64,000 nucleotides of DNA. It comes from Candidatus Omnitrophota bacterium. GTDB lineage: Bacteria; Omnitrophota; Gorgyraeia; Gygaellales; Profunditerraquicolaceae. Below the pieces are notes generated by a model. It saw nothing but the letters and a program-made list of their open reading frames with translations, was not told where the DNA came from and did no database searches. The stretch lies in the NCBI GenBank assembly GCA_041651115.1, contig JBAZJY010000001.1, positions 261,165 through 325,164 of the forward strand. Direction: 5' to 3'. The position numbers and the translations under genes were made by a program. This document shows, one piece after another, positions 1 through 64,000 of the stretch (position 1 is the stretch's first letter; each line of letters starts with the position of its first letter).

Positions 1-14
1 CGGATATCCGTAAC

Positions 15-1523
15 GTGCTTAAGATCATATCATATAAGTCGGGCGTCAATATCGTGACTACGCCGGAAGTGATTGGCAATGTTACTATCCGGCTTGTAGA
101 CGTGCCGTGGGAAAAAGCGCTGGACGTGATACTGAAGACTTACGGTTTTGGTTATGAAAGGCAGGGTAATATCATACTGGTTACCAAGATGGAGAATATT
201 TCCAAGATACAGGCTGAAGAGCCGCTGCGCACGGAAATATTTTCGCTTAAATTCCTTGACGCCCAGGACGCAGAGCGGGCGCTGATACCGATGATCTCGC
301 CGCGCGGGAAGATATCCATACTTTACACGCGCGGCCAAAAAGGCTGGCAATTCGGTACTTTTAAGATCGGTAAAGAGCAGATCAGTTCACAGCAATTGCA
401 GGCGCAGGAAAAGGCCACGGGCATGCGTTCGGAAACAGTCTCTATTGAAAAAAATGCCGAAGGCCGCACTGTCTCCACAAAGGTTGATTTTGAGACATCT
501 ATTAAATCAAAGACCCTGATCGTCACCGATACGTCGTTTTCACTGGAAAAGATCCGTAATTTCCTTCAGGTGATTGATAAGAAACCCAGGCAGGTATCAA
601 TAGAGACGCGGATCATGGAGGTTAACCGGGACAAGCTTAAGGACCTCGGCCTTGACTGGGGCACAGGTTCCAGCGGAGCAAGCGGCTACACTACGGCTCC
701 CGCCGATATCGGCGTAAACAAGGGGAATACCATGACGCTGGCCGGCCGCAGCCTTGCTTCTGAATTTACGCCCAGCGTATTCGGCCCTAAGGAAGGGACA
801 TCGATCACCTCCGGTTTGCCCGGGACATATCCTTACAAGGCGGGTTTGGAAGTGTTATTTAAAAAAATATCCGGAACGCAGTTTGAAGTTATTCTGCATG
901 CGCTTGAAGAGGACGTGCATACCAATACGTTGTCTGCGCCGCGGATATTGACGCTGGATAACCAGGAGGCGTCAATACTCGTCGGTTTGCATACGCCGAT
1001 CCTTTCTTCAACCGTAACTGCCGGGACTGCCGCTACCGGCACCGGCGCCACGGTTACCCAGACCCTTGATTATTATCAGGAGATCGGCATACGCCTGAAC
1101 GTTGTGCCGCAGATCAGCGAAGAGGGCTATATTAATATGCTCATTCATCCCAGCGTTACTTCTTCTACCAGCAGCATTGACGCTACCTCGGTTGCCAGCG
1201 GTATTACGACGGTAACCAGTTATCCGATCATTGACGTGCGCGAGGCGCAGACGCAGGTATTAATGAAAGACGGAGAAACAATCGTCATCGGCGGCCTGAT
1301 GAAAGACGTCAAGAGCAAGGAAATTATCGGCATACCCTTCTTGAGCAAGATCCCGTTTCTGGGCAAGGCCTTTACGCGCGAAATCATCGATAACAGCAAG
1401 ATTGACCTGCTGATATTTATCACTGCCCATGTTGTGGAAGACAACGAGCCGCTGTCAGACCAGGTAAGGGATTCCGAGCATAAAGCTGAAATCGGCAGCC
1501 TCCGCAGCAAGAAGTCGGAGTAG
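15..1523 (+). CDS. pilQ: Type IV pilus / T2SS-type secretin, C-terminal secretin domain. The 5' end lies outside the window.
   Basis: The C-terminal secretin signature is present (…VIGGLMKDVKSKEIIGIPFLSKIPFLGKAF…). Upstream are Thr/Ser/Gly-rich beta-repeat regions. The frame is open back to the window edge. Confidence 0.8.
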   Translation: MLKIISYKSGVNIVTTPEVIGNVTIRLVDVPWEKALDVILKTYGFGYERQGNIILVTKMENISKIQAEEPLRTEIFSLKFLDAQDAERALIPMISPRGKISILYTRGQKGWQFGTFKIGKEQISSQQLQAQEKATGMRSETVSIEKNAEGRTVSTKVDFETSIKSKTLIVTDTSFSLEKIRNFLQVIDKKPRQVSIETRIMEVNRDKLKDLGLDWGTGSSGASGYTTAPADIGVNKGNTMTLAGRSLASEFTPSVFGPKEGTSITSGLPGTYPYKAGLEVLFKKISGTQFEVILHALEEDVHTNTLSAPRILTLDNQEASILVGLHTPILSSTVTAGTAATGTGATVTQTLDYYQEIGIRLNVVPQISEEGYINMLIHPSVTSSTSSIDATSVASGITTVTSYPIIDVREAQTQVLMKDGETIVIGGLMKDVKSKEIIGIPFLSKIPFLGKAFTREIIDNSKIDLLIFITAHVVEDNEPLSDQVRDSEHKAEIGSLRSKKSE

Positions 1524-1536
1524 CCTCGCCGCGATC

Positions 1537-1842
1537 ATGGATTACAAAGTCAGTTTTGTTTTTACCAAAAAAGGCCTGATGAAGTATATATCGCATTTGG
1601 ACCTGATGCGTTTATTTATGCGCGGTTTGCGGCGCGCGGAAATGCCGGTAAAGTTCACGCAGGGTTTTAGCCCGCATATGAAATTGAGCATCAAGCGGGC
1701 GCTTAAGCTGGGATTGGAAAGCGACTGTGAAGAGGCTCAGGTCATTTTGAAACAGCCGGTAAGCCCGGAAGAATTCATGCGGCGGCTCAATGAGCAGCTG
1801 CCGGAAGGAATTGTGGTAAAGGAAGCGGCGATAAATTATTAG
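1537..1842 (+). CDS. Small conserved protein of the DUF2344 / radical-SAM-linked (TIGR03936-like) family. It is typically adjacent to rng.
   Basis: The 101-aa ORF carries the motif ISHLDLMR…RA..P..F..GF.P. The call rests on this motif and on its position directly upstream of the RNase G/E gene. Confidence 0.4.
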   Translation: MDYKVSFVFTKKGLMKYISHLDLMRLFMRGLRRAEMPVKFTQGFSPHMKLSIKRALKLGLESDCEEAQVILKQPVSPEEFMRRLNEQLPEGIVVKEAAINY

Positions 1843-1959
1843 GTTAAGGTTAAGGTTAAGAAGCCAGTATGGTAGTTAGGTTAGGGTTAAGTATTAATGA
1901 CCTAACCATAACCTTTAAACCATGCCGGCATCCTAACCCTAACCTTAACCATAACCTAA
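1839..1959. repeat. Telomere-like (TTAGGG/TTAAGG)n imperfect inverted repeat in the intergenic region.
   Basis: The left arm reads ttaggttaaggttaaggttaag…ggttaggttagggttaag. The right arm is its reverse complement, cctaaccataacc…cctaaccctaaccttaaccataacctaa. Together they can form a long hairpin. Confidence 0.7.
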
Positions 1960-1975
1960 AATTATAAGGAGTGTC

Positions 1976-3430
1976 ATGTCAAAAGAAATATTGATCAACG
2001 TTGAAACGCAGGAAAAGAGGGTTGCCATAGTCGGCGACGGGAGGCTGGAAGAATTCTCTATCGAGCGGCCACAGGATAAAACGATCGTCGGTAACATTTA
2101 TAAAGGCAGGATCGAAGCAGTGTTACCGTCGTTAGGCGCGGCCTTCGTGGATATCGGTATGCCCAAGAAGGGATTCTTATACTTATCGGAGATTGAGTCG
2201 GCTTATGAAGCCCTGGAGCCGCAAGACCTCAAACCCGCGAATAAGCCAAAACCTAAGATTGAAAAAGGCCAGGATGTGCTTGTCCAGGTTGTTAAAGAAT
2301 CATTCGGCACCAAGGGACCGCGCCTTTCCTGCCATATCGGCCTTGCCGGCAGGTACCTCGTGCTTATGGTGCAGGAATCACAGGTGGGAATATCGCGCAG
2401 GATTGAAGATGATGAAGAACGCAAGCGGCTAAGGCAGATATTGCTTGAGCTAAAACTGCCGAAAGACGTAGGCTTTATCGTGCGTACGGCAGCCTGGGGA
2501 AAATCAAAACAGGAGCTCTTAAGGGACGCTAACTTCCTGATTAAACTGTGGAAAAGGATGGAAAAAACCATTCAGATGCGCAAGACCCCGGCGATCATCT
2601 ACGAAGAATACGACTTGACCTTGAGGGCAATAAGGGATTCTTTTACCGACGACGTGGCTAAACTCATTGTTGATTCCAAGGCGGAATATTACCGGATCAA
2701 GAACTTTATGAAGACCTTCATGAGTTATCTGACGAATAAGGTCGAGCTTTACCGTGGAGATAACCTTTTTGAGGATAAAGATATTGAACGGCACATCGGA
2801 AAGATCTTTGAAAGCAAGGTCTACATGAAATCAAAAGCCTACATCATTATCGAGCCGACAGAAGGCCTGGTGGTGATTGACGTCAATAGCGGCGGGTACA
2901 CTAAGCGCTTGAACCAGGAAGATACGGCATTTAAGGTTAATTGCGAAGCGGCGAATGAAGTTGCCCGGCAGTTAAAATTGCGCGACTTGGGAGGGATCAT
3001 TGTTATTGATTTTATTGACATGGAAAAAGAATCTCACCGCCGGGAATTATTGAACACTCTAAAGCGGGCGTTGCATAATGACCGGGCAAAATACGATATC
3101 CTGGGCATTTCCAAATTCGGATTAGTGGAAATGACGCGCGAGCGGGTCCATAAGACCGTGCATACGCTTTCTCATCAGAGCTGCCCTTACTGTGGGGGAA
3201 AAGGCAAGGTAAAATCGCCGGTGACGATGTCCATCTACGCGTTTAAGGAGTTAAAGCGCTTCTTAAAGGGTAAAAATTTAAGAGAAGTCAATTTAGCCTT
3301 GAACCCGACAGTGACCGATGAAGTGCTGAAGGAGAAATCCAGCCTAAAGATGATCGAAAATAAATTCCGGACAAAGATCAATCTTATCTCTAACCCCGCG
3401 CTGCACGTAGAAGATATAAGGATTTCCTGA
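1976..3430 (+). CDS. rng: Ribonuclease G/E family endoribonuclease.
   Basis: The N-terminal S1 domain and RNase E/G catalytic core are recognisable (MSKEILINVETQEKRVAIV…GNIYKGRIE…LVEMTRER), including the conserved Zn-link CPYCGG. An RBS ggagtg lies upstream. Confidence 0.85.
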   Translation: MSKEILINVETQEKRVAIVGDGRLEEFSIERPQDKTIVGNIYKGRIEAVLPSLGAAFVDIGMPKKGFLYLSEIESAYEALEPQDLKPANKPKPKIEKGQDVLVQVVKESFGTKGPRLSCHIGLAGRYLVLMVQESQVGISRRIEDDEERKRLRQILLELKLPKDVGFIVRTAAWGKSKQELLRDANFLIKLWKRMEKTIQMRKTPAIIYEEYDLTLRAIRDSFTDDVAKLIVDSKAEYYRIKNFMKTFMSYLTNKVELYRGDNLFEDKDIERHIGKIFESKVYMKSKAYIIIEPTEGLVVIDVNSGGYTKRLNQEDTAFKVNCEAANEVARQLKLRDLGGIIVIDFIDMEKESHRRELLNTLKRALHNDRAKYDILGISKFGLVEMTRERVHKTVHTLSHQSCPYCGGKGKVKSPVTMSIYAFKELKRFLKGKNLREVNLALNPTVTDEVLKEKSSLKMIENKFRTKINLISNPALHVEDIRIS

Positions 3431-3510
3431 TCCGGCCGCAAAGACGATAACCGCTTGATTTTATAGCAAGTTAAGTATATAATAAAATTTCGATCCAGAG
3501 AGGATAGCTC

Positions 3511-5388
3511 ATGGCAAATAATAGGAACGCAAAAAATAAAAAACAGGGCGTATTCAAGCGGTTTCCCGTCGGATGGCTTATCGCGATCGTCATATTCTAC
3601 CTGTTTATCACTTCCGTGAATTTTTCCGTGACCGGAGTCCCGAAAAAGCTTAACTATAGCGAGTTTTACGCGATCTTAAAAGACGCGCCGGATAAGATAA
3701 AGTCGTTAAGCAAAATTGAAAACCTTATGGAAGGCGAATTTACCGACAATACCCGGTTTTTCGTCAACATTCCGGATAACGATACGGAGCTTTTGAACCT
3801 GATCCGTCAGAACATTAAACAGTTTGATGTAAAGCCGCCGCGCACGTTGCTGGCAAACATTTTTTATTCCCTCGGGCCGGTAGTCCTGTTGATAATTTTT
3901 TGGTGGATGATGGCGGCAAGAGGCGAGCAATTAGGCAACCGGGTAATGGGTTTTGGCAAGATCCGGCCCAAGCTGCACAGCGAAGGCGATTCGGAAAAGG
4001 TTACTTTTAACGACGTTGCCGGCGTGGATGAAGCGAAGGAAGAGCTTAAAGAAGTAATTGAATTCCTCAAAGACCCGAAGAAATTCCAAAAACTCGGCGG
4101 AAAAATCCCTAAAGGCGTTTTGCTTGTCGGGCCTCCCGGATGCGGAAAGACCTTGATCGCGCGGGCAGTTGCCGGCGAAGCGAACGTGCCGTTTTACAGC
4201 ATTTCCGGTTCGGACTTTGTAGAGATGTTTGTCGGCGTCGGCGCAAGCCGCGTGCGCGACCTGTTTGAACAGGGCCGCAAGGCGGCAAAAGTATCCGGCA
4301 AAGGCGCGATAATTTTTATTGATGAAATCGATGCGGTAGGCCGCCTGCGTTTTTCCGGCATTGGCGGAGGCCACGATGAAAGGGAGCAGACTTTAAACCA
4401 GTTATTAGTTGAGATGGACGGCTTTGCTACCGAGCAGGGGCTGATCCTGATTGCCGCGACTAACCGGCCGGATACGCTGGATCCGGCATTGCTGCGGCCG
4501 GGAAGATTTGACCGCCATATTATCGTTAATCTGCCGGACATTAAAGGCAGGGAAGAAATTTTGAGGGTCCATTCGCGCAAGATCAAGCTCTCCGGCCAGG
4601 TGGACTTAAAATCTATTGCCGGGCAGACTCCGGGATTTTCCGGGGCAGACCTTGCCAACCTTTGCAACGAAGCCGCGCTTTTAGCCGCGCGGTATAATAA
4701 AGAGTCAATTGAGATGATTGATTTTGAGAAGTCCGTAGAGAGGGTGATTATGGGCCCGGAAAAGCGCAGCCACATTATGTCTAAGAAAGAAAAGGAGATC
4801 ACCGCGCTGCATGAATCCGGGCATGCTTTGTTGTCGCTCTTGCTTCCGGAAGTAAATGCCCTTAGAAAAGTTTCCATCATACCGCGCGGTTTGGCAGGCG
4901 GCTATACGTTTACGCCTCCGACAGAAGACCGGCATTACTGGACCAAGAGCCAGTTGATTGAAGAAATCACAATGATGCTGGGCGGCCGGGCATCGGAAGA
5001 ACTTAACTTAAAAGAGATCACTACCGGCGCGCAGAACGACCTTGAAATGGCCACGCAAATGGCAAGGCGCATGGTTATGCAATTCGGGATGTCGGAGAAG
5101 CTGGGGCATATTACCCTTGGCCGCAGGGAAGGCCTTGTGTTTCTTGGCCGCGACATCATGGAGGAAAGAAATTACAGCGATCAGACCGCTCACTTGATCG
5201 ATGAAGAAGTGAAAAAGATCATTGACGGGGCCTATGCCAGCGCAAAAGGCCTGTTAAGCCAGAACCTGGATAAATTAAAGATGCTATCCGCCGCCCTTCT
5301 GGAAAAAGAGGTGTTAGACGGCGAAGTGGTCAAGCAAATGCTCGGCATACAGAAAGGCACGGTAACCGGAGAGCAGCCCAGCCTGTAG
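3511..5388 (+). CDS. ftsH: ATP-dependent zinc metalloprotease FtsH.
   Basis: There is an N-terminal TM helix. The Walker A motif GPPGCGKT, the SRH region and the HEXXH zinc motif HESGHAL are all present. Confidence 0.95.
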
Positions 5389-5392
5389 AATC

Positions 5393-6604
5393 ATGCGCAT
5401 CATACAAGTAAGCGACCAAGACGCTTTGGCGAAATTGATGCGGGAGATAAAAGTAGATCCTTACGGGATCGAAATTATGCTTCCTAAAGCGGTAAACTAC
5501 GTAATAAAAATCAATTCTTTGCCTTCTATCCAAGCAAATATCTTAAAACAGGAAATGCTTTCTTTGGGCGGCGACGTTGCCGTAACGCGCGCTGCGCTGA
5601 CCGGTAAGGCCCGGCATACCGACTGCCTGATCATCGGCAGCCTGGCGCAGTATCGCAGGCTTTGCGAAAAATTAAAACGCCAGCCTTTTGGTTTAAGCAG
5701 GTTTTCAACGGAATTATCCGCTGTAATTGCGGATTATGAAAGAGCTGATTTTAAGCTTGATTTTGGGCGTTTCCGGATAAACGCCGGTATGGGTAATACG
5801 CGGATCTGGGGTATTGTAAATCTGACTCCCGATTCTTTCAGCGGCGACGGCCTCTATAGAAAACCGGGATTAGAAATCCGGGATGCCGGTTATATTATTG
5901 ATCATATCTACCGGTTGGTGGAAGACGGCGCGGATGTGATCGATATCGGCGGCGAATCTACGCGGCCCGGGGCGCTGCCGGTTCCGTTAAAAGAAGAGGT
6001 CAGCCGGGTGATCCCGGTGATAAAAAAAATCGCTAAAAAAATAAAAGTTCCGATATCCGTCGATACTTATAAACCCGCGGTTGCCGAAATGGCAATAGAT
6101 TGCGGGGCAAGCGTTATTAACGATATCAGCGGTCTGCGCGACCAGAGGATGGTTAAGGTGGCGGCTAAACAGAAATGCGGCGTCGTGATCATGCATTGTC
6201 AGGGCAAGCCGGCTACAATGCAGGTCAACCCAAAATACGGCTCATTAATAGATGAAGTCATCGGCTATCTGCGTAACGCGATTATCCGGGCCCAAGACGC
6301 CGGGATAGGCAAGGATAAGATCGTCATTGACCCCGGGCTGGGGTTTGGCAAGACCCTGGCGCATAATTTACAGATCGTTAAAAAACTTGGCGAATTCAAA
6401 GTTTTAGGCAAGCCGATCTTGATCGGGCCGTCGCGAAAAGCATTTATCGGCAAGATACTGAATGTGCCTGCGCATGAGAGGGTCGGCGGAACGCTTTGCG
6501 CTTCTGTCCTGGCGGTAAATAACGGCGCTAGTTTTTTGCGGGTGCACGATGTCAAAGAGGTTAAACAGGCGATAATAATGGCCAACAGCATCACTAACGC
6601 GTAA
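5393..6604 (+). CDS. folP: Dihydropteroate synthase with a roughly 130-aa N-terminal extension of unknown function.
   Basis: The pterin-binding domain begins around aa 140 (IWGIVNLTPDSFSGDG … IDIGGESTRPG … VSVDTYK). The preceding N-terminal domain is not recognisable. Confidence 0.85.
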   Translation: MRIIQVSDQDALAKLMREIKVDPYGIEIMLPKAVNYVIKINSLPSIQANILKQEMLSLGGDVAVTRAALTGKARHTDCLIIGSLAQYRRLCEKLKRQPFGLSRFSTELSAVIADYERADFKLDFGRFRINAGMGNTRIWGIVNLTPDSFSGDGLYRKPGLEIRDAGYIIDHIYRLVEDGADVIDIGGESTRPGALPVPLKEEVSRVIPVIKKIAKKIKVPISVDTYKPAVAEMAIDCGASVINDISGLRDQRMVKVAAKQKCGVVIMHCQGKPATMQVNPKYGSLIDEVIGYLRNAIIRAQDAGIGKDKIVIDPGLGFGKTLAHNLQIVKKLGEFKVLGKPILIGPSRKAFIGKILNVPAHERVGGTLCASVLAVNNGASFLRVHDVKEVKQAIIMANSITNA

Positions 6605-6610
6605 ATACAT

Positions 6611-7366
6611 ATGACAAATTTAATTTCTTTTTGGAAGCCGGTAACAGAAATCGTAATATTATGGTTTGTGATCTACCGCATCATGCTGTTTTTTGAGGGC
6701 ACCCGCGCCATACATGTAATCCGCGGGATAGTGGTTTTATTGATTGCTTTTTTTGTCTTTCAGCTGCTGCGTTTTGAAGTTTTGGACTGGCTCCTGGAAA
6801 GGTTATTTGCGATATCGGTAATCGCGATATTGATCATTTTCCATCCTGAGATCAGGCAGGGCCTGGCGCGCCTTGGCCAGCGTAATATTTTTGGCGCAAC
6901 AGCGCTGCGGCAGGAAGACCTGGACCGCCTGCTAAAAGAGATCGGCAATGCCGCGGAAAACCTTTCGAAGGATAAGACCGGCGCGATCATCGCGCTGGAG
7001 AAAAAAGACCCGCTTTCCGCTTTTATTGAAAGCGGGGTAGTGATTGACGGCCGCGTTTCGTCGGAATTGATTGAAAGCGTATTCTCGCGCAACAGTATAT
7101 TGCATGACGGGGGAATGATCATCCAGCAGGGCAGGATTACCGCGGCAGGCTGCCTTTTCCCGCTTTCAGAAAACCAGGACTTGAGCCGCGTCTTCGGCAC
7201 GCGCCACCGCGCCGCGCTTGGATTAAGCGAAGATACGGACGCGATAATTATTGTTGTTTCCGAAGAAAGACAGAATCTGTCACTGATTTACCGCGGTAAG
7301 ATGCAAAAGGACTTGAGCCGGGAAGAGCTCATCGGTAAGATCAAAGAATTCATCAAAGCCAAATAA
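6611..7366 (+). CDS. cdaA: Diadenylate cyclase CdaA (DacA), membrane-anchored.
   Basis: Three N-terminal TM helices precede a DisA_N domain carrying the DGA and GTRHRAALG motifs. Confidence 0.85.
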   Translation: MTNLISFWKPVTEIVILWFVIYRIMLFFEGTRAIHVIRGIVVLLIAFFVFQLLRFEVLDWLLERLFAISVIAILIIFHPEIRQGLARLGQRNIFGATALRQEDLDRLLKEIGNAAENLSKDKTGAIIALEKKDPLSAFIESGVVIDGRVSSELIESVFSRNSILHDGGMIIQQGRITAAGCLFPLSENQDLSRVFGTRHRAALGLSEDTDAIIIVVSEERQNLSLIYRGKMQKDLSREELIGKIKEFIKAK

Positions 7367-7517
7367 TTTTGCCATGGTTAAAGCTAAAGCCGCTTTTAAA
7401 AAACGGATCACGGAATTTTTCATGTTCCATATCTGGCTTAAGTTGATCGCGCTGGCGCTGGCGATACTCGTCTGGTTCTATGTCAGGGGCGATATAATCG
7501 CAAGATAGGACTATGCG

Positions 7518-8228
7518 ATGCTCTTAGGCGTTAATATTGATCATGTCGCCACGCTTAGGCAAGTAAGGAGGGGAAGCGCGCCTGAGCCTTGCTACGCGGC
7601 TTTTCTTTGTGAAGCAGCCGGGGCTGACAGCATTGTCGCGCATCTACGGGAAGACCGCAGGCATATTAATGAAAAAGACGTATTTTTATTGAGAAAAACC
7701 GTGCGGACAAAGCTTAACCTGGAAATGTCCCTTGCCCGGGAGATCGTAGATATTGCCTGTCAGGTTAAGCCGGACCAGGCAACGCTGGTCCCGGAAAAAA
7801 GGCAGGAATTGACGACCGAGGGCGGGCTTGACGCAGTTTCAAATTTCGGGAGAATCAAGCAGGCATCCCAAAGGCTCCGGGAACAAAATATCGGCGTCAG
7901 CCTTTTTATTGACCCGGAAAAGCCGCAGATCGACGCGGCGGTAAAGCTGGGCGTAAAAATGATCGAGCTGCATACCGGCAGGTATGCGGAATCTAAAAAC
8001 AGCCTGCAGCAGAAAAATAATTTCAGACAACTGGAAATTGCCGCTGCTTATGCGCTAAAAAAAGGGATGCGCGTATTTTCCGGGCACGGCCTTGATTATG
8101 ATAATGCCGGAAAAGTCAGCCGGATAAAAGGCATTGAAGAGTTGAATATCGGTTATTCAATCGTCTGCCGGGCAGTATTGGTAGGCTTGGAGCGCGCGGT
8201 AAAAGAGATGAAACTTTCGATAGGGTAA
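7518..8228 (+). CDS. pdxJ: Pyridoxine 5'-phosphate synthase.
   Basis: The N-terminus reads LGVNIDHVATLRQVRR, which is the classic PdxJ start. The length of 236 aa fits. Confidence 0.9.
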   Translation: MLLGVNIDHVATLRQVRRGSAPEPCYAAFLCEAAGADSIVAHLREDRRHINEKDVFLLRKTVRTKLNLEMSLAREIVDIACQVKPDQATLVPEKRQELTTEGGLDAVSNFGRIKQASQRLREQNIGVSLFIDPEKPQIDAAVKLGVKMIELHTGRYAESKNSLQQKNNFRQLEIAAAYALKKGMRVFSGHGLDYDNAGKVSRIKGIEELNIGYSIVCRAVLVGLERAVKEMKLSIG

Positions 8229-8231
8229 GAT

Positions 8232-8588
8232 ATGATCATTGGCACCGGCGTAGATATAACAGAGGTCAGCAGGCTGCGTAAAGCCGTGGAAAAATGGGGA
8301 AAAGATTTCCTGCAGAGGGTCTTTACGCAGAATGAGCTGGAGAACGCAAAAACCCGCGGCAGCCTTTATCAACACCTGGCAGGAAGATTCGCGGCAAAAG
8401 AGGCGATCTTTAAAGCTATGAACGTCAAGGAACTTACCTGGCAGGACGTGGAGATCCTTAACGACAAGAACGGCAGGCCAATAGCCCGGATCATTAATAA
8501 GAAGATCAAGAAAGCGGATATCCACCTGTCAATCTCTCATGTAAAAAGCTATGCGGTTGCCAACGCGATTGTTACGAAGAAAGCCTGA
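8232..8588 (+). CDS. acpS: Holo-[acyl-carrier-protein] synthase.
   Basis: The N-terminus MIIGTGVDITEVSR is typical of the 4'-phosphopantetheinyl transferase family, and the length is 118 aa. Confidence 0.85.
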   Translation: MIIGTGVDITEVSRLRKAVEKWGKDFLQRVFTQNELENAKTRGSLYQHLAGRFAAKEAIFKAMNVKELTWQDVEILNDKNGRPIARIINKKIKKADIHLSISHVKSYAVANAIVTKKA

Positions 8589-9417
8589 TTCGCATAAAGG
8601 CAGCTTCGGCCATGTTCTTATCCTGGCCGGGTCCGCAAGGTATTCAGGCGCTGCCGTATTATGCTCGGCAGCGGCAATGCGTTCCGGCGCGGGTATGGTT
8701 ACCATAGGTATCCCAAAAAGCCTGAATGCCGCGTTGATCAAAATAAAATATCCGGAAGTAATGACCCTGCCTTTGCCGGAAACAAAAAGCGGCAGTTTGG
8801 CTTTAAGCGGGTTTGTAAAGATTGAGGATTTTATCAGGAAACGAGCCGATGTTTTAGCAATCGGGCCGGGGCTTACGGCTGAACCTGTAGTGCAGGGATT
8901 GATCCGCAGGGTGGTGAAGTCAACAGTCATGCCGGTAGTATTGGATGCCGATGGCTTGAATGCCTTTGCCGGGAAATTATCATTACTGCGTGCTGCAGCA
9001 GAAATAAACCATGAGATGGTGCTTACTCCGCATCCCGGTGAAATGGCAGGGCTCTTGGGCTGCGGTATTAAAAAGGTGCAGGCAAGCCGAAAAGATACAG
9101 CTTGTAAATTTGCCGCCCGCTATGGGGTTACGCTTGTTTTAAAAGGCGATCATACCATAGTCGCGGATTATGAAGGCAATTGTTATATAAATAAGACAGG
9201 CAATGCCGGGATGAGCACCGCGGGAAGCGGGGATGTGCTAAGCGGGATGATTGCTGCGTTCTTAGGGCAGGGGCTGGATGTCTTTGCCGCGGCTAAATAC
9301 GCGGTTTATCTCCACGGCTTGGCAGGCGATCTTGCAGCAAAAGAAAAAACACAAATTAGCTTGATTGCAACGGATATTATTGGTAAAATCCCTCAAGCGA
9401 TAAAGCGGTGTTCGTAG
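8551..9417 (+). CDS. nnrD: ADP-dependent NAD(P)H-hydrate dehydratase (YjeF C-terminal domain family).
   Basis: The motifs HKGSFGHVLILAGS…YSGAAVL and GDVLSGMIAAF mark the carbohydrate-kinase-like fold. The 5' end overlaps acpS, so the true start may be further downstream. Confidence 0.75.
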   Translation: MRLPTRLLRRKPDSHKGSFGHVLILAGSARYSGAAVLCSAAAMRSGAGMVTIGIPKSLNAALIKIKYPEVMTLPLPETKSGSLALSGFVKIEDFIRKRADVLAIGPGLTAEPVVQGLIRRVVKSTVMPVVLDADGLNAFAGKLSLLRAAAEINHEMVLTPHPGEMAGLLGCGIKKVQASRKDTACKFAARYGVTLVLKGDHTIVADYEGNCYINKTGNAGMSTAGSGDVLSGMIAAFLGQGLDVFAAAKYAVYLHGLAGDLAAKEKTQISLIATDIIGKIPQAIKRCS

Positions 9418-9422
9418 ATTTT

Positions 9423-9495
9423 GCCGGCGTAGCTCAGTTGGTAGAGCGTCTGTTTTGTAAACAGATGGTCGGGGGTCCGATTCCTCTCGCCGGCT
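9423..9495 (+). tRNA. tRNA-Thr(UGU).
   Basis: The sequence folds as a cloverleaf. The acceptor stem is gccggcg/cgccggc, and the anticodon loop ttTGTaa sits in a tctgt/acaga stem. CCA is not encoded. Confidence 0.85.
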
Positions 9496-9509
9496 TTTAT
9501 AAATGTTAT

Positions 9510-9592
9510 GGGCAGGTACCCAAGTGGCCAAAGGGGGCAGACTGTAAATCTGCTGCACTTGTGCTTCAGAGGTCCGAATCCTCTCCTGCCCA
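9510..9592 (+). tRNA. tRNA-Tyr(GUA), type II with a long variable arm.
   Basis: The acceptor stem is gggcagg/cctgccc and the anticodon loop is ctGTAaa. A long extra arm (tgcacttgtgcttca) and the T-loop tccgaat are present. Confidence 0.85.
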
Positions 9593-9602
9593 TTAATTTA
9601 CT

Positions 9603-10298
9603 ATGATGAGAGCGATTAATAGAATACTGACGATAAGTTTTATCCTGCTAAGCGTTCTTATTTTTACGCAGGACATTTTTGCTTATCAAAATGAACCCAG
9701 TGGTTTTGGGGGCATAGCGTGGGGGACGGATATAAATAATTTAGAAGGTTTGAGGCAAGTTCGCCGGGATGCTTCTTTTTTAGTCTATGTAAAAGAAAAT
9801 GACGATCTGGATTTTGAAGGCATTTTAGCAGAAAAAATCGAGTATCATTTTTTAAATGATAAATTCGAAAGTGCATGGATTTATTTCACCGTCGATAAAA
9901 CAGCTGAAATAAAGAGAAAACTGGTTGAAAGATACGGGGATCCAAATACAGCAGGTTGGGATAATATAAAAAATGATCTTTTGTGGTGGCAAGGAGAGTT
10001 TACGGGAATTAACTTATTAGGCGGTAGCTATGAGTGTATAATTATGTTTAAGGATTTTCATAAAGATTCTGAGTGGCATAAGCAGGAGCGCCTGAATGAA
10101 GGATTGATGGAAGATCTGGAAAAAAGATATAAAGAATTAATAAAATCTGGGCGTTCGGAAAAAGAAGCTATTAAAGAGTTATCTGATTGGTTGAATGAGA
10201 ATGAATTGATAGAAGCTGCAGCGCCTACTGAAGATGATGCTATTCGTATACTCTTTAAAACTGGCGAGGAATCTGGATTCAATGTTAAAGAGTATTAA
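9603..10298 (+). CDS. Secreted hypothetical protein, paralog A of a tandem pair.
   Basis: A signal peptide is present (MMRAINRILTISFILLSVLIFTQDIFAYQ). The first ~55 aa and the internal block YVKENDDLDFEGILAEKIEY are near-identical to those of the next gene. Confidence 0.6.
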   Translation: MMRAINRILTISFILLSVLIFTQDIFAYQNEPSGFGGIAWGTDINNLEGLRQVRRDASFLVYVKENDDLDFEGILAEKIEYHFLNDKFESAWIYFTVDKTAEIKRKLVERYGDPNTAGWDNIKNDLLWWQGEFTGINLLGGSYECIIMFKDFHKDSEWHKQERLNEGLMEDLEKRYKELIKSGRSEKEAIKELSDWLNENELIEAAAPTEDDAIRILFKTGEESGFNVKEY

Positions 10299-10334
10299 TG
10301 CGGGACGGGAAGGTTCGCCGCAAAAGAGGCAGCG

Positions 10335-11066
10335 ATGAGAGCGATTAATAGAATACTGACGATAAGTTTTATCCTGCTAAGCATTTTTATTTTCACGCAG
10401 GACATTTTTGCCTATCAAAATGAGCCTAAAGGTGGCTTTAGGGGCATGGCATGGCGGGCAGATATAACTAATTTTAAAGATTTAAAGCTGGATCGCAAGG
10501 ATGGCAATTTTTTAATTTATGTAAAAGAAAATGACGATCTGGATTTTGAAGGCATTTTAGCAGAAAAAATCGAATATGAGTTTTTCAATAATAAATTTCA
10601 ACAAGTAAATTTTTATTTTAATTTAATCAAGGCAGATGATGTAAGGAAAAAGCTGTTGGAAAAATATGGTAACCTGGGCTCAAGGGATAACTCAATATCT
10701 AATCTTATACAATGGCAAGGGACATCTACGGGTATTGATCTGTTCATCGATAGTTCTGGATGCAAGGTTAAATTTAGAGCCTTAAACGATGATTCTGAAT
10801 GGTTTCAGCAGGTAAAATTGGATTATGTTTTGGGAGAAGAGACGGCGAAAAAATATAATAATTTAATTGATTCCGGGAGTTCGAAGGAGAATGCTGCTAA
10901 AGAATTAGCTGATTGGCTTAATAAAGAAAAATTAGTAGAAGCCGCATCGGCAGATAAAGACGTTCTTATGATAAAGCATAAATCGGGCGTAACTGACGCT
11001 ATCTATAACCACGAAGATGGATATGAGGGCCGTAGTGATTTGCGGCAGGTTGAAAGTATTCAATAA
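10335..11066 (+). CDS. Secreted hypothetical protein, paralog B of the tandem pair.
   Basis: Its 5' ~160 nt are almost identical to those of paralog A, including the same signal peptide. The C-terminal half is diverged. Confidence 0.6.
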   Translation: MRAINRILTISFILLSIFIFTQDIFAYQNEPKGGFRGMAWRADITNFKDLKLDRKDGNFLIYVKENDDLDFEGILAEKIEYEFFNNKFQQVNFYFNLIKADDVRKKLLEKYGNLGSRDNSISNLIQWQGTSTGIDLFIDSSGCKVKFRALNDDSEWFQQVKLDYVLGEETAKKYNNLIDSGSSKENAAKELADWLNKEKLVEAASADKDVLMIKHKSGVTDAIYNHEDGYEGRSDLRQVESIQ

Positions 11067-11070
11067 ACTT

Positions 11071-11145
11071 GCGGGAGTAGTTCAGTGGTAGAACACTTGC
11101 CTTCCAAGCAGGTCGTCGCGGGTTCGAGCCCCGTCTCCCGCTCCA
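11071..11145 (+). tRNA. tRNA-Gly(UCC), with CCA encoded.
   Basis: The body gcgggagtagttcagtggtagaacac… is typical of tRNA-Gly. The anticodon loop is ctTCCaa and the 3' end is ctcccgctcca. Confidence 0.85.
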
Positions 11146-11169
11146 CTGTAACCAGAGAAAGAGAAGATC

Positions 11170-11922
11170 ATGCCAGAGAGAGAATTTTTAGAGCCGGTTT
11201 TTATTGATGCCTTTGATTTAGACGATGCCTGGTTCCAGTGTCTTTCGTCAATACTGGAAAACGGCCATGTCTATAAGATCACCAGAGGCAGCTATGAAGG
11301 CCAAAAGCGTTTGGAATTTGATTTTGTAAGCGTGCGTATAAAAAAACCCGGCCATCAGATCATCCCGATCATCCCCGAGGGCATGAACATTCCCGCGCCC
11401 ACGGACATGGATTATATTCAGGGTTATCTTAGTTACCTGCTTACCGGCGCGAAGACCGAGACAGAGGATTACACTTATGGCGAGCGCCTCGTTGACCCCA
11501 AGGTAAGGATAAAAGAGAATTCCGGTGGTAAGGAGATGATTAGGGAAATTCCGCTTCAGGTCAACCAGATTGAAGAGGCGATAAGGATTTATAAAGAAAA
11601 AGGCGAAGGGACCAATCAGTGTGTGATGGAGATCGGGATGCCCTCCGATATAAAATTAGTTGATCCGCCGTGCCTACGGCTGATTGACACGCGCATCCGT
11701 TACGGAAAATTGCATTTTATTTTATATTTTCGTTCTTGGGATCTATGGGGCGGGTTCCCTTCAAATTTGGGCGGGCTGCAGCTGGTAAAGCAATATATGG
11801 CAGAGGAGATCGGCGTAGGCGACGGAGAGATCATTGCCGTCAGTAAAGGCTTACACCTTTATGATTACAGTTGGGATCTTGCCAAGCTCCGGACAAACAA
11901 GAACAACCTTCAGTTGATATAA
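11170..11922 (+). CDS. Thymidylate synthase family protein (short ThyA-like or a hydroxymethylase-like relative).
   Basis: The nucleophile region DPPCLRL is followed by …LYFRSWDLWGGFPSNLGGLQLVKQYMA. This aligns to the ThyA segment PPCH…YQRS.D..LG.PFNIASY.LL..M.A. The protein is 250 aa. Confidence 0.55.
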   Translation: MPEREFLEPVFIDAFDLDDAWFQCLSSILENGHVYKITRGSYEGQKRLEFDFVSVRIKKPGHQIIPIIPEGMNIPAPTDMDYIQGYLSYLLTGAKTETEDYTYGERLVDPKVRIKENSGGKEMIREIPLQVNQIEEAIRIYKEKGEGTNQCVMEIGMPSDIKLVDPPCLRLIDTRIRYGKLHFILYFRSWDLWGGFPSNLGGLQLVKQYMAEEIGVGDGEIIAVSKGLHLYDYSWDLAKLRTNKNNLQLI

Positions 11923-12302
11923 TGGAAAATAATTTTTCGGGAATAGAGCGCAGGAAGTTTACGCGGCTTGATTTTGTCAGCCCGTTTGCTTTCAAGGTTT
12001 GCAGTAAAGAAACAATCTCAAAGCTCCTGAAAGGCTATATTGCCAACATAAGCGAGTCAGGCATATTTTGCACTATAAGCCAAAAAGTCAACATGGACGA
12101 CATACTTTGGCTTTCTTTTGACCGGGCAACTTTAGGCATCTGTGAAAGCCTTGAAAAGAACAGCCTGATCTATCAAGGCGGCATCATCGGGAAAGTAGTC
12201 AGGGTAGAAAGCAAAGACGATGGCTCTTATGATACGGGTTTGCAATTTTTGACCCGTGAAGAAGAACGGCCTGCACATGTTTTCTGGAATGAAAAAACCT
12301 GA
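11922..12302 (+). CDS. PilZ-domain protein (c-di-GMP binding).
   Basis: The RRxxxR motif (ERRKFTR) and the D/NxSxxG motif (NISESG) are present. The start codon overlaps the thyA-like stop (TAATG). The track's longer ORF starting at 11871 is probably a 5' over-extension. Confidence 0.6.
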   Translation: MENNFSGIERRKFTRLDFVSPFAFKVCSKETISKLLKGYIANISESGIFCTISQKVNMDDILWLSFDRATLGICESLEKNSLIYQGGIIGKVVRVESKDDGSYDTGLQFLTREEERPAHVFWNEKT

Positions 12303-13287
12303 TATCGCGGTAATCGGAGACGGCGGCTGGGGAACAACGCTGGCAGTGTTACTTTTTAAAAAAGGCTTTAACGTCTGCCTTTGGAGCGCGTTTGCGGATT
12401 ATGCCGCGTACCTGGATAAAAAAAGGGTAAATACTAAATTTTTGCCCGGGGTGAGGATTCCCGACGGCATAGATATCACCAGCGACATCCGTGCGGCTGT
12501 TTCCGGTAAAGATATAATCGTTATTGCCGTTCCATCGCAGTATCTGCGTGGCGTGTTGAATAAATTAAAAAAGAGCGGGTATCCGCGCAAGGCAGTATAT
12601 TTAAGCGTCACGAAAGGTATTGAGATCGCAACGCTGAAAAGAATGTCCCAGGTTATCAAGGAAGAACTGGGCAATGTCAATACTGCCGTGCTTTCCGGGC
12701 CGACGATCGCCTGGGAAATTGCCAAAGGTATACCGGCTGCAGCAGTAATTGCTTCCCGCAGCATTGCCACAAGAAAGCGGCTGCAGGAAATATTTATGAC
12801 CGACAGGTTCCGGATCTATACCAATAACGATGTTACAGGCGTTGAGTTGGGCGGAAGCCTTAAAAACGTGATTGCGATCGGCTGCGGTATCTCTGACGGT
12901 TTGGGTTTTGGCACGAACACCAAGGCAGCGTTGCTTACCCGCGGCCTTGCCGAAATTACGCGGCTGGGTAAAGCAATGGGGGGCAGGCCAACTACTTTCA
13001 GCGGTATTAGCGGGTTAGGCGACCTGGTTACCACCTGTGTTAGTACTCACAGCCGTAACAGGTTTGTCGGCGAACAGATCGGTAAAGGAAAAAGCCTGGG
13101 CCAGATCAAAAGCCAGATGGTAATGGTTGCTGAAGGCGTGCCAACGGCAAAATCTGCCTACGAGTTAAGCCGCAAATATAAAGTGGAGATGCCGATTGCA
13201 AAAGAAGTCTACTCTGTTCTTTATAAAAATAAATCCCCGGTCCAGGCAGTCAAAGATTTAATGACGCGGGAGAAAAAGGAAGAATAA
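12289..13287 (+). CDS. gpsA: NAD(P)H-dependent glycerol-3-phosphate dehydrogenase.
   Basis: The Rossmann motif IAVIGDGGWGTTLA is present, with GpsA-type C-terminal helices. The exact start is uncertain, with in-frame ATGs at 12256, 12277 and 12289. Confidence 0.85.
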   Translation: MKKPDIAVIGDGGWGTTLAVLLFKKGFNVCLWSAFADYAAYLDKKRVNTKFLPGVRIPDGIDITSDIRAAVSGKDIIVIAVPSQYLRGVLNKLKKSGYPRKAVYLSVTKGIEIATLKRMSQVIKEELGNVNTAVLSGPTIAWEIAKGIPAAAVIASRSIATRKRLQEIFMTDRFRIYTNNDVTGVELGGSLKNVIAIGCGISDGLGFGTNTKAALLTRGLAEITRLGKAMGGRPTTFSGISGLGDLVTTCVSTHSRNRFVGEQIGKGKSLGQIKSQMVMVAEGVPTAKSAYELSRKYKVEMPIAKEVYSVLYKNKSPVQAVKDLMTREKKEE

Positions 13288-13423
13288 AGATTTGCATTTG
13301 TGGTGTGTGAATTTGGGCGTTTCTGGAGGCAGACTGGACACTGGTTGGACACCTGGAAAGACATCTTATTAACGCTTGGTTTTATTATTGACCTGTAAAT
13401 GGTAAAAACATATAATAAAAACT

Positions 13424-14362
13424 ATGTTTAAAGGGATATTTAAATATTTGTTACTAGCTTATAGAACCAGCGTGCCGATTATTTCAATTAGGCACACTTT
13501 AGTTTATACAATGTTAGTTGCGCTGCCTTTTATGATTTTAGGAGGGATCGCGAGCCTTTGGCCTAATTTAACCCTAAAGTTAAAAGTTCTCTGGACTTTA
13601 TATATCTGGGTAACAATTTTACTTGCTATTACACTTTGGGCCTATTTACGAACAATGGTTATTTTATCTCAGAAAAAAGATGCACCGGAAGAGGACCATC
13701 ATTATTTACAACAGCTAGACGCTAAATTTTATGGAATCTCCAGAAAGCTATTATATGTTGAGACAGAATTATTTAACGAAGGATATACTACTAGTAAACA
13801 TCGTATTGAACTGACGTCTACAACTGATAAAGTCTATAGTATTGAACATAGTTCAACATTGCCGCACGCACCTCTTGATGGTGATAGGCCAATCGATTTG
13901 CAGGTTCCCGATCAATTAATCGACGAAGTAAAATTAAAGCCGGTTATATTATCCTTAAGTAAAAATAAATTGTTTTGGCAACTTAATTTTCTACCATGTC
14001 TACCGAAAGGTAAAAAAGTTCATTATAACTATAGCGAAACTTCTCCCCGTGGATCGTTTGCAATGACCTTTGAAGAACTAAAGAATAGAAAAATGGATTA
14101 TGAATATTTTTCAATGCGTATTAGTTATCCTACTGAGCATTATAAACAGAAACTTATATTCCCAGTCAAGTTTGATCCTACTTATTATGATTATGATGTA
14201 TGGTTAGGAGAAGGGAAGGTTCAGCATCCTGAGGAATTTCATAGATTAAGAAATTTTTGGCATGTAGGAAGAGAAAAAGACGGAAGAATGTATATCGAAA
14301 TCAGTATAAAGCATCCTATCCACGGTTTAATTTATGCCCTAAAGTGGATACCGCCGGCATAA
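13424..14362 (+). CDS. Hypothetical membrane protein, the first gene of the AT-rich island.
   Basis: The 312-aa ORF has 2-3 N-terminal TM helices and then a soluble domain. It is AT-rich and gave no recognisable family. Confidence 0.5.
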   Translation: MFKGIFKYLLLAYRTSVPIISIRHTLVYTMLVALPFMILGGIASLWPNLTLKLKVLWTLYIWVTILLAITLWAYLRTMVILSQKKDAPEEDHHYLQQLDAKFYGISRKLLYVETELFNEGYTTSKHRIELTSTTDKVYSIEHSSTLPHAPLDGDRPIDLQVPDQLIDEVKLKPVILSLSKNKLFWQLNFLPCLPKGKKVHYNYSETSPRGSFAMTFEELKNRKMDYEYFSMRISYPTEHYKQKLIFPVKFDPTYYDYDVWLGEGKVQHPEEFHRLRNFWHVGREKDGRMYIEISIKHPIHGLIYALKWIPPA

Positions 14363-14460
14363 AAAAATTGACAAATTGTTAATTATATGCTATCTTTATA
14401 TTACCTATGAAAGATCATATAGGAAGCTAAAAGAGTATATTCGAGTAAATAAGCATAAAG

Positions 14461-14498
14461 CCTTCGTTTTTTAAAGCGAAGGTTTTTGTGTTTTTTTC
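14461..14498 (+). terminator. Rho-independent terminator.
   Basis: The hairpin gccttcg-tttttt aaag-cgaaggt is followed by tttttgtgttttttt. Confidence 0.5.
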
Positions 14499-14639
14499 CG
14501 TTTTTAGGCTAATATAGTTAGCTTGCACCTCTTTAATCATAATTCCTTGCTATACCTCCCCCACTTCTTTCGTCTATTAAGTAGGAAAAATTGTTGCTTT
14601 TAGGCTTTTGCAGTAGGATAATATAACCAGTTTCACAAC

Positions 14640-14920
14640 TCGAGGGGGAGCAGCAAAATGAGTAAGCTATTGGCTTACTTAATGGCTACGCTTCTGCCTT
14701 CTCGCGCGTAGGGCCCGGAAACCTTGACCAATACTCTGGTTGAGCTCTGGATAACCTGAAATGAAGGATCCCGTTGGGTTGTGATAAGGAAGGGTTAGCT
14801 TTTGGCTCGGGAAACCGAAACCCGAAGGTGTTGGCTTGCTTTAGGGATTCGCAGAGATAAAAAGGCGGAGGATAACCTTAGCTGAGTATGGCGAAGGCCC
14901 GCCGCTTAGCCATTCTTATT
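14640..14920 (+). other. Candidate structured RNA or long leader in the AT-rich island. This is unverified.
   Basis: This non-coding stretch is locally GC-rich. An 8-bp closing helix (aatggcta … tagccatt) encloses about 235 nt that contain several internal hairpins (gtaagc-tattg-gcttac, gggcccgg…, ggctcggg…). Confidence 0.2.
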
Positions 14921-14957
14921 TTTATATTGTTGTTTTTTAAAACTGAGGAACATTGTA

Positions 14958-15509
14958 ATGGAGCAAATCAAGATAGGTATTTTAAAAAAAGTATGGGCTT
15001 GGATAAAATCAGTATGGTGCATTGGCTCTAATATCGTTAAATTTTTGAATGGTCAAGATGAAATAAAAGAGCGATTGACCAAGATCGAAGAAGCTATAAA
15101 GTCACCTCAATACCAACTTGCAGAATTGGAGAAAATAAAGACCACAATTGATTTATTAAAAGAAAACAATGAGCAAGAAAAAAAGAAGCTTGAAAGGGGA
15201 AGCCAGGAGGAAATAGATAAACATAAGACAAGGGTGGCTGAGTTAACGGCGATTAATGAAGAGCTTCATCAATATAAAGGGCTTGTTGTTAAGGAGATCG
15301 AAATCATAACACAGAAAGATTCTGAAATTAAAGAACTTAATGCACAAATTAAACAATTAAAAAAGAATGCGCCATCGGCATTAAGTTTAGCTTTTTTGGC
15401 GAGCTTATCGGCACAACAAGATTTATCAGGGGAGTGGCCGGGTAGTCTTCTCGACGAGGATGTATTAGGAAAAACGAAGAACGATACTAAGTATCCCTGG
15501 ATGGTATAA
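14958..15509 (+). CDS. Hypothetical coiled-coil protein.
   Basis: The N-terminal segment is amphipathic and hydrophobic and the centre is heptad-rich. An RBS gaggaa lies upstream. Confidence 0.45.
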   Translation: MEQIKIGILKKVWAWIKSVWCIGSNIVKFLNGQDEIKERLTKIEEAIKSPQYQLAELEKIKTTIDLLKENNEQEKKKLERGSQEEIDKHKTRVAELTAINEELHQYKGLVVKEIEIITQKDSEIKELNAQIKQLKKNAPSALSLAFLASLSAQQDLSGEWPGSLLDEDVLGKTKNDTKYPWMV

Positions 15510-15606
15510 TATATTTGAAACGTAATTGGCTAAATCTGTTTAGTAATTTTATACGGCAGCTTCTGGATAGATGAGGGGCTGCTGTTTTCATTAAGGGGAC
15601 ATAGTC

Positions 15607-15888
15607 ATGGTTGATGAAAAAACAGTTAAGCAATACAAACAGGAATTCGAGGCAAAGGGCGTAGAACAAGTAAAAATAGAATTTGCAGGTGGACAATACG
15701 GAATTCACACAGACCCATCGTTTCCGAAGGCATGTTATGCTAAAGTTTGGCTTGAAGGAAAAGAAAAAGCAGAACAAACGGCAATAGTCGATAAGAATTT
15801 AAGGACCAGCGAAAAATTAATTAAAGCTACTTGGGGGTTGGTTATTGTGACGGCAATCTTAGTCTTAGTTACATTCATTAAAAAATAA
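15607..15888 (+). CDS. Small hypothetical protein with a C-terminal TM helix.
   Basis: The 93-aa ORF ends in …WGLVIVTAILVLVTFIKK, which looks like a tail anchor. Confidence 0.4.
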   Translation: MVDEKTVKQYKQEFEAKGVEQVKIEFAGGQYGIHTDPSFPKACYAKVWLEGKEKAEQTAIVDKNLRTSEKLIKATWGLVIVTAILVLVTFIKK

Positions 15889-15892
15889 TAAA

Positions 15893-16363
15893 ATGTTTGA
15901 GCAATTTAGTAATTACCATGAAATACAATGGACGGCCTGCGCTGCAGCACAGTTTATTGGCCCTGGAGGCAAAATTCAGATCAACCCGGACTTGGATAAT
16001 TTTAAGCTCGTAAGCTTTAGAGATTTACGGAAGCATCAAAAAATTAATGAAAAGCACCATTTTAAGCTTATGCTAATCGGGAGTAGTAAAACCAACGTTT
16101 TTATTGATGGGCCAGACTCAAGAATAGATGAAATGATTAGAAGGCTACCTGGCTATAGAGATAAAAGTTGGTTAGAGATAAAAAATATGAACTTAGAAAG
16201 AGACTTCGCGAGCTGTAAAAATGCCTATACTGCGAATTGTGATCCTAGGGTTATAGACTATACTGAATTAAAACCAATAGGGCCTGGGGGAGAGGTATCT
16301 GAATTAAATCTTAAAAAAGTAGATGAGATTTGCGCTAAGTGCGAGTATTTTAAGCCAGAATAA
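15893..16363 (+). CDS. Hypothetical protein.
   Basis: The 156-aa ORF is packed 4 nt after the previous gene and has no recognisable domain. Confidence 0.4.
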   Translation: MFEQFSNYHEIQWTACAAAQFIGPGGKIQINPDLDNFKLVSFRDLRKHQKINEKHHFKLMLIGSSKTNVFIDGPDSRIDEMIRRLPGYRDKSWLEIKNMNLERDFASCKNAYTANCDPRVIDYTELKPIGPGGEVSELNLKKVDEICAKCEYFKPE

Positions 16364-16423
16364 AAACTAAACTACCTTGAAAGACGAGTAGCATAATTGA
16401 ATAAAAGCAAGAGATGCTAAGCA

Positions 16424-17185
16424 ATGAATAAAGATTTACAAAAAAACATCAAAACCTTTTTTCATTATTTTGACCATATTTTATACTTAACTACTGATAA
16501 AATTCCAGCCTGGGAAAGCACCCCGCTTTTTCAGATACTTATTTATTCCGGAATAATTGATACCTTGGCGAAATGCGCTGCGGGTCCGAAGGTTAGCAAC
16601 TATGTGCGGTTTACAGCATTCATTAAGAATTTTTGCGAGTGGAAAGAACATTCAAAAATTAGCCTTCCTCATTTGGTAATGTTTCTTCGGGTCATGCCTT
16701 CTCCCGAATTTGAAAAGTTAAGGCAGTTTACCTATGAAAAATTTGATACATGGAAGAAAGGAGAAGTCATTTATCTTGACTCTGATCCTGACTATGACGG
16801 TGTTTTAAAATTATGGCCAAAAGATAATGCGTTAAAAGAACCGATAGAAAAAATAAGCCTGGAGTCATTAACTCACCTGCATCTTTTGTGGAAATTAAGA
16901 AATAGCGTTGTGCATGAAATGCGTATATTAGGCTATGGAATGAGCGCGATAGTAACTAAAGATCCCGGTTATCATCAGATGACTCACCTTAAAAATGAAG
17001 AAGATAACGATCCCTTAGAGACGTGGGAATTAGTGTATCCGGTTTCTTTTCTCAGCAACCTCATAAAAACTGGTATCAAGAATTTAAAGATGTATTGTGA
17101 AAAAAACCGGCTAGATCCCTTTGATAGATTTGAATTTGGAACATATTGGCTTGGGGAGTTTAATAAAACATTCCCTGGAAAATGA
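16424..17185 (+). CDS. HEPN-like (Abi-type) protein candidate.
   Basis: The motif HLLWKLRNSVVHEMR fits the HEPN Rx4-6H signature. Apart from that it is an orphan 253-aa protein in an AT-rich island. Confidence 0.45.
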   Translation: MNKDLQKNIKTFFHYFDHILYLTTDKIPAWESTPLFQILIYSGIIDTLAKCAAGPKVSNYVRFTAFIKNFCEWKEHSKISLPHLVMFLRVMPSPEFEKLRQFTYEKFDTWKKGEVIYLDSDPDYDGVLKLWPKDNALKEPIEKISLESLTHLHLLWKLRNSVVHEMRILGYGMSAIVTKDPGYHQMTHLKNEEDNDPLETWELVYPVSFLSNLIKTGIKNLKMYCEKNRLDPFDRFEFGTYWLGEFNKTFPGK

Positions 17186-17271
17186 TTCTACTTAGCGGAA
17201 TATTTAATTGAATATAAGCTGGGAGTTTCAAGGTCAATTTTTGGCTAGTCTATATCTAACCAGGAGGTCCT

Positions 17272-17724
17272 ATGGGCTACATAGAACAGCATCTTCAGCC
17301 GGATGAGCAGATTGTCTACAAAACGCAATTACATAATATTGTTTTTCTTTGGCCAACGATTTGGCTAATTTTTGGCATTGTTTCTTTCTTTAGCGGGCCT
17401 AGCGGAGCTGTTTCGGGAATGTTTATCTTATTATTTATTGCCTTTCCGTTTCTGCTGTCAGTTGTTATAAGAAAGCGCACCTCTGAGTTTGCCATCACAA
17501 ATAAAAGAATCTTAATTAAAACCGGCTGGATAAGAAGAAATTCCCTCGAGCTGTTAAATACAAAAGTCGAAGGGATCGGCGTAGAACAGGGGATATTAGG
17601 AAGGATATTTAATTTTGGCACGATTATCATAAGCGGAGTTGGCACGACAAGGCAGCCATTTAAGAATATTGAGAATCCCCTGGAATTTCGCACGCAGGTC
17701 AATAACCAAATCTCAAAGCATTAA
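17272..17724 (+). CDS. Membrane protein with a bacterial PH domain (bPH_2 / YdbS-like).
   Basis: Two TM helices are followed by a domain with …ITNKRILIKTGWIRRNSLEL…GILGRIFNFGTIIISG. Confidence 0.55.
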   Translation: MGYIEQHLQPDEQIVYKTQLHNIVFLWPTIWLIFGIVSFFSGPSGAVSGMFILLFIAFPFLLSVVIRKRTSEFAITNKRILIKTGWIRRNSLELLNTKVEGIGVEQGILGRIFNFGTIIISGVGTTRQPFKNIENPLEFRTQVNNQISKH

Positions 17725-17771
17725 ATTTCTTAGAATATTCGAAGGCCAAAGAAGTTAGCCGGGAGGTAAAA

Positions 17772-18476
17772 TTGTTAGATTATCTTATTGAATCTATGAC
17801 TTATCTATCAGTTGATTATAACTGGTTTTTTAGCACCCTCTCTCAGTCTTTAGCAGCATTAATTGGGATAGGCTGCATGTTTATTATTTATCGATTGCAG
17901 ATGCAAGAAAATAATATCAATGAAACAGTACGAGCTTTACAACGTTATTTGTCCCCGATTCACCCGGACAAACTTTTTTATATGACTAGAGAAGAAACAA
18001 CAGCTATGGCTGATGGCGAAATTAATCATCATACGATACAGATAAAGCATTTTAAAGAGGAGATAGCGCAGTCTGAAGAAAAGCTTAAAAGAAGGGAAGG
18101 GAATGAAAGCTTTCTTAACGGAAGAATCCGGTCTTTATCAGAGAATATAAGAGTGGAATCTCTTAAAATCGACAGCCTTCAGAGTAGGAAGTCGGCCATC
18201 ATCCTTAAAGAAAATTATAGAGATGGGATTCAGTTTAGTGCTTTTATTTCCCTTGCATACATGGGTTTTTTATTTTTTGGAAGCTTAATTGCGCTTACGC
18301 ATGGTAACTTTTTCTTGAAACATCAAAAATTAGGGAATGGATTCGTATTAGCCACATTGATTCTTTTGCTCGGCGGTTTATTCTTATCTGGCATCTGTTG
18401 TCTTGTTGGGCTTAATATGGGGAGATCTATGGTAAAAGATATATTTATTAGATTTATTTCCCGCTGGCGGAAATAA
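17772..18476 (+). CDS. Hypothetical membrane protein with a central coiled coil.
   Basis: N- and C-terminal TM helices are present. No family was recognised. Confidence 0.45.
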   Translation: MLDYLIESMTYLSVDYNWFFSTLSQSLAALIGIGCMFIIYRLQMQENNINETVRALQRYLSPIHPDKLFYMTREETTAMADGEINHHTIQIKHFKEEIAQSEEKLKRREGNESFLNGRIRSLSENIRVESLKIDSLQSRKSAIILKENYRDGIQFSAFISLAYMGFLFFGSLIALTHGNFFLKHQKLGNGFVLATLILLLGGLFLSGICCLVGLNMGRSMVKDIFIRFISRWRK

Positions 18477-18790
18477 GATTATGTGCTCTGTCTATCATTT
18501 ATGTATCTGTTTGCCGCGTAGTAATGCCCGGCGCGCCCTGCAGTTGGCAGACCTTTTTAAGTCGTAATTTTAATATCTAAAAATGCGCCTTCCTATATCA
18601 AAAAATCTGATAATTCCCTATTAATCGATATCGGAAAATCCGATAATCTTTCTTTACAGCGATAGAAAAGGCAGGTATAATTAACCGAATTAAGGTCAGT
18701 TTTTGCCGTATGTGAATTTATATGATTCGGGGCGTGGCTCTCCTCGCCAAAAATCGGCGAGGATTTCGCCACTTGACGAACAAAGAATAG

Positions 18791-18868
18791 CGGGGCGTGG
18801 CTCAGTTTGGCTAGAGCGCTTGAATGGGGTTCAAGAGGTCACAGGTTCAAGTCCTGTCGCCCCGACCA
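18791..18868 (+). tRNA. tRNA-Pro(GGG), with CCA encoded.
   Basis: The acceptor stem is cggggcg/cgccccg, the D-stem is gctc/gagc and the anticodon loop is atGGGgt. The 3' end is acca. Confidence 0.8.
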
Positions 18869-18883
18869 ATTAAGCACCCAATC

Positions 18884-18928
18884 CTAAAGGATGGATTGGT
18901 GTGCATTTGCTATGCAAAGGAGGATAAG
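18884..18928 (+). promoter_or_regulatory. Conserved two-hairpin leader motif (copy 1) upstream of the PilZ gene.
   Basis: The sequence is cacccaatcc-taaaggat-ggattggtg-tgcat-ttgct-atgca-aaggagga-ATG. A second copy with compensatory base changes lies at 59505-59558. Confidence 0.4.
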
Positions 18929-19288
18929 ATGGCTTATCCGGGCCCGGAAAGGCGCAGATTTCCCCGTATTGACGGGCGTTTTATCGTATCTTACCGCATC
19001 CTTGAAGAATCCGATAATATTGACATTACCCAGACAAAGAACTTAAGCCTCGGCGGGATGCTCCTTACTACTAATAGGAAATTTGACCCCGGGACAAACC
19101 TGGCGCTGGAAATACGATTGCCTTTTGATCCTGACCCGATCATGCTCATTGGTAAAGTCGTTGAATCACATGAGATCACAAAGGGCTTGATCTATGATAC
19201 CCGGATGATGTTTCTGGCGATTGACGAAAAGCACAGGGGCATATTATCGCAGACGATAATGCATTATTTAAAGAGGAGCGGCAAGTAA
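18929..19288 (+). CDS. PilZ-domain protein.
   Basis: The RRRFPRIDG and NLSLGG motifs identify the domain. The track ORF starting at 18824 overlaps tRNA-Pro, so the start at the Met codon at 18929, which has the RBS aaggagga, is preferred. Confidence 0.6.
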   Translation: MAYPGPERRRFPRIDGRFIVSYRILEESDNIDITQTKNLSLGGMLLTTNRKFDPGTNLALEIRLPFDPDPIMLIGKVVESHEITKGLIYDTRMMFLAIDEKHRGILSQTIMHYLKRSGK

Positions 19289-20583
19289 TGAAGAAGATAA
19301 ATGTCGGGATAATCGGTTTTGGCAACGTCGGCAGCGGAGTAGTTAAGATCCTGCGCGAGAGAAAAGCTTTTTTGAGCGCCAAGATCGGCTCGGAAATAAA
19401 CGTAAAAAAAATCTGCGATAAGGATTTCAGCGCTAAGCGTAATGTCAGCGTGGATAAGGGCCTTTTGACGGCCGACGCAAAGGAGATCATCAATGATCCC
19501 CAGATTGACATTGTTGTAGAGCTCATCGGCGGCAAACATCCGGCAAAAGAATTTATCATAGACGCGCTTAAGAACGGCAAAAACGTGGTTACGGCAAACA
19601 AGGCGTTACTGGCAGAAGACGGCAGGGAGCTTTTTGCCGTGGCTTCTGACCGCGGCAAGAGCATTTACTTTGAGGCTTCCGTAGGCGCGGGTATCCCGAT
19701 CATAAAATCATTGCGCCAGGGCCTGGTTGCCAATAAATTCAGCAGCGTATTTGGCATCGTTAACGGGACGTCTAACTTTATCCTTTCCCAGATGTCGCTG
19801 AAAAACCGGGAATTCGCCGAATGCCTGAAAGAAGCAAAGCTTAAAGGTTATGCCGAAAGCAACCCGACCCTTGATATTGAAGGCATGGACTCCGCGCACA
19901 AATTGGTGATCCTTACTTATCTTTGTTTCGGAAAAATGGTAAGCCTGGATGATACTTTTGTTGAAGGGATCTCTCAGGTGTCTTTAGCCGACGTAAATTA
20001 TGCCAAGGAGCTTGGCTTTGAGATCAAGCTTCTGGCAGTAGCCAAAAAAGAAGGGGATGAGCTGGAAGTAAGAGTGCACCCAACCCTTCTGCCGGAAGAG
20101 CATATGTTGGCTTCTGTTGGCGGCGTGTTTAACGCGATCTATGTATCCAGCGATCTGGCCGGTGAACTCTTATTCTACGGCCCGGGAGCAGGCCAGCTTT
20201 CCGCTGCCTCGGCAGTGGTGTCCGACTTAGTGGATTTGACGCAGGACATCAAGGCGGGTTTATTCCGGCATACACTAAATATCGTGGAAGATGCTTCAAT
20301 AAAACGCCTGAGAAAGATAGATGAGTTTGAGAGCAAGTATTATATGCGTTTTACGGCCGCAGATAAGCCTGGAGTATTGGCAAAAATTTCAGGCATATTG
20401 GCAAAATTCAACATCAGTATTGCCTCGGTTAGCCAGAAGGAACGGCTCAAGGCCCAGGCAGTGCCGATCGTAATGATTACCCACGTGGCAAAAGAAAGAA
20501 ACCTGCGCCGGGCTTTGGAGGCGATAAACCGGCTGGATGTGATCAAGGAAAAGACTGTGGCAATAAGGATAGAAGAGGTTTAA
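19288..20583 (+). CDS. hom: Homoserine dehydrogenase with a C-terminal ACT domain.
   Basis: The NAD-binding motif [14 protein letters not shown] is present. The C-terminal ACT domain reads YYMRF…[13 protein letters not shown]. Confidence 0.9.
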
Positions 20584-20585
20584 GC

Positions 20586-21647
20586 ATGCATTATAAGGGA
20601 TTGATCGATAAATATAAAAAATATTTGCCGGTTACCGCGAAAACTCCGGTGGTTACTCTTAATGAGGGGAATACGCCGCTCATACCGGCTCCGTTTTTGA
20701 GCAAGACAGCCGGCAGGGGAATAGAGGTTTATTTAAAATATGAAGGCCTTAATCCCACCGGCTCGTTTAAGGATCGTGGCATGACGCTGGCGATCTCCAA
20801 AGCCTGTGAAGATAAGTCCCGGGCAGTGATCTGTGCCTCTACCGGAAATACCTCTGCTTCTGCGGCTGCTTATGCTGCTCGCGCAGGCATAAGATGCGTG
20901 GTGCTTTTGCCCAAAGGCGCGATTGCCTTAGGCAAGCTTAGCCAGGCGCTGATACATGGGGCAGTAGTGCTTGCCGTAGACGGGAATTTTGATGACGCTC
21001 TTGATTTAGTCAGAGAGATTGCTGCCAGCTATCCGATCACCCTTGTTAATTCAATAAATCCTTTTCGCATAGAAGGCCAAAAGACCGCGAGCTTTGAGAT
21101 CTGCGATTCGCTTAATGACGCGCCGGATTTTCAAGTTATGCCCGTAGGTAATGCGGGTAACATCACTGCTTACTGGAAAGGCTACAAAGAATATAAAAAA
21201 ACCGGCTTAGCGAAAAGATTGCCTAAGATGTTAGGTTTTCAGGCAGAGGGCGCTGCGCCGATTGTTCGGGGCCATCCGATAGAAAAGCCGGAGACCATTG
21301 CCACGGCAATCCGTATCGGCAATCCGGCGAGCTGGAAACAGGCGGAAAATGCCCGCGATGAATCCCGCGGCCTGATTGATATGGTTTCTGATAAGGAAAT
21401 ACTTGATGCGTATAAATTGCTGGCAATCAAAGAGGGCGTATTTGCCGAACCGGCATCAGCGGCTTCAATTGCCGGTTTATTAAAGCTGGTAAAAAGAGGA
21501 TATTTCAAAAAAACAAGTAGGGCAAAGATCGTCTGTATTCTTACCGGCCATGGCTTAAAGGACCCTGACCGGGCAATAAAGAGCATTAAAGAGCCAAAAG
21601 TCGTAAAGCCTGACCTTAAGGCAGTATTAAAAGAAATCGGGTTTTAA
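20586..21647 (+). CDS. thrC: Threonine synthase.
   Basis: The PLP-lysine motif [12 protein letters not shown] is present, and the gene sits in hom-thrC synteny. Confidence 0.9.
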
Positions 21648-22285
21648 TGAGTTTAAAAAAAAGAAGGATATTGATAACCGCAGGGCCGACATGGGCCGCT
21701 ATAGATCGTATTCGGGTGATCAGTAACACGGCAACCGGAGAAACCGGTTTTCTGCTGGCAGATAAACTGGCAACACAGGGGTTAAACGTTACTTTGGTAA
21801 TTGGCCCGGCAGGCGGCAGAATCAAAAGCACAAAGTTCAAAGTAATACCTTTTATTTTTTTTAACGAACTTAAAGAAATAATTCTCCGGGAATTGAAAAC
21901 CGGAACATATGGAGTGGTGGTCCATTCCGCGGCAGTCTCCGATTACCTGCCGGAAAAGATTTTTTCGGGCAAAGTAAAATCCGGATTAAAAAATTGGAAG
22001 ATCGCTTTTAAGCCGGCGCCCAAACTGATAGACGCGATAAAGAAAATTTACCCCGGTGTTTTTCTCGTCGGGTTTAAATTTGAGCCGGGCGCAGAAAAGA
22101 GCAAGTTGATCAAAAGCGCGAGAGCCCTTATGCGGCGCTCAAATCTTGACCTGGCAGTTGCCAATACCGCGATCGGCAATAAATACCGGGCTTATGTTTT
22201 ATCCGGAGAAAAAATAAGTTCTCCTTTGGCCAGTAAGAAACATCTGGTAATCAAGCTGGCCGGGGAAATCAAGAAAGCATTATGA
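21647..22285 (+). CDS. coaB: Phosphopantothenate-cysteine ligase (stand-alone CoaB domain).
   Basis: The DFP motif ILITAGPTWAAIDRIRVISNTATGETG is present. At 212 aa the protein lacks the CoaC flavoprotein half. Confidence 0.7.
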   Translation: MSLKKRRILITAGPTWAAIDRIRVISNTATGETGFLLADKLATQGLNVTLVIGPAGGRIKSTKFKVIPFIFFNELKEIILRELKTGTYGVVVHSAAVSDYLPEKIFSGKVKSGLKNWKIAFKPAPKLIDAIKKIYPGVFLVGFKFEPGAEKSKLIKSARALMRRSNLDLAVANTAIGNKYRAYVLSGEKISSPLASKKHLVIKLAGEIKKAL

Positions 22286-23481
22286 AATATATCGTCCTTG
22301 TTGCAGACGGCATGGCGGATTATCCGCTGGAAGAATTGGGAGGCCGCACGCCCCTTGAGGCGGCCAAGACCCCGAATATGGATTTTATTGCTCAGCACGG
22401 CCGCTTGGGCAGAGTAAAGACGATCCCCGATAAAATGGCGCCCGGATCCGATGTCGCCAATATTACGATAATGGGCTATGACACGCGCCAATTTTATACC
22501 GGCCGTGGCCCGCTTGAGGCGGCAAATTTAGGGGTGCAGCTGGAAGAAGGCGATTGCGCTTTTCGTTGTAACCTGATCACGGCAACCGACGATAAGCTTG
22601 TAGATTACAGCGCCGGCCATATTAATTCCAAAGAAGCCGCAATATTGATCAAATATATCAATGAAAAACTGGGCAGCGATAAGGTAAAATTTTATCCCGG
22701 AGTAAGCTACCGGCATTTAATGGTCGTTAAAAAAGGCGCGCAGGAAGGGCTCTCGGACCTAAAGTGCGTGCCGCCTCATGATATCATCGGCCAGAATATC
22801 TCGAATAATTTGCCTAAAGGAAAAGCTGCCGAGTTTCTGATAAAATTGATGCAGGATTCAAGGAAGCTCCTGGAAAGCCATGAAATAAACCAGGTGCGGG
22901 TGGATTTAAAAGAAAATCCCGCGAACATGATCTGGCTATGGGGCCAGGGCGGCAAGCCCAATGTCCCTAGATTCACCGAAAAATACGGCCTGACCGGCAG
23001 CATAATTTCCGCGGTTGACCTGATAAAAGGGCTGGGAAGGATCATCGGTTTGGACGTGATCAATGTTCCCGGAGCAACCGGCTATTATGATACTGATTAC
23101 GAAGGCAAGGCCAATGCCGCGTTAAAATCGCTGGAAACAAAAGATTTTGTGTTTGTGCATGTTGAGGCCCCGGATGAGGCAGGCCACAACGGAGACCTGA
23201 GAGAAAAGATCATGGCGATCGAAAGGTTTGACCACATGATTTTAGGAAAAATTTTAAAGGATTTTAAGAAGAAAAAGAATTTTCGCATCCTGGTTTTGCC
23301 TGACCATGCAACGCCGATTTCCCTGCGTACTCACGTATCTGACCCCGTCTGTTTCGGGATATTCGGCAAAGATATCGTGGGCAGGGGGTTCTTGAAATAC
23401 AGCGAAAAGGAAGCGAGGAACTCCGACCTGTATTTTGAAAACGGCTTTCAGCTGATGGACTATTTTATTAAAGGAGAGTAG
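22282..23481 (+). CDS. apgM: Cofactor-independent phosphoglycerate mutase, archaeal type.
   Basis: The N-terminus MKYIVLVADGMADYPLEELGGRTPLEAAKTPNMD is typical of ApgM. The length of 399 aa fits. Confidence 0.85.
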   Translation: MKYIVLVADGMADYPLEELGGRTPLEAAKTPNMDFIAQHGRLGRVKTIPDKMAPGSDVANITIMGYDTRQFYTGRGPLEAANLGVQLEEGDCAFRCNLITATDDKLVDYSAGHINSKEAAILIKYINEKLGSDKVKFYPGVSYRHLMVVKKGAQEGLSDLKCVPPHDIIGQNISNNLPKGKAAEFLIKLMQDSRKLLESHEINQVRVDLKENPANMIWLWGQGGKPNVPRFTEKYGLTGSIISAVDLIKGLGRIIGLDVINVPGATGYYDTDYEGKANAALKSLETKDFVFVHVEAPDEAGHNGDLREKIMAIERFDHMILGKILKDFKKKKNFRILVLPDHATPISLRTHVSDPVCFGIFGKDIVGRGFLKYSEKEARNSDLYFENGFQLMDYFIKGE

Positions 23482-23487
23482 CGGCTT

Positions 23488-24708
23488 ATGAGTAAGGGTT
23501 TGATCGTGCAAAAATTCGGCGGTTCATCCGTGGCTAATGTGGAGCGTATCCAGAACGTGGCAAAGCGGGTAACCGGATATAAAAAGAAAGGTTATGACGT
23601 GGTCGTAGTTGTATCGGCATTGGGCGATACAACCGATGAGCTTATAGATTTGGCCGCGAAGATAACAACCGAGCCGTCTGAGCGTGAAATGGATATGCTT
23701 TTATCCACGGGCGAACAGATCTCTGTAGCCCTGCTGGCTATGGCAATACATAAATTAGGCTGCGAAGCCATATCTTTTACCGGCGCGCAAGTCGGCATTA
23801 TCACCGATACCAGCCATACGCGCGCGCGTATTCTCCGGATCAATACCAATAAGATCAAGGAGGAAATAGGCAAAGGCAGGGTGGTGATCGTTGCAGGCTT
23901 TCAAGGGGTTACTCTTAATCAGGATATTACTACTTTGGGCCGCGGAGGTTCTGACCTGACAGCTGTAGCCTTGGCAAAAGAGCTGACTGCGGATGAGTGT
24001 GAGATCTATACCGATGTTGCGGGCATATATACGACTGACCCGCGCATCGAGCCCAAGGCAAAAAAAATAAAAGAAATCACTTATGACGAAATGCTGGAAA
24101 TGGCATCGCTGGGCGCGCAAGTAATGCAGGCGCGCTCGATAGAAGTGGCAAAGAAATTCAATGTGCCGATCCACGTGCGCTCGTCTTTTTCCGAAATTTC
24201 AGGGACAATGATCATTAAGGAGGCAAAAAAAATGGAAGATGTTCTGGTAAACGGCATTACCTTAAATAAGCATGAGGTAAAGATTACCATTTGCACGGTT
24301 CCTGACCGGCCGGGTATCGCGGCTAAAATTTTTAACGATCTGGCGAGCGCGGGAATCAGCGTGGATATGATCGTGCAGAACGTCAGCCATTTGCGCCAGA
24401 CCGATATTTCTTTTACGATAAATAAGTCCGATTCTGCCAAAACAATGAAGCTTACCAGGGCGCTGGTAAAAGAGATCGGGGCAGGCGAAGTGGTGCAAGA
24501 TGAAGATATCGCGCGGGTTTCCATTGTCGGTGTGGGAATGAAGTCCCATCCGGGAGTTGCGGCGAAGATGTTTGATACCTTGGCAAAGAATAAGATCAAT
24601 ATTGAGATGATCTCAACCTCCGAGATCAGCATTTCCTGCATTATCCAGAGAAAATTTGCCGAAACGGCGGTTAAGGCGCTGCATGAAAAATTCGGTTTAG
24701 CAAAATGA
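23488..24708 (+). CDS. lysC: Aspartate kinase.
   Basis: The kinase N-terminus reads LIVQKFGGSSVAN. Tandem C-terminal ACT domains follow. Confidence 0.9.
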   Translation: MSKGLIVQKFGGSSVANVERIQNVAKRVTGYKKKGYDVVVVVSALGDTTDELIDLAAKITTEPSEREMDMLLSTGEQISVALLAMAIHKLGCEAISFTGAQVGIITDTSHTRARILRINTNKIKEEIGKGRVVIVAGFQGVTLNQDITTLGRGGSDLTAVALAKELTADECEIYTDVAGIYTTDPRIEPKAKKIKEITYDEMLEMASLGAQVMQARSIEVAKKFNVPIHVRSSFSEISGTMIIKEAKKMEDVLVNGITLNKHEVKITICTVPDRPGIAAKIFNDLASAGISVDMIVQNVSHLRQTDISFTINKSDSAKTMKLTRALVKEIGAGEVVQDEDIARVSIVGVGMKSHPGVAAKMFDTLAKNKINIEMISTSEISISCIIQRKFAETAVKALHEKFGLAK

Positions 24709-24750
24709 CCTTTAGTTCATCCTGAGCGACCGAAGGGAGCCGAGGGATCT

Positions 24751-26322
24751 ATGAAACAGGTAAAACTTTATGACACAACATTAAGGGACGGCGCGCAAGG
24801 CGAAGGGGTTTCTTATTCCGTAACGGATAAGGTGATGATCGCCCGCGAGCTGGACAGGTTCGGCATACATTATATTGAAGGCGGATGGCCGGGTTCCAAT
24901 CCCAAGGACAGGGAATTTTTCTCTAAAATGGCCAAGGTTAAGCTAAAAACTTCGCAATTGACCGCTTTCAGTATGACCCGCAGGCCGGGGATAAAAGCAA
25001 AAGAAGACCAGAATATCTCCGCGTTGGTAAAATCTCAGGCAAAGATCATCACCATCGTAGGAAAAACCTGGGATTTGCACGTTACGGATATTTTAAAAAC
25101 TACGCTGGAAGAGAATCTTTTAATGATCAAAGATACGGTAAGCTTCCTCGTATCCGAAGGCCTGGATGTTTTTTATGATGCCGAACATTTTTTCGACGCC
25201 TTTAAGGCGAACCGTGAGTACACCCTAAAAACGTTGCTTACCGCCCAGGAGGCAGGCGCTGTATCGGTTTGCCTTTGCGATACCAACGGCGGCAGCCTTA
25301 CTTCTGAAGTGGCGCGTATCGTCAAAGAGGTGCGGCCGTTGATCAAGGGGATACTGGGTATCCATTGCCATAATGACGCGGGCCTGGCAATCGCAAATTC
25401 ATTGGCTGCGGTCGAGGCAGGCGCGGATATGGTGCAGGGTACAATTAACGGCTATGGCGAGAGGTGCGGCAATGCCGACCTGATCCCGATCATTGCTAAC
25501 CTTAAATTAAAAATGGGCATTGACTGCATCGGCCGGGAAGGATTAAAGGATCTTGTTAAGCTTTCGCATTTTGTCGGCGAGATCAGCAATATGCGACAGA
25601 GGAATGACCAGCCATATGTCGGTACGTCGGCATTCGCCCATAAAGGCGGCATGCATATTAATGCGGTAATGAAAAATCCCGTTGCTTACGAGCACGCCGA
25701 TCCTTTGGCGGTAGGCAATCACCGCCGTTTCCTGATGTCGGAATTAGGCGGAAAGACCGGTATCCTTGTCCAGGCAAAGAACCTTGAGCTTGATTTAAGT
25801 AAGGATGATCCAAAAACAAAAAAAATCCTGCGCCTGATCCAGGACCTTGAGCATAAAGGGTATCATTTTGAAGCTGCCGAAGGATCTTTGGAGTTGCTGC
25901 TAAAGCGGGCGTTAAAAAAATATACGAAATTTTTTGAACTTGAAGGTTTCCGGGTGGTAATCGAGAAACAATCCGATAAAAAGATCACTACCGAAGCGGT
26001 AATGAAGCTCAAAGTCAAGGGCATTAAGGAACATACTGCCGCAGAAGGCGACGGCCCGGTAAACGCGCTGGATAATGCCCTGCGTAAGGCCCTGAAAGAA
26101 TTTTACCCCGCGCTTTCTAAAATGCGCCTCTCGGATTTTAAAGTGCGCGTGTTGGATGAGAAATCCGGCACTGCCGCGCGCGTACGCGTGCTGATCCAGT
26201 CGCAGGATGATTCCGACACCTGGAACACGATCGGAGTTTCCGAAAATATTATTGAAGCATCCTGGCAGGCGCTTGTGGACAGCGTGGAATATAAATTACT
26301 TAAAGACCTTAAAAATGGATGA
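24751..26322 (+). CDS. 2-isopropylmalate synthase / (R)-citramalate synthase family protein.
   Basis: The HMGL-like motif LYDTTLRDGAQGEG is present, followed by a LeuA-dimer C-terminal domain. The protein is 523 aa. Confidence 0.85.
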   Translation: MKQVKLYDTTLRDGAQGEGVSYSVTDKVMIARELDRFGIHYIEGGWPGSNPKDREFFSKMAKVKLKTSQLTAFSMTRRPGIKAKEDQNISALVKSQAKIITIVGKTWDLHVTDILKTTLEENLLMIKDTVSFLVSEGLDVFYDAEHFFDAFKANREYTLKTLLTAQEAGAVSVCLCDTNGGSLTSEVARIVKEVRPLIKGILGIHCHNDAGLAIANSLAAVEAGADMVQGTINGYGERCGNADLIPIIANLKLKMGIDCIGREGLKDLVKLSHFVGEISNMRQRNDQPYVGTSAFAHKGGMHINAVMKNPVAYEHADPLAVGNHRRFLMSELGGKTGILVQAKNLELDLSKDDPKTKKILRLIQDLEHKGYHFEAAEGSLELLLKRALKKYTKFFELEGFRVVIEKQSDKKITTEAVMKLKVKGIKEHTAAEGDGPVNALDNALRKALKEFYPALSKMRLSDFKVRVLDEKSGTAARVRVLIQSQDDSDTWNTIGVSENIIEASWQALVDSVEYKLLKDLKNG

Positions 26323-29020
26323 AATTCCTTCCCGTTATAATCCTAAAGAAACCGAGGACAAATGGTATGAGTCCTGGATTAAGAGCAATCTTTTCCACGG
26401 CCAGGTAAATCCCGCGAAAAAACCTTTTACCATTGTTATCCCGCCGCCCAATGTTACAGGCATCCTGCACATGGGCCACGCCCTGAATAATACTATCCAG
26501 GATATCCTCATCCGTTACCACCGCATGAAAGGCGAAGAGGCGCTTTGGATGCCCGGCACCGACCATGCCGGCATAGCCACCCAGAATGTCGTAGAAAAAT
26601 CAATCGCTAAAGAAGGTTTAAAACGGCAGTCTTTGGGCCGGGAAAAATTCATCGAGCGCGTCTGGCAGTGGAAGGAGCAGTATGGCTCGACTATTATCCG
26701 GCAGCTTAAAAAATTGGGCGCTTCCTGCGATTGGCAGCGCGAACGCTTTACCATGGATCTCGATTATTCCAAGGCAGTAATCGAAGCTTTTGTGCGGCTT
26801 TATGAGAAAGATTTGATTTACCGCGGCAGCCGAATCATCAACTGGTGCCCGCGCTGCCAGACCGCGCTTTCCGACGAAGAAGCGCCGCACCATGAGCTTG
26901 CCGGGAATCTTTATTATTTGCGGTATCCGCTTAAAGACAACCCTGAACAGTTTATCATTGTGGCCACGACCAGGCCGGAAACCATGCTTGGCGATACCGC
27001 GGTTGCGGTTAACCCGAAGGATAAGCGGTACAAGAAACTGATAGGCAAGACACTGCTCCTGCCGCTTGTCGGCAGGGAAATAAAGATCATCGGTGATTCT
27101 TCTGTCGACATGGAATTCGGCACCGGCGCGGTGAAAATTACCCCTGCCCACGACCCGAATGATTACGCGGCCGGAAAGAAACACGACCTGGAGTTTATCA
27201 ATGTAATGCATCCTGACGCGAGAATGAATGAATTTGCCGGCGAATACAAGGATATGGACCGGTTCGAGGCAAGGGAAGTGATTGTTGAGGACCTGAAGGA
27301 GAAGGGGTTGTTAGAAAAGATCGAACCGCATAAATTATCCGCCGGCCACTGCTACCGTTGCCATACGATAATTGAGCCGTATTTATCAAAGCAGTGGTTC
27401 GTAAAGATGAAGCCGCTGGCAAAGCCGGCGATCGAAGCGGTGAAAAAGGGGAGGATTAAATTTCATCCCAAGCGTTGGGAAAAAGTATATCTTAACTGGA
27501 TGGAAAATATCCAGGATTGGTGCATCTCGCGCCAGATATGGTGGGGACATAGGATTCCCGTATATTACTGCAAGAAATGCCAGAAAACGATAGTTTCGCG
27601 GATAAAACCGCAGATTTGCCCGGGTTGCGGCTCGCAAGACATCCTGCAGGATGAAGATGTCTTGGATACATGGTTTTCTTCCTGGCTTTGGCCGTTCGCA
27701 ACCTTTTACTGGCCGCCGGAGGCGTATAAAAACGGGTTGCATCCGAATAACGGAAATACCCCTAAAAACGACCTGAAGTATTTTTATCCTACGTCTGCGC
27801 TGGTGACTGCCCCGGAAATAATATTTTTCTGGGTAGCCAGGATGATCATGGCGGGCTTTGAGTTTATGGGCGACATCCCGTTTAAAGACGTTTATATCCA
27901 TGGAACAGTGAGGGATATTGAAGGTAAAAAGATGTCCAAGTCGCTGGGCAATGTTATTGACCCGCTGGATATCATAGAGGAATACGGCACAGATGCCCTG
28001 CGTTTTAGCCTGATCTCCATAACTGCTCAGGGTCAGGATGTGTTCCTGTCAAAAGAAAGATTTGAGCAAGGCAGGAATTTCGCAAATAAGATCTGGAATG
28101 CCTCAAGGTTTATCTTAATGAATTTGGATAGTCAGGGACTGTCCCCGACGGGGGCTGTCCCTGACTTATGTGTATTCTTTAAAAAAGAGGATTTGAGTAT
28201 CGTTAATCGATGGATTTTGAGTAAGTTTTATTCCACGCTTAAAGAAGCGACCAAATACCTGGAAAATTTCCAGTTTAATGAAGCGGCAAACAGCCTTTAT
28301 GCGTTTTTTTGGCATGATTTCTGCGACTGGTACCTTGAGATCGTCAAGCAGGACATAAAAAACCCGCACAACCAGTTGGTAATGTATAAAATATTAGAGA
28401 AATTTTTACGTACCCTGCATCCGTTTATGCCTTTTGTCACCGAAGAGATATGGCAGCGACTGCAAATTACAAATAACAAATCACAAATAACAAGTATAAT
28501 GCTTGAGCCGTGGCCGCACGTGCAGGATCAGATCATTGATAAAAAAACCGAAAATAAAATGGCGCTGGCCATAGAAATAATCGCCGCCATTCGCAATATG
28601 CGTCAGGAATTAGAAGTTCCGCTTCAGGCGAAGGTGAGCGTAACGATTTCTGCCTCCGGCAAGGAAAACCGGCAGCTCGTCGAGGCGTTGGCCCCGGCAA
28701 TAAAGAGCCTTGGCCGCCTGGAAAGCCTTTCCGTAGAAGAGAAGCATAAACAGGTCAAAGCCAGCGTAAATTCCGTGATAAAGGATATTCATATTACTAT
28801 GCCCCTTGGCGGGATAGTGGATCTGGAAAAGGAAATCGCAAAATTGAGCGAGCGTATTAAAAAGGCAGAAACGGAAACCAGCGCTAAAGAAAAAATGCTG
28901 GCCAATAAGGAATTCGTAAAGAAGGCTCCTCCGGAGATCGTGGAAAAAGAAAGAACGCGGCTTAAGGAGCTGGCTGAGATAATCAGCCGGCTTAAGGTGA
29001 TTAAAGATGGACTGCGATAA
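26315..29020 (+). CDS. valS: Valyl-tRNA synthetase.
   Basis: The HIGH motif (PPPNVTGILHMGHALN) and the KMSKS motif (KMSKSLGN) are present, along with a C-terminal coiled coil. The start at 26315 overlaps the leuA-family stop by 8 nt. The track's 26207 start is an upstream over-extension. Confidence 0.95.
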   Translation: MDEIPSRYNPKETEDKWYESWIKSNLFHGQVNPAKKPFTIVIPPPNVTGILHMGHALNNTIQDILIRYHRMKGEEALWMPGTDHAGIATQNVVEKSIAKEGLKRQSLGREKFIERVWQWKEQYGSTIIRQLKKLGASCDWQRERFTMDLDYSKAVIEAFVRLYEKDLIYRGSRIINWCPRCQTALSDEEAPHHELAGNLYYLRYPLKDNPEQFIIVATTRPETMLGDTAVAVNPKDKRYKKLIGKTLLLPLVGREIKIIGDSSVDMEFGTGAVKITPAHDPNDYAAGKKHDLEFINVMHPDARMNEFAGEYKDMDRFEAREVIVEDLKEKGLLEKIEPHKLSAGHCYRCHTIIEPYLSKQWFVKMKPLAKPAIEAVKKGRIKFHPKRWEKVYLNWMENIQDWCISRQIWWGHRIPVYYCKKCQKTIVSRIKPQICPGCGSQDILQDEDVLDTWFSSWLWPFATFYWPPEAYKNGLHPNNGNTPKNDLKYFYPTSALVTAPEIIFFWVARMIMAGFEFMGDIPFKDVYIHGTVRDIEGKKMSKSLGNVIDPLDIIEEYGTDALRFSLISITAQGQDVFLSKERFEQGRNFANKIWNASRFILMNLDSQGLSPTGAVPDLCVFFKKEDLSIVNRWILSKFYSTLKEATKYLENFQFNEAANSLYAFFWHDFCDWYLEIVKQDIKNPHNQLVMYKILEKFLRTLHPFMPFVTEEIWQRLQITNNKSQITSIMLEPWPHVQDQIIDKKTENKMALAIEIIAAIRNMRQELEVPLQAKVSVTISASGKENRQLVEALAPAIKSLGRLESLSVEEKHKQVKASVNSVIKDIHITMPLGGIVDLEKEIAKLSERIKKAETETSAKEKMLANKEFVKKAPPEIVEKERTRLKELAEIISRLKVIKDGLR

Positions 29021-29870
29021 AAAATTTTCCGCTGGCGTGCGCAGCGCGTTAAAAGAGGATATCGGGAGAAACGATATTACGACGTCTTTATTTATACCGG
29101 CTGATAAATCAATAAAGGCGGATCTGGTAGCTAAGGAAGTTTGCGTGGTCTGCGGCCTGGGGATTGCTTGCCTGGTATTAAAGGCAAAGGATAAGAATAT
29201 TAAATTTATGCCTAAGGTTAAAGACGGAGATTTTGTCAGGAAGGGAAAAGCCATTGCCCGCGTTCAGGGTAACGCGCGGCAGATATTAACCGCTGAAAGG
29301 GTTATGTTGAATTATATCTGTTTTCTTTCCGGCGTGGCGACGAAGGCACGGCAATACGTAAACGCGGCAAAGCCTTACAGAGTAAAAATCATTGATACCC
29401 GTAAGACCGTTCCCGGATTAAGGGAATTGGAAAAATACGCCGTTAGGGTAGGCGGAGGGTTTAACCACCGTATGCGCCTGGATGAGATGATCCTCATAAA
29501 GGATAACCATATTGAGGTGTTAGGTGATAGGTCGTGGGTGTTAGGATTTGATAAAATTCGAAAAAGAATCCCGAAAAATATTAAAATAGAAATTGAAGTA
29601 AAGAATCTAAGGGAATTTAAAAAGGCCTTAAAAATGACCCCTGATATTATTCTTTTAGATAATATGAGCATAAGTGATATGAAAAAAGCAGTTTCTATAA
29701 GAAATAACCTATCACCTGCCACCTATCACCTAATACCTAAACTTGAAGCCTCCGGAAGGGTAACTCTTGAGCGCGTAAAGAAAATTGCTTCCTGCGGCGT
29801 AGACATGATCTCCGTCGGCAGCTTGACCCATTCCGTAAGGTCTATTGATATGAGCCTGGAGGTTCTGTGA
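29007..29870 (+). CDS. nadC: Nicotinate-nucleotide (quinolinate) pyrophosphorylase.
   Basis: QPRTase motifs are present (…ILIKDNHI…IEVEV.NL…DIILLDNM…EASGRV). Confidence 0.85.
   Translation: MDCDKKFSAGVRSALKEDIGRNDITTSLFIPADKSIKADLVAKEVCVVCGLGIACLVLKAKDKNIKFMPKVKDGDFVRKGKAIARVQGNARQILTAERVMLNYICFLSGVATKARQYVNAAKPYRVKIIDTRKTVPGLRELEKYAVRVGGGFNHRMRLDEMILIKDNHIEVLGDRSWVLGFDKIRKRIPKNIKIEIEVKNLREFKKALKMTPDIILLDNMSISDMKKAVSIRNNLSPATYHLIPKLEASGRVTLERVKKIASCGVDMISVGSLTHSVRSIDMSLEVL
29517..29545. repeat. TAGGTGATAGG-family palindromic repeat arm, in-frame inside nadC.
   Basis: The arm reads gtgttaggtgataggtcgtgggtgttagg. It shares the 17-mer GTGTTAGGTGATAGGTC with the intergenic copy at 52935-53000. 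Confidence 0.6.
29707..29740. repeat. Inverted partner arm of the TAGGTGATAGG-family repeat inside nadC.
   Basis: The sequence acctatcacctgccacctatcacctaatacctaa is the reverse complement of the first arm's motif. Confidence 0.6.
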
Positions 29871-29901
29871 TATTAATTGTCGCTGAACAGGGGAGGGAAA
29901 A

Positions 29902-31143
29902 ATGAAAAAGATTTTTCTGGCGCTTAGCGTATGCGCGTTCACATTGCTATCTGGTAATGCCCCCATCGCGTGTTCGGAAACCGGTGATCCTTCAAGGATA
30001 GTTGTTTGCAGTGAAATATTTAATGCGCTGGGCAAAACTGCCGGCGCTTCTAAGGAAGCCGCGGCCATTTTAGCCGGGGCGTTGACGGATAAGGATTTTT
30101 TTATCCGCGCCTCCGCGGCCAAGTCTTTGGGGCTGTTAGGTGATAAAGATTCCGCGTTGATGCTTAAGAAATTGGCCGGAGACGAGAACTACCTTGTGAT
30201 GATCAATGCTACGGCCGCTTTGGTCCACCTTGGCTTATCCGGAGAAGATGCCTTGCTTGATCTGCTTAAAGACAACAGGTCCGAAGTAAGGGGAAACGTC
30301 TTGGGCGTGTTAACTACTTTTAAGGATCAACATCCGGATGTAATACTTGAAATGTTACGCGATGAAAAAAATGATTTTGTGCGCGAGCAGGCTTTGTTGA
30401 GGCTGGGAGAAAATAAATTTATCCAAGCGCAGGAAGTTGTTATTGCGGACACGGAAAACAAGGATCCCGGAGTACGGCAGGCAGCGTGTTTTGCCCTCGG
30501 GCAGATCGGCGGCCCTGAAGCCGGCAAGTTTTTACATAAACGGTTAAGCGATGATGATCCGAGGGTGCGTGCCAGGGCCAAAGAAGCCTTAAGTGTGATT
30601 GGAGACCGCTCAATAATCAGCCTGCTTTGGCAGGACGTAAAAGAAAGAAACGCGTTTTTACGCGGCAGTTCATATGTCGCATTAGCTAATTTAAAAGAAT
30701 TTGACGTTTTGCCGCTTGTCTTAAAGGAAATCATCAGCCCTGATAGCACCTCGCACGCAAGGGCTAAGGCCGCAGAAGCATTGGTGGTCTTGAGGCCGCA
30801 TGTTTCGGAGTTGTCCACCAAAGCGCTCTCCAGCTTGAATATCGGGTCTTTATCTTCGGATAATTTAGAAATTAGCTTTGACTATAAGATCGGCGGGCAA
30901 AGCTTGACAATGACGCTCATTGCCGCGATTAATGATGTTAAAAGCCCGCTGCATCAGGACGCGCCGCTGGTAATTACCATTATGGGGTTAATGGATTGCC
31001 TGCCTGCTTTGCATCAGGCTCTGTTAATGGGTGATCCGGATATGGCAGCATCAGCTGCCTCTGCTTTAGGCGAGATGAAAGATAGCAGCGCTACGGAATA
31101 TCTTATTCAAGCCTGCAAGAAATACGGATGTGGAAAAATTTAA
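29902..31143 (+). CDS. Secreted HEAT/PBS-lyase-like repeat protein.
   Basis: A signal peptide is present ([20 protein letters not shown]). Repeated …R..AA.ALG.LGD… HEAT-like units follow. Confidence 0.6.
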
Positions 31144-33130
31144 ACTGGTTTCTGCATATAAACCTTGCGGCGACCAGCCGCAGGCAATTGAGCGGCTCGC
31201 CGCGTCAGTCCGTTCAGGCAACCGCTATCAGACCCTGCTTGGGGTAACCGGTTCAGGAAAAACCTTTACTCTTGCCAACGTCATTGAAAAAATAAACCTT
31301 CCTACCCTGGTAATTTCTCATAATAAGACGCTGGCTGCGCAGCTTTATTCCGAATTCAAAGAGTTCTTTCCGGCCAATGCCGTGGAATATTTTGTCAGTT
31401 ATTATGACTATTACCAGCCGGAAGCGTATATCCCTTCCACAGATACTTATATTGAAAAAGATTCCGCGATAAACGACCGGCTTGACCGGCTGCGGCTGTC
31501 TTCAACTTCCAGCCTGATGTCCCGCAACGACGTTTTGATCGTCGCGTCGGTATCCTGTATTTATAACCTCGGTTCGCCGGAAGACTATAAGGGGTTGCTG
31601 GTTTTTATCAGTAAAGGCGAGAATATCGGCCGCGACCAGCTGCTGGAAAAATTGATCCAGATCCAATATGAGCGTAATGATTATGAGTTCATCCGCGGGA
31701 AAGTGCGCGTGCGCGGCGATATCGTGGAGATATTCCCTTCTTATGAGGAAAAGGCTGTACGCGTGCAGTTATTCGGCGATACGGTAGAAAAGATCTCCGA
31801 GATCGACCCACTCACAGGGGAAGTGTTGGTTGAACTGGATAAGGCAGCAATATACCCGGCAAAGCACTTTATTGTTTCCGGAGATAAGATCAGCGGGGCC
31901 TTGGATGCCATTGAAGCGGAATTACAGGAACGCTTACGTTTTTTACGCGAACATAACAAGCTCTTGGAAGCGCAGCGGCTGGAATCCCGCACGCATTACG
32001 ATATGGAAATGCTTAAGGAAATGGGGTATTGCCACGGTATCGAAAATTACTCGCGCGTCCTTTCCGGAAGGCCTCCGGGTTCAAGGCCATATTGTCTGTT
32101 GGACTATTTTCCCGAAAAATTCTTAATCGTCATTGATGAATCGCATGTAACGCTGCCGCAGGTCAGGGGAATGTATGAAGGTGACCGTGCAAGGAAAGAG
32201 GTCTTGGTTGATTACGGCTTTCGTCTGCCGTCCTGCCTCGATAACCGGCCGCTTAAGCCGCAAGAATTCGATAGCATGGTCAAGCAGGCGATACTTGTTT
32301 CCGCTACTCCTGCGGATTATGAGATAAAAGTAAGTAAGGGCGAGGTTATAGAGCAGATCATCCGGCCTACGGGCTTGGTTGACCCGGAAATAATCATCCG
32401 GCCGGCAGAAGGCCAGATCGACGACCTAGTCAAAGAGATCAGGAAGCGCGCGGGGAAAAAAGAGCGCGTGCTTGTGACGACCCTGACCAAAAGAATGAGC
32501 GAGGACCTGACTACTTATTTACAGGAAAAGAATTTAAGTGTAAAATACCTTCATTCGGAGATTGATACGATTGAACGCTCAAGGATTATCCGGGGGTTGA
32601 GAAAAAAGGAATTTGATTGCCTTGTCGGGATCAATTTGCTAAGAGAAGGGCTTGACCTTCCGGAGGTTTCTTTGGTGGCGATCCTTGACGCGGACAAGGA
32701 AGGTTTTTTACGTTCGGCAACCAGCTTGATCCAGGTTTCCGGCAGGGCAGCGCGCAACATCAACGGAACGGTGATTATGTACGCCGATAATATTACCGGC
32801 TCAATGAAGCGCGCGATAGATGAGAGCAACCGCCGCAGGAAGATCCAGCTTGAGTTTAATAAAAAGAATAATATTACTCCGCGGTCCATTGAGAAAGCGA
32901 TAAAAGAAGGGATTGAAGACCTGGAAGAAGCGCAAGGCTTGGTCGTGGAATTGGCCGGTGAAAGTAAAGAGGAACATGAACTAAACGAATACATCTCGGA
33001 GCTTGAATATGAAATGGAGTTGGCAGCAAGGAACCTGCAGTTTGAAAAAGCGGCGGAAATCAGAGATAAAATAAAAGCGTTGGAACCGTCATTGCGAGCC
33101 CCGAAGGGGCGAAGCAATCAGGAAGGTTAA
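31130..33130 (+). CDS. uvrB: Excinuclease ABC subunit B.
   Basis: The N-terminus F.L.S.Y.P.GDQP.AI is typical of UvrB. Helicase motifs GVTGSGKT and DESH are present, with a C-terminal UVR domain. Confidence 0.95.
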
Positions 33131-33131
33131 C

Positions 33132-34496
33132 ATGCTATTAGCCGTAGATATAGGTAATACTAATATCAGTTTTGGTTTATTTAAAGGCAACCGGCTGGTA
33201 AGAAAGTTTGACATACCCAGTGTCGGTTTTAGCCTGGGAAAATTAAGGCTGCGTCTTGGTAAAAAAGCGGATATTTCCGCTGCGATCATTTGCAGCGTTG
33301 TGCCGAGGTTAACGCCAGCCGTAAGTGCCGGTATAAACAAGCTCCTGCGGATAACCCCTATTATAATAGGTAAGGATATAAAAGTTCCCCTAAAAAATCT
33401 TTATCGTAATCCCAGGCAGGTCGGGCAGGACCGTTTAGTTAATGCTTATGCCGGTGTAATGTTCTATGGCAGCCCGTTGATCGCTGTTGATTCAGGTACG
33501 GCAATTACCTTTGACGTAATCTCCCGTAAAAAAGAATATCTCGGCGGGATGATCTTGCCGGGGTTGAATATGTCTTTAGATGCGTTACACTGTAAAACCG
33601 CGCTCCTGCCGCAAATGAAATTACGGCCTCCGAAAGAGTTTATTGGCCGCGATACGCAAGGCAGTATTTTAAGCGGGATTATTCACGGCATTGCAGGGCT
33701 TGCTGATGAAATGGTAAGAAAAATAAGGCTCGTAGTAGGGGAAGATGCCGTAGTGATCGGTACTGGAGGCAATATCAAGTTGATTGCAAAATACTCCCGG
33801 TCGTTTGATGCGGTAGATTCTGATCTAACGCTCAAGGGATTAAACCTGATCTTTAGGGACGGTTCTCAACTCAAAGCTAAAGTGTCCCCTAAAAAGGGAC
33901 ACTTTTCCTTTGGATTCAGAACCGTCCCTAAGTTTATCTTGATTGCCATTTTTAGCCTTCTGTCTTACAGCGTATGCTTTTCCCAGCCATTCGAAGAAAA
34001 GCCTTTATCTGAATCCGTGAAAAAGGGCTTTGAGGAGGCGATCCAGAAATTAGACGCGGAAAAACAAAAAGAGCATAAGAAAATCGCCGCAGAGCTTCAG
34101 GCGAAGCTGGACACAGCAGTGCAGGATTGGGTAAATCAACAGAAAAGTAAGCGTAACCGGGAACTTAACACCATAATTGAGCAGCAATGGGAGAACCTTA
34201 CGGAATTCGGCCCGCGCATACACCGCAGCTATTATTTGCGCGACTATTCGTACACGATCATAAACGTGGATATTGTCAAGACCGAGTCAATGATCGGCGC
34301 TTATAAGGCGGTGATGAACGTAACGGAAAAACTTTTTGCCGAACGTTATCATTCACCGGACGTGACTTATCCGCAGGATTTTTACTATACGGTTACGACA
34401 CCGGTCCGCGTAAACTTTGAATATTATCACGATAAGTTTGTGGTTACGACAACCGAATACGGAAAAGGCTCAATTGACCCGGGATGGAGAAGATAG
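33132..34496 (+). CDS. coaX: Type III pantothenate kinase fused to a roughly 200-aa C-terminal extension that starts with a signal-peptide-like helix.
   Basis: The CoaX N-terminus MLLAVDIGNTNISFGLF covers about the first 240 aa. The 75-nt palindromic element then lies in frame, followed by KFILIAIFSLLSYSVCFSQ and an unknown domain. Confidence 0.7.
   Translation: MLLAVDIGNTNISFGLFKGNRLVRKFDIPSVGFSLGKLRLRLGKKADISAAIICSVVPRLTPAVSAGINKLLRITPIIIGKDIKVPLKNLYRNPRQVGQDRLVNAYAGVMFYGSPLIAVDSGTAITFDVISRKKEYLGGMILPGLNMSLDALHCKTALLPQMKLRPPKEFIGRDTQGSILSGIIHGIAGLADEMVRKIRLVVGEDAVVIGTGGNIKLIAKYSRSFDAVDSDLTLKGLNLIFRDGSQLKAKVSPKKGHFSFGFRTVPKFILIAIFSLLSYSVCFSQPFEEKPLSESVKKGFEEAIQKLDAEKQKEHKKIAAELQAKLDTAVQDWVNQQKSKRNRELNTIIEQQWENLTEFGPRIHRSYYLRDYSYTIINVDIVKTESMIGAYKAVMNVTEKLFAERYHSPDVTYPQDFYYTVTTPVRVNFEYYHDKFVVTTTEYGKGSIDPGWRR
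33855..33929. repeat. 75-nt nested-hairpin palindromic element (copy 1), in-frame inside the coaX ORF.
   Basis: Outer arms agggacggttct / cagaaccgtccct flank an inner hairpin gtgtccc-ctaaaaa-gggacac. The architecture and length match the copy at 36566-36640. Confidence 0.7.
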
Positions 34497-34510
34497 TTTA
34501 AAAAAAATAC

Positions 34511-34538
34511 TTGACAAGCTTTTTTTTTGCCATATAAT
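34511..34538 (+). promoter_or_regulatory. Sigma70-type promoter for groES-groEL.
   Basis: The -35 TTGACA at 34511-16 and the -10 TATAAT at 34533-38 are separated by a 16-nt spacer. Confidence 0.5.
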
Positions 34539-34564
34539 TAGCACTCTGTAAAATAGAGTGCTAA
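34538..34564 (+). promoter_or_regulatory. CIRCE operator (HrcA binding site).
   Basis: TTAGCACTC-tgtaaaata-GAGTGCTAA is a perfect match to the CIRCE consensus TTAGCACTC-N9-GAGTGCTAA. Confidence 0.9.
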
Positions 34565-34606
34565 AAAGCACTGTTGTTAAACAAATATTTTTAGAGGAGG
34601 TGGAGT

Positions 34607-36558
<1,952 letters not shown>

Positions 36559-36565
36559 ATAGAAT

Positions 36566-36640
36566 AGGGACGGTTCTGCGGACAAAGGGAAAAGTGTCCT
36601 GTTTTAGGGACACCTTTCGCTTTGGCCCAGAACCGTCCCT
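36566..36640. repeat. 75-nt nested-hairpin palindromic element (copy 2), intergenic after groEL.
   Basis: The element reads agggacggttctg…gtgtcctgttttagggacac…cagaaccgtccct. It may also act as a terminator. Confidence 0.7.
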
Positions 36641-36667
36641 AAGCATTAAAAAAACACCAAAAAATAT

Positions 36668-36695
36668 TTGACTAGGCGCGAAAATATGTTATACT
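36668..36695 (+). promoter_or_regulatory. Candidate promoter upstream of the giant-gene pair.
   Basis: TTGACT and TATACT are separated by 16 nt. The element lies about 190 nt upstream of the ATG at 36886. Confidence 0.3.
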
Positions 36696-36885
36696 TCTAT
36701 AAGTTTTGCGTTTCTCTGCTTTAATGCCTGCCACGGGCAAGACTGTTGAATTACTATTAGTACTGCAGTAATTCTCCTTTAAAAGCAAGCTCCTTAAGGA
36801 ACCTGTTGGGTCAATAGCCCAAATTTTTTTAGATTGTTAGTAATAACTTTTTAAAAGTCTTACCTTAGATAAGGAGAGTAACCCG

Positions 36886-39800
36886 ATGGCAATTAAATCC
36901 CCGTCCCTGCGCAAGCTCGTATCTCTACTTCTTACCTTCACCTTTCTCTTTACCCAAACCGGCTTTGCCCAGGTAGCAGCTGTTGAGCTTAACATCGGCT
37001 CGCACTTAGGAATCCTTGGCTCAAAGCTTTCTTCACCGGACAAGCTCCGCCTACCGCATTTAAGGTATTTCTCCTACGATAACCAAAATAACAATATCCA
37101 GCTTCTTTTAGATAAGGGAGACTTAAAGGACCTAAAAGACCAAGCCCTAGAGGATTCAGGAAAAGAGCTCCTAAAGTACTTCCTTATAGGCGTAACTCTT
37201 CCTGATGAGCACTTCTGGGTAAACCTTCGGCCTGATTCAGAAGAAAACATCATCCCTGAACTCTTAGCCAAGACTGATATCGGTAAAATCTTTCTTGAAG
37301 CAGATGTCCAGCTTAAAAAAGATACCGCAAGCCTAACCTCACCTAACAGCCCCCAGGGAAAGCTTTACTGGGACAAGCTCTATAAAAAAGCAGCCCAAAT
37401 CTACGGCACCCAGAATGTCACTATCCCCACCTTAACCCGTCCTTGGATTGTGCCAAATGAGATCATTATTCGCGAGTCAAAGGAAAGCGCTTACATCTAC
37501 AAGGCTACATTAAAGGTAATGTTAGAGCAGGACCACCTTAAAGGCTCGGTTAACTATAACTTTGAAGACTCCCGCGCCAAAGAACTCAATGAATATTCAT
37601 CAGAGCTTATTAGAGAACTCATCCTTCCTGAATTAACCAAGGAAGTAAACAATGCCAAACGCTATTCCCAGCTAAGACAGGTCTACTACTCTTTAATACT
37701 CGCACGCTGGTTTAAGGCCAGGTTCTACGGTAAAGGAGGCCTTTATGCTTCCTACATTAATAAAGCTAACCTAGAAGGCTTAACTTCTAACCAAAGCTGG
37801 TCAAAAGACACTTATTTTAAAGCTTACCAGTCTTCCTTTAAAGACGGCGAATATAATCTCCAGGCTACAGTAAACACCATCTCCGGCCCATCAATTAGAA
37901 GCTACTTCTCAGGCGGCATGGAATTCGGCCCTAATATGAACATTGTTACTCAAAACAGAAGCTCTGTCCCCATGATTGCCGGCTTCCAGGGTAAACTCTC
38001 AAGCCCCATGCTGATAAACGTAGGCATGAATAATGGCATGTCTTTACTTGTTGGCGCACCTACCATCAAGAATCCGATAATGCTGATGCAGGGAGTGGGG
38101 TCAAGCCCGGTTGATGAGGAGCCTAAGATTCCGAATATTAATCCTGAAGATGGGCGTATACCGGATCCTGAACCGACAGAAAACGAAAACCCTGGCGATG
38201 AGCCGGAAATTAATTATAACGATCATTCCTATGATGATCAGGAGGCGCCGGAGAAAGATGAAGAAGTTGGCTCCAGCCCGCTGACTACAGAAGAAATAAA
38301 GAACAATGCCAAGGCTGCTTTGGAGAAGTTAGTTAAGGATAATAAAGATTCGCAATTAATAAGAGAAGTTTCCGGCATTGTATTGAATGATAGGGCTAGA
38401 AACATAACTAGCCGTATATTTAAGAAGATTTCTCCCAATACGGCAAGCTCCTACGACAAAAAAATGAAAATCCTGCATCTACTCGAAACAGTTAGGCGTA
38501 GTCCAGTCCATAGTGATCTTAAAGCAGGCTGCGCGGAGGCCGCGTATTATATTAAGGAAAGAGATGATCTTGAATTTCTTAAGTGGAGAGGAAACACGGA
38601 AGTTTTTGGACCAGAACACAGGATAATCGCCAAGATGGCGGTTTTGTTTAAGACAAGAAAAGACGATGAAAGAAGTAAAATAGCACAAGAGATTATTGAT
38701 TTAGATAATAGTACGCACTATGAATCTTATCAGGTTGATTCCATGGCAAAATTTAAGACTTTATTCTATTCTGTCCAATATCTCTTTTCCGAAGACTTTG
38801 CCGCCGCCTCCAGTCCATTCAAAGTCGAACCTGTCAGTTCGTTAAAGGTATATTCTGATATTAACCAGCGCATTTGGCTTGACGGCCTGACTTTTGAGAT
38901 GCTGCTTTCAGGCGAGTTTGAAAAACTGGTGCGTGAGCATGGCATAAACGGCGTTACTACCAATCCCTCGCTCATTAAGGCTTATTTTAGCGACCAGCGG
39001 GTGATCGATAAGGCAAGGAAATTAGCTTCCGAAGGATTGGGCAAAAAAGAAATCTATTACCAGCTTGTCAGTGAACTGGCTAGAACTGCGCTGGAGATAT
39101 TCAAGAAAGCCGGTGTAGCCAATGCCAAATTCAGTGTTGAGTTGGATCCTACTGTCAATAATAGCAGCGTAGAAGAAGCTGTTGTGGAAGCAATGCAGTG
39201 GACTGACATTGATCCTGCGCACATGATGGTCAAGGTTGCCCTGACTTCCGACGCAAACGGCGTTGATACGGAAACCGGATATAAAATAATCGAAGAGGTA
39301 ATATCCCGCGGCCGCAATGTTAATGTAACGCTGATTTTCACTCCTGAACACTACAAAAAAGTCGTTCAGGCGTATATCAACGGCCTTAAGCGCGCGCTTC
39401 TTAATGTAAAGGCAGGCAAATTAAGCAAGGAAGAATTTAACCGGATTTATTCCGTTGCCAGCTTTTTTATCTCCCGTTGGGATGTTTATTTTGAGGAAAA
39501 TAAGCTTCTTGCTGATGGTGTGCATGGTAAAGCTGCTAATTCCATTGCGATCGAAGCCTATAATGAGATATTTAAATTCTTTTTCAGCGATGAAAATCCT
39601 GAATGGAAGCAGTTAAAAGATGATGCCGCGTCCATCGGCTGTGAAGTCAGGCCCCAGGAGTTCCTGCTTGCTTCCACCGGTTCTAAAGGCCCTGATATGC
39701 TTAAAAAAGGCGTCATTGATGAAAAAACCGCAGCCGAATATCCTGCCGGGATTTATGTGCATCCTTTGCAGGGCAGTTACGTCGTAAATACCCTTCCTTA

Positions 39801-42800
39801 TGGGACCATAAAACATCTGATTGAAAAGGGCGTGGCTAAGAATGAAGACGGCAGCATTGCGCAAACTATCGAATCCGGATATATCGCAAGTCAGGATGTG
39901 ATGGATTGGCTCAGAGACGCTTCCAGCATAACCGATGTAGGCGCCATACTGCTTAAGAACGCCACAACCGCCTTCCTGAAAGACTTTGCCGATATTCAGA
40001 ATACGCTTGAAGGGCTTGTCTCTGGAAAAACTTCCTCCCCGGTAAATGAACTACAGCGCGCAGACGTTAACCGGATGGTTGATGATTTATTGGGGATGTA
40101 TAAAGCAAAAGACGAGGTAGTAAGGATAGAGAAGCTGGAAGGGATTATCCGGCCTGCGGCCAAAGCCATAGAGGAATATCTTTATGGGCAGTTCGCCGAC
40201 CAGAAAATCGCCGCAAACATCTATGAGAAAGGTATGAAAAATATCATACCGAATCTTGCAAAATGGTATACCGATCCGTATATACAGGAATCTACGGTTT
40301 TAGGCATAGAAGATGCAGTAAAAGAAGGTTATTGGAAATTCATTGCCCAGGCTTATATGGCAAAAATAGCTTATGGCACTGCCGGCGTGCGCGGTAAATT
40401 TGCGTTCGGTAAATATTTCCAGCTGGTAGCTGAAGCAGCTAAGCAAGGAAAAGGCTTAAGGGTGCCTAATCTAAAAGGGCCGAATACCTTTAATGATGAA
40501 ATAGTCCGGCAGTTTACATTAGGAGTTTTAAAATTCCTGGAGAATCAGAATTCCGACCTGCCGAAATCAGGCCTGAAATTATTCACCGCTTATGACAGTA
40601 GAGTTGCAGGAAAAGAATTTGCCCAGATAATCAGGGATATTGGCCTGGCTTATGGGGTACAGGTTTATATTTCCGATGAAGCAATGCCTCTTCCGGAATT
40701 TTCCAACTCTTTAAAAGAGCTATCCGGAGGTAAGGCTGCGATCGGTATTTATATTTCCGCCAGCCACAATGTCAAGCCGGATAACGGCGTGAAATTGATC
40801 GGTGCAGACGGTATGCAATTAGGCGCTAATGACGTCCTGCGCAAGGCGGTAATGAAGGAATTTGACAGCGCAACGCTTAAAGAAGTAGCCGAGTTGCTTA
40901 AAAATTTACCTTCTGAAATACCGGCCGAACAGTTAACATTCATAGGCGGCAAAGAAGAAGAGAAGCTGCCGGGAGTTGAGTATGGAGATCATAAACTTAT
41001 TGATACCCATACCATGCATTTTAATGCCGTGCTTAAGCATGTTAAGGACCAGGAAGCAGTTAAGAAGTATGCTAAAGATATAAATATCCTTTATTGCGCT
41101 TTTCACGGCGCAGGCAGAAGGGCTGCTCCTCGCGTATTGGGCGCGTTGGGATTCAATGTGGAAAAAATAGAGAAGATGGATGCCCTGGACGGCACATTGC
41201 CTGAATTTGCAGATGCCGAGCCGCCGGATCCGGCGCTGGTTGCTTCTTGGAAAAAGGCGCTGCAGGCATATTTAAGTGAACACCGCAGGGAAGACCTGCT
41301 TAAGAAAGACCTTTTTAGCTCCAATGATCCTGACGCAGACAGGTATGGTGGAGTGATCAGGGTAAGTGCTGCAGAGATCCCTGAAGATGAGGCAGTTGCC
41401 GAAGCCATGGGCATAGCTTTCAAGCTTACCGAAGAGGAACAGGCAAAATATGGTTACGGTGGTTTTCGCGTGCTTCCGCCTAATGAATGGAATGCGCTGA
41501 TCGCTTTTTATGACCTGAAACGGTTAAAAGATCAGGGCAAACTTGACCCCAATAAGCATGTTTTAGTTTTTTCACATGTAACTTCGTACTTGATGAAAAA
41601 GATAGCTGATTATTTTGGTATAGCAGTAGTTATTAAGCCGGTAGGCGTGGATCAACTGGCTGATGAGATCGTAAAGCTGGAGAAGCAAGGCAAGATAGCT
41701 GTGAATGGAGCGGAAGAGAGCGGCACATATATGACCAGCGACCACATCCGCGACAAAGACGGCTTCCTGGCAGGCGTGCGCCTGGCAGAGATAGCCTGCG
41801 CTGCCCGCGCACAGGGCAAAACAATCAATGATCTCTTAAACGAGATATATCTTATCCCAGAGATCGGATTTTTCGCGACTACTAACTTCCCCATAGAATA
41901 CGAAGTCTCTGTTCCGGGGACTGCCGCGAAAATGGCTGCGGTAAAATTCCTGCAGAAAGACGTGAAGCCTTTGGTAGAAGAAAGAATACGCAAAGGAGAC
42001 AACCCGGTAATCGCAGGGTATAAGATACATGATGTAGACGAACAGACAGAATTCAGGTCTGGTAAATACGACGAGCCGCTTGAGTATCAGGGATATCCGG
42101 ATGCGGGTATCAGGTTCTACTTTAATCCGGAAAAAACAGGTTTTATCACTGACCGGCCGTCAGGAACCGGCCCTCAGCTGCGTTTCTACGCGCACCTGTT
42201 TTATCTTACGGAAGGGCTTGACCTGGCCGGGCTTAACACTTTGAAGAAAAACGCCTATGCCGAATGCCTAAAGGTGACGAAAGAATGGATGCGAATTACC
42301 CAGAGCAACGACATTAAGGCGCTTGTCAGTTCTCCGGTTGTCAATTCCAGGCAAATAGCAAAGGTACTTTCTGAAATGAAGAAGAATTCCGGATTGCCGA
42401 TATCAATCGCGCCGTCATTAACCGCTACTACCTGGAGTGGAGCTTTGCACGCGATTAATTTTTCCCGGCCTGTTTTTCGCAGGGTAGAACGGGAATCGCT
42501 GAATGAAGAAAGATTTACCGGAAAAACGGCTTTTACAAGCGCCGCGAGCGATACTGATGTAAAAGGCCTGACTACTTATGACGTCATAGCCGGTGAATTC
42601 AAGAGCGTGCGTACAGGTGAACAGGTGAGGGGCTTTATCACTGACCAAACTGCAGCGCTGCCCGAATATACCTATTTTATGCACCGCGGTATATTTGCTT
42701 CCCGTGAAGATATACAAAAAGCTTTTTATGACAACAAGATCCGTTTTGACATCACCGTTATTCCTCCGGGGATCTGGGGCATAGATTATGCTAAAACAGT

Positions 42801-44262
42801 GGGTCATTATCATAAGCCTATAGAGATGCCGGAGATCTATCAGGTAGTCAGTGGTGATGTGCTTTGGTTGATGCAAAAACTTGATAAAAACGGAAACGTG
42901 GAAGACTTTGTTACTGTTAGGGCCAAGGCAGGGGATATTGCGATCATGCTTCCCGGTTACGGCCATGTGAGCGTAAATCTTTCAGAAACTGCGCCGTTAG
43001 TCTTGGCGAACTGGTTGACTTGGAATCAAAGCTCTGAGTATGGATCGTTTAAAGATAAGGGCGGAGCTGCTTATTATGTGGTTAAAAATGGCGATGGCCA
43101 GCCGGAATTAAGGCCGAATCCCAAATATGTTGTAGCGCAGGGAACGCTTCCAGAACCGCGCCAGATGGTTGCTAAGGACGGCATTGAAGTATTTGGATTG
43201 AAGAGGGGCGAGCCAATTTATAATCTGGTAAAATTAGACGCGGAAGATTTTGCCAATAAGATTGATCACTTGAATAATCCAGCCAATTATGATAAAGAGC
43301 TGACTGTTGAGGCGACTTTAGATAAAGCTAACCCAGGGGATCGGATTACCTCCAGCTCACCGGTGAAAGACATCAAGTTTGAAGGTAAGAATGCCTTTAT
43401 ATCCGGAGAAGACATTGCTGCTTTAAAAGAAGGCAGGAAACATATTGAAGTAGGCATAAATGGCCAGCAGCTCATTACCATCACGGGCATTGCTTCATTG
43501 AAGCCGCAGGTTATTGCCGCGCAAACTGCTGATTATGAGATCCGGCAGAGGGCTACCACTGATAGCCACGAAGCAGTCCTGTTTAATTTTAAGAAAAAAC
43601 AGGGCGACGACGGAAATTACCATGCCGTCAAGGTGGCGTATCAGGCAATACAGGGCGGGCAGCTGGTTATTTCTTTCTGGGAATTAGGCAGGAATAACCA
43701 GTATTACGGACGTATTGTCAGCGCCTCCAGCCCGGTAAGAAAAAGTAAAGATGAGCTAGAAGAGTATGAAGTATCCAAGGGACGGACAGATGATGACGCT
43801 GGGTCTGAAATAGAGCCGGAAGAAGTGACGGATGACGCAGACCTATATCCTAATATGCCTGGCGAGGATAAGGATTCGGATGAAGATTCCTCTAGTCCTT
43901 TAGACAAAAAAGGCGGTATTGACTTCCGCTCGCTGCCTCTAACCATCCAGCCAGCAGGAAGCTTTAAGGAGCTGACGTTTTCACTGCCTCCTGCTAAACA
44001 GCTCGCCAGCATCAATATCTCAAAGGAATTAGTTGAGATCAAGAATATGGTTGATAAAGGAATCGCTCCTTCAGGTGAGAGAGTAAAGGACCTGGTTGCA
44101 GCCTGTTATCAGAAGAATGAGCTGGCCAGTCATCAGGAAGAGCTGATCTCATGTCTTATGCGCATATGTAAGCTTCAGGAAGACCTAGTCCTTCCGGTTG
44201 ATAATAGCCTAAAAGAAGCAATTGTAATTGTTGATTCACTAAATATAGCGTATGCACATTAA
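36886..44262 (+). CDS. Giant modular protein 1 (2458 aa). It comprises a signal peptide and a shared N-domain, a transaldolase-like module, an alpha-D-phosphohexomutase module, a cupin-type phosphoglucose isomerase module and a shared C-terminal domain.
   Basis: The RBS is aaggagag. The N-terminal signal peptide reads LLLTFTFLFTQTGFAQVAA. The TAL module carries GVTTNPSLI, MVKVALTS, NVNVTLIF and ASTGSK. The PGM module carries YGTAGVRG, ISASHNVKPDNG, DPDADR, GAEESGT and RPSGTGPQLRFY. The cPGI cupin module carries TVGHYHKPIEMPE and PGYGHVSVN. The modules are separated by SSP[VL] motifs. Confidence 0.8.
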   Translation: MAIKSPSLRKLVSLLLTFTFLFTQTGFAQVAAVELNIGSHLGILGSKLSSPDKLRLPHLRYFSYDNQNNNIQLLLDKGDLKDLKDQALEDSGKELLKYFLIGVTLPDEHFWVNLRPDSEENIIPELLAKTDIGKIFLEADVQLKKDTASLTSPNSPQGKLYWDKLYKKAAQIYGTQNVTIPTLTRPWIVPNEIIIRESKESAYIYKATLKVMLEQDHLKGSVNYNFEDSRAKELNEYSSELIRELILPELTKEVNNAKRYSQLRQVYYSLILARWFKARFYGKGGLYASYINKANLEGLTSNQSWSKDTYFKAYQSSFKDGEYNLQATVNTISGPSIRSYFSGGMEFGPNMNIVTQNRSSVPMIAGFQGKLSSPMLINVGMNNGMSLLVGAPTIKNPIMLMQGVGSSPVDEEPKIPNINPEDGRIPDPEPTENENPGDEPEINYNDHSYDDQEAPEKDEEVGSSPLTTEEIKNNAKAALEKLVKDNKDSQLIREVSGIVLNDRARNITSRIFKKISPNTASSYDKKMKILHLLETVRRSPVHSDLKAGCAEAAYYIKERDDLEFLKWRGNTEVFGPEHRIIAKMAVLFKTRKDDERSKIAQEIIDLDNSTHYESYQVDSMAKFKTLFYSVQYLFSEDFAAASSPFKVEPVSSLKVYSDINQRIWLDGLTFEMLLSGEFEKLVREHGINGVTTNPSLIKAYFSDQRVIDKARKLASEGLGKKEIYYQLVSELARTALEIFKKAGVANAKFSVELDPTVNNSSVEEAVVEAMQWTDIDPAHMMVKVALTSDANGVDTETGYKIIEEVISRGRNVNVTLIFTPEHYKKVVQAYINGLKRALLNVKAGKLSKEEFNRIYSVASFFISRWDVYFEENKLLADGVHGKAANSIAIEAYNEIFKFFFSDENPEWKQLKDDAASIGCEVRPQEFLLASTGSKGPDMLKKGVIDEKTAAEYPAGIYVHPLQGSYVVNTLPYGTIKHLIEKGVAKNEDGSIAQTIESGYIASQDVMDWLRDASSITDVGAILLKNATTAFLKDFADIQNTLEGLVSGKTSSPVNELQRADVNRMVDDLLGMYKAKDEVVRIEKLEGIIRPAAKAIEEYLYGQFADQKIAANIYEKGMKNIIPNLAKWYTDPYIQESTVLGIEDAVKEGYWKFIAQAYMAKIAYGTAGVRGKFAFGKYFQLVAEAAKQGKGLRVPNLKGPNTFNDEIVRQFTLGVLKFLENQNSDLPKSGLKLFTAYDSRVAGKEFAQIIRDIGLAYGVQVYISDEAMPLPEFSNSLKELSGGKAAIGIYISASHNVKPDNGVKLIGADGMQLGANDVLRKAVMKEFDSATLKEVAELLKNLPSEIPAEQLTFIGGKEEEKLPGVEYGDHKLIDTHTMHFNAVLKHVKDQEAVKKYAKDINILYCAFHGAGRRAAPRVLGALGFNVEKIEKMDALDGTLPEFADAEPPDPALVASWKKALQAYLSEHRREDLLKKDLFSSNDPDADRYGGVIRVSAAEIPEDEAVAEAMGIAFKLTEEEQAKYGYGGFRVLPPNEWNALIAFYDLKRLKDQGKLDPNKHVLVFSHVTSYLMKKIADYFGIAVVIKPVGVDQLADEIVKLEKQGKIAVNGAEESGTYMTSDHIRDKDGFLAGVRLAEIACAARAQGKTINDLLNEIYLIPEIGFFATTNFPIEYEVSVPGTAAKMAAVKFLQKDVKPLVEERIRKGDNPVIAGYKIHDVDEQTEFRSGKYDEPLEYQGYPDAGIRFYFNPEKTGFITDRPSGTGPQLRFYAHLFYLTEGLDLAGLNTLKKNAYAECLKVTKEWMRITQSNDIKALVSSPVVNSRQIAKVLSEMKKNSGLPISIAPSLTATTWSGALHAINFSRPVFRRVERESLNEERFTGKTAFTSAASDTDVKGLTTYDVIAGEFKSVRTGEQVRGFITDQTAALPEYTYFMHRGIFASREDIQKAFYDNKIRFDITVIPPGIWGIDYAKTVGHYHKPIEMPEIYQVVSGDVLWLMQKLDKNGNVEDFVTVRAKAGDIAIMLPGYGHVSVNLSETAPLVLANWLTWNQSSEYGSFKDKGGAAYYVVKNGDGQPELRPNPKYVVAQGTLPEPRQMVAKDGIEVFGLKRGEPIYNLVKLDAEDFANKIDHLNNPANYDKELTVEATLDKANPGDRITSSSPVKDIKFEGKNAFISGEDIAALKEGRKHIEVGINGQQLITITGIASLKPQVIAAQTADYEIRQRATTDSHEAVLFNFKKKQGDDGNYHAVKVAYQAIQGGQLVISFWELGRNNQYYGRIVSASSPVRKSKDELEEYEVSKGRTDDDAGSEIEPEEVTDDADLYPNMPGEDKDSDEDSSSPLDKKGGIDFRSLPLTIQPAGSFKELTFSLPPAKQLASINISKELVEIKNMVDKGIAPSGERVKDLVAACYQKNELASHQEELISCLMRICKLQEDLVLPVDNSLKEAIVIVDSLNIAYAH
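36928..38112 (+). repeat. 1.2-kb direct repeat, copy 1 (5' coding region of giant gene 1).
   Basis: This tract is near-identical to 44321-45505. About 900 nt are perfectly identical, then mismatches become increasingly frequent, with no indels. Confidence 0.85.
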
Positions 44263-47200
44263 TCCTCAAAAAAGGGGACGTTTCCGGGAAACGTCCCCTT
44301 TTTCAAGATTTATTTCCCTGCTTCTTACCTTCACCTTTCTCTTTACCCAAACCGGCTTTGCCCAGGTAGCAGCTGTTGAGCTTAACATCGGCTCGCACTT
44401 AGGAATCCTTGGCTCAAAGCTTTCTTCACCGGACAAGCTCCGCCTACCGCATTTAAGGTATTTCTCCTACGATAACCAAAATAACAATATCCAGCTTCTT
44501 TTAGATAAGGGAGACTTAAAGGACCTAAAAGACCAAGCCCTAGAGGATTCAGGAAAAGAGCTCCTAAAGTACTTCCTTATAGGCGTAACTCTTCCTGATG
44601 AGCACTTCTGGGTAAACCTTCGGCCTGATTCAGAAGAAAACATCATCCCTGAACTCTTAGCCAAGACTGATATCGGTAAAATCTTTCTTGAAGCAGATGT
44701 CCAGCTTAAAAAAGATACCGCAAGCCTAACCTCACCTAACAGCCCCCAGGGAAAGCTTTACTGGGACAAGCTCTATAAAAAAGCAGCCCAAATCTACGGC
44801 ACCCAGAATGTCACTATCCCCACCTTAACCCGTCCTTGGATTGTGCCAAATGAGATCATTATTCGCGAGTCAAAGGAAAGCGCTTACATCTACAAGGCTA
44901 CATTAAAGGTAATGTTAGAGCAGGACCACCTTAAAGGCTCGGTTAACTATAACTTTGAAGACTCCCGCGCCAAAGAACTCAATGAATATTCATCAGAGCT
45001 TATTAGAGAACTCATCCTTCCTGAATTAACCAAGGAAGTAAACAATGCCAAACGCTATTCCCAGCTAAGACAGGTCTACTACTCTTTAATACTCGCACGC
45101 TGGTTTAAGGCCAGGTTCTACGGTAAAGGAGGCCTTTATGCTTCCTACATTAATAAAGCTAACCTAGAAGGCTTAACTTCTAACCAAAGCTGGTCAAAAG
45201 ACACTTATTTTAAAGCTTACCAGTCTTCTTTTAAAGACGGCGAATATAATCTCCAGGCTACAGTAAACACCATCTCCGGCCCATCAATTAGAAGCTATTT
45301 CTCAGGCGGCATGGAATTCGGCCCTAATATGAACATCGTTACTCAAAACAGAAGCTCTATCCCCATGATTGCCGGCTTCCAAGGCAAGCTCTCAAGTCCT
45401 ATGCTGATGAAGATTGGCAATGAGAACGGCATGGTGAGCCTTATGGGCGCGCCGACGATTAAGAATCCGATAATGCTGATGCAGGGAGTGGGGTCAAGCC
45501 CGGTAAAAGAGATTGATCTTGAAAATGGCAGCTTCCCGATTATGTTTGACAATGGCAACATAATAATTGAAAGAAACAATGAAAATAATTTTACCCGGGT
45601 AAAGCTTCAAAATAAAAAAGGCGATATTTTTATGTTTTCTCTAGAGGATAAGATTTATTTCTTACCTGACGAGAAGATCGTTTCGGTAAAAGATGATGAA
45701 CCGGTATTTGATGTTCAGGTGCGGCTTAATGTTGAGATCAACGGCCGCGCAGTAAAGAGTATTAATTTTGATCGGGATATTACAAGGCCATACGAGCTTA
45801 GTATAAGTAACGATGAAGCCGGTAAAAAATTAACCGTGGCGTTAGACTCCAGGGTTTATGAACAGCTATTCAATACTGACGAGACTAAGAGGTTCCTTAT
45901 AAGCGAAGCAACAGCCACCAAAGGCGGGTATAAGCTGATCATAAAGGAAATGAACTCTAGCCCGGTTACGGTAGATTCGGGAAAAATATCCCGGGTGCTT
46001 GATGATGAACTTGTAAAAAACCTGTTAACTTGGCAGGGAAGAAACGGTAATCCTGCTATATGGTATATTGGCATTGAAGATTACAGTGAGACGCATCCCT
46101 TTACAGTTTCTGAAGCAGCCAGGAACAAGGTTAAGTTAGTAGATTATGCCTATAAGACGGTAGTGGATGCGGCCGAGCGATATCAACTTAATCCCCAGGA
46201 GAAAGTTAATTTGATCAACATTCTGGCTAAGCAGCTCAATTTTGCAGGAGCGGAAATCCAGGATAATCACGCAATCGTTTCCAAATACGATTATTATGAC
46301 CGTCTAAGGAATATAGCCGCTCAGGTAGATTCCAATGAACTAAAAACCTGGCTTCTGAACTCTGCTCTTCAGAACTCCGATCTGTCAAGAGGGGTTAATT
46401 ACTTTTCCGCGGCCGTAGATAATTTTGAGGACGATGTAGCGTGGGCCGGCAGTTATTTTAACCTTTACAGTAAAATCCCCAACAGCAAAGCATTTAAATA
46501 TACGCTGGCCATGCTATTGCTTAGTAAAAATCCGGCGCATCATGATGGCGCGATGTGGATCATAAATGAGAAACTCGGTGGTTACGATATCGGGAATCAA
46601 GATGGAGCGTGGCAGTTCTATAGGGAAGCAGTAATAGATGCATTGGGGAAAAAAGACGGGGACATAGCTGCTGAATATGCCGATCTTTTTGTAAAAAACG
46701 CGGCGAGAAAAATTGGTATATTAGCCGTCTCCAGTCCGCTGGCAAAAGATAGTAAGGAAGTTTTACAGAAAATTATGCAAAGCACCGATCCTCTCTGGAG
46801 CTATCCGTTGGATGCCTTAGAGTACCACTTAAAAAATAATCCCTCGCTTCTGCCTGTAGAAGATTATGCGCAGAATGCTAAAGGCGTAGAGGACTTCGTC
46901 GTTACGTTGGCAAAGAAAGCCAGAGAGTTACGCGATAAAGACAGCGTAGAAGGCCCGGCTTTAGGCGGCAGCTATCCCTATTATGGCATAATCTTTAACG
47001 TAGTGAGGTTGAGCTTAGATAAAATAGAAGTTTCCTCCGGATACAAGAAAGCAATACTTAATCTGTTTTCTGATATAGCCGGCTATGAAGACGTTAAAGA
47101 TAGTATCGGCGAAAATCTATCAGAGATGCTCAAGGCTTTAATTATAAAAGGCATTCTTAGTTCCGGAGAGATTATTGAGATCGCGCAAATGTTTTCGTTG

Positions 47201-50089
47201 ACCCCGAATACCCCCGAAGAGTATTCTGCGGGAATGATTGAAATAGCTATCCAGCATAAGCGTATTAACGCAGATGCTTATCTTGATTATGCCTTGCCGC
47301 TTATTGTAGGGGCAATAGAGAGAAGCCAGTTACCCGAATTCCATTTTAGTATTCTTGAGCCTAGGCATGTTTTAGAGATTGCCAAAGCCATTTGGCAAAA
47401 TGAACGGTTAAGCCTTAATGACAAAGGGTATCCGGATGCGCAGGAAGTGGATGAGTTTATTAAACAGGCAGATGAAAATATCTCCGCGATGCGCAAGAAT
47501 AAAGCATTATTTGACGGGCTATATCAGGACATACAAGCCGCAAAGCTTAAGTCACAAACCGAAACCGGCCTTGAAAGCTCTCCGATTAATGTTAGCGGTT
47601 TTGGAATACCGGAAGCAGCGGGAAATCGTATCAAAGCCGTAGCCGTACCGTCTGACAAAATCAACCATGACTTTTATACCCAGCTGAACAAAAAAGGCTA
47701 TGCCGTGGTTTTTTCCGATACGGAAGAGAATTTCGGCGCTTTTCTGCAGTCATTTGGCAAATATCAGATTCTTATCGGCAATGATAACCCCTTATTCATT
47801 AAACAAATGAGCGGGATGGGGGTAGTTTTAGAAGGCGATAAAGAAGAAAATAGCCGGAGGATAACGGATGCTTTAAAAAAATTCAATCCTCTGCCGCTGG
47901 AGGTAAAAAGATACGCAGGGCAGTTAGCAGATACCCTTGTGGGATCCGAACTGCGCGGTTATATTGACGGTTTGGATAAAGCCCTCTTGCGCGAGAAACT
48001 TATTCAGTTGTTTTCAAGCGAAAGGCCTATGGAGAGATTTGAGCGGGTAGTAGAATATAGGGATGCCGCTTATAAAGTAGAGATACACTGGAAAGATATC
48101 CTCTTGGGAGATTATGTCATATCTTTTAGGGTAAGCAATGCGAATGACAACAGCACGGTCAGCCTGATCTCTGTCCATTCATTTGACAGGAATGCTCCTG
48201 TCAACCGGACATTCCGGCTATTAGACCAGGCTAATGGTTTTGCTCCGCTGGCCTCCAGCCCGGTCAACGTAGGGGAAAAGGTAGCGGAATTCAAGCGGCT
48301 TATTCCTAGTGTAGAAAATTCGCAGATCAAGGTGATTGTAATGCCGTATACTGAGAATAGTTTTCTGCCTGCTTATTTTATGCTGGCGCTCATGTATAAG
48401 ATACCCGAAGGGTCATATTTAAATGATGCGTACAAAGAGGGCAAGGCTTACCGTTTTTATACTACCGGCGTAGATAAGGTTAGAGAACATACCGCAGCCA
48501 TGCTTTTGGGTAAGGCCAATGAGCTTGGCCCGCAGAACTGCCTGTTTATCAGCGCTGATCCGCAGAAGATAGAAGAAGCCCTTAAGTATGGCTGGAAGAC
48601 TGTATTATTGGGCAAAAACGCAGAAGACAATGCCCTGGCAGTAGCGGATATTTTAAATGGTAATGGGGCTATTGTCAGCTCGCCGGTGCAGGGGGAATTA
48701 GGCCAATTATTAATCAGGGACCTGTTGGGTTTAGATGAAACCCCGTCACCGGAAACAGCGCTTAAGTTATTACAGGAGAAGCTCGCATTCTATCAGAAAA
48801 AAGGCTTGTTTTATCGGTCAGGCGAATTTTATGTCCTTGAGGGATACATGGACGATGGGACAGCTTATAATGACTGGGTTGAAAATCCGATCCAGGCTTT
48901 GGTTCTAGCTATGCGTTTCAATAAGGAAAAGTATAAATTGGATCCGGCGACTAAGAAACTTTTGTTGGAGCAAATAGAGGGTTACCGGGAGGGTAAGTAT
49001 TATGTTTTTGAGGGAGGCGGTTTCTCTTTTTCCGTGGAAGATCCCGTAGAAGCTTATGGTATGGCCTTAGAGGATCAAGGATTAGGCAGCGGTATCGGAC
49101 AAAGCTCGCCGTTAGAGGGAGCACGCACGGTTAATGAACTGGGTGAGGCATTGGATGCATATATTGACAGCGGCTATTTTTTTGCTGACGGCTGGAACGA
49201 GCTTTTAAGCTACAGGGATAAGGCGGTCATCAGACGCTTGGGAGAACTGCTTAAAGCTAATGATGCCATGGTCACGGTAATAAGACAATTCATCAAGTCG
49301 CAGTCCAATACGCTTATTCCTTTCGGGATGGATTCGGATAAAGTGTATGAATATATGGAGAATGGGATATTTTCTTTTACGGAGGTCAGCTCTCCGGTGC
49401 AGGCGATAGATGTAATAATACATCCTGCCGAGGGTATAGATGATAAAATTATAAGAATATTAGAATCTCCCAAAACAAAAGAGTTGGTCATGCAAGTAGC
49501 TAAAGAGGCCGTTAATAAGGTAGTTGGTGCTGGTTTCTTGGGAGAGATTGACGGTCAAAAGTTAACCTATCGTTTTCAGGTAGAAAGAGACAAGGATAAC
49601 GTACCTGTAGATATTTCCTTTGACATACGCAATCTTCCTCTTACCCTAGATACTTTTGAACTCCCTAAGTATGATGTCTATGGCCATGCTGAAATAATCC
49701 TTGAAAGGCAATCCCAAAGCTCACCTGTAAATACCGAAGACGCTCATAAGAAAGGCGGTATCGACTTCCGCTCGCTGCCTCTAACCATCCAGCCTGTAGG
49801 AAGCTTTAAGGAATTGCAGTTTTCACTTCCCCCGGCTGAATCTTTAGCTCAAATCAACATCTCAAAGGAATTGGTTGAGATTAAGAGCATGGTAGATAAA
49901 GGAATCGTTCCTTCAGGTGAGAGAGTCAAGGACTTAGTTGCTGCCTGCTACCACAAACAGGAACTATCCAGCCATCAGGAAGAGCTGATGTCTTGCCTGA
50001 TGCGCATCTGCAAGCTTGAAGAAGATATGGTTATGCCTGCTAACGCCAGCCTTAAAGAAGCGATCGTGATTGTGGATAGTATAAAGTAA
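44252..50089 (+). CDS. Giant modular protein 2 (1945 aa). It shares the N-domain and C-terminal domain with protein 1, but its core consists of eight different modules of unknown function.
   Basis: The ATG at 44252 overlaps the end of gene 1 (ATGCACATTAA). Translation would read through the terminator hairpin before entering the shared signal-peptide region. The core modules are again delimited by SSP[VLI] motifs. Confidence 0.7.
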   Translation: MHINPQKRGRFRETSPFSRFISLLLTFTFLFTQTGFAQVAAVELNIGSHLGILGSKLSSPDKLRLPHLRYFSYDNQNNNIQLLLDKGDLKDLKDQALEDSGKELLKYFLIGVTLPDEHFWVNLRPDSEENIIPELLAKTDIGKIFLEADVQLKKDTASLTSPNSPQGKLYWDKLYKKAAQIYGTQNVTIPTLTRPWIVPNEIIIRESKESAYIYKATLKVMLEQDHLKGSVNYNFEDSRAKELNEYSSELIRELILPELTKEVNNAKRYSQLRQVYYSLILARWFKARFYGKGGLYASYINKANLEGLTSNQSWSKDTYFKAYQSSFKDGEYNLQATVNTISGPSIRSYFSGGMEFGPNMNIVTQNRSSIPMIAGFQGKLSSPMLMKIGNENGMVSLMGAPTIKNPIMLMQGVGSSPVKEIDLENGSFPIMFDNGNIIIERNNENNFTRVKLQNKKGDIFMFSLEDKIYFLPDEKIVSVKDDEPVFDVQVRLNVEINGRAVKSINFDRDITRPYELSISNDEAGKKLTVALDSRVYEQLFNTDETKRFLISEATATKGGYKLIIKEMNSSPVTVDSGKISRVLDDELVKNLLTWQGRNGNPAIWYIGIEDYSETHPFTVSEAARNKVKLVDYAYKTVVDAAERYQLNPQEKVNLINILAKQLNFAGAEIQDNHAIVSKYDYYDRLRNIAAQVDSNELKTWLLNSALQNSDLSRGVNYFSAAVDNFEDDVAWAGSYFNLYSKIPNSKAFKYTLAMLLLSKNPAHHDGAMWIINEKLGGYDIGNQDGAWQFYREAVIDALGKKDGDIAAEYADLFVKNAARKIGILAVSSPLAKDSKEVLQKIMQSTDPLWSYPLDALEYHLKNNPSLLPVEDYAQNAKGVEDFVVTLAKKARELRDKDSVEGPALGGSYPYYGIIFNVVRLSLDKIEVSSGYKKAILNLFSDIAGYEDVKDSIGENLSEMLKALIIKGILSSGEIIEIAQMFSLTPNTPEEYSAGMIEIAIQHKRINADAYLDYALPLIVGAIERSQLPEFHFSILEPRHVLEIAKAIWQNERLSLNDKGYPDAQEVDEFIKQADENISAMRKNKALFDGLYQDIQAAKLKSQTETGLESSPINVSGFGIPEAAGNRIKAVAVPSDKINHDFYTQLNKKGYAVVFSDTEENFGAFLQSFGKYQILIGNDNPLFIKQMSGMGVVLEGDKEENSRRITDALKKFNPLPLEVKRYAGQLADTLVGSELRGYIDGLDKALLREKLIQLFSSERPMERFERVVEYRDAAYKVEIHWKDILLGDYVISFRVSNANDNSTVSLISVHSFDRNAPVNRTFRLLDQANGFAPLASSPVNVGEKVAEFKRLIPSVENSQIKVIVMPYTENSFLPAYFMLALMYKIPEGSYLNDAYKEGKAYRFYTTGVDKVREHTAAMLLGKANELGPQNCLFISADPQKIEEALKYGWKTVLLGKNAEDNALAVADILNGNGAIVSSPVQGELGQLLIRDLLGLDETPSPETALKLLQEKLAFYQKKGLFYRSGEFYVLEGYMDDGTAYNDWVENPIQALVLAMRFNKEKYKLDPATKKLLLEQIEGYREGKYYVFEGGGFSFSVEDPVEAYGMALEDQGLGSGIGQSSPLEGARTVNELGEALDAYIDSGYFFADGWNELLSYRDKAVIRRLGELLKANDAMVTVIRQFIKSQSNTLIPFGMDSDKVYEYMENGIFSFTEVSSPVQAIDVIIHPAEGIDDKIIRILESPKTKELVMQVAKEAVNKVVGAGFLGEIDGQKLTYRFQVERDKDNVPVDISFDIRNLPLTLDTFELPKYDVYGHAEIILERQSQSSPVNTEDAHKKGGIDFRSLPLTIQPVGSFKELQFSLPPAESLAQINISKELVEIKSMVDKGIVPSGERVKDLVAACYHKQELSSHQEELMSCLMRICKLEEDMVMPANASLKEAIVIVDSIK
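44274..44303 (+). terminator. Rho-independent terminator/attenuator between the giant genes, lying inside the 5' coding region of gene 2.
   Basis: A perfect 11-bp stem ggggacgtttcc-ggg-aaacgtcccc is followed by ttttt. Confidence 0.6.
44321..45505 (+). repeat. 1.2-kb direct repeat, copy 2 (5' coding region of giant gene 2).
   Basis: It matches copy 1 at a constant offset of 7393 nt. Confidence 0.85.
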
Positions 50090-50121
50090 AAGCCCGCCTT
50101 TTCCCTCGCCTACCTTTTTAC

Positions 50122-50150
50122 TTGACAAAACCCCGTAAGTGTTGTAAAAT
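50122..50150 (+). promoter_or_regulatory. Sigma70-type promoter upstream of the guaB-like/guaA pair.
   Basis: TTGACA and TAAAAT are separated by a 17-nt spacer. Confidence 0.45.
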
Positions 50151-50232
50151 TTGCTATTATCCTTACATGCAAAAAACAGTCTTTTCGCTATAACTCATTG
50201 ACTTATAATAAGATAAGGGAGGTAGAGCAGAA

Positions 50233-51393
50233 ATGGCAGAGTGGATAGGCATAAATAGAAGGGCACGCAGATGCTATGGTTTTGATGAAATCGCCCTGGT
50301 TCCCGGTGATAAGACCATAAATCCTAACGAAGTAGATATCAGCTTTGAAATAAACGGGAAAAAGTTCCCTGTTCCTATCCTTGCCGCGGCAATGGACGGC
50401 GTAGTTGATGTAAATTTTGCCGTAGAAATGTCTAAACTCGGAGGGATCGCGGTTTTAAACCTTGACGGCATCCAGACCCGTTATGAGAACCCTGACGCAG
50501 TATTAGAAAAGATCGCCCATGCTACTCCCCAGGAAGCCACACAACTGATCCAGTCAGTTTATACCACTCCACTCAAAGAAAAATTGGTTTCCAAAAGAAT
50601 TGCCGAGATCAAAAGAAGGAAAGGCACTGCCGTAGTTAGCTGTATTCCCGCGCACGCAGAAAAATTTGCCAAACTCGCGGTAGCAAGCGGCGCGGATCTT
50701 TTTATCGTGCAGTCAACCGTAACCACAACCAAGCATATTACCAAAGAATATAAAAGCTTAGACTTATTTAAATTCTGCAAGTCCGTAAAGATCCCGGTGA
50801 TACTGGGCAACTGCGTGACCTATGAGACTACGCTTGAATTGATGTCTACCGGAGCAGCCGGCTTATTGATCGGTATTGGGCCGGGAGCTGCCTGTACCAC
50901 ACGCGGCGTTTTGGGTATCGGCGTGCCGCAGGTTACTTCAACCGTGGATGCCGCCGCAGCAAGAGATTATTATTATAAGAGGACCGGCAGATACGTTACC
51001 ATTATTACCGACGGCGGTATGAACCGTGGCGGAGATATTTGTAAAGCTTTTGCTTCCGGAGCTGACGCGGTAATGATCGGTTCAAGCTTCGCCCGTGCCA
51101 AAGAAGCTCCGGGAAGGGGCTATCATTGGGGCATGGCCACTTCGCACGTTAACCTGCCGCGCGGCACGCGGATTTATGTCGGCACCACCGGCACCATCAA
51201 AGATATTCTTTTTGGGCCGGCAAAAGTTGATGACGGCTCGCAGAATTTGATCGGCGCTTTAAAGACTTCAATGGGCTCCCTGGGAGCATCGGACCTCAAA
51301 CAAATGCATGACGTGGAGATAATCATCGCGCCTTCCATACAGACAGAAGGAAAGATCTTTCAGGTCGGTCAAAGAGTAGGGATGGGTAAATAA
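50233..51393 (+). CDS. IMP dehydrogenase family protein lacking the CBS pair.
   Basis: The TIM-barrel carries the catalytic-loop motif [11 protein letters not shown]. The protein is 386 aa. There is no CBS insertion, and guaA follows immediately. Confidence 0.7.
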
Positions 51394-52934
51394 TGAACAG
51401 GCAGACGATAATAATCTTAGATTTTGGTTCACAATACACGCAATTGATCGCCCGCAGGGTAAGGGAAAATAAGGTATTTTCCCGAATTGTACCTTTTAAC
51501 ATGCCGGCTAAAGAGATTGCTGCGCTCAATCCCAAAGGCTTGATCCTTTCCGGCGGCCCTGCCTCGGTTACTAATAAAAAGAGCCCGGTCCCGGATAAAG
51601 GGATCTTTAAATTAGGCGTGCCGATCCTCGGTATTTGTTACGGGATGCAGGTGGTTACGGAAATGCTTGGCGGCAAAGTCAAGCACACCAAAGACCGCGA
51701 ATTCGGCAAAGTAGAGCTATTTATTGATGACAACCGCGACCTCTTTAGCCATATGGCAGGTAATTTTACCTGTTGGGCAAGCCACGGCGACCTTGTGACT
51801 AAACTTCCGCCGGGGTTTAAAGTTTCCGCGCATACGCTAAATACCCCGATCACCGCGATCGTCAATCACACCAAGAAGATTTTCGGCGTGCAATTCCATC
51901 CGGAAGTTACCCACACGGAAAAAGGCAACCAGATCATTGCCAATTTCCTCTTTAAGGCCTGCGGATGCCTTAGCCGCTGGAACATGCAGTCTTTTATTAA
52001 GGAAGCCATTGAAAATATAAAAAAGACCGTCGGCAAAGACAAGGTTGTTTTAGGCTTAAGCGGCGGAGTAGATTCCTCGGTGGCAGCCCTGCTTTTGCAT
52101 AAGGCGATCGGCAGGAACGTGCGCTGTATTTTTGTGAATAACGCCTTACTGCGCAAGGGCGAGCCGGAGCAGATACTCAAAATCTTCCGCAACACTTTTC
52201 ATCTTAACCTTGGTTATGCTGAAAGGAGCAAGCGCTTTTTAGCAAAACTTAAAGGTGTTACCGACCCCGAACAAAAACGAAAGATCATCGGTGCTGAATT
52301 CGTCAATGTTTTTGAAGAAGAGGCGGATAAGGTTAAGGGCGTCAAGTTCCTTGGCCAGGGCACGTTATATCCGGATGTCATTGAATCTATTTCACCGACC
52401 GGCGCTCCGTCAAGCAAGATTAAGAGCCATCATAATGTCGGCGGCTTGCCCGCGCAGATGAAGCTTAAGCTTATTGAGCCGTTAAGGGATTTATTTAAAG
52501 ACGAAGTAAGATTGATCGGTAAAGAACTCGGGCTGCCCGATAATATTGTCTTCCGTCAGCCGTTTCCCGGGCCTGGCCTGGCGATCAGGATCATCGGCGA
52601 TGTTACGCAGGAAAGGCTCGATTTGCTGCGTGAAGTTGATCAACGCGTGATTGAAGAGATCACCAGCGCCAACCTTTACGAGCAGGTCTGGCAGTCTTTT
52701 GCCGTATTACTGCCGATTAAAAGCGTAGGTGTTATGGGTGATGAACGGACCTATGAAAACGTGGTTGCGCTTCGCTGCGTTACCAGCATTGACGGGATGA
52801 CCGCTGATTGGGCAAAGCTGCCTTATGAGCTTCTGGAAAAAATTTCCAACCGTATCATTAACGAAGTTAAAGGCGTTAACCGCGTAGTCTATGATATTAG
52901 CTCAAAGCCTCCTGCGACGATAGAGTGGGAATGA
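51393..52934 (+). CDS. guaA: GMP synthase (glutamine-hydrolysing).
   Basis: The GATase domain has the Cys in GICYGMQ. The ATP-PPase P-loop reads [10 protein letters not shown]. The C-terminus reads …PPATIEWE. Confidence 0.95.
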
Positions 52935-53000
52935 TTTAGGTCTTAGGTGTTAGGCATTGCATTCTGCCACCTATGACCTATCACCTAACACCTATCACCT
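52935..53000. repeat. TAGGTGATAGG-family palindromic repeat, intergenic between guaA and dnaE.
   Basis: The left arm is tttaggtcttaggtgttaggc. The right arm cacctatgacctatcacctaacacctatcacctag is an inverted repeat of it. Confidence 0.65.
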
Positions 53001-53008
53001 AGAAGACC

Positions 53009-56446
<3,438 letters not shown>

Positions 56447-56477
56447 ACTGCCCTTAGTGCCTGTTGGCAAATTTTGC

Positions 56478-56506
56478 TTGACATCGTAAGTTTTTGTTGG
56501 TATTAT
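56478..56506 (+). promoter_or_regulatory. Sigma70-type promoter for the HU gene.
   Basis: TTGACA and TATTAT are separated by a 17-nt spacer. Confidence 0.5.
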
Positions 56507-56564
56507 AGTTGCGTAATTTTTCTAAGGCGGTTTAAGCGTAAAGCTTAAGAAGGGGAGGCGGGAG

Positions 56565-56837
56565 ATGACCAAAAAAGACATCATCTTGAAGGTTTCCGAC
56601 GAGACAAACTTAAAGCAGATAGACGTAAAAAAGGTTGTGCAAAAAACTTTTGACTGCATCGTTGACGCCCTGATGCGGGGCGAGAAGATAGAGCTTCGTA
56701 ATTTCGGCGTATTTAAGCTGAAACAAAGAAAAAGCCGTACCGGGAGAAATCCCCGGACCGGCCAAGTCGTTCCAGTCCCTCCCAGAAAAGTCGTTGTCTT
56801 TAAAGCAGGCTTGGAGATGAAGCAGAAAATTAAATAA
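56565..56837 (+). CDS. hup: HU/IHF family DNA-binding protein.
   Basis: The 90-aa product carries …FGVFKLKQRKSRTGRNPRTGQVVPVPPRKVVVFKAG…. The RBS is ggggagg. Confidence 0.85.
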   Translation: MTKKDIILKVSDETNLKQIDVKKVVQKTFDCIVDALMRGEKIELRNFGVFKLKQRKSRTGRNPRTGQVVPVPPRKVVVFKAGLEMKQKIK

Positions 56838-56861
56838 TTTCTCTCCCCCTAAAAAACAAGA

Positions 56862-58115
56862 ATGTACAAAAGAGTCCCGGGAACAAAGGATATCCTGCCT
56901 GATGAAGTTTATCTTTGGCAGCAGATAGAACAAATAAGCCGCAATATCTTTTCCGTCTATAATTATCAGGAAACGCGCACGCCGCTGATCGAAGACGCCG
57001 GGCTGTTCAGCCGTTCTTTGGGCGAATCTACGGAAATCGTCCAGAAGCAGATGTTCCTCATTAATAATAAAGAAGATACTTATGCGCTCCGGCCGGAAGG
57101 TACCGCTTCCATTGTGCGCAGCTATATTGAAAATAGCCTTGACAAATCAACCGGCTTCATAAAATTTTATTACATCGGCCCGATGTTCAGGCTGGAAAGG
57201 CCGCAAAAAGGAAGGCTGCGCCAGTTTCACCATGTTGGCTGCGAAGTGATCGGCTCATCCGGCCCGGAAATTGACATTGAAGTGATTGCCTTGGCAGACA
57301 GCCTGCTCAAGGCGTATTCAATAAGCAACTATGAGATTCGGCTTAATTCGCTGGGCTGTAATAAGGATAAACATAATTTAGTCGCGCTGCTGCGTAATAA
57401 GCTTAAAGATAAAACCAGCGCGCTTTGCGAGGATTGCCAGGCAAGGTTTGAGCGCAATGTCTTGCGCGTGCTTGACTGTAAGAATGATCAGTGCCAGAAA
57501 GTAGTCGCGGGTCTGGATATAGAAGGCAGTTATCTTTGCGCGGATTGCCAGGCGCATTTTTCCCGGGTTAAGCAGGGACTTGACCTGCTGGCCATAAGGT
57601 ATGAGGTTTCTCCATATCTGGTACGCGGGCTCGATTATTATACCCGCACAGTTTTTGAGATCAAACACAATGACCTGGGCAGTCAGGATGCCATCGGCGC
57701 AGGCGGCCGTTATGATAATTTAGTAAATGAGCTTGGCGGCCCGCAGTTTGGGGCGATTGGTTTTGCTTTTGGGGTAGAAAGGTTGTTATTGGCCGCGAAA
57801 CCGCCAAACCGGCAAGCTGCAAACAAAAATTTAGTTTTCGTTATAACTTTAGGTGATGATGCAAGGCTTAAAGGCATTGGGCTTTTAGCGCAGTTGCGCA
57901 ACAACGTGATTGCCGCGGATACCGAATATGAAAATAAATCGCTTAAGGCCGCCATGCGTAAAGCAAACGACGCCCAGGCCCGATGCGTGTTGATCATCGG
58001 AGATGATGAGATAAAAAAAGGCGTTGTGATGTTAAAAGATATGAAAACCGGGCAGCAGAATGAGATTGCCCAGGCAGATTTGATAAGAGAGCTTCAATTA
58101 AAGTTCGGGAGTTAA
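56862..58115 (+). CDS. hisS: Histidyl-tRNA synthetase.
   Basis: Class II motifs are present, including YIGPMFRLERPQKGRLRQFHHVGCEV. A C-terminal anticodon-binding domain follows. Confidence 0.9.
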   Translation: MYKRVPGTKDILPDEVYLWQQIEQISRNIFSVYNYQETRTPLIEDAGLFSRSLGESTEIVQKQMFLINNKEDTYALRPEGTASIVRSYIENSLDKSTGFIKFYYIGPMFRLERPQKGRLRQFHHVGCEVIGSSGPEIDIEVIALADSLLKAYSISNYEIRLNSLGCNKDKHNLVALLRNKLKDKTSALCEDCQARFERNVLRVLDCKNDQCQKVVAGLDIEGSYLCADCQAHFSRVKQGLDLLAIRYEVSPYLVRGLDYYTRTVFEIKHNDLGSQDAIGAGGRYDNLVNELGGPQFGAIGFAFGVERLLLAAKPPNRQAANKNLVFVITLGDDARLKGIGLLAQLRNNVIAADTEYENKSLKAAMRKANDAQARCVLIIGDDEIKKGVVMLKDMKTGQQNEIAQADLIRELQLKFGS

Positions 58116-58116
58116 G

Positions 58117-59514
58117 ATGTTACGCACGCATACCTGCGGCGAATTGACCGTTAAAGATACAGATAAAGAAGTTGTTCTCTGCGGCTGGGTAGCTACGCGC
58201 CGCGACCACGGTAAGCTTATTTTTATTGATATCCGCGACCGCTCCGGCCTTACGCAAGTTGTGTTCTTGCCTAAAGACTGTCCGGAAGCTTATAAACAGG
58301 CGCAGGAGCTAAGAAGTGAGTTTGTGATTAAGGTCACCGGCAAAGTCAATAAGCGTCCGGCAAATACAATTAATCCTAAGCTGCCGACAGGAGAGATTGA
58401 GATCCTGGCTAAGGAGCTTGAGATTTTAAACCCCAGCCTTACTCCGCCTTTTGAAATTCAGGATGAGCTGGATATTACCGAAGAAATGCGCTTGAAATAC
58501 CGCTACCTTGATTTACGCCGGAAAAAAGTATTTGATAATTTTATCCTGCGGCATAAGCTTTATGGAATTATCCGCGGTTTTTTGAATAGCGGAGGCTTTA
58601 TTGAATGCGAAACTCCGATCCTGACCAAGTCTACGCCGGAAGGCGCGCGCGATTATCTGGTGCCTTCAAGGGTAAACCCGGGGAAATTTTTTGCCCTGCC
58701 TCAATCGCCGCAGTTATTCAAACAGATATTCATGGTTGCCGGCATAGAAAAATATTATCAGATCGCCAAATGTTTCCGCGATGAAGATTTACGCGCTGAC
58801 CGTCAGCCGGAATTCACCCAGCTGGATTTGGAAATGTCGTTTGCAGAAGAAGAGGATATCTTCTCGCTTTTTGAACAGCTGATGCAAAAAATATTTAAGG
58901 AAATAAAAGGCGTTGAGCTTAAAGTCCCTTTTCCCAGGATCAGCTATGCCGAGGCGCAAAGCAAATATCAAACCGATAAGCCCGATTTAAGGAAAGAACA
59001 TAACTCTGATTTTGCCTTTGTCTGGGTAGTTGACTTCCCTTTATTCAAGTACAATAATGAGGAGAAGCGCTGGGAAAGCGAGCATCACCCTTTTACCGCG
59101 CCTTCGGCAGCAGACCTGGAAATCCTGGAGAAGTCGCCGGATAAGGTGAAATCCCGCTCTTACGACCTGGTACTTAACGGCATGGAAATAGGTTCCGGTT
59201 CCATCAGGATACATAACCAGGAGTTGCAGGAGAAAATTTTTAATATCATCGGCATAGGATCTGAAGAGGCGCGCAAGCGCTTCGGGTTCCTGCTTGAGGC
59301 ATTTCAATTTGGAGCGCCGCCGCACGGCGGATTTGCCTTCGGCATAGACCGGCTTCTGGCGATCATCGCGGGTGAGCCGAGCATCAGGGAGGTAATCGCC
59401 TTTCCCAAGACAAGCGCCGCATTCTGTTTGATGACAGGTGCGCCTTCGGACGTAGAAGAAAAACAATTGAGAGAACTGGGCATTGAGGTTAAAAGGAAGA
59501 ACACCCGAACCTAA
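58117..59514 (+). CDS. aspS: Aspartyl-tRNA synthetase, short form without the GAD insertion domain.
   Basis: An N-terminal OB fold is followed by the motif-2 region CFRDEDLRADRQPEFTQLDLEMSF and the motif-3 region GGFAFGIDRL. At 465 aa it is shorter than the usual ~590 aa. Confidence 0.85.
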   Translation: MLRTHTCGELTVKDTDKEVVLCGWVATRRDHGKLIFIDIRDRSGLTQVVFLPKDCPEAYKQAQELRSEFVIKVTGKVNKRPANTINPKLPTGEIEILAKELEILNPSLTPPFEIQDELDITEEMRLKYRYLDLRRKKVFDNFILRHKLYGIIRGFLNSGGFIECETPILTKSTPEGARDYLVPSRVNPGKFFALPQSPQLFKQIFMVAGIEKYYQIAKCFRDEDLRADRQPEFTQLDLEMSFAEEEDIFSLFEQLMQKIFKEIKGVELKVPFPRISYAEAQSKYQTDKPDLRKEHNSDFAFVWVVDFPLFKYNNEEKRWESEHHPFTAPSAADLEILEKSPDKVKSRSYDLVLNGMEIGSGSIRIHNQELQEKIFNIIGIGSEEARKRFGFLLEAFQFGAPPHGGFAFGIDRLLAIIAGEPSIREVIAFPKTSAAFCLMTGAPSDVEEKQLRELGIEVKRKNTRT

Positions 59515-59558
59515 AGGACGGTTCGGTGTGCACTTACTGTGCAAAGAGGAGGGGAAAA
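59505..59558 (+). promoter_or_regulatory. Conserved two-hairpin leader motif (copy 2) upstream of the LysM lipoprotein gene.
   Basis: The sequence is cacccgaacc-taaaggac-ggttcggtg-tgcac-ttact-gtgca-aagaggagg-ATG. Relative to copy 1 it carries three compensatory base-pair changes. Confidence 0.4.
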
Positions 59559-60101
59559 ATGAAAGTACGTAGCATACTTTCCGTTTTGATTTTAGTTTCG
59601 GCTTTTATGTTATCAGGCTGCGTGGTCAGGACGTATGAAGTAACCCGGGATAGAGTTGATCAGGATTTATCAATGGGCAACCGCGGTTACCTGATGGGCC
59701 AGGCGCCCGCGGGGGAATCCGGGCTTAAAGAAAAAAGAATGACGCGCCAGACACGTGTCGTGGAGATCGAATTGGGCTCTCCGATAAAGTTTGAGCGGCT
59801 TAAGAAACAAAAGTCGGCGCAGGTAGAGGAAGTCATTATTGAAGAAACAATGGTTGATTATCCTGCCGACGAAGAAGCTGTCCCAAGCCGTATGCAAAAA
59901 GGGAATTTCCAGAAATATACCGTGCAAAAAGGCGATACCCTCCAGAAGATCTCGCAGAAATTTTTCGGCACGACCAAGAAATGGCCCAAGATCTATGATG
60001 CCAACAGCGAAGCGCTGAAAGGCCCGAATAAAATATATGTCGGCCAGACGCTGAACATCCCTGTTGACGCAATGAAGGAGCCGAGAGAAAATCTTAAATA
60101 A
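59559..60101 (+). CDS. LysM-domain lipoprotein.
   Basis: The lipoprotein signal MKVRSILSVLILVSAFMLSGC is followed by a C-terminal LysM domain (YTVQKGDTLQKISQKFFG…IYVGQTLNIP). Confidence 0.65.
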   Translation: MKVRSILSVLILVSAFMLSGCVVRTYEVTRDRVDQDLSMGNRGYLMGQAPAGESGLKEKRMTRQTRVVEIELGSPIKFERLKKQKSAQVEEVIIEETMVDYPADEEAVPSRMQKGNFQKYTVQKGDTLQKISQKFFGTTKKWPKIYDANSEALKGPNKIYVGQTLNIPVDAMKEPRENLK

Positions 60102-61012
60102 TGGATAAAATCATAAAACTTGCCACGCATGAAGAAGCGCAGGCGCTTTTTGGCTTGCGCGACGATAATATAAAGGCCATAGAAAAAGAATTCAAGGTCA
60201 AGGTTACCCTGCGCGGCGAGCACTTGAAAATCAGCGGCACAAGCGCGAATATCAGAAAAGCCTCCGGCGCTGTTGAGTATCTTTTGAACTCCATACGTTC
60301 CGGGCAGCCGGACGTAAGCAGAAAAGACGTGCACTTCGCCGTACGAGGGCTTAATCTATCCAATTCCAAGCCTATCGGCCCGAAAACTAAAGGGCAGCGG
60401 GAATACGCGCAGGCGATAAAGGAATATGATATTGTCTTCGGTATCGGGCCTGCCGGAACAGGCAAGACTTATCTTGCTATGGCTTCGGCAGTGGAGGCCC
60501 TGCGCAAACAGGAAGTGCGCCGCATTATCCTCACTCGTCCGGCTATCGAAGCGGGTGAGTCCCTGGGTTTTCTTCCCGGAGATATGCGGGAGAAGATCGC
60601 GCCTTACCTGCGGCCGCTCTATGATGCGATCTATGATATGATGGAAGCGGAGATCATTGAAAAATACCTTGAGACCGGGATAATTGAAGTTGCGCCCCTT
60701 GCCTATATGCGCGGCAGGACGCTTAATGACGCCTTTATCATTATGGATGAAGCGCAAAATGCCACTGCCGAACAAATGAAGATGTTTCTTACCCGCCTCG
60801 GTTTTGATTCAAAGGCAGTGATCACCGGGGATATTACTCAAAGCGATTTGCCCAACGGCAGGCCGATCGGCCTGCTTCAGGCGCAGGACATACTTAAGGA
60901 CATTGAAGGAATAAAAATCGTTTACCTTACCGGCGCCGATGTTGTGCGCCACGCCCTTGTACAGAAGATCATCGAAGCTTATGACAGGAATAATTACGCT
61001 AAACAAAGTTAA
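60101..61012 (+). CDS. phoH: PhoH-like ATPase.
   Basis: The KH-like N-domain precedes the P-loop GPAGTGKTY. The gene sits in ybeZ-ybeY synteny. Confidence 0.9.
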   Translation: MDKIIKLATHEEAQALFGLRDDNIKAIEKEFKVKVTLRGEHLKISGTSANIRKASGAVEYLLNSIRSGQPDVSRKDVHFAVRGLNLSNSKPIGPKTKGQREYAQAIKEYDIVFGIGPAGTGKTYLAMASAVEALRKQEVRRIILTRPAIEAGESLGFLPGDMREKIAPYLRPLYDAIYDMMEAEIIEKYLETGIIEVAPLAYMRGRTLNDAFIIMDEAQNATAEQMKMFLTRLGFDSKAVITGDITQSDLPNGRPIGLLQAQDILKDIEGIKIVYLTGADVVRHALVQKIIEAYDRNNYAKQS

Positions 61013-62312
61013 ATTGATTTTCGGCGCGGCATTGCTGTTTTTTTTGAGTTATGTGCTTAGGGTAAACTTTGCCATACCCTTATTCTTGTTGTCTCTTTTT
61101 GCCTACCTTAAATTTTCGCAGAAACAGTCATACATACGGGATTATAAGTTACTGGACCTGTCGTTGCTTTTTACCCTGGTTTTTGTCAGCGCATATTTTG
61201 TCGTCGGCCACGGCAAACCTGTATTCTATATCCCGTTTTGCGCGGTGCCGATGCTGGCAGTAATATTGTTCAATGAGCTAAGGGTGTCGCTGCTTTTGAC
61301 CGTTGCCGGATCTTTTGTCGCCGCTTCGGTGGCAGGTAATGATTTTCACCTCGGGATATTGTTTATGATCAGCGGCCTGCTTTCAAGCGTGCTTGTATTC
61401 GGGGCAAGGAGGCGCAGCGTAATCATCCGCACAGGCCTAATCATCGGGGTCATTCAGGCAGTTACTCTATTTCTTATTGAGGGGTTTAAGTTCTACCATC
61501 CGGACAGATATATTGCCCTTATTGCAAACGGCGTGATCAGCAGCGTTATCGTGGTAGGCACGCTTCCGGTATTTGAATATCTTTTTAAGACTGTTACGAA
61601 CATCAGCCTGCTTGAGCTGGCTGATTTTAACCAGCCGTTACTGCAGCGCATGACGATGGAGGCGCCCGGCACATATCACCATAGCCTTATTGTCGGCAAT
61701 CTTTCAGACGCTGCCTGCCAGGCAGTAGGCGCTAACGCGCTTTTGGCGCGGATCGGGGCTTACTATCATGATATCGGCAAGCTTGCCAAGCCGGAATATT
61801 TCAGCGAAAACCTTTCCCTGGACATAAAGGAGAGCAAGCATGATGGGCTTCCGCCTGCGCTGAGCAAGCTTGTAATCATGAACCATGTAAAAGAAGGCGC
61901 TGACCTCGCCAAAAAATACAAGCTTAATCCCTGTCTCGTTGATTTTATTGAGCAGCATCACGGCAACAGCCTTGTGTTCTATTTTTACCGCCGCGCCCTG
62001 GAAAGCCTTGAGGAGAATCAGGAGGTAAGCGAAGAAGGCTTCCGTTATCCCGGGCCTAAGCCAAAGACGAAAGAAACGGCGATCGTGCTGCTGGCGGATT
62101 CGGTCGAAGCCGCCTCTCGCGCGTTGAAAGAGCCTAATTCCGCCAATATTAAAGAGCTTGTCTATAAGGTCATAAATAATAAATTCATCGACGGCCAGCT
62201 TGATGAGTGCGACCTGACATTGAAGGACTTGGAAAAAATATCGGCAGTGTTCGTGAGGATATTAAGCGGCATATATCACAGCCGTATCACCTATCCGGAA
62301 AATCCCAAATAA
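60981..62312 (+). CDS. pgpH: 7TM receptor with an intracellular HD domain (PgpH-like c-di-AMP phosphodiesterase family).
   Basis: Multiple TM helices are followed by an HD domain (HHSLIVGNL…YYHDIGK…HHG). Synteny is phoH-pgpH-ybeY. The start codon is uncertain (60939 or 60981). Confidence 0.65.
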   Translation: MTGIITLNKVKLIFGAALLFFLSYVLRVNFAIPLFLLSLFAYLKFSQKQSYIRDYKLLDLSLLFTLVFVSAYFVVGHGKPVFYIPFCAVPMLAVILFNELRVSLLLTVAGSFVAASVAGNDFHLGILFMISGLLSSVLVFGARRRSVIIRTGLIIGVIQAVTLFLIEGFKFYHPDRYIALIANGVISSVIVVGTLPVFEYLFKTVTNISLLELADFNQPLLQRMTMEAPGTYHHSLIVGNLSDAACQAVGANALLARIGAYYHDIGKLAKPEYFSENLSLDIKESKHDGLPPALSKLVIMNHVKEGADLAKKYKLNPCLVDFIEQHHGNSLVFYFYRRALESLEENQEVSEEGFRYPGPKPKTKETAIVLLADSVEAASRALKEPNSANIKELVYKVINNKFIDGQLDECDLTLKDLEKISAVFVRILSGIYHSRITYPENPK

Positions 62313-62759
62313 GTGAGCTGCAAGGTCAACATCTTAAACCGCCAACGGAAAATATCTCTCAGCAGTCCGGTTTTGTCGAAGATAAAAAAGGTCATCCGGC
62401 AGGCGCTGGCTACGGAAAAGGCCGCAGGCATATCCGAGATATCGCTTTGCGTTACCGATGATAAATTGATCTGCCGGCTGAACAAAAAATATTTCGGTAG
62501 AAATCGGCCAACGGACGTCATCGCCTTCAGCACCGGAGATATCGCGGTTTCCGCGGATACGGCAACCAACAACGCGGTTATCTTTAATACCCATCCGCTG
62601 TATGAATTGCTGCTTTATGCGGCGCACGGGGCGTTACACGTTATCGGTTATGACGATAAAACTGCCGGCCAAAGAAAGGTTATGGACCAGAAGGCGGGCA
62701 GGATACTTAAAAAAGCGGGGATCAATAAATGTCCATCCATAAGACCGAAGCGATCGTAA
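62313..62759 (+). CDS. ybeY: Endoribonuclease YbeY (rRNA maturation factor).
   Basis: The zinc motif HGALHVIGYDD is present. The length is 148 aa. Confidence 0.85.
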   Translation: MSCKVNILNRQRKISLSSPVLSKIKKVIRQALATEKAAGISEISLCVTDDKLICRLNKKYFGRNRPTDVIAFSTGDIAVSADTATNNAVIFNTHPLYELLLYAAHGALHVIGYDDKTAGQRKVMDQKAGRILKKAGINKCPSIRPKRS

Positions 62760-63508
62760 TCAATAAGTTTGATTTCCGTGAGACTTCGATCATTGCCAAT
62801 TTCTATACCCGTGATTTCGGAAAGATCAGCGGCCTTTTAAAGGGTATCCGCAAGGAGCCGAAAAAATTTGCCAGTACGCTCGAGCCGTTTTCTTTTAATG
62901 AGATCATTTTTTACCGTAAGATAAATTCTTCGCTGCACCTGGTCAGCCAGTGCGATATCAGGAACAATTTTTTCGGTATCAGGCGCGACATGCTAAAAAG
63001 CGGGGCAGGCGGGATAATTACCGAATTACTTCATGCGGTAATGCCCCAGGAAGACATTAATGAAGAAGTGTTTAAGCTTACCCTGGACGTGCTTCATGAG
63101 CTGGAGGTTAATCCTGAACCTGATAAGGTAAGCACGATATTCAAGATAAAGATCCTTGCTTTGTCCGGGTTTAAACCGCATTTTGATTCGTGCGTTTCCT
63201 GCGATGCCAAGATACTCGGCCAATCCAAATTCAGCGTTTTACTCGGCGGGTTATTATGCCCGCAATGCTGCGGTAAGGACCTTACGGCTCGGCCGATCTT
63301 CCGTGGCACAGTAGCGTCCATATTGCATATTGAGCGCAGCCCGTTCAGGAACGCGTTGATGCTGGGCATGAATCCGCAGATAAAGAGAGAGCTGGGATTC
63401 GTGCTGACTTCTTTTTTGAATTTTCATCTTGGGAAAAAACTCAAATCCGAAAGCGTCGTTGATACTTTGAAGGCGTTTAGCCTAGTAGCCAACGGAGGTA
63501 AGATATGA
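62729..63508 (+). CDS. recO: DNA repair protein RecO.
   Basis: An N-terminal OB fold (…AIVINKFDFRETS…) is followed by a C-terminal zinc motif (C.SC…C..C). The length is 259 aa. Confidence 0.8.
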   Translation: MSIHKTEAIVINKFDFRETSIIANFYTRDFGKISGLLKGIRKEPKKFASTLEPFSFNEIIFYRKINSSLHLVSQCDIRNNFFGIRRDMLKSGAGGIITELLHAVMPQEDINEEVFKLTLDVLHELEVNPEPDKVSTIFKIKILALSGFKPHFDSCVSCDAKILGQSKFSVLLGGLLCPQCCGKDLTARPIFRGTVASILHIERSPFRNALMLGMNPQIKRELGFVLTSFLNFHLGKKLKSESVVDTLKAFSLVANGGKI

Positions 63509-63999
63509 AGATAGCCATCGTAGGAGCCGGAGCAATGGGATGCCTGTTCGCAGGGCTGCTTTCCCGGACCAAGGAAGAGATCTGGCTCCTGGATAAATCC
63601 AGCGATAAAGCCGCCAGGATCCGTCAGCAGGGCATAACCGTGGAAACCGCTTCAGGGTCATGGCAGGCCAGGCCTAAAGTTACGGCGGACATCGCGGAAG
63701 CCGGCCAGGCAGACCTGGTTATTATTTGCGTAAAAGCGTATCACACTAAAGACGCGGTAACTCAGGTAAAGCCGCTTATAGGTGAGAATACCCGCGTACT
63801 GACCCTGCAGAACGGATTAGGCAATATTGAAGTGATTAGTGAAGTGGCAGGCCCGGAAAAAGTGATTGGCGGAGTGACTAGCCAGGGCGCAACGCTGGTC
63901 AGCGCGGGCAGCATAAAATATGCGGGAAAAGGGGAAACTATAATCGGCCGCATTGACGGAAAAATACCGGTTGAGATGCGTTCGATAAGAGAAGTTTTT
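63505..63999 (+). CDS. panE: 2-dehydropantoate 2-reductase (ApbA/PanE family), 5' part. The gene runs off the window end.
   Basis: The N-terminus MKIAIVGAGAMGCLFAGLL…DLVIICVK… is open to the last base of the window. The RBS is ggaggt, and the ATG overlaps the recO stop. Confidence 0.6.
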   Translation, partial: MKIAIVGAGAMGCLFAGLLSRTKEEIWLLDKSSDKAARIRQQGITVETASGSWQARPKVTADIAEAGQADLVIICVKAYHTKDAVTQVKPLIGENTRVLTLQNGLGNIEVISEVAGPEKVIGGVTSQGATLVSAGSIKYAGKGETIIGRIDGKIPVEMRSIREVF

Positions 64000-64000
64000 A

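Follow-up and report, generated by a model that had tools for sequence, protein, structure and literature searches.

Several kinds of long precursor protein are known in which a short motif marks the domain boundaries, among them viral polyproteins, the P97/P102 adhesins of Mycoplasma hyopneumoniae (S/T-X-F↓X-D/E) and the gingipain polyproteins. In the MARTX toxins constant ends frame a variable effector cassette, the modules of which are shuffled between paralogues and strains and are freed by cleavage at short inter-module sites; these toxins also carry glycine-rich repeats and a built-in cysteine protease domain together with their toxin cargo, and leave by type I secretion. A signal peptide combined with a terminal domain common to many unrelated cargo proteins per genome is seen in two-partner secretion (TPS domain) and in the T9SS (C-terminal domain), neither system being known from the Omnitrophota. 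Central-carbon enzymes joined on one chain include the PGK-TIM fusion of Thermotoga and the bifunctional transaldolase/phosphoglucose isomerases, in which the isomerase is of the SIS type. The Omnitrophota themselves are ultra-small bacteria without cultivated members, found everywhere and probably dependent on hosts; the long or giant multi-enzyme proteins that they encode have already been recognised as puzzling.

The protein described here, G1, is encoded by a single 2458-aa ORF (36886..44262, + strand) within the 64,000-nucleotide stretch of a Candidatus Omnitrophota genome (GCA_041651115.1, JBAZJY010000001.1:261165-325164) that was analysed, hereafter the window. Its constant ends, the variable and shuffled modules between them and its short inter-module marks recall the MARTX toxins, from which it differs in its Sec signal, its lack of repeats and of a recognisable protease, and its cargo of metabolic enzymes; no Pfam match for glycine-rich repeats or an internal cysteine protease was obtained in G1, and the two are unrelated in sequence and in fold. 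Whereas both cleavage and protease have been demonstrated for the P97/P102, gingipain and viral polyproteins, the S-S-P (SSP) sites at the module junctions of G1 are candidates known from sequence. The G1 family resembles T9SS and two-partner cargo in its signal peptide and conserved terminal domain, although no sequence or structural similarity to either was found, and any sorting role of the end domains is purely inferred. Transaldolase and phosphoglucose isomerase also share one chain in NCBIfam NF007080, which the transaldolase part of G1 matches at 128 bits, far below the 712-bit cut-off; the isomerase of G1 is of the cupin type, unlike the SIS-type isomerase of these bifunctional enzymes.

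Giant multi-enzyme proteins termed ‘Archaeovorins’ (West-Roberts et al., 2023; bioRxiv 10.1101/2023.11.21.568195) and ‘multi-enzyme metabolic clusters’ in long proteins (bioRxiv 10.64898/2026.06.07.730766) have been reported from the same phylum. According to the two preprints, these giants share with G1 the presence of TPI, GPI, FBPase, PGM/PMM, FBA and PPDK domains in long proteins, a predicted secreted or membrane-associated location with the attendant puzzle of extracytoplasmic enzymes, and a suspected post-translational cleavage. They are, however, 10-147 kaa long and mostly have many transmembrane helices, as against 2.5 kaa and a signal peptide only in G1, and their cleavage is ascribed to C39 or S8 peptidase domains, with cut points that the authors state to be unknown, whereas G1 has no peptidase domain. 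G1 consequently lies outside the definition of an Archaeovorin as given in the West-Roberts preprint (>30,000 aa, multiple transmembrane segments, C39/S8 peptidase or SecA-like domains). Unlike the giants as described there, G1 has two constant end domains (N-dom and C-dom) and the SSP junction motif, and searches of both preprints for the terms cleavage, linker and motif returned no description of either. We propose, with moderate confidence, that G1 is an exported modular polyprotein of a ‘bookended’ family (a name coined here) which is processed at its SSP junctions into active enzymes working outside the cytoplasm of the producer.

Upstream of G1, in the spacer that separates it from groEL, a consensus scan picked out a sigma-70-type promoter, TTGACT-16-TATACT with a TG (36668..36695, + strand; 10/12 positions), which is a weakly evidenced candidate; shuffled versions of this region yield a similar number of sites. 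The protein opens with a Sec-type signal peptide read from the sequence (aa 1-28; 36886..36969, + strand), MAIKSPSLRK-LVSLLLTFTFLF-TQTGFA↓QV, in which, by eye, a positive n-region (K4, R9, K10), the h-region LVSLLLTFTFLF and small residues at -3/-1 of a putative G-F-A↓Q cut site follow one another as in Sec/SPase I signals. An N-terminal Sec signal or anchor had been suggested by an earlier sequence-only reading; the signal is there, whereas an anchor is disfavoured by a hydrophobic core of about 12 residues, the GFA↓Q site and the lack of any further hydrophobic segment, no 19-residue window anywhere in G1 reaching transmembrane-grade hydrophobicity. For the same reasons the membrane-tethered metabolon of that reading does not fit. 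The signal is followed by N-dom (aa 49-371; 37030..37998, + strand), flanked on both sides by SSP, and by a linker (37999..38271, + strand) consisting of a Met/Gly-rich piece of 34 aa (aa 372-405) and an acidic spacer (aa 406-462; 20 D+E per 57 aa), each of which starts with SSP. The cargo then comprises, in order, a module without assigned function (A, aa 463-641, bounded by SSP463 and SSP642; 38272..38808, + strand), a transaldolase, a phosphohexomutase, a cupin phosphoglucose isomerase and a second module without assigned function (E, aa 2157-2280, bounded by SSP2157 and SSP2281; 43354..43725, + strand). A second acidic spacer with SSP at each end (aa 2281-2335, 21 D+E in 55 aa; 43726..43890, + strand) leads to C-dom (aa 2336-2458 plus stop; 43891..44262, + strand). 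The three enzymes make up only about 60% of the length of G1, the remainder being the signal, the two end domains, the two unassigned cargo modules, the short Met/Gly-rich spacer and the two acidic spacers. Modules A and E have no match in Pfam or the PDB, and none of the family proteins sampled contains a relative of module A.

The three central modules are those named in the sequence-only reading, in the same order, for the stretch 38836-43336 (aa 651-2150); all eleven motifs it quoted occur exactly once in G1 at the places given, and neither of the two outcomes that it named as refuting was obtained, the Pfam matches (TAL_FSA, PGM_PMM I-III and PF06560) and the register of the catalytic residues against solved structures (3r5e, 9g69 and 1j3p) both bearing out the assignment. 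The transaldolase module (aa 642-1049; 38809..40032, + strand) matches TAL_FSA (PF00923) over aa 663-1040 and profile positions 1-284 of 285 (E = 1.2e-34, 120 bits vs a cut-off of 27). In the alignment with 3r5e the Schiff-base lysine of MVKV pairs with that of MIKI, GVTTNP and VNVTLIF are identical, and SFFISRWD and ASTGSK pair with SFFVSRVD and ASTGVK; transaldolase activity is predicted from these intact active-site residues. The module misses the NCBIfam equivalog cut-offs (NF002881, 176 bits vs 367; TIGR00876, 99.5 vs 234). Transaldolases 73-74% identical to it occupy the same position in three relatives (L001, L002 and P0124), the best stand-alone homologues reach only 31-34% identity, and judged by these comparisons the G1 transaldolase is a divergent lineage.

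The alpha-D-phosphohexomutase module (aa 1050-1814; 40033..42327, + strand) is both enlarged and divergent, with 765 aa vs about 450 in stand-alone enzymes and about 145 extra N-terminal residues. Pfam detects PGM_PMM_I (aa 1200-1326; 3.8e-19), PGM_PMM_II (1380-1488; 2e-7) and PGM_PMM_III (1545-1654; 9e-13) but not domain IV, though a phosphate loop, RPSGTGP, is present at aa 1757. In the alignment with the GlmM structure 9g69 the phosphoserine loop ISASHNVKPDNGVK of G1 pairs with ISASHNPALDNGIK, the serine being kept while valine takes the place of proline in SHNP (SHNV); the sugar loop GAEESG pairs with GGEQSG, and the metal loop DPDADR (DxDxDR pattern) lies at aa 1481. Because the best NCBIfam models, which are of the GlmM type, score far under their cut-offs (81 bits vs 439), ‘PGM’ is used here as a superfamily call only, which does not imply specificity for glucose, mannose or glucosamine phosphate. 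The PGM modules of G1 and L001 show no BLAST similarity to each other. The cupin-type isomerase module (aa 1815-2156; 42328..43353, + strand) contains PF06560 at aa 1930-2072 (E = 2.5e-29, 102 bits vs a curated cut-off of 20.7). Against 1j3p, TVGHYHKPIEMPEIY of G1 pairs with TKGHYHSKIDRAEVY and PGYGHVSVN with PYWAHRTIN, so that the metal ligands are in register, both in GHYHKPIEMPE/GHYHSKIDRAE (His-x-His-x7-Glu) and at the distal histidine of GYGH/YWAH. This module recurs, at different positions and with 48-65% identity, in seven other family proteins.

Divergence of this kind raises the alternative that the modules are no longer catalysts and have become adhesins, binding modules or toxins directed at prey. 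All NCBIfam scores lie far under their cut-offs, the PGM is enlarged, has SHNV for SHNP and lacks a detectable domain IV, and across the family a strict PROSITE-style PGK signature is found in one ORF only, Pfam PGK occurring in at least 11. Secreted sugar enzymes with non-metabolic roles are moreover reported for predators and parasites: Myxococcus outer membrane vesicles carry ‘moonlighting’ enzymes (PMC10141889) and microsporidia secrete a hexokinase (PMC6460350). As there described, these resemble the G1 cargo as normally cytosolic enzymes sent outward by a predatory or host-dependent organism, and differ from the multi-enzyme string of G1 in being single enzymes with unrelated export routes. 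Yet all the catalytic residues that were checked in G1 are kept and in register, the metal ligands of the cupin isomerase are kept in most paralogous copies, and the catalytic cysteine motif of GAPDH survives a global depletion of cysteine, all of which makes a loss of catalysis very improbable.

The sequence-only reading had regarded the covalent fusion of the three enzymes as unusual; they do lie on one chain, but G1 is not an isolated case. Sequence comparison places it in an Omnitrophota-specific family in which two constant domains surround a variable middle, and G1 has N-dom directly after the signal, C-dom at its C-terminus and SSP-marked junctions. N-dom (about 320 aa, of which about 50 are invariant, for instance in FWVNLRPD, LEADLQLKKD, TRPWIVPxE, LEQD and RSYFSGG) is 50-73% identical to more than 400 Omnitrophota sequences; every homologue with a named source is from the Omnitrophota, with several per genome. 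The F-x-Q-x-G-F-A-Q motif of the signal peptide is almost invariant in the family (alignments A1-A5). C-dom (about 120 aa; signature GGIDFR...QPxG...AAC) consists of a conserved GGIDFRxLPxxIQPxG peptide and a helical bundle with a conserved cysteine; the model of P0062 shows the GGIDFR peptide as disordered and gives pLDDT values of 68-83 for the helices. Inspection led us to discard a sortase-like interpretation of the C-dom peptide ‘LPMTIQ’, there being no following glycine and no transmembrane segment or charged tail. Neither end domain resembles anything in the PDB by sequence, Pfam or NCBIfam, and the folds of both are unmatched, N-dom having no counterpart among solved ones. An exhaustive search found 829 cluster representatives with C-dom (E <= 0.001), and in all 150 of these that were listed the match ends at most about 25 residues from the C-terminus; N-dom occupies the N-terminus in 84 of the 149 best matches, the remainder of which look like fragments, and C-dom is present in 52/57 complete ORFs with N-dom. 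A word-index search, by comparison, gave one C-dom match and listed N-dom only in proteins of at most 704 aa, and appears blind to long ones. Hundreds of Omnitrophota proteins, 0.5-3.7 kaa long and with differing middles, carry both domains, some members being devoid of cargo (N-dom, linker and C-dom). Literature searches returned no earlier description of the bookended family or of its junction motif; the metabolic domains of Omnitrophota giant proteins have already been noted in the preprints, while the end-domain scaffold with its junction motif defines a family that is large and previously undescribed.

A tandem paralogue, G2 (1945 aa; 44252..50089, + strand), starts 11 nt before the end of G1 and shares its signal, N-dom and C-dom; its nine SSP-delimited cargo modules have no assigned function and no Pfam or PDB match. 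The N-dom DNA of G1 and G2 is 100% identical across 908 nt, a type of repeat that can mislead assemblers, and one may ask whether G1 arose from a chimeric join through this repeat, or from adjacent genes fused by an assembly or sequencing error. Such an artefact has a negligible probability in our view, given that the architecture is seen in hundreds of independent assemblies, that an orthologue sharing the transaldolase module (L002) lies in a syntenic locus, and that the 7.4-kb frame is unbroken with the junction motif in frame throughout.

The junction motif of the family has the form [small]-S-S-P-[V/I/L], with S, A, G, V or T as its first residue, and S-S-P-[V/L/I/M/F] stands at every module boundary of G1. 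SSP occurs 10 times in G1 (0.46 expected) and 11 times in G2 (0.43 expected), against a maximum of 4-5 in 20,000 shuffles and a single copy in the 15,061 aa of the other ORFs of the window; SSP[VIL] reaches 0.86 per kaa in family ORFs compared with 0.05 in 238 kaa of neighbouring ORFs, and SSPV is 38-fold enriched across the family. None of the ten sites in G1 lies in a domain core defined by Pfam or AlphaFold (probability by chance about 0.002), and SSP372 and SSP406 are in a segment of low confidence (aa 347-405, pLDDT below 50). L001 and L002 retain the motif at their homologous junctions while the flanks diverge, distant members keep it at the C-terminal junction of the cupin isomerase module, and a logo from 135 sites displays only the five-residue core. 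Serine codons at the sites switch between TCN and AGY and proline codons range across CCN, and selection therefore acts on the peptide; a signal at the nucleotide level, such as a recombination site or RNA element, was rejected on the same grounds, as was a by-product of Ser/Pro-rich low-complexity linkers, the flanks being unconstrained and S/P-rich only to position -1/-2. The mark at every G1 boundary gives the polyprotein idea strong indirect support, and SSP may be a cleavage site. Many members have few or no SSP sites, however, and the family as a whole therefore cannot depend on being cut at SSP. In the corresponding linker after N-dom, 55/70 members have an xSP[VILM] motif.

The same motif could instead be a structural break, helix N-cap or modification site, in which case G1 would be an uncleaved string of exported enzymes, a scaffold at the surface or in the periplasm that channels sugar phosphates, with SSP separating the domains structurally or accepting O-glycosylation or phosphorylation. 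This account shares with our own the signal peptide and the depletion of cysteine. Neither G1 nor G2 has a recognisable protease domain, and when the 806 ORFs that flank the family genes at 78 loci were clustered, they revealed only housekeeping neighbours and no conserved protease or secretion gene beside the family genes. Serine and proline before a hydrophobic residue would also make a plausible helix N-cap or linker element, the SSP-poor members indicate that the architecture works without the exact motif, and successive pathway enzymes in one chain would favour channelling. We nevertheless think it unlikely: an exact tripeptide with varying codons and free flanks at every junction looks more like a recognition motif than a generic linker, SSP also brackets N-dom, C-dom and the spacers, which fits the release of parts better than a scaffold, and module order differs between paralogues, contrary to a channelling geometry.

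Modules are indeed shuffled between paralogues, and their order is not conserved. In a census of 81 relatives most recognisable cargo belongs to central carbon metabolism (PGK, GAPDH, TIM, enolase, iPGM, class II aldolase, FBPase, transaldolase, transketolase, PGM, cupin isomerase and PPDK); GH94 phosphorylase, DnaJ, guanylate kinase, HD, FHA, radical SAM and HEAT, TPR and WD40 repeats were found as well. It is conceivable, though improbable, that these proteins serve the cell's own central carbon metabolism as ‘operons’ fused in frame, with the hydrophobic stretch and N-dom tethering or organising them at the inner face of the membrane and SSP cut in the cytoplasm or left uncut. The cargo spans nearly the whole path from glucan phosphorolysis to pyruvate, and one member (L035) combines GAPDH-PGK-aldolase-like-TIM-enolase in an order that matches the classical gap-pgk-tpi-eno operons. 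Catalytic residues are intact, including the GAPDH active-site cysteine motif, the genes lie beside others of housekeeping function, for example groEL, guaBA, dnaE, gyrAB and glmS, and the cargo transaldolase lacks a close stand-alone relative (see above); if the cargo were the cell's only glycolytic enzymes, export would strip the cell of glycolysis. All cargo types, moreover, depend on cofactors of the cytoplasm (nucleotides for PGK and PPDK, NAD for GAPDH, ThDP for transketolase, an Fe-S cluster and SAM for radical SAM enzymes), and it is difficult to see them at work in the periplasm or outside the cell unless the target is the cytoplasm of another cell. Against a cytoplasmic role stand the conserved, canonical and putatively cleavable signal, in which a positive n-region and an h-region of 12 residues precede GFA↓Q, the positive-inside rule, which puts the remaining chain outside, and the amino acid composition. 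Cysteine makes up 0.24% of the cargo vs 1.16% of neighbouring genes (medians 0.18 vs 1.13; Mann-Whitney p = 8e-33), a 5-fold lower content than in cytoplasmic proteins encoded nearby in the same genomes, and within the window 0.33% and 0.21% vs 1.02%; this points to an extracytoplasmic fate. Furthermore, strict motif scans of about 0.24 Maa of flanking sequence found one canonical stand-alone enolase, in a genome that also has a family gene (L048), such that at least one genome holds both, a single case from a small sample.

On the reading that we prefer, an exported and processed polyprotein, the chain would leave through Sec in an unfolded state, with N-dom and C-dom used in export, anchoring or delivery, and the SSP marks in exposed linkers would serve as processing sites, cutting at which would release the individual enzymes in a catalytically competent form. 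These would act in the periplasm, at the cell surface or in the contents of prey cells, whether attached or lysed, where the G1 enzymes would interconvert G1P, G6P and F6P with a link to the pentose-phosphate pool and sister proteins of the family would supply the remainder of glycolysis. Delivery is biologically plausible because the Omnitrophota predator Ca. Velamenicoccus archaeovorus is reported to make open cytoplasmic contact with its victim cells and to transfer RNA into them (PMC13153191). A bolder extension, which we offer tentatively as an improbable one, is that Omnitrophota export whole central-carbon sets (glucan phosphorylase, PGM, PGI, transaldolase, transketolase, lower glycolysis and PPDK) as SSP-punctuated polyproteins on a new-fold N-dom/C-dom scaffold, that these are delivered to the cytoplasm or lysate of attached prey and cut free there, and that the sugar-phosphate and cofactor pools of the victim are thereby turned into products for uptake by the nanobacterium. 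If true, this would amount to an ‘outsourced glycolysis’, with N-dom and C-dom constituting a new protein-delivery system.

G1 offers a compact and tractable case of the multi-enzyme proteins of this phylum, with three assayable enzymes in 2.5 kaa, and provides three handles on them: a candidate junction or cleavage motif, two end domains that define a family hundreds strong, and a strong signature of cysteine depletion. Should metabolic reconstructions of the phylum have counted the cargo modules as its enzymes, the entry ‘Embden-Meyerhof glycolysis present’ may refer to enzymes without a function in the cytoplasm of the cell itself. An exported glycolysis would be new biology, and so would a bacterial housekeeping polyprotein.

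The region flagged by a sequence-only reading (38836-43336) falls in the middle of one open reading frame on the + strand, 36886..44262, encoding a protein of 2458 aa termed G1. All eleven motifs singled out in that reading occur in G1, one copy apiece and where it had placed them, and of the families it proposed Pfam matched TAL_FSA (aa 663-1040, E = 1.2e-34), PGM_PMM domains I, II and III (aa 1200-1654) and the cupin glucose-6-phosphate isomerase PF06560 (aa 1930-2072, E = 2.5e-29). Domain IV of the mutase was not detected by Pfam, although its RPSGTGP motif is nonetheless present. The catalytic signatures align in register with solved structures, as the reading had implied: the Schiff-base lysine and five flanking motifs of the transaldolase with 3r5e, the phosphoserine and sugar loops of the mutase with GlmM 9g69, and the His-His-Glu-His metal ligands of the phosphoglucose isomerase (PGI) with the Thermococcus-type cupin enzyme 1j3p. 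At the level of sequence these modules are divergent: NCBIfam scores all lie far under the curated cut-offs, the mutase module runs to 765 aa with a motif proline replaced by valine, and the closest stand-alone transaldolases in a collection of 5.8 billion proteins share only 31-34% identity. The N-terminus resembles a Sec/SPase I signal, as had also been proposed, with a K/R-rich n-region, a 12-residue hydrophobic core and then G-F-A↓Q; no other segment attains transmembrane-grade hydrophobicity when the whole protein is scanned.

G1 is followed by a second long reading frame, G2 (44252..50089, + strand, 1945 aa), which overlaps its end by 11 nt and has the same signal, the same constant N-terminal domain (N-dom) and the same constant C-terminal domain (C-dom). 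Residues 49-371 of the two proteins are 99.7% identical and their last 123 residues 80% identical, while the comparison showed no relatedness in the stretches lying between these two domains. The coding DNA of N-dom (36928-37835 and 44321-45228) is 100% identical over 908 nt and then diverges abruptly, reflecting either recent gene conversion or assembly collapse; GC skew becomes negative in both copies. Between its ends G2 carries nine modules of 95-282 aa, none with a match in Pfam, NCBIfam or the PDB, two of which have relatives in the sampled family loci L001 and L003.

The 64-kb window is an ordinary piece of bacterial chromosome, and all its credible genes are on the + strand. It opens with a secretin (15-1523, PF00263 plus STN domain, GTG start as listed, about 15 nt from the window edge), which identifies a diderm organism that has a secretion or pilus channel in its outer membrane, and continues with RNase G, ftsH, folP, a c-di-AMP cyclase, pdxJ, four tRNAs and gpsA. 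A low-GC stretch follows (13424-18476, GC 0.36-0.37 against about 0.47), holding a bacterial PH-domain protein and five ORFs without Pfam match; it is possibly an island, and a tRNA lies after it at 18791-18865. Next come hom, thrC, an ApgM-type mutase, aspartate kinase, a leuA-like gene, valS, nadC and a HEAT-repeat protein, then uvrB, coaX and groEL directly before G1; guaB, guaA, dnaE, hisS, aspS, a LysM protein and phoH follow G2. The ApgM-type gene (22282-23481, PF10143, cofactor-independent phosphoglycerate-mutase family) lies within the hom-thrC-aspartate kinase cluster and may encode a mutase-family homoserine kinase analogue, not a glycolytic enzyme. The listed start of valS overlaps the end of the leuA-like ORF by 116 nt (26207-26322), and the true start is probably further downstream. 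The stand-alone HEAT-repeat protein (413 aa, 29902-31143) lies between nadC and uvrB.

The finding is real, and it is more general and more interesting than first described. More than 350 homologues of N-dom, 50-65% identical to it, were found; those with a named source are almost all from Omnitrophota/Omnitrophica apart from a few generic or probably mis-binned labels. GTDB species genomes gave 436 confirmed matches, several per genome. About 50 of its residues are invariant in alignments, and its AlphaFold model has a confident alpha/beta core (pLDDT > 85). For C-dom, an exhaustive search of 1.84 billion cluster representatives returned 829 matches, in proteins of up to 3.6 kaa, and in 150/150 matches listed no more than about 25 residues separate the end of the match from the C-terminus. 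A word-index search seems to under-represent long proteins: its N-dom matches were all of 704 aa or less, and it gave one for C-dom. C-dom ends 52 of 57 complete N-dom ORFs; N-dom in turn starts 84 of the 149 best C-dom proteins, the rest of which look like fragments. Minimal members of 537-620 aa comprise only N-dom, a linker and C-dom, and their existence suggests that the two domains form a functional unit without the variable modules, or cargo, found between them. In three cargo-less proteins of 537-609 aa (P0062, P0038 and P0046) the linker is disordered and contains SP, and the only other parts are the signal, N-dom and C-dom. In a model of one such member C-dom is a disordered, highly conserved GGIDFRxLPMxIQPMG stretch and, after it, a bundle of helices in which cysteines are conserved. 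No gene consistently adjoins the family genes across 78 loci, where the neighbours are housekeeping genes; locus L002 shares the gene order of the window (groEL, family gene, guaB, guaA, dnaE), with one family gene, not two. We are highly confident that the enzymes of G1 are real and that G1 belongs to this end-domain family.

The sequence-only reading captured the three modules of G1 and missed the motif at their junctions, the tripeptide Ser-Ser-Pro (SSP). G1 contains 10 copies and G2 11, where composition-matched shuffles give means of 0.46 and 0.43 (maximum 5 in 20,000 trials); the window's remaining 39 ORFs (15,061 aa) hold one in total. Serine is encoded by TCN at some positions and by AGY at others, and the proline codon changes too; therefore it is the peptide that is conserved, not the DNA or RNA. 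No G1 copy falls within a domain core defined by Pfam or AlphaFold (probability by chance about 0.002), and SSP372 and SSP406 lie in a segment with pLDDT < 50. The 10 copies divide G1 into eleven pieces: signal and leader (aa 1-48), N-dom (49-371), a Met/Gly-rich piece of 34 aa (372-405), an acidic spacer (406-462), a 179-aa module of no assigned function (463-641), transaldolase (642-1049), mutase (1050-1814), cupin PGI (1815-2156), a 124-aa module of no assigned function (2157-2280), a second acidic spacer (2281-2335) and C-dom (2336-2458). The nine G2 modules are likewise delimited by SSP. In a logo of 135 sites taken from SSP-rich relatives, conservation is confined to five residues, [S/A/G/V/T]-S-S-P-[V/I/L], and the flanks are unconstrained; L001 and L002 keep SSP at homologous junctions with diverged flanks. 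In distant members the C-terminal boundary of the PGI module has SSP or, in its place, AGSP or ASSA, and the majority consensus of 32 metagenome-wide representatives has SSP after N-dom and before C-dom. In pooled family cargo SSP is 6.6-fold and SSPV 38-fold above expectation, with 0.86 SSP[VIL] per kaa in family ORFs against 0.05 in neighbouring ORFs (238 kaa). Usage varies by lineage: nearly every junction is marked in the clade of the window, and many other members have one or two xSP sites or none, which shows that the motif is not a strict requirement of the architecture.

According to two preprints (bioRxiv 10.1101/2023.11.21.568195; bioRxiv 10.64898/2026.06.07.730766), giant proteins of Omnitrophota contain the metabolic domains TPI, GPI, FBPase, PGM, FBA and PPDK; cleavage is discussed there as possible, with the cleavage points stated to be unknown. 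Those proteins have transmembrane helices and peptidase domains, whereas G1 is far smaller and has neither. Term searches of both texts returned no description of N-dom, C-dom or the SSP junction, and literature searches found none of the family. In its logic G1 resembles MARTX-type effector carriers, although their repeats and built-in protease are absent, and also motif-processed polyproteins, whose cleavage is demonstrated while the sites in G1 are candidates.

A Pfam census of 81 relatives, with per-protein tables for eight, found PGK in 12 proteins, together with cupin PGI, PGM, TAL, GAPDH, enolase, TIM, iPGM, class II aldolase, archaeal-type FBPase, transketolase, PPDK and GH94 glucan phosphorylase. 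Cargo outside central carbon metabolism includes guanylate kinase, DnaJ, HD, FHA, metallophosphatase, radical SAM, methyltransferase and HATPase, and HEAT (also the repeat of the stand-alone window protein), TPR and WD40 repeats recur. Comparison of these sequences indicates that cargo modules move between paralogues: copies of the G1 PGI, 48-65% identical, occupy differing positions in seven other proteins, its transaldolase recurs in six, and the mutase of L001, the closest orthologue, is without BLAST similarity to that of G1. One 3609-aa chain (L035:9968-20794) carries GAPDH, PGK, a GatZ/aldolase-like module, TIM and enolase between N-dom and C-dom, an order that agrees with classical gap-pgk-tpi-eno operons. 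This operon-like order and the wide pathway coverage would suit family proteins that supply the producing cell's own glycolysis in polyprotein form, an explanation that we consider improbable; at locus L048 a canonical stand-alone enolase adjoins the family gene.

A predicted extracytoplasmic fate of the cargo is favoured by the conserved signal peptide and by cysteine depletion. Exclusion of cysteine is well established for exported proteins. At 78 loci cysteine makes up 0.24% of the cargo (median 0.18%), whereas the neighbouring genes in those genomes reach 1.16% (median 1.13%; Mann-Whitney p = 8e-33); the window values are 0.33% and 0.21% against 1.02%. Despite this 5-fold reduction the active-site Cys motif of GAPDH is kept in L035, L038 and L070. 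ATP, NAD, ThDP, SAM or a chaperone partner is required by most of the cargo, which counts against a periplasmic or free extracellular site. In the mechanism we propose, Sec would export G1, the SSP marks in exposed linkers would be recognised and cut, and the freed transaldolase, mutase and PGI would work outside the cytoplasm of the producer; we see the arguments for and against this full scheme as evenly balanced. No protease for SSP was identified in G1, G2 or conserved flanking genes at the 78 loci. One Omnitrophota predator is reported to make open cytoplasmic contact with victim cells, with RNA transfer into the victims (PMC13153191). A constant carrier that bears an export signal, and on which modules with cytoplasm-type activities are shuffled, has the look of an effector-delivery system, and in a version of the mechanism that we regard as rather unlikely the enzymes would be delivered into prey.

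Follow-up and report, generated by a model that had tools for sequence, protein, structure and literature searches.

Omnitrophota are widespread, ultra-small, uncultured bacteria known for very long multi-enzyme proteins. These proteins, described as "multi-enzyme metabolic clusters" or giant proteins, commonly carry a signal peptide, and their cleavage into separate products has been hypothesized (Nielsen and Lui, 2026; West-Roberts et al., 2023). Whether they are cut into pieces is explicitly left as an open question, and the cleavage points are stated to be unknown (bioRxiv 10.1101/2023.11.21.568195). The catalogues of long Omnitrophota proteins (bioRxiv 10.64898/2026.06.07.730766; 10.1101/2023.11.21.568195) start at 10 kaa, a threshold below which the two proteins described here, p1 (2.5 kaa) and p2 (1.9 kaa), both fall. 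Like the catalogued proteins, p1 comes from this phylum and combines many unrelated enzyme domains, including a phosphoglucomutase (PGM); several Pfam families (transaldolase, TAL; PGM; glucose-6-phosphate isomerase, PGI) tile its single chain, which is the property that defines class 1 in the 2026 work. The junction motif, N-domain and GGIDF caps reported below are not described in these two papers, and the 2026 text nowhere uses the words "motif", "linker" or "cleavage" (bioRxiv 10.64898/2026.06.07.730766). Neither the motif nor fusions of glycolytic enzymes are mentioned in the main Omnitrophota papers, and a literature search on Omnitrophota polyproteins found nothing.

Several other described systems share parts of this organization. 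Viral polyproteins, such as those of picornaviruses and flaviviruses, likewise combine complete proteins in one ORF, a short junction peptide and spacer peptides; p1 and p2 differ in residing on a cellular chromosome, in carrying housekeeping enzymes, in having motif-free relatives, and in that their candidate cleavage has no cognate protease found so far. MARTX toxins (Vibrio and others) are also built of conserved N- and C-terminal regions around shuffled central cassettes delimited by short sites. Unlike them, p1 and p2 lack RTX-type or glycine-rich repeats as well as a cysteine protease domain (Pfam, NCBIfam), their N-terminus looks Sec-type rather than like a type I secretion signal, and their cargo is metabolic rather than toxic. 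The VENN (CdiA) and PxxxxDPxGL (Rhs) motifs are short peptides at which homology stops and a variable module begins. However, these motifs mark one boundary per protein, that of Rhs lying inside an autoproteolytic fold, whereas p1 and p2 have 8-9 boundaries per protein and a 4-residue motif with no conserved flanking fold. Lastly, the bifunctional transaldolase/phosphoglucose isomerase (NCBIfam NF007080) places TAL and PGI on one chain. This and other glycolytic fusions are two-enzyme, cytosolic proteins that lack a signal peptide, terminal caps and a junction motif, and the PGI of p1, unlike that of NF007080, is of the cupin type.

The window analyzed here is a 64,000-nucleotide stretch of a Candidatus Omnitrophota contig (JBAZJY010000001.1, positions 261,165 to 325,164); all coordinates below are window positions on the + strand. 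Two giant ORFs, p1 (2458 aa; 36886..44262) and p2 (1945 aa; 44252..50089), overlap by 11 nt where p2 starts and p1 stops. They are tandem paralogues and, rather than being isolated, form part of a protein family that is spread across Omnitrophota and whose N- and C-terminal caps are conserved. The family is almost confined to this phylum, nearly all relatives coming from Candidatus Omnitrophota MAGs. The family plan consists of a signal-peptide-like N-terminus, an N-domain of ~310 aa, variable cassettes, and a C-domain of ~120 aa starting with GGIDF; minimal members contain the N-domain, a linker, the C-domain and nothing else. The signal-peptide-like segment of p1 (36886..36972) has a K/R n-region, a LVSLLLTFTFLF h-region and a conserved GFAQ c-region (sequence, alignment A1), and none of its 19-aa windows reaches a KD of 1.6. 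From this N-terminus we infer that p1 may be exported. The conserved N-domain core of p1 (aa 58-344; 37057..37917) ends in RSYFSGG and gave no match to solved structures. A stretch of 908 nt (36928..37835) is identical to p2 44321-45228, which indicates active recombination or gene conversion homogenizing the N-domain between the two genes. The C-domain (43900..44259 in p1; 49727..50086 in p2, 79% nt identity) is found family-wide, its conservation being taken from genome loci; a word-indexed homologue search gave a single match, too little to judge conservation by.

Between its caps, p1 holds several autonomous proteins in one ORF. An acidic low-complexity spacer (spacer 1, aa 409-462; 38110..38271), with motifs on both sides, is followed by cassette A (176 aa; 38281..38808), which has no assigned function, and by a full-length TAL cassette (aa 645-1049; 38818..40032), a complete enzyme in which the invariant family residues are conserved. 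Two further recognizable enzymes are a phosphoglucomutase/phosphomannomutase (aa 1053-1814; 40042..42327; Pfam-type match with SASHN, DPDADR, GAEESG and RPSGTG loops) and a cupin-type PGI (aa 1818-2156; 42337..43353). The PGM (762 aa) and PGI (339 aa) modules exceed the size of the enzymes and may contain internal, motif-free domain boundaries. Cassette B (121 aa; 43363..43725), again with no assigned function, and acidic spacer 2 (aa 2284-2335; 43735..43890), also bracketed by motifs, complete the series. The eight cassettes of p2 are orphans: p2 has no Pfam match, with nothing credible even at E <= 1, and HMMER searches of its cassettes against 1.84 billion representatives matched p2 itself and one fragment only. 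In relatives, the cassettes include PGK, GAPDH, enolase, TPI, iPGM and FBPase, and many cassettes of the family are whole enzymes of glycolysis or the pentose-phosphate pathway. In other organisms GAPDH, enolase, TPI, PGK and FBPase have differing oligomeric states. Here, no more than a few residues link cargo enzymes such as these, an observation that was counted in favor of processing.

An earlier note on this DNA had drawn attention to S-S-P followed by V, L or I, reporting it about nine times per protein where less than one occurrence would be expected by chance. All 8 + 9 peptides that it quoted are present at their positions, and the full count of SSP is 10 in p1 and 11 in p2, against 0.47 and 0.43 expected from composition (maximum 4 in 2000 shuffles); the expectation for SSP[VLI] is 0.10 per protein. 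Only 2 SSP occur in the 41 remaining window ORFs taken together. In p1 the listed sites are SSPV at aa 406 (38101..38112), closing the N-domain tail; SSPL at 463 (38272..38283); SSPF at 642 (38809..38820), 4 aa ahead of the start of free-standing transaldolases; SSPV at 1050 (40033..40044), directly after the native transaldolase C-terminus; SSPV at 1815 (42328..42339), at a position conserved in P0243; SSPV at 2157 (43354..43365), conserved as the SSPL that ends the L059 orthologue; SSPV at 2281 (43726..43737); and SSPL at 2336 (43891..43902), 5 aa ahead of GGIDF. In p2 they are SSPV at aa 415 (45494..45505) and 569 (45956..45967), SSPL at 827 (46730..46741), SSPI at 1109 (47576..47587), SSPV at 1335 (48254..48265) and 1476 (48677..48688), the latter conserved in L003 and P0243, SSPL at 1618 (49103..49114), and SSPV at 1713 (49388..49399) and 1823 (49718..49729), the last 10 aa ahead of GGIDF. 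The residue after SSP is thus V, L, I or F at 17/17 listed sites. Each protein has two further SSP, namely an SSPD right after the signal-like segment and an SSPM in the disordered N-domain tail. The serine codons at the motif sites are a mixture of TCN and AGY, which argues for selection on the peptide, and the 17 sites use nine different 9-nt codings, with no conservation at the DNA level; long DNA repeats in p1 and p2 are limited to the N- and C-domains. A DNA repeat or recombination site was considered as well, and is ruled out by the differing 9-nt codings and the mixed serine codons.

The enrichment extends to homologues. In 76 family proteins, SSP[VILM] occurs 133 times against 4.7 expected (28-fold), and SSA, ASP and GSP in front of [VILM] reach 5- to 7-fold enrichment; TSP, SAP, SST, SSG, PSS and SPS are not enriched. 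At 132/161 family sites, V, I, L or M occupies the +1 position. Non-family ORFs of the same loci (217.8 kaa) yielded 7 motif matches, 6 of which lie in family members that the filter had missed. The preferred variant (SSPx, [AG]SPx or SSAx) depends on the genome (chi2 = 145, df 34, p ~1e-15), and the paralogues of one genome share one variant, as expected if the motif co-evolves with a genome-encoded reader. The motif is wholly missing from several large family members, and in motif-poor relatives no alternative tripeptide stands out (top z about 6.7).

Every listed SSP had been placed at a domain junction, and this holds wherever it can be tested: no match to Pfam or the PDB runs across a motif. 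For instance, free-standing transaldolases align to p1 649-1049, their median end being 1049, and thus fit exactly between SSP642 and SSP1050. In an AlphaFold2 (AF2) model of p1 aa 620-1075 (pLDDT 88.8), both flanking motifs lie in coil outside the barrel, SSP642 at a transition from disorder to fold and SSP1050 in an 8-residue coil with a dip in confidence. In p2, the sole outside homologue covers aa 1340-1480, the module between SSP1335 and SSP1476. Homology to relatives ends exactly at the motif, beyond which the adjacent cassettes differ, and 17-18% of BLAST HSP ends between family members fall <=5 aa from an SSP, compared with 2.6% for random positions. The motif is kept at orthologous module ends despite differing neighbor modules, which bears out the expected positional conservation, and the peptide persists at 50% cassette identity. 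In L003, an SSP lies 3 aa ahead of the spacer 2 homologue, and the next SSP follows 13 aa behind the spacer. These data show that [S/A/G]-S-[P/A]-[V/I/L/M] is a selected, sequence-specific punctuation that occurs once per cassette boundary.

The earlier note had explained the pattern by a protease cleavage motif or, alternatively, by a conserved linker or modification motif. What stands of this is a real, selected junction signal; the cleavage step is one that we infer from it. A sequence-specific processing site, i.e., a bacterial polyprotein, is the best reading, and is given a probability of roughly 0.4. According to this reading, the motif would have a reader dedicated to it, most probably an endoprotease cutting at or next to the step from S-S-P to the hydrophobic residue. 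The gene product would be a polyprotein, and its cassettes and acidic spacers would be freed from the caps at either end, possibly following membrane targeting or export. As the candidate protease, the novel N-domain could act in cis, or another enzyme of the genome could do so in trans; a drift of its specificity between lineages would explain the genome-specific motif variants. A search for a co-occurring protease, as the earlier note had proposed, came back empty for p1, p2, 25-32 relatives (Pfam peptidase families) and the regions flanking 78 loci, and FtsH is the sole protease in the scanned ORFs of the window. A conserved protease neighbor was rejected as a candidate, as ORFs <=5 kb from 76 family genes cluster as housekeeping genes only. 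A more tentative extension would have Omnitrophota produce, phylum-wide, much of their central sugar-phosphate metabolism (PGI, PGM, TAL, TPI, GAPDH, PGK, iPGM, enolase and FBPase) in the form of Sec-targeted polyproteins, the complete enzymes being strung between the previously unseen N-domain, possibly itself the protease, and the GGIDF C-domain, and released proteolytically at S-S-P followed by V, I or L; we hold this broader proposal to be possible, and somewhat doubtful.

The strongest competitor of the processing site, which may apply and is probably not the answer, is an uncleaved inter-module hinge, in which S-S-P closes one element and the following element is started or capped by the aliphatic residue. 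The proteins would then remain intact as membrane-tethered or secreted metabolon-like multi-enzyme assemblies, with the N- and C-domains bringing paralogues together. The short coil between helices that holds the motif in the AF2 model is consistent with a hinge, as are the enzymes of consecutive reactions on p1 (PGM, PGI and TAL), the negative protease search and the existence of fused TAL-PGI enzymes. Fused enzymes evidently work without the motif, since motif-free family members exist, and the minimal cap-only members suggest an independent function for the caps. On the other hand, passive linkers normally vary in length and composition, as variable low-complexity Pro/Thr/Ser linkers would, whereas here a fixed tetrapeptide is enriched 28-fold and its permutations and near-variants are not. 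The aliphatic +1 residue is obligatory, and the motif has been conserved through synonymous and TCN/AGY codon turnover. In addition, it stands on either side of two acidic spacers, which are disordered and require no structural cap, and its variant follows the genome rather than the cassette.

That last property would also suit a modification sequon on an exported protein (O-glycosylation or Ser phosphorylation) recognized by a dedicated transferase or kinase, as genome-specific variants are compatible with a co-evolving enzyme. A serine pair ahead of Pro or Ala and an aliphatic residue, set in an exposed coil, would be a plausible acceptor, and the signal-peptide-like N-terminus would make the chain accessible to periplasmic modification. 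We nevertheless consider a sequon unlikely: general bacterial O-glycosylation would mark many exported proteins, and this motif is almost restricted to the family; the Bacteroidota sequon D-(S/T)-(A/I/L/V/M/T) is unmatched, with Asp not enriched at -1; exactly one site per junction is unusual for glycosylated linkers; and no transferase was found adjacent to the genes. Far less probable is a neutral scar of cassette shuffling, left for example by recombination at a once-conserved DNA site and having no present function. Cassettes have clearly been exchanged between paralogues, with homology ending at the motif, and the 908 identical nucleotides of the p1 and p2 N-domains fit such a history. 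However, the sites show no DNA conservation in their nine codings, the protein sequence of a neutral scar would erode rather than outlast divergence of its cassettes to 50% identity, and present alignments already point toward purifying selection on the motif codons. Translational punctuation by 2A-like bond skipping or a programmed Pro pause, which would require no protease and would account for a Pro-centered motif at boundaries, is highly improbable given the SSA variants without Pro and the absence of RNA-level conservation; to our knowledge, no 2A-like mechanism is known from bacteria, and single prolines do not stall translation strongly.

Judged from its sequence context, SSP[V/L/I] is the first concrete candidate for a site at which Omnitrophota multi-enzyme proteins could be cut or recognized. 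It provides a precise candidate punctuation code, statistically very strong, together with a defined family architecture, and serves as a practical guide for splitting such proteins into units for structure prediction. The question of cleavage becomes testable in existing metaproteomes through peptide termini at the step from S-S-P to V, I or L; one for Ca. Velamenicoccus archaeovorus (genome CP019384) is available (PRIDE PXD025008; PMC12583861). Published metabolic reconstructions of Omnitrophota count glycolytic genes as present and mention neither fusions nor signal peptides. At least some glycolytic-enzyme copies sit behind a signal-peptide-like N-terminus inside modular proteins, so that their location and physical state cannot be assumed. 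If the processing reading is true, the motif would be the cleavage code that has been missing for the giant proteins of Omnitrophota, and these bacteria would possess a cellular analogue of viral polyprotein processing.

The two tandem giant paralogues of the window, p1 and p2, contain the tripeptide SSP 10 and 11 times, respectively, against shuffle means of 0.47 and 0.44 and a maximum of 4 across 2000 shuffles. All 17 sites listed in the earlier note were recovered, with V, L, I or F as the next residue at each, and the N-terminal region of each protein has two more SSPs (SSPD, SSPM). The window's other 41 ORFs contain 2 SSPs in total. The nucleotides at the sites vary, and TCN and AGY serine codons are mixed; what is constrained is therefore the peptide rather than any DNA or RNA element.

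The p1 (36886..44262, + strand, 2458 aa) and p2 (44252..50089, + strand, 1945 aa) ORFs are adjacent, and the 11-nt overlap between the end of p1 and the start codon of p2 (44252-44262) suggests co-transcription and perhaps translational coupling. Their first ~405 residues are nearly alike, their last ~120 residues (the C-domain) share 75% protein and 79% DNA identity, and their cassettes, the modules between two motifs, are unrelated. Within the N-domain DNA, 908 nt are 100% identical (36928-37835 in p1, 44321-45228 in p2); this 5′-confined identity looks like recent gene conversion or duplication, or possibly assembly collapse. An antisense ORF of 182 aa within the p1 phosphoglucomutase (PGM)/glucose-6-phosphate isomerase (PGI) region (42418-42966, - strand) is probably spurious. 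Housekeeping genes surround the pair (UvrB, type III pantothenate kinase, GroEL, IMPDH, GuaA, DnaE, HisS, and AspS), with a secretin, RNase E/G, FtsH, and others farther upstream. In the pantothenate kinase ORF (33132-34496, 454 aa), the kinase match is confined to residues 2-196; the C-terminal ~250 aa are without a Pfam match and may represent another fusion. A free-standing HEAT-repeat protein of 413 aa is encoded ~6 kb upstream (29902-31143), HEAT repeats being a recurrent cassette of the family. In a low-GC patch (13400-18500; GC 0.36-0.37 vs. ~0.47 elsewhere), successive ORFs lack Pfam matches, apart from one for a bacterial PH domain protein within the patch and one for a PilZ protein immediately outside it. 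The patch may be an island that is hypervariable or was acquired horizontally.

The tetrapeptide occurs once per cassette boundary and brackets both complete native proteins and disordered spacers. According to Pfam, p1 contains a transaldolase (TAL; residues 663-1040), PGM domains I-III (1200-1654), and a cupin-type PGI (1930-2072). PDB sequence matches concur with these three enzymes, and no Pfam or PDB match in p1 spans a motif; likewise, 0 Pfam matches span an SSP in three family loci (L001, L036, and L068). When 51 free-standing transaldolases were aligned to p1, they started at residue 649 and had a median end at residue 1049, and SSP642 and SSP1050 (sites named by residue) therefore lie directly outside the native termini of the whole enzyme. 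The p1 transaldolase has all alignment-invariant columns, as it must by construction. An AlphaFold2 model of p1 620-1075, built with the transaldolase alignment (pLDDT 88.8), places SSP642 at the transition from disorder to barrel, and SSP1050, where confidence dips locally, in a coil of 8 residues that connects the final transaldolase helix to the helix after it. The motif also lies on either side of each of two Asp/Glu-rich low-complexity spacers of 52-54 residues. Neither whole p2 nor any of its cassettes matches Pfam or NCBIfam, and all eight cassettes (45503-49717) are orphans, with no Pfam match at E <= 1. A full HMMER search with p2 residues 560-1720 against 1.84 billion representatives returned p2 itself and one fragment only, whose matched stretch (p2 1340-1480) coincides exactly with the cassette that SSP1335 and SSP1476 delimit; this cassette (aa 1338-1475) is the only one in p2 with a relative among those representatives.

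For the N-terminal 410 residues, 350 relatives were found (50-65% identity), nearly all labelled Candidatus Omnitrophota and some of them fusions with PGK, GAPDH, enolase, HEAT or HD domains. Scanning species-representative genomes yielded 436 matches and 78 loci, nearly all from Omnitrophota, with multiple paralogues in several genomes. The conserved core of the N-domain ends with RSYFSGG (about p1 residue 344), and upstream of it lies a conserved signal-peptide-like segment (a K/R n-region, a ~12-residue h-region, and ..QQxGFAQ), which would predict export of the family proteins. The GGIDF C-domain (~120 residues) ends about two thirds of complete members, and minimal members of about 600 aa consist of N-domain, linker, and C-domain, and nothing else. 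Family C-domains (e.g., P0020-P0054, L039, L067, L077) fall into two subtypes, one ending in ...EALVIVDS.. (the window type) and one in ...QELKAVFVG..., the latter being the usual form in minimal members (~600 aa) and having many Cys pairs, with the tripeptides QCC and CCL enriched. Cassettes in 25 further members include PGK (8 members), GAPDH (2), and enolase (2), as well as TPI, class V FBPase, iPGM, TAL, PGM, guanylate kinase, DnaJ, HEAT, and HD; none of the domains detected was a peptidase. Locus L023 has two tandem family genes, as in the window, and upstream of these (L023 31-615) the C-terminal part of TPI is fused directly to a GGIDF C-domain.

Downstream of the N-domain in 76 extracted family proteins, SSP is the most over-represented tripeptide, rare Cys-containing ones aside, and SSP[VILM] is seen 133 times vs. 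4.7 expected (28-fold). In the same set, SSA, ASP, and GSP followed by [VILM] are 5- to 7-fold enriched, and TSP, SAP, SST, SSG, AAP, PSS, and SPS followed by [VILM] show no enrichment. The family logo reads [S/T]-[S/A]-S-S-P-[V>I>L>M], and in most members the motif or a variant stands 5-12 residues ahead of GGIDF. The tetrapeptide is restricted to this family: non-family ORFs of the 78 loci (217.8 thousand residues, kaa) hold 7 SSP[VILM], 6 of them in three family members missed by the filter. It also travels with shuffled cassettes, as it is kept at the ends of orthologous cassettes despite other positions and neighbours, with homology stopping exactly there (transaldolase in L001, L002, and L036; PGI in L059; PGM in P0243; a p2 cassette in L003 and P0243). 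Between members, 17-18% of BLAST HSP ends fall within 5 residues of an SSP, compared with 2.6% for random positions.

Members carry anywhere from about 10 motifs per kaa to none. Motif-free members of 2.5-3.7 kaa include L042, L054, and one L023 paralogue; no substitute tripeptide was found in the motif-poor subset, and where L016 has a motif, the orthologous junction of L051 is degenerate in sequence. Which variant is used depends on the genome, even for paralogues whose cassettes are unrelated (chi2 = 145, df 34, p ~1e-15): pure SSPx in this window and in genomes CAZQGT, CAZYCL, and JBAZIT, mostly [AG]SPx in JBDRKE and JBAZTA, mostly SSAx in JAPLLX and JAQTPA, and almost no motif in JBAZLM.

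The earlier note had read the motif as a protease cleavage site in a polyprotein or, alternatively, as a conserved linker or modification motif; the junction signal is supported, and cleavage is a candidate role for it. We infer, tentatively (probability about 0.4), that the motif is read by a sequence-specific endoprotease and that the p1/p2 family are polyproteins. A recognition site accounts for the motif better than a passive linker, because the four-residue signal is fixed with an obligatory aliphatic residue, brackets spacers that need no structural cap, is restricted to one family, and covaries in its variant genome-wide, and because very short joins link enzymes with different oligomeric states elsewhere. 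Against the endoprotease, searches in cis, across the neighbourhood and through the cargo domains turned up no protease, His and Cys are nowhere invariant in the N-domain, which matches no solved structure, and the motif is missing from some members. Also counting against it, the metabolites handled by PGM, PGI, and TAL are consecutive, and a tethered assembly would suit this equally well. Among the rivals, an uncleaved hinge is possible, if less likely than the endoprotease. A modification sequon is improbable, and a neutral scar of the shuffling is very improbable. Translational punctuation has a negligible chance.

Very long Omnitrophota proteins are the subject of two preprints (bioRxiv 10.64898/2026.06.07.730766; bioRxiv 10.1101/2023.11.21.568195). 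The 2026 preprint (10.64898/2026.06.07.730766) describes a class, the "multi-enzyme metabolic cluster," with frequent PGM domains and, in most members, a signal peptide or TM helices, and the 2023 preprint (10.1101/2023.11.21.568195) proposed proteolytic processing and stated the cleavage points to be unknown. Neither preprint nor the main phylum paper mentions glycolytic-enzyme fusions, a junction motif or the two caps (N-domain and GGIDF); the words "motif," "linker," and "cleavage" occur 0 times in the 2026 text, and the 10-kaa catalogue threshold of those preprints is far above the lengths of p1 and p2. Viral polyproteins and MARTX toxins are the closest functional analogies, but their defining protease and repeat features were not found in p1 or p2, which are therefore not placed among them. 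Rather, p1 and p2 are classed as a variant form of the known Omnitrophota modular multi-enzyme proteins. The motif, an unusually clean and phylum-wide signal, bears on whether such very long proteins are cut into pieces, and cleavage at it can be tested with existing metaproteomes (PRIDE PXD025008).

What the first reader, a model, noticed from the sequence alone, without database searches (positions are those of the whole stretch)
44240..44330. Giant gene 2 starts inside the stop region of gene 1 and is read through a perfect terminator hairpin
The only in-frame ATG for gene 2 is at 44252 and overlaps the end of gene 1 (ATGCACATTAA). The next 50 nt encode the positively charged n-region of the signal peptide (HINPQKRGRFRETSPF). 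These same 50 nt also form an 11-bp GC-rich hairpin followed by a U-tract (44274-44303). Homology to gene 1 begins only after this, inside the hydrophobic core of the signal peptide. The implication is translational coupling combined with partial termination. That arrangement would set a fixed lower dose of protein 2 relative to protein 1.
Basis: partly seen in the sequence, partly recalled or inferred. Interest (0 to 1): 0.55.

Follow-up and report, generated by a model that had tools for sequence, protein, structure and literature searches.

The report
Terminator hairpin translated inside downstream gene
In an uncultured Omnitrophota bacterium, the second of two tandem giant paralogous genes has no promoter, ribosome-binding site or start of its own, so it can only be made by restarting translation at the end of gene 1 and reading through gene 1's transcription-terminator hairpin; this looks like a recent by-product of recombination, not a conserved regulatory device.

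Summary
ATG 44252 overlaps gene 1's TAA (44260-62). It is the only canonical start in any frame up to 44357, and the next in-frame start is codon 198. A perfect 16-bp hairpin with a U-tract (44268-44303, -25 kcal/mol, z = -5.6) lies in codons 6-17 of gene 2. Identity to gene 1 starts at 44315.

The hairpin is a real terminator-type unit. A near-identical copy sits 13 nt after the stop of a paralogous giant gene elsewhere in the same genome, in clearly intergenic DNA. Four related genomes carry a hairpin after their single giant gene at this locus.

Gene 2 has no promoter and no Shine-Dalgarno sequence. No terminator follows it.

The 5' regions of genes 1 and 2 share a 908-nt tract of 100% identity, which looks like gene conversion. 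Relatives have only one gene here, so the tandem arrangement is derived.

It fits E. coli data on terminators placed close to stop codons. Whether it is a tuned design is unproven.

I call it a new variant of a known kind, of moderate interest. The surrounding protein family and the palindromic repeats are more intriguing than the junction itself.

The parts
36668..36695 (+). Promoter-like site of gene 1 (TTGACT-16-TATACT with TG). It is the only plausible promoter feeding gene 2.
   Evidence: 10 of 12 matches. The 5' leader 36700-36885 is conserved in relatives L003, L004, L007 and L008.
36886..44262 (+). Gene 1. It has a signal-like N-terminus, a ~400-aa family N-domain, transaldolase, PGM/PMM and cupin-GPI modules, and a ~125-aa family C-domain.
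   Evidence: Orthologs occupy the same locus in L004, L007 and L008.
36928..37835 (+). Copy 1 of a 908-nt tract that is 100% identical between gene 1 and gene 2. It is the core of the 1190-nt repeat 36922-38111.
   Evidence: All 32 differences lie at the two edges. The MEGAHIT contig L208 ends at 37068 = 36928+140.
44252..44262 (+). Start/stop overlap ATGCACATTAA. Gene 2's ATG is at 44252-54 and gene 1's TAA at 44260-62. There is no SD upstream.
   Evidence: Anti-SD duplex energy is +0.6 kcal/mol, against -6 to -12 for most well-supported genes in the window.
44268..44303 (+). 36-nt palindromic terminator-type unit: A6, GGGGACGTTTCC, G, GGAAACGTCCCC, T5. It equals 12 codons (QKRGRFRETSPF) of gene 2's n-region. 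The G+C core is 44274-44298 and the U-tract is 44299-44303.
   Evidence: The second copy is at L088 14097-14136, after the stop of paralog P0047.
44252..44362 (+). Predicted signal peptide of gene 2 (37 aa). The n-region is 20 aa, the h-region is ISLLLTFTFLFTQTGF, and the cleavage motif is GFA|Q.
   Evidence: Family norm: the start lies 20-27 codons before the A of FAQ, against 36 here.
44304..44320 (+). Gene 2's own diverged remnant of the n-region (FSRFIS region), left of the conversion tract.
   Evidence: FSR-FISL resembles L003 FSGKILSL and gene 1 SLRKLVSL.
44321..45228 (+). Copy 2 of the 908-nt identical tract.
44252..50089 (+). Gene 2. It has the family N-domain, about 1385 aa of almost orphan cargo with SSP linkers, and the family C-domain.
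50090..50121 (+). Spacer after gene 2's stop. It has no hairpin (MFE -0.1 kcal/mol), where relatives have their terminator.
50122..50150 (+). Conserved guaB3 promoter (TTGACA-17-TAAAAT).
   Evidence: 11 of 12 matches. The same motif is present in L003, L004 and L007.

Best explanation
The hairpin is gene 1's own Rho-independent terminator. It is one copy of a 36-40-nt palindromic unit that this genome also uses after another gene of the same family.

Gene 2 is a paralog placed immediately 3' of that terminator. It has lost, or never had, a promoter, a Shine-Dalgarno sequence and a start codon of its own. Its first ~1.2 kb has been homogenised with gene 1 by gene conversion.

A secreted protein 2 can therefore be made in only one way:
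1. RNA polymerase coming from gene 1's promoter reads through the hairpin.
2. A ribosome that has just terminated gene 1 at TAA 44260 reinitiates 8 nt upstream at ATG 44252.
3. That ribosome translates the 12 hairpin codons as a Lys/Arg-rich extension of the signal peptide's n-region.

Read-through is plausible because the G+C stem starts only 11 nt after the stop codon. At that distance a terminating ribosome is expected to hinder hairpin folding.

Protein 2 is thus obligatorily coupled to protein 1 and made in smaller amounts. The anatomy is shown. Termination, read-through and reinitiation are inferred. The arrangement is most likely a recent, tolerated by-product of recombination in a rapidly shuffling gene family, not a conserved regulatory invention.
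For: - Anatomy and lack of alternatives: there is a single canonical start, no SD, no promoter-like site between 43300 and 45500 on the + strand, and no competing RNA fold.
- Terminator identity: MFE -25 kcal/mol, z = -5.6, d-score +21.6. It is the strongest post-stop structure among 41 ORFs.
- Second copy: near-identical arms and A5/T5 tracts lie 13 nt after the stop of paralog P0047 in the same organism. That copy is followed by a promoter and the next gene.
- Relatives: L003, L004 and L007 each have a -21 to -31 kcal/mol hairpin between their single giant gene and the conserved guaB3 promoter. In the window nothing folds after gene 2.
- Other species: many family genes are followed by AAAAGGGGCGT-type sequences.
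- Derived state: L003, L004, L007 and L008 carry one giant gene between groEL and guaB3.
- Gene conversion: 908 nt are 100% identical with diverged edges.
- Gene 2 looks alive: the ORF is intact over 1945 codons, codon usage is native-like, and SSP linkers occur 11 times against 0.43 expected.
- Coupling occurs elsewhere in the family: a TAATG overlap with an SD joins tandem members in L073.
- E. coli precedent (PMC4824070): tR2 is almost fully repressed at 8-9 bp from a stop codon and reaches ~0.9 efficiency beyond 30 bp. A terminator 30 bp after an AUG keeps most of its efficiency.
Against: - There are no expression data.
- Reinitiation without an SD is usually inefficient. Combined with a good terminator, protein 2 could be negligible.
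- Transcripts that stop at the hairpin still carry ATG 44252 and no stop codon. They would give non-stop translation, a cost that argues against a refined design.
- The perfect 908-nt identity could partly reflect repeat collapse by the assembler.
- The behaviour of intrinsic terminators and of transcription-translation coupling in Omnitrophota is unknown.
- The origin is unresolved. Either gene 2 was joined to the terminator, or the unit inserted into gene 2.
Confidence: 0.55

Rival explanations
1. Gene 2 is effectively silent. It would be a promoterless, start-less family cassette parked behind a functional terminator, either a young pseudogene or a recombination reservoir. The ATG overlap would be fortuitous. 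Recombination between the 908-nt direct repeats would delete gene 1's cargo and put gene 2's cargo under gene 1's promoter, SD and signal peptide. Gene conversion could also shuffle modules.
For: - Gene 2 has no SD and no promoter, and a canonical terminator lies upstream of its body.
- All three frames are open through the hairpin, and exactly one of them reaches a start, so the 'working' frame is a 1-in-3 accident (my reading).
- The 908-nt perfect direct repeats show ongoing recombination.
- Relatives carry different cargos at the same locus: L003 has a no-Pfam type, while L004, L007 and L008 have the transaldolase/PGM type.
- Gene 2's cargo is almost an orphan.
Against: - The ORF is intact over 1945 codons, with native codon usage and family-typical SSP linkers.
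- The in-frame ATG sits at the earliest possible position after a stop, right at gene 1's stop. That is the classic geometry for coupling.
- The terminator's closeness to the stop codon predicts leakiness (PMC4824070).
- No deletion variant was seen. Only two other assemblies were reachable, and both break at or near the repeats.
Confidence: 0.22
2. The palindrome is primarily a mobile or repeated REP/MITE-like unit, not gene 1's ancestral terminator. It would have inserted in frame into the n-region of an already translationally coupled gene 2, in the manner of a Rickettsia palindromic element. It would be tolerated because signal-peptide n-regions accept Lys/Arg-rich insertions. Any terminator activity would be a side effect.
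For: - The unit is exactly 36 nt, or 12 codons, with no stop codon.
- Removing it conceptually gives MHINPPRFISLLL..., a start 24 codons before the FAQ alanine. That is inside the family norm of 20-27, against 36 now.
- The flanks of the two copies are unalignable while the arms are identical, so it is a discrete unit.
- Other GGGAC-type palindromes in the same window lie in frame inside ORFs. A 78-nt element (26 codons) sits at the panK/downstream-gene junction, again just before a signal-peptide h-region. A 37-nt palindrome sits in a valS loop that is 5 aa longer than in relatives.
- In another species (L064) a palindrome is inserted inside a family signal peptide.
- GGGAC N3-30 GTCCC occurs 5 times in the window against 0.46 expected.
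Against: - No empty site, target duplication or transposase was found.
- Only two copies were seen in about 110 kb of this genome.
- Relatives already have a terminator at this position after the resident gene. Keeping it in place is more parsimonious than losing it and then inserting a new unit.
- The absence of a terminator after gene 2 fits 'gene 2 landed behind the terminator'.
- The metagenome hits to the same stem (116 or more contigs, GC 28-73%) may be near chance, because the two arms of a palindrome are not independent.
Confidence: 0.18
3. The tandem junction is an assembly artefact, for example a chimera of two strain variants of the locus, or an indel error that shifts the frame.
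For: - The source is a metagenome-assembled genome.
- A 908-nt exact repeat is hard to assemble.
- Relatives show that alternative cargos exist at this locus.
Against: - The junction (terminator + CAAGATTTATTTCCCTG + repeat) contains unique sequence that must come from reads.
- The independent MEGAHIT contig L208 ends exactly k = 141 nt into the repeat, as expected if two different left contexts enter it.
- The Logan contig L091 confirms the gene 2 3' end joined to guaB3.
- No start codon exists in any frame between 44255 and 44357, so a homopolymer indel would not create a conventional start.
Confidence: 0.04

Closest known systems
Internal (intra-operon) intrinsic terminators that set subunit ratios. 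Examples are the HicA^T B toxin-antitoxin operon (PMC11878559) and ABC-importer operons of cellulolytic Clostridia (PMC9045158).
   Same: A G+C hairpin with a U-tract lies between two co-transcribed cistrons and lowers the downstream mRNA relative to the upstream one. The HicAB paper reports about a 10-fold difference.
   Different: In those cases the terminator is intergenic and the downstream gene has its own RBS. In the HicAB family the 'terminator' and 'overlapping ORFs' architectures are alternatives. Here both occur together, and the hairpin is translated.
Phage lambda tR2 with a translation start upstream of it, and the E. coli position-function study of tR2 (PMC4824070).
   Same: A start codon lies about 30 nt upstream of a terminator hairpin, so the terminator sits in the first codons of an ORF. 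Termination is ribosome-gated when the hairpin is within about 10-20 nt of a stop codon. Terminated transcripts give non-stop translation.
   Different: That is a synthetic reporter context with short ORFs. Here the ORF is a 1945-codon secreted-type protein, the hairpin encodes part of its signal peptide, and the start has no SD and overlaps the upstream stop.
Translational coupling by termination-reinitiation at overlapping stop/start codons. This is general bacterial knowledge. A family example is the TAATG junction in L073.
   Same: The start codon lies within a few nt of the upstream stop on the same strand, so downstream translation depends on upstream ribosomes.
   Different: The overlap is 11 nt with the ATG upstream of the stop. 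There is no SD, unlike L073 with GGGAG. A stable hairpin starts 17 nt after the ATG.
Rickettsia palindromic elements (RPE) and other MITE/REP-like repeats found in frame in ORFs, and SPRITE, the pneumococcal repeat that resembles a Rho-independent terminator (review PMC10969869).
   Same: A short palindromic repeat unit is present in more than one copy. It is translated in frame without stop codons, or it looks like a terminator.
   Different: RPEs are about 100-150 bp and insert inside globular proteins. This unit is 36-40 nt. Only two copies are known so far, both right after stops of genes of one family. No evidence of mobility was found.

Membership tests
Rho-independent (intrinsic) terminator | G+C-rich stem-loop immediately followed by a U-tract | tested here: met
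   The stem is 11 bp (7 G-C pairs) with a CGG loop, followed by U5 and then CAAGAUUUAUUU. MFE is -25.3 kcal/mol and the d-score is +21.6.
Rho-independent (intrinsic) terminator | Position just downstream of a stop codon at the end of a transcription unit | tested here: met
   The unit starts 5 nt after gene 1's TAA and the core starts 11 nt after it. The paralogous copy lies 13 nt after P0047's stop in intergenic DNA. Relatives have hairpins at the equivalent site.
Rho-independent (intrinsic) terminator | RNA 3' ends and transcript release at the U-tract in vivo or in vitro | not testable with these tools
   No transcriptome is available for this uncultured organism.
Translational coupling (termination-reinitiation) | The downstream start lies within a few nucleotides of the upstream stop on the same strand | tested here: met
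   ATG 44252 lies 8 nt upstream of TAA 44260. The overlap is ATGCACATTAA.
Translational coupling (termination-reinitiation) | Downstream translation depends on upstream translation (no independent initiation) | tested here: inconclusive
   No SD is present (duplex energy +0.6 kcal/mol), which is consistent with dependence. Dependence itself needs an experiment.
Sec-type signal peptide | Positively charged n-region, hydrophobic h-region and a small-x-small cleavage motif | tested here: met
   The n-region carries K7, R8, R10, R12 and R19 against E13. The h-region is ISLLLTFTFLFTQTGF and the motif is GFA|Q. These were read from the sequence and the pattern holds in 95 family members. No SignalP-type predictor was run.
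Leader-peptide transcription attenuator | An alternative antiterminator structure competes with the terminator | tested here: not met
   Folding 44170-44340 keeps the hairpin as the dominant structure. No competing pairing with its arms appears.
REP/MITE-like repeated palindromic element (including RPE-like in-frame insertion) | Multiple dispersed copies with conserved sequence and unrelated flanks | tested here: inconclusive
   Two copies were found in about 110 kb of this genome, with identical 12-nt arms and unalignable flanks. The whole genome was not available. The wide metagenome hits may be chance.
REP/MITE-like repeated palindromic element (including RPE-like in-frame insertion) | Evidence of insertion: an empty site in a relative, a target duplication, or a cognate transposase | tested here: not met
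   No relative has the tandem pair, so no empty site exists. No direct repeats flank the unit. A transposase was not searched for genome-wide.
REP/MITE-like repeated palindromic element (including RPE-like in-frame insertion) | Length is a multiple of 3 and the unit is open in the host frame | tested here: met
   The unit is 36 nt, or 12 codons. All three frames are open. Removing it restores a family-typical signal-peptide length.

The most novel reading that the evidence does not exclude
The terminator inside the signal peptide could be a functional, ribosome-gated checkpoint. RNA polymerase would enter the 5.8-kb gene 2 only when a ribosome finishing gene 1 sits close enough behind it to block the hairpin. 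That same ribosome would then reinitiate. Protein 2, which shares its first ~350 mature residues with protein 1, would be made as a fixed minor partner and only on fully coupled transcripts. A second, independent hairpin + T-run inside the n-region of family genes in another species (L068/L083) would then reflect a recurrent solution for giant secreted proteins. A related reading is that the 908-nt direct repeats make the pair a recombinational cargo switch.
Probability: 0.12. Interest if true: 0.65.

Novelty: new variant of a known kind. Interest (0 to 1): 0.4.

Why it matters
If the arrangement is functional, it would be a compact natural example of three layers sharing the same 50 nt: transcription termination, translational reinitiation and signal-peptide coding. 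The terminator's leakiness would be set by its distance from the upstream stop codon. That is of interest for operon stoichiometry and for synthetic biology.

More broadly, it shows how new members of a very large, undescribed Omnitrophota family of modular giant proteins arise and get expressed. It also shows that terminator-like palindromes in these compact genomes are repeatedly absorbed into coding sequence, especially into signal-peptide n-regions.

If it is only a by-product, it is a caution for annotation. The longest-ORF start is here the only possible start, yet the gene may be barely expressed.

Tried and rejected
- Alternative start or promoter for gene 2: none found. There is no canonical start in any frame from 44255 to 44357, ATT 44312 and CTG 44318 would lack an n-region and an SD, and there is no + strand promoter-like site nearby.
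- Frameshift fusion of gene 1 and gene 2: rejected. Gene 2's frame is closed by TAG 44246 just upstream, the 12-nt window has no slippery or RF2-like motif, and gene 2 carries its own h-region.
- Orthologous junctions: relatives have only one gene at the locus. Exact hairpin 25-mer scans of the metagenome and genome collections found nothing.
- Exact look-ups of genes 1 and 2 and dnaE found nothing on record.
- Homologs of gene 2's cargo: none in 5.8 billion proteins. One ~140-aa module matched in 1.84 billion representatives.
- Rfam: only 4 tRNAs in the window.
- Literature: three Omnitrophota papers and preprints do not describe this family.
- Loop-tolerant metagenome scan for the hairpin stem: 116 or more hits in contigs of 28-73% GC, none with family domains. 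I judged this uninformative about homology because palindrome arms are not independent.
- dN/dS on the repeat (0.23) says little, because all differences sit at the older, diverged edges.
Full report
**Source and setting.** The window is part of a 647-kb contig of a Candidatus Omnitrophota MAG with locus tags WC532_. The local gene order is valS..., panK, groES, groEL, gene 1, gene 2, guaB3, guaA, dnaE.

**Observation check.**
- Gene 1 is 36886..44262 and gene 2 is 44252..50089. They overlap as ATGCACATTAA.
- In gene 2's frame, stops at 44240 and 44246 immediately precede the ATG.
- No ATG, GTG or TTG exists in any frame from 44255 to 44357. The next in-frame canonical start is codon 198.
- The hairpin is real: GGGGACGTTTC-CGG-GAAACGTCCCC, extended by A/U pairs to 16 perfect pairs. 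MFE is -25.3 kcal/mol, z = -5.6.
- It is the longest perfect stem in the window and the strongest structure after any of 41 stop codons.
- Its classical terminator discriminant is +21.6.
- The built-in scan missed it, probably because its stem extension consumes the T-run.
- Identity to gene 1 begins at 44315 = 36922, inside the h-region.

**What the two genes are.**
- Both belong to a very large Omnitrophota family. At least 819 proteins scored E <= 1e-5 among the candidates examined.
- Members share a signal-like N-terminus, a ~400-aa N-domain and a ~125-aa C-domain. Between these lie highly variable cargo modules: PGK, enolase, GAPDH, TIM, transketolase, PPDK, guanylate kinase and others.
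- Gene 1 carries transaldolase, PGM/PMM and cupin-GPI modules.
- Gene 2's 1385-aa cargo is almost an orphan. It nevertheless has native codon usage, and the family's SSP linker motif occurs 11 times against 0.43 expected. I read it as a genuine family member, not junk.

**The hairpin is a terminator-type unit belonging to gene 1's 3' end.**
- An ENA contig from the same organism encodes proteins 100% identical to WC532_00055 and WC532_00635. In it, the paralog P0047 is followed 13 nt after its stop by AAAAAGGGGACGTTTCCCGGTAGGGAAACGTCCCCTTTTT.
- That copy has the same 12-nt arms and A/T tracts. Its flanks are unalignable. It is followed by a promoter-like site and the next gene. Its terminator score is +46.9.
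- Four syntenic relatives, about 73-76% identical in groEL and guaB3, have a single giant gene between groEL and guaB3. In L003, L004 and L007 that gene is followed by a -21 to -31 kcal/mol hairpin and then the conserved guaB3 promoter.
- In the window the hairpin follows gene 1, and nothing folds after gene 2 (-0.1 kcal/mol).
- Many family genes in other species are followed by AAAAGGGGCGT-like sequence.

**The tandem arrangement is derived and recently recombining.**
- Within the 1190-nt gene 1/gene 2 repeat, 908 nt (36928-37835 = 44321-45228) are 100% identical. All 32 differences lie at the edges. This is the signature of a gene-conversion tract.
- One caveat applies. An assembler can collapse near-identical repeats, which would exaggerate the identity.
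- The structure is supported independently. A MEGAHIT k141 contig equals window 24918-37068 and stops exactly 141 nt into the repeat. A Logan contig equals 49765-51788.

**How gene 2 can be expressed.**
- No promoter-like site precedes it.
- The ATG has no SD. The anti-SD duplex energy is +0.6 kcal/mol, against -6 to -12 for most well-supported genes in the window.
- No antiterminator fold competes with the hairpin.
- Transcription must therefore come from gene 1's promoter and pass the hairpin. Translation must start at ATG 44252, most plausibly by reinitiation of ribosomes terminating 8 nt downstream.
- Coupled tandem members exist in the family: L073 has TAATG with an SD and no hairpin.
- In E. 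coli, tR2 is almost fully repressed when 8-9 bp from a stop codon and reaches ~0.9 efficiency only beyond ~30 bp. A terminator 30 bp after an AUG keeps most of its activity and produces non-stop transcripts (PMC4824070).
- By analogy, which is inference, the 5-11-nt spacing here predicts a leaky, ribosome-gated terminator. Gene 2's own translation would not rescue termination.
- The window copy is also weaker than the intergenic copy: an 11-bp stem with a triloop against a 13-bp stem with a tetraloop.

**Origin (inference, unresolved).**
- (a) Gene 2 was joined directly to the terminator.
  - Gene 2's remaining n-region (TSPFSR-FISLLL) aligns with gene 1 (KSPSLRKLVSLLL) and with L003/L007 (KFSGKILSL, KFPRKVLSL).
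  - TCCCCTTTT is shared between the hairpin's 3' arm and a plausible ancestral n-region. A microhomology deletion could therefore have removed gene 2's RBS and first codons.
  - This option keeps the terminator where relatives have it.
- (b) The 36-nt unit inserted in frame into an already coupled gene 2.
  - Removing it gives MHINPPRFISLLL, a start 24 codons before the FAQ alanine. The family norm is 20-27 and the current value is 36.
- Under either option the frame that reaches an ATG is one of three, since all three frames are open through the hairpin.
- Gene 1's C-terminal tail is 8 aa after the VD motif, against 2-3 in its orthologs. The ATG sits in that extension.

**Context that favours a tolerated accident.**
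- The window holds other GGGAC-type palindromes absorbed into ORFs.
- A 78-nt nested palindrome (26 codons) lies at the panK/downstream-gene junction, again directly before a signal-peptide h-region. A second copy of it follows groEL.
- A 37-nt palindrome lies in a valS loop that is 5 aa longer than in relatives.
- In other species, L064 has a palindrome inside a family signal peptide. L068/L083 have a G+C hairpin plus T6 inside a forced-long n-region.
- Only 3 of about 90 surveyed family genes, representing two independent events, have a hairpin in the n-region. This is therefore not a family-wide device.

**Verdict.**
Its adaptive 'fixed-dose' purpose is unproven.
- A silent-cassette state remains possible.
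- The closest known cases are internal operon terminators (PMC11878559, PMC9045158), the lambda tR2 position effects (PMC4824070), overlapping-codon coupling, and in-frame palindromic repeats such as RPE and SPRITE (PMC10969869).
- It is a new variant of a known kind. Interest is 0.4.

Noticed in passing
window 36886-44262 and 44252-50089; proteins P0001-P0120: Genes 1 and 2 belong to a very large Omnitrophota-only family (at least 819 hits). Members share a signal-like N-terminus, a ~400-aa N-domain and a ~125-aa C-domain (KGGIDFRxLP...). These bracket highly variable cargo, mostly central-carbon enzymes (PGK, enolase, GAPDH, TIM, transketolase, PPDK, PGM, transaldolase) and nucleotide kinases. 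Modules are separated by SSP[VILM] motifs, 10-11 per protein against ~0.45 expected, which looks polyprotein-like. Neither domain matches Pfam, NCBIfam or PDB sequences; the AF2 model of the N-domain has no PDB fold match, and the C-domain was not modelled. The three Omnitrophota papers I checked do not describe the family. Why glycolytic enzymes would carry a signal peptide is unexplained.
   Followed up: partly
window 33853-33931 and 36565-36641; L088 2761-2838; also L001/L010, L014, L070: A ~78-nt nested palindromic element with the terminal inverted repeat TAGGGACGGTTCTG (-48 to -54 kcal/mol). The copies differ in sequence yet fold into the same long nested hairpin. One copy lies 7 nt after the groEL stop. 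Another is exactly 26 codons in frame and fuses panK with the downstream secreted protein into one 454-aa ORF, where relatives have two overlapping genes. Similar terminal repeats occur in other Omnitrophota species.
   Followed up: partly
window 28130-28166: A 37-nt palindrome (AGTCAGGGACTGTCCCCG / CGGGGGCTGTCCCTGACT) is translated in frame within valS, between the catalytic and anticodon-binding domains. The loop there is 5 aa longer than in three relatives.
   Followed up: partly
loci L092-L207 (metagenome contigs): The stem GGGGACGTTTC...GAAACGTCCCC occurs in at least 116 metagenome contigs whose GC content ranges from 28 to 73%. Extended arms recur (…TCTATTT…AAATAGA…, …TCACC…GGTGA…) and extra GGGGAC/GTCCCC motifs often lie nearby. 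I could not tell whether this is chance among the many perfect hairpins or a widespread REP-like class.
   Followed up: partly
L068 9881-9990 and L083 (Omnitrophica WOR_2 GWF2_43_52): Two paralogous family genes in another species have a forced-long n-region (MTHNAQRPPQSIGGRPPRQCGGRIAHFFF). It contains a G+C hairpin followed by T6, and no alternative start exists. This sits at the head of a transcription unit, not behind another gene.
   Followed up: partly
L064 ~9940-9975; L020 ~9870-9910: The palindrome CCTGCCTGCCGGCAGGCAGGCAGG is inserted in frame in the c-region of a family signal peptide (QQT-CLPAGRQA-FAQ). The same kind of palindrome lies upstream of the start in L020.
   Followed up: no
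window 36700-36885: Gene 1's 5' leader is conserved across relatives that are only ~75% identical in coding DNA. Conserved pieces include gttttgcg...cctgccacgggcaa and the palindrome actttttaaaagt just before the SD. It may be a regulatory leader. It has no Rfam match.
   Followed up: no
window 34538-34564: A perfect CIRCE operator (TTAGCACTC-N9-GAGTGCTAA) lies upstream of groES/groEL.
   Followed up: no
window 1832-1966 and 52937-53001: Palindromes built from TTAGG/TTAAGG-like short repeats (51-nt arms at 1842-1950). The palindrome TAGGTCTTAGGTGTTAGG / CCTAACACCTATCACCTA fills the guaA-dnaE gap.
   Followed up: no
window 45542-49696: Gene 2's 1385-aa cargo has no homolog at E <= 1e-5 in 5.8 billion proteins. 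One ~140-aa module (aa 1340-1480) is 45% identical to part of P0121.
   Followed up: yes
L063 13917-13950: In another Omnitrophota species, the hairpin GGGGACGTTTCT-GGGTTTTT-AGAAACGTCCCC lies at a gene end. The upstream ORF appears to read through it to a TAA right after the 3' arm.
   Followed up: no
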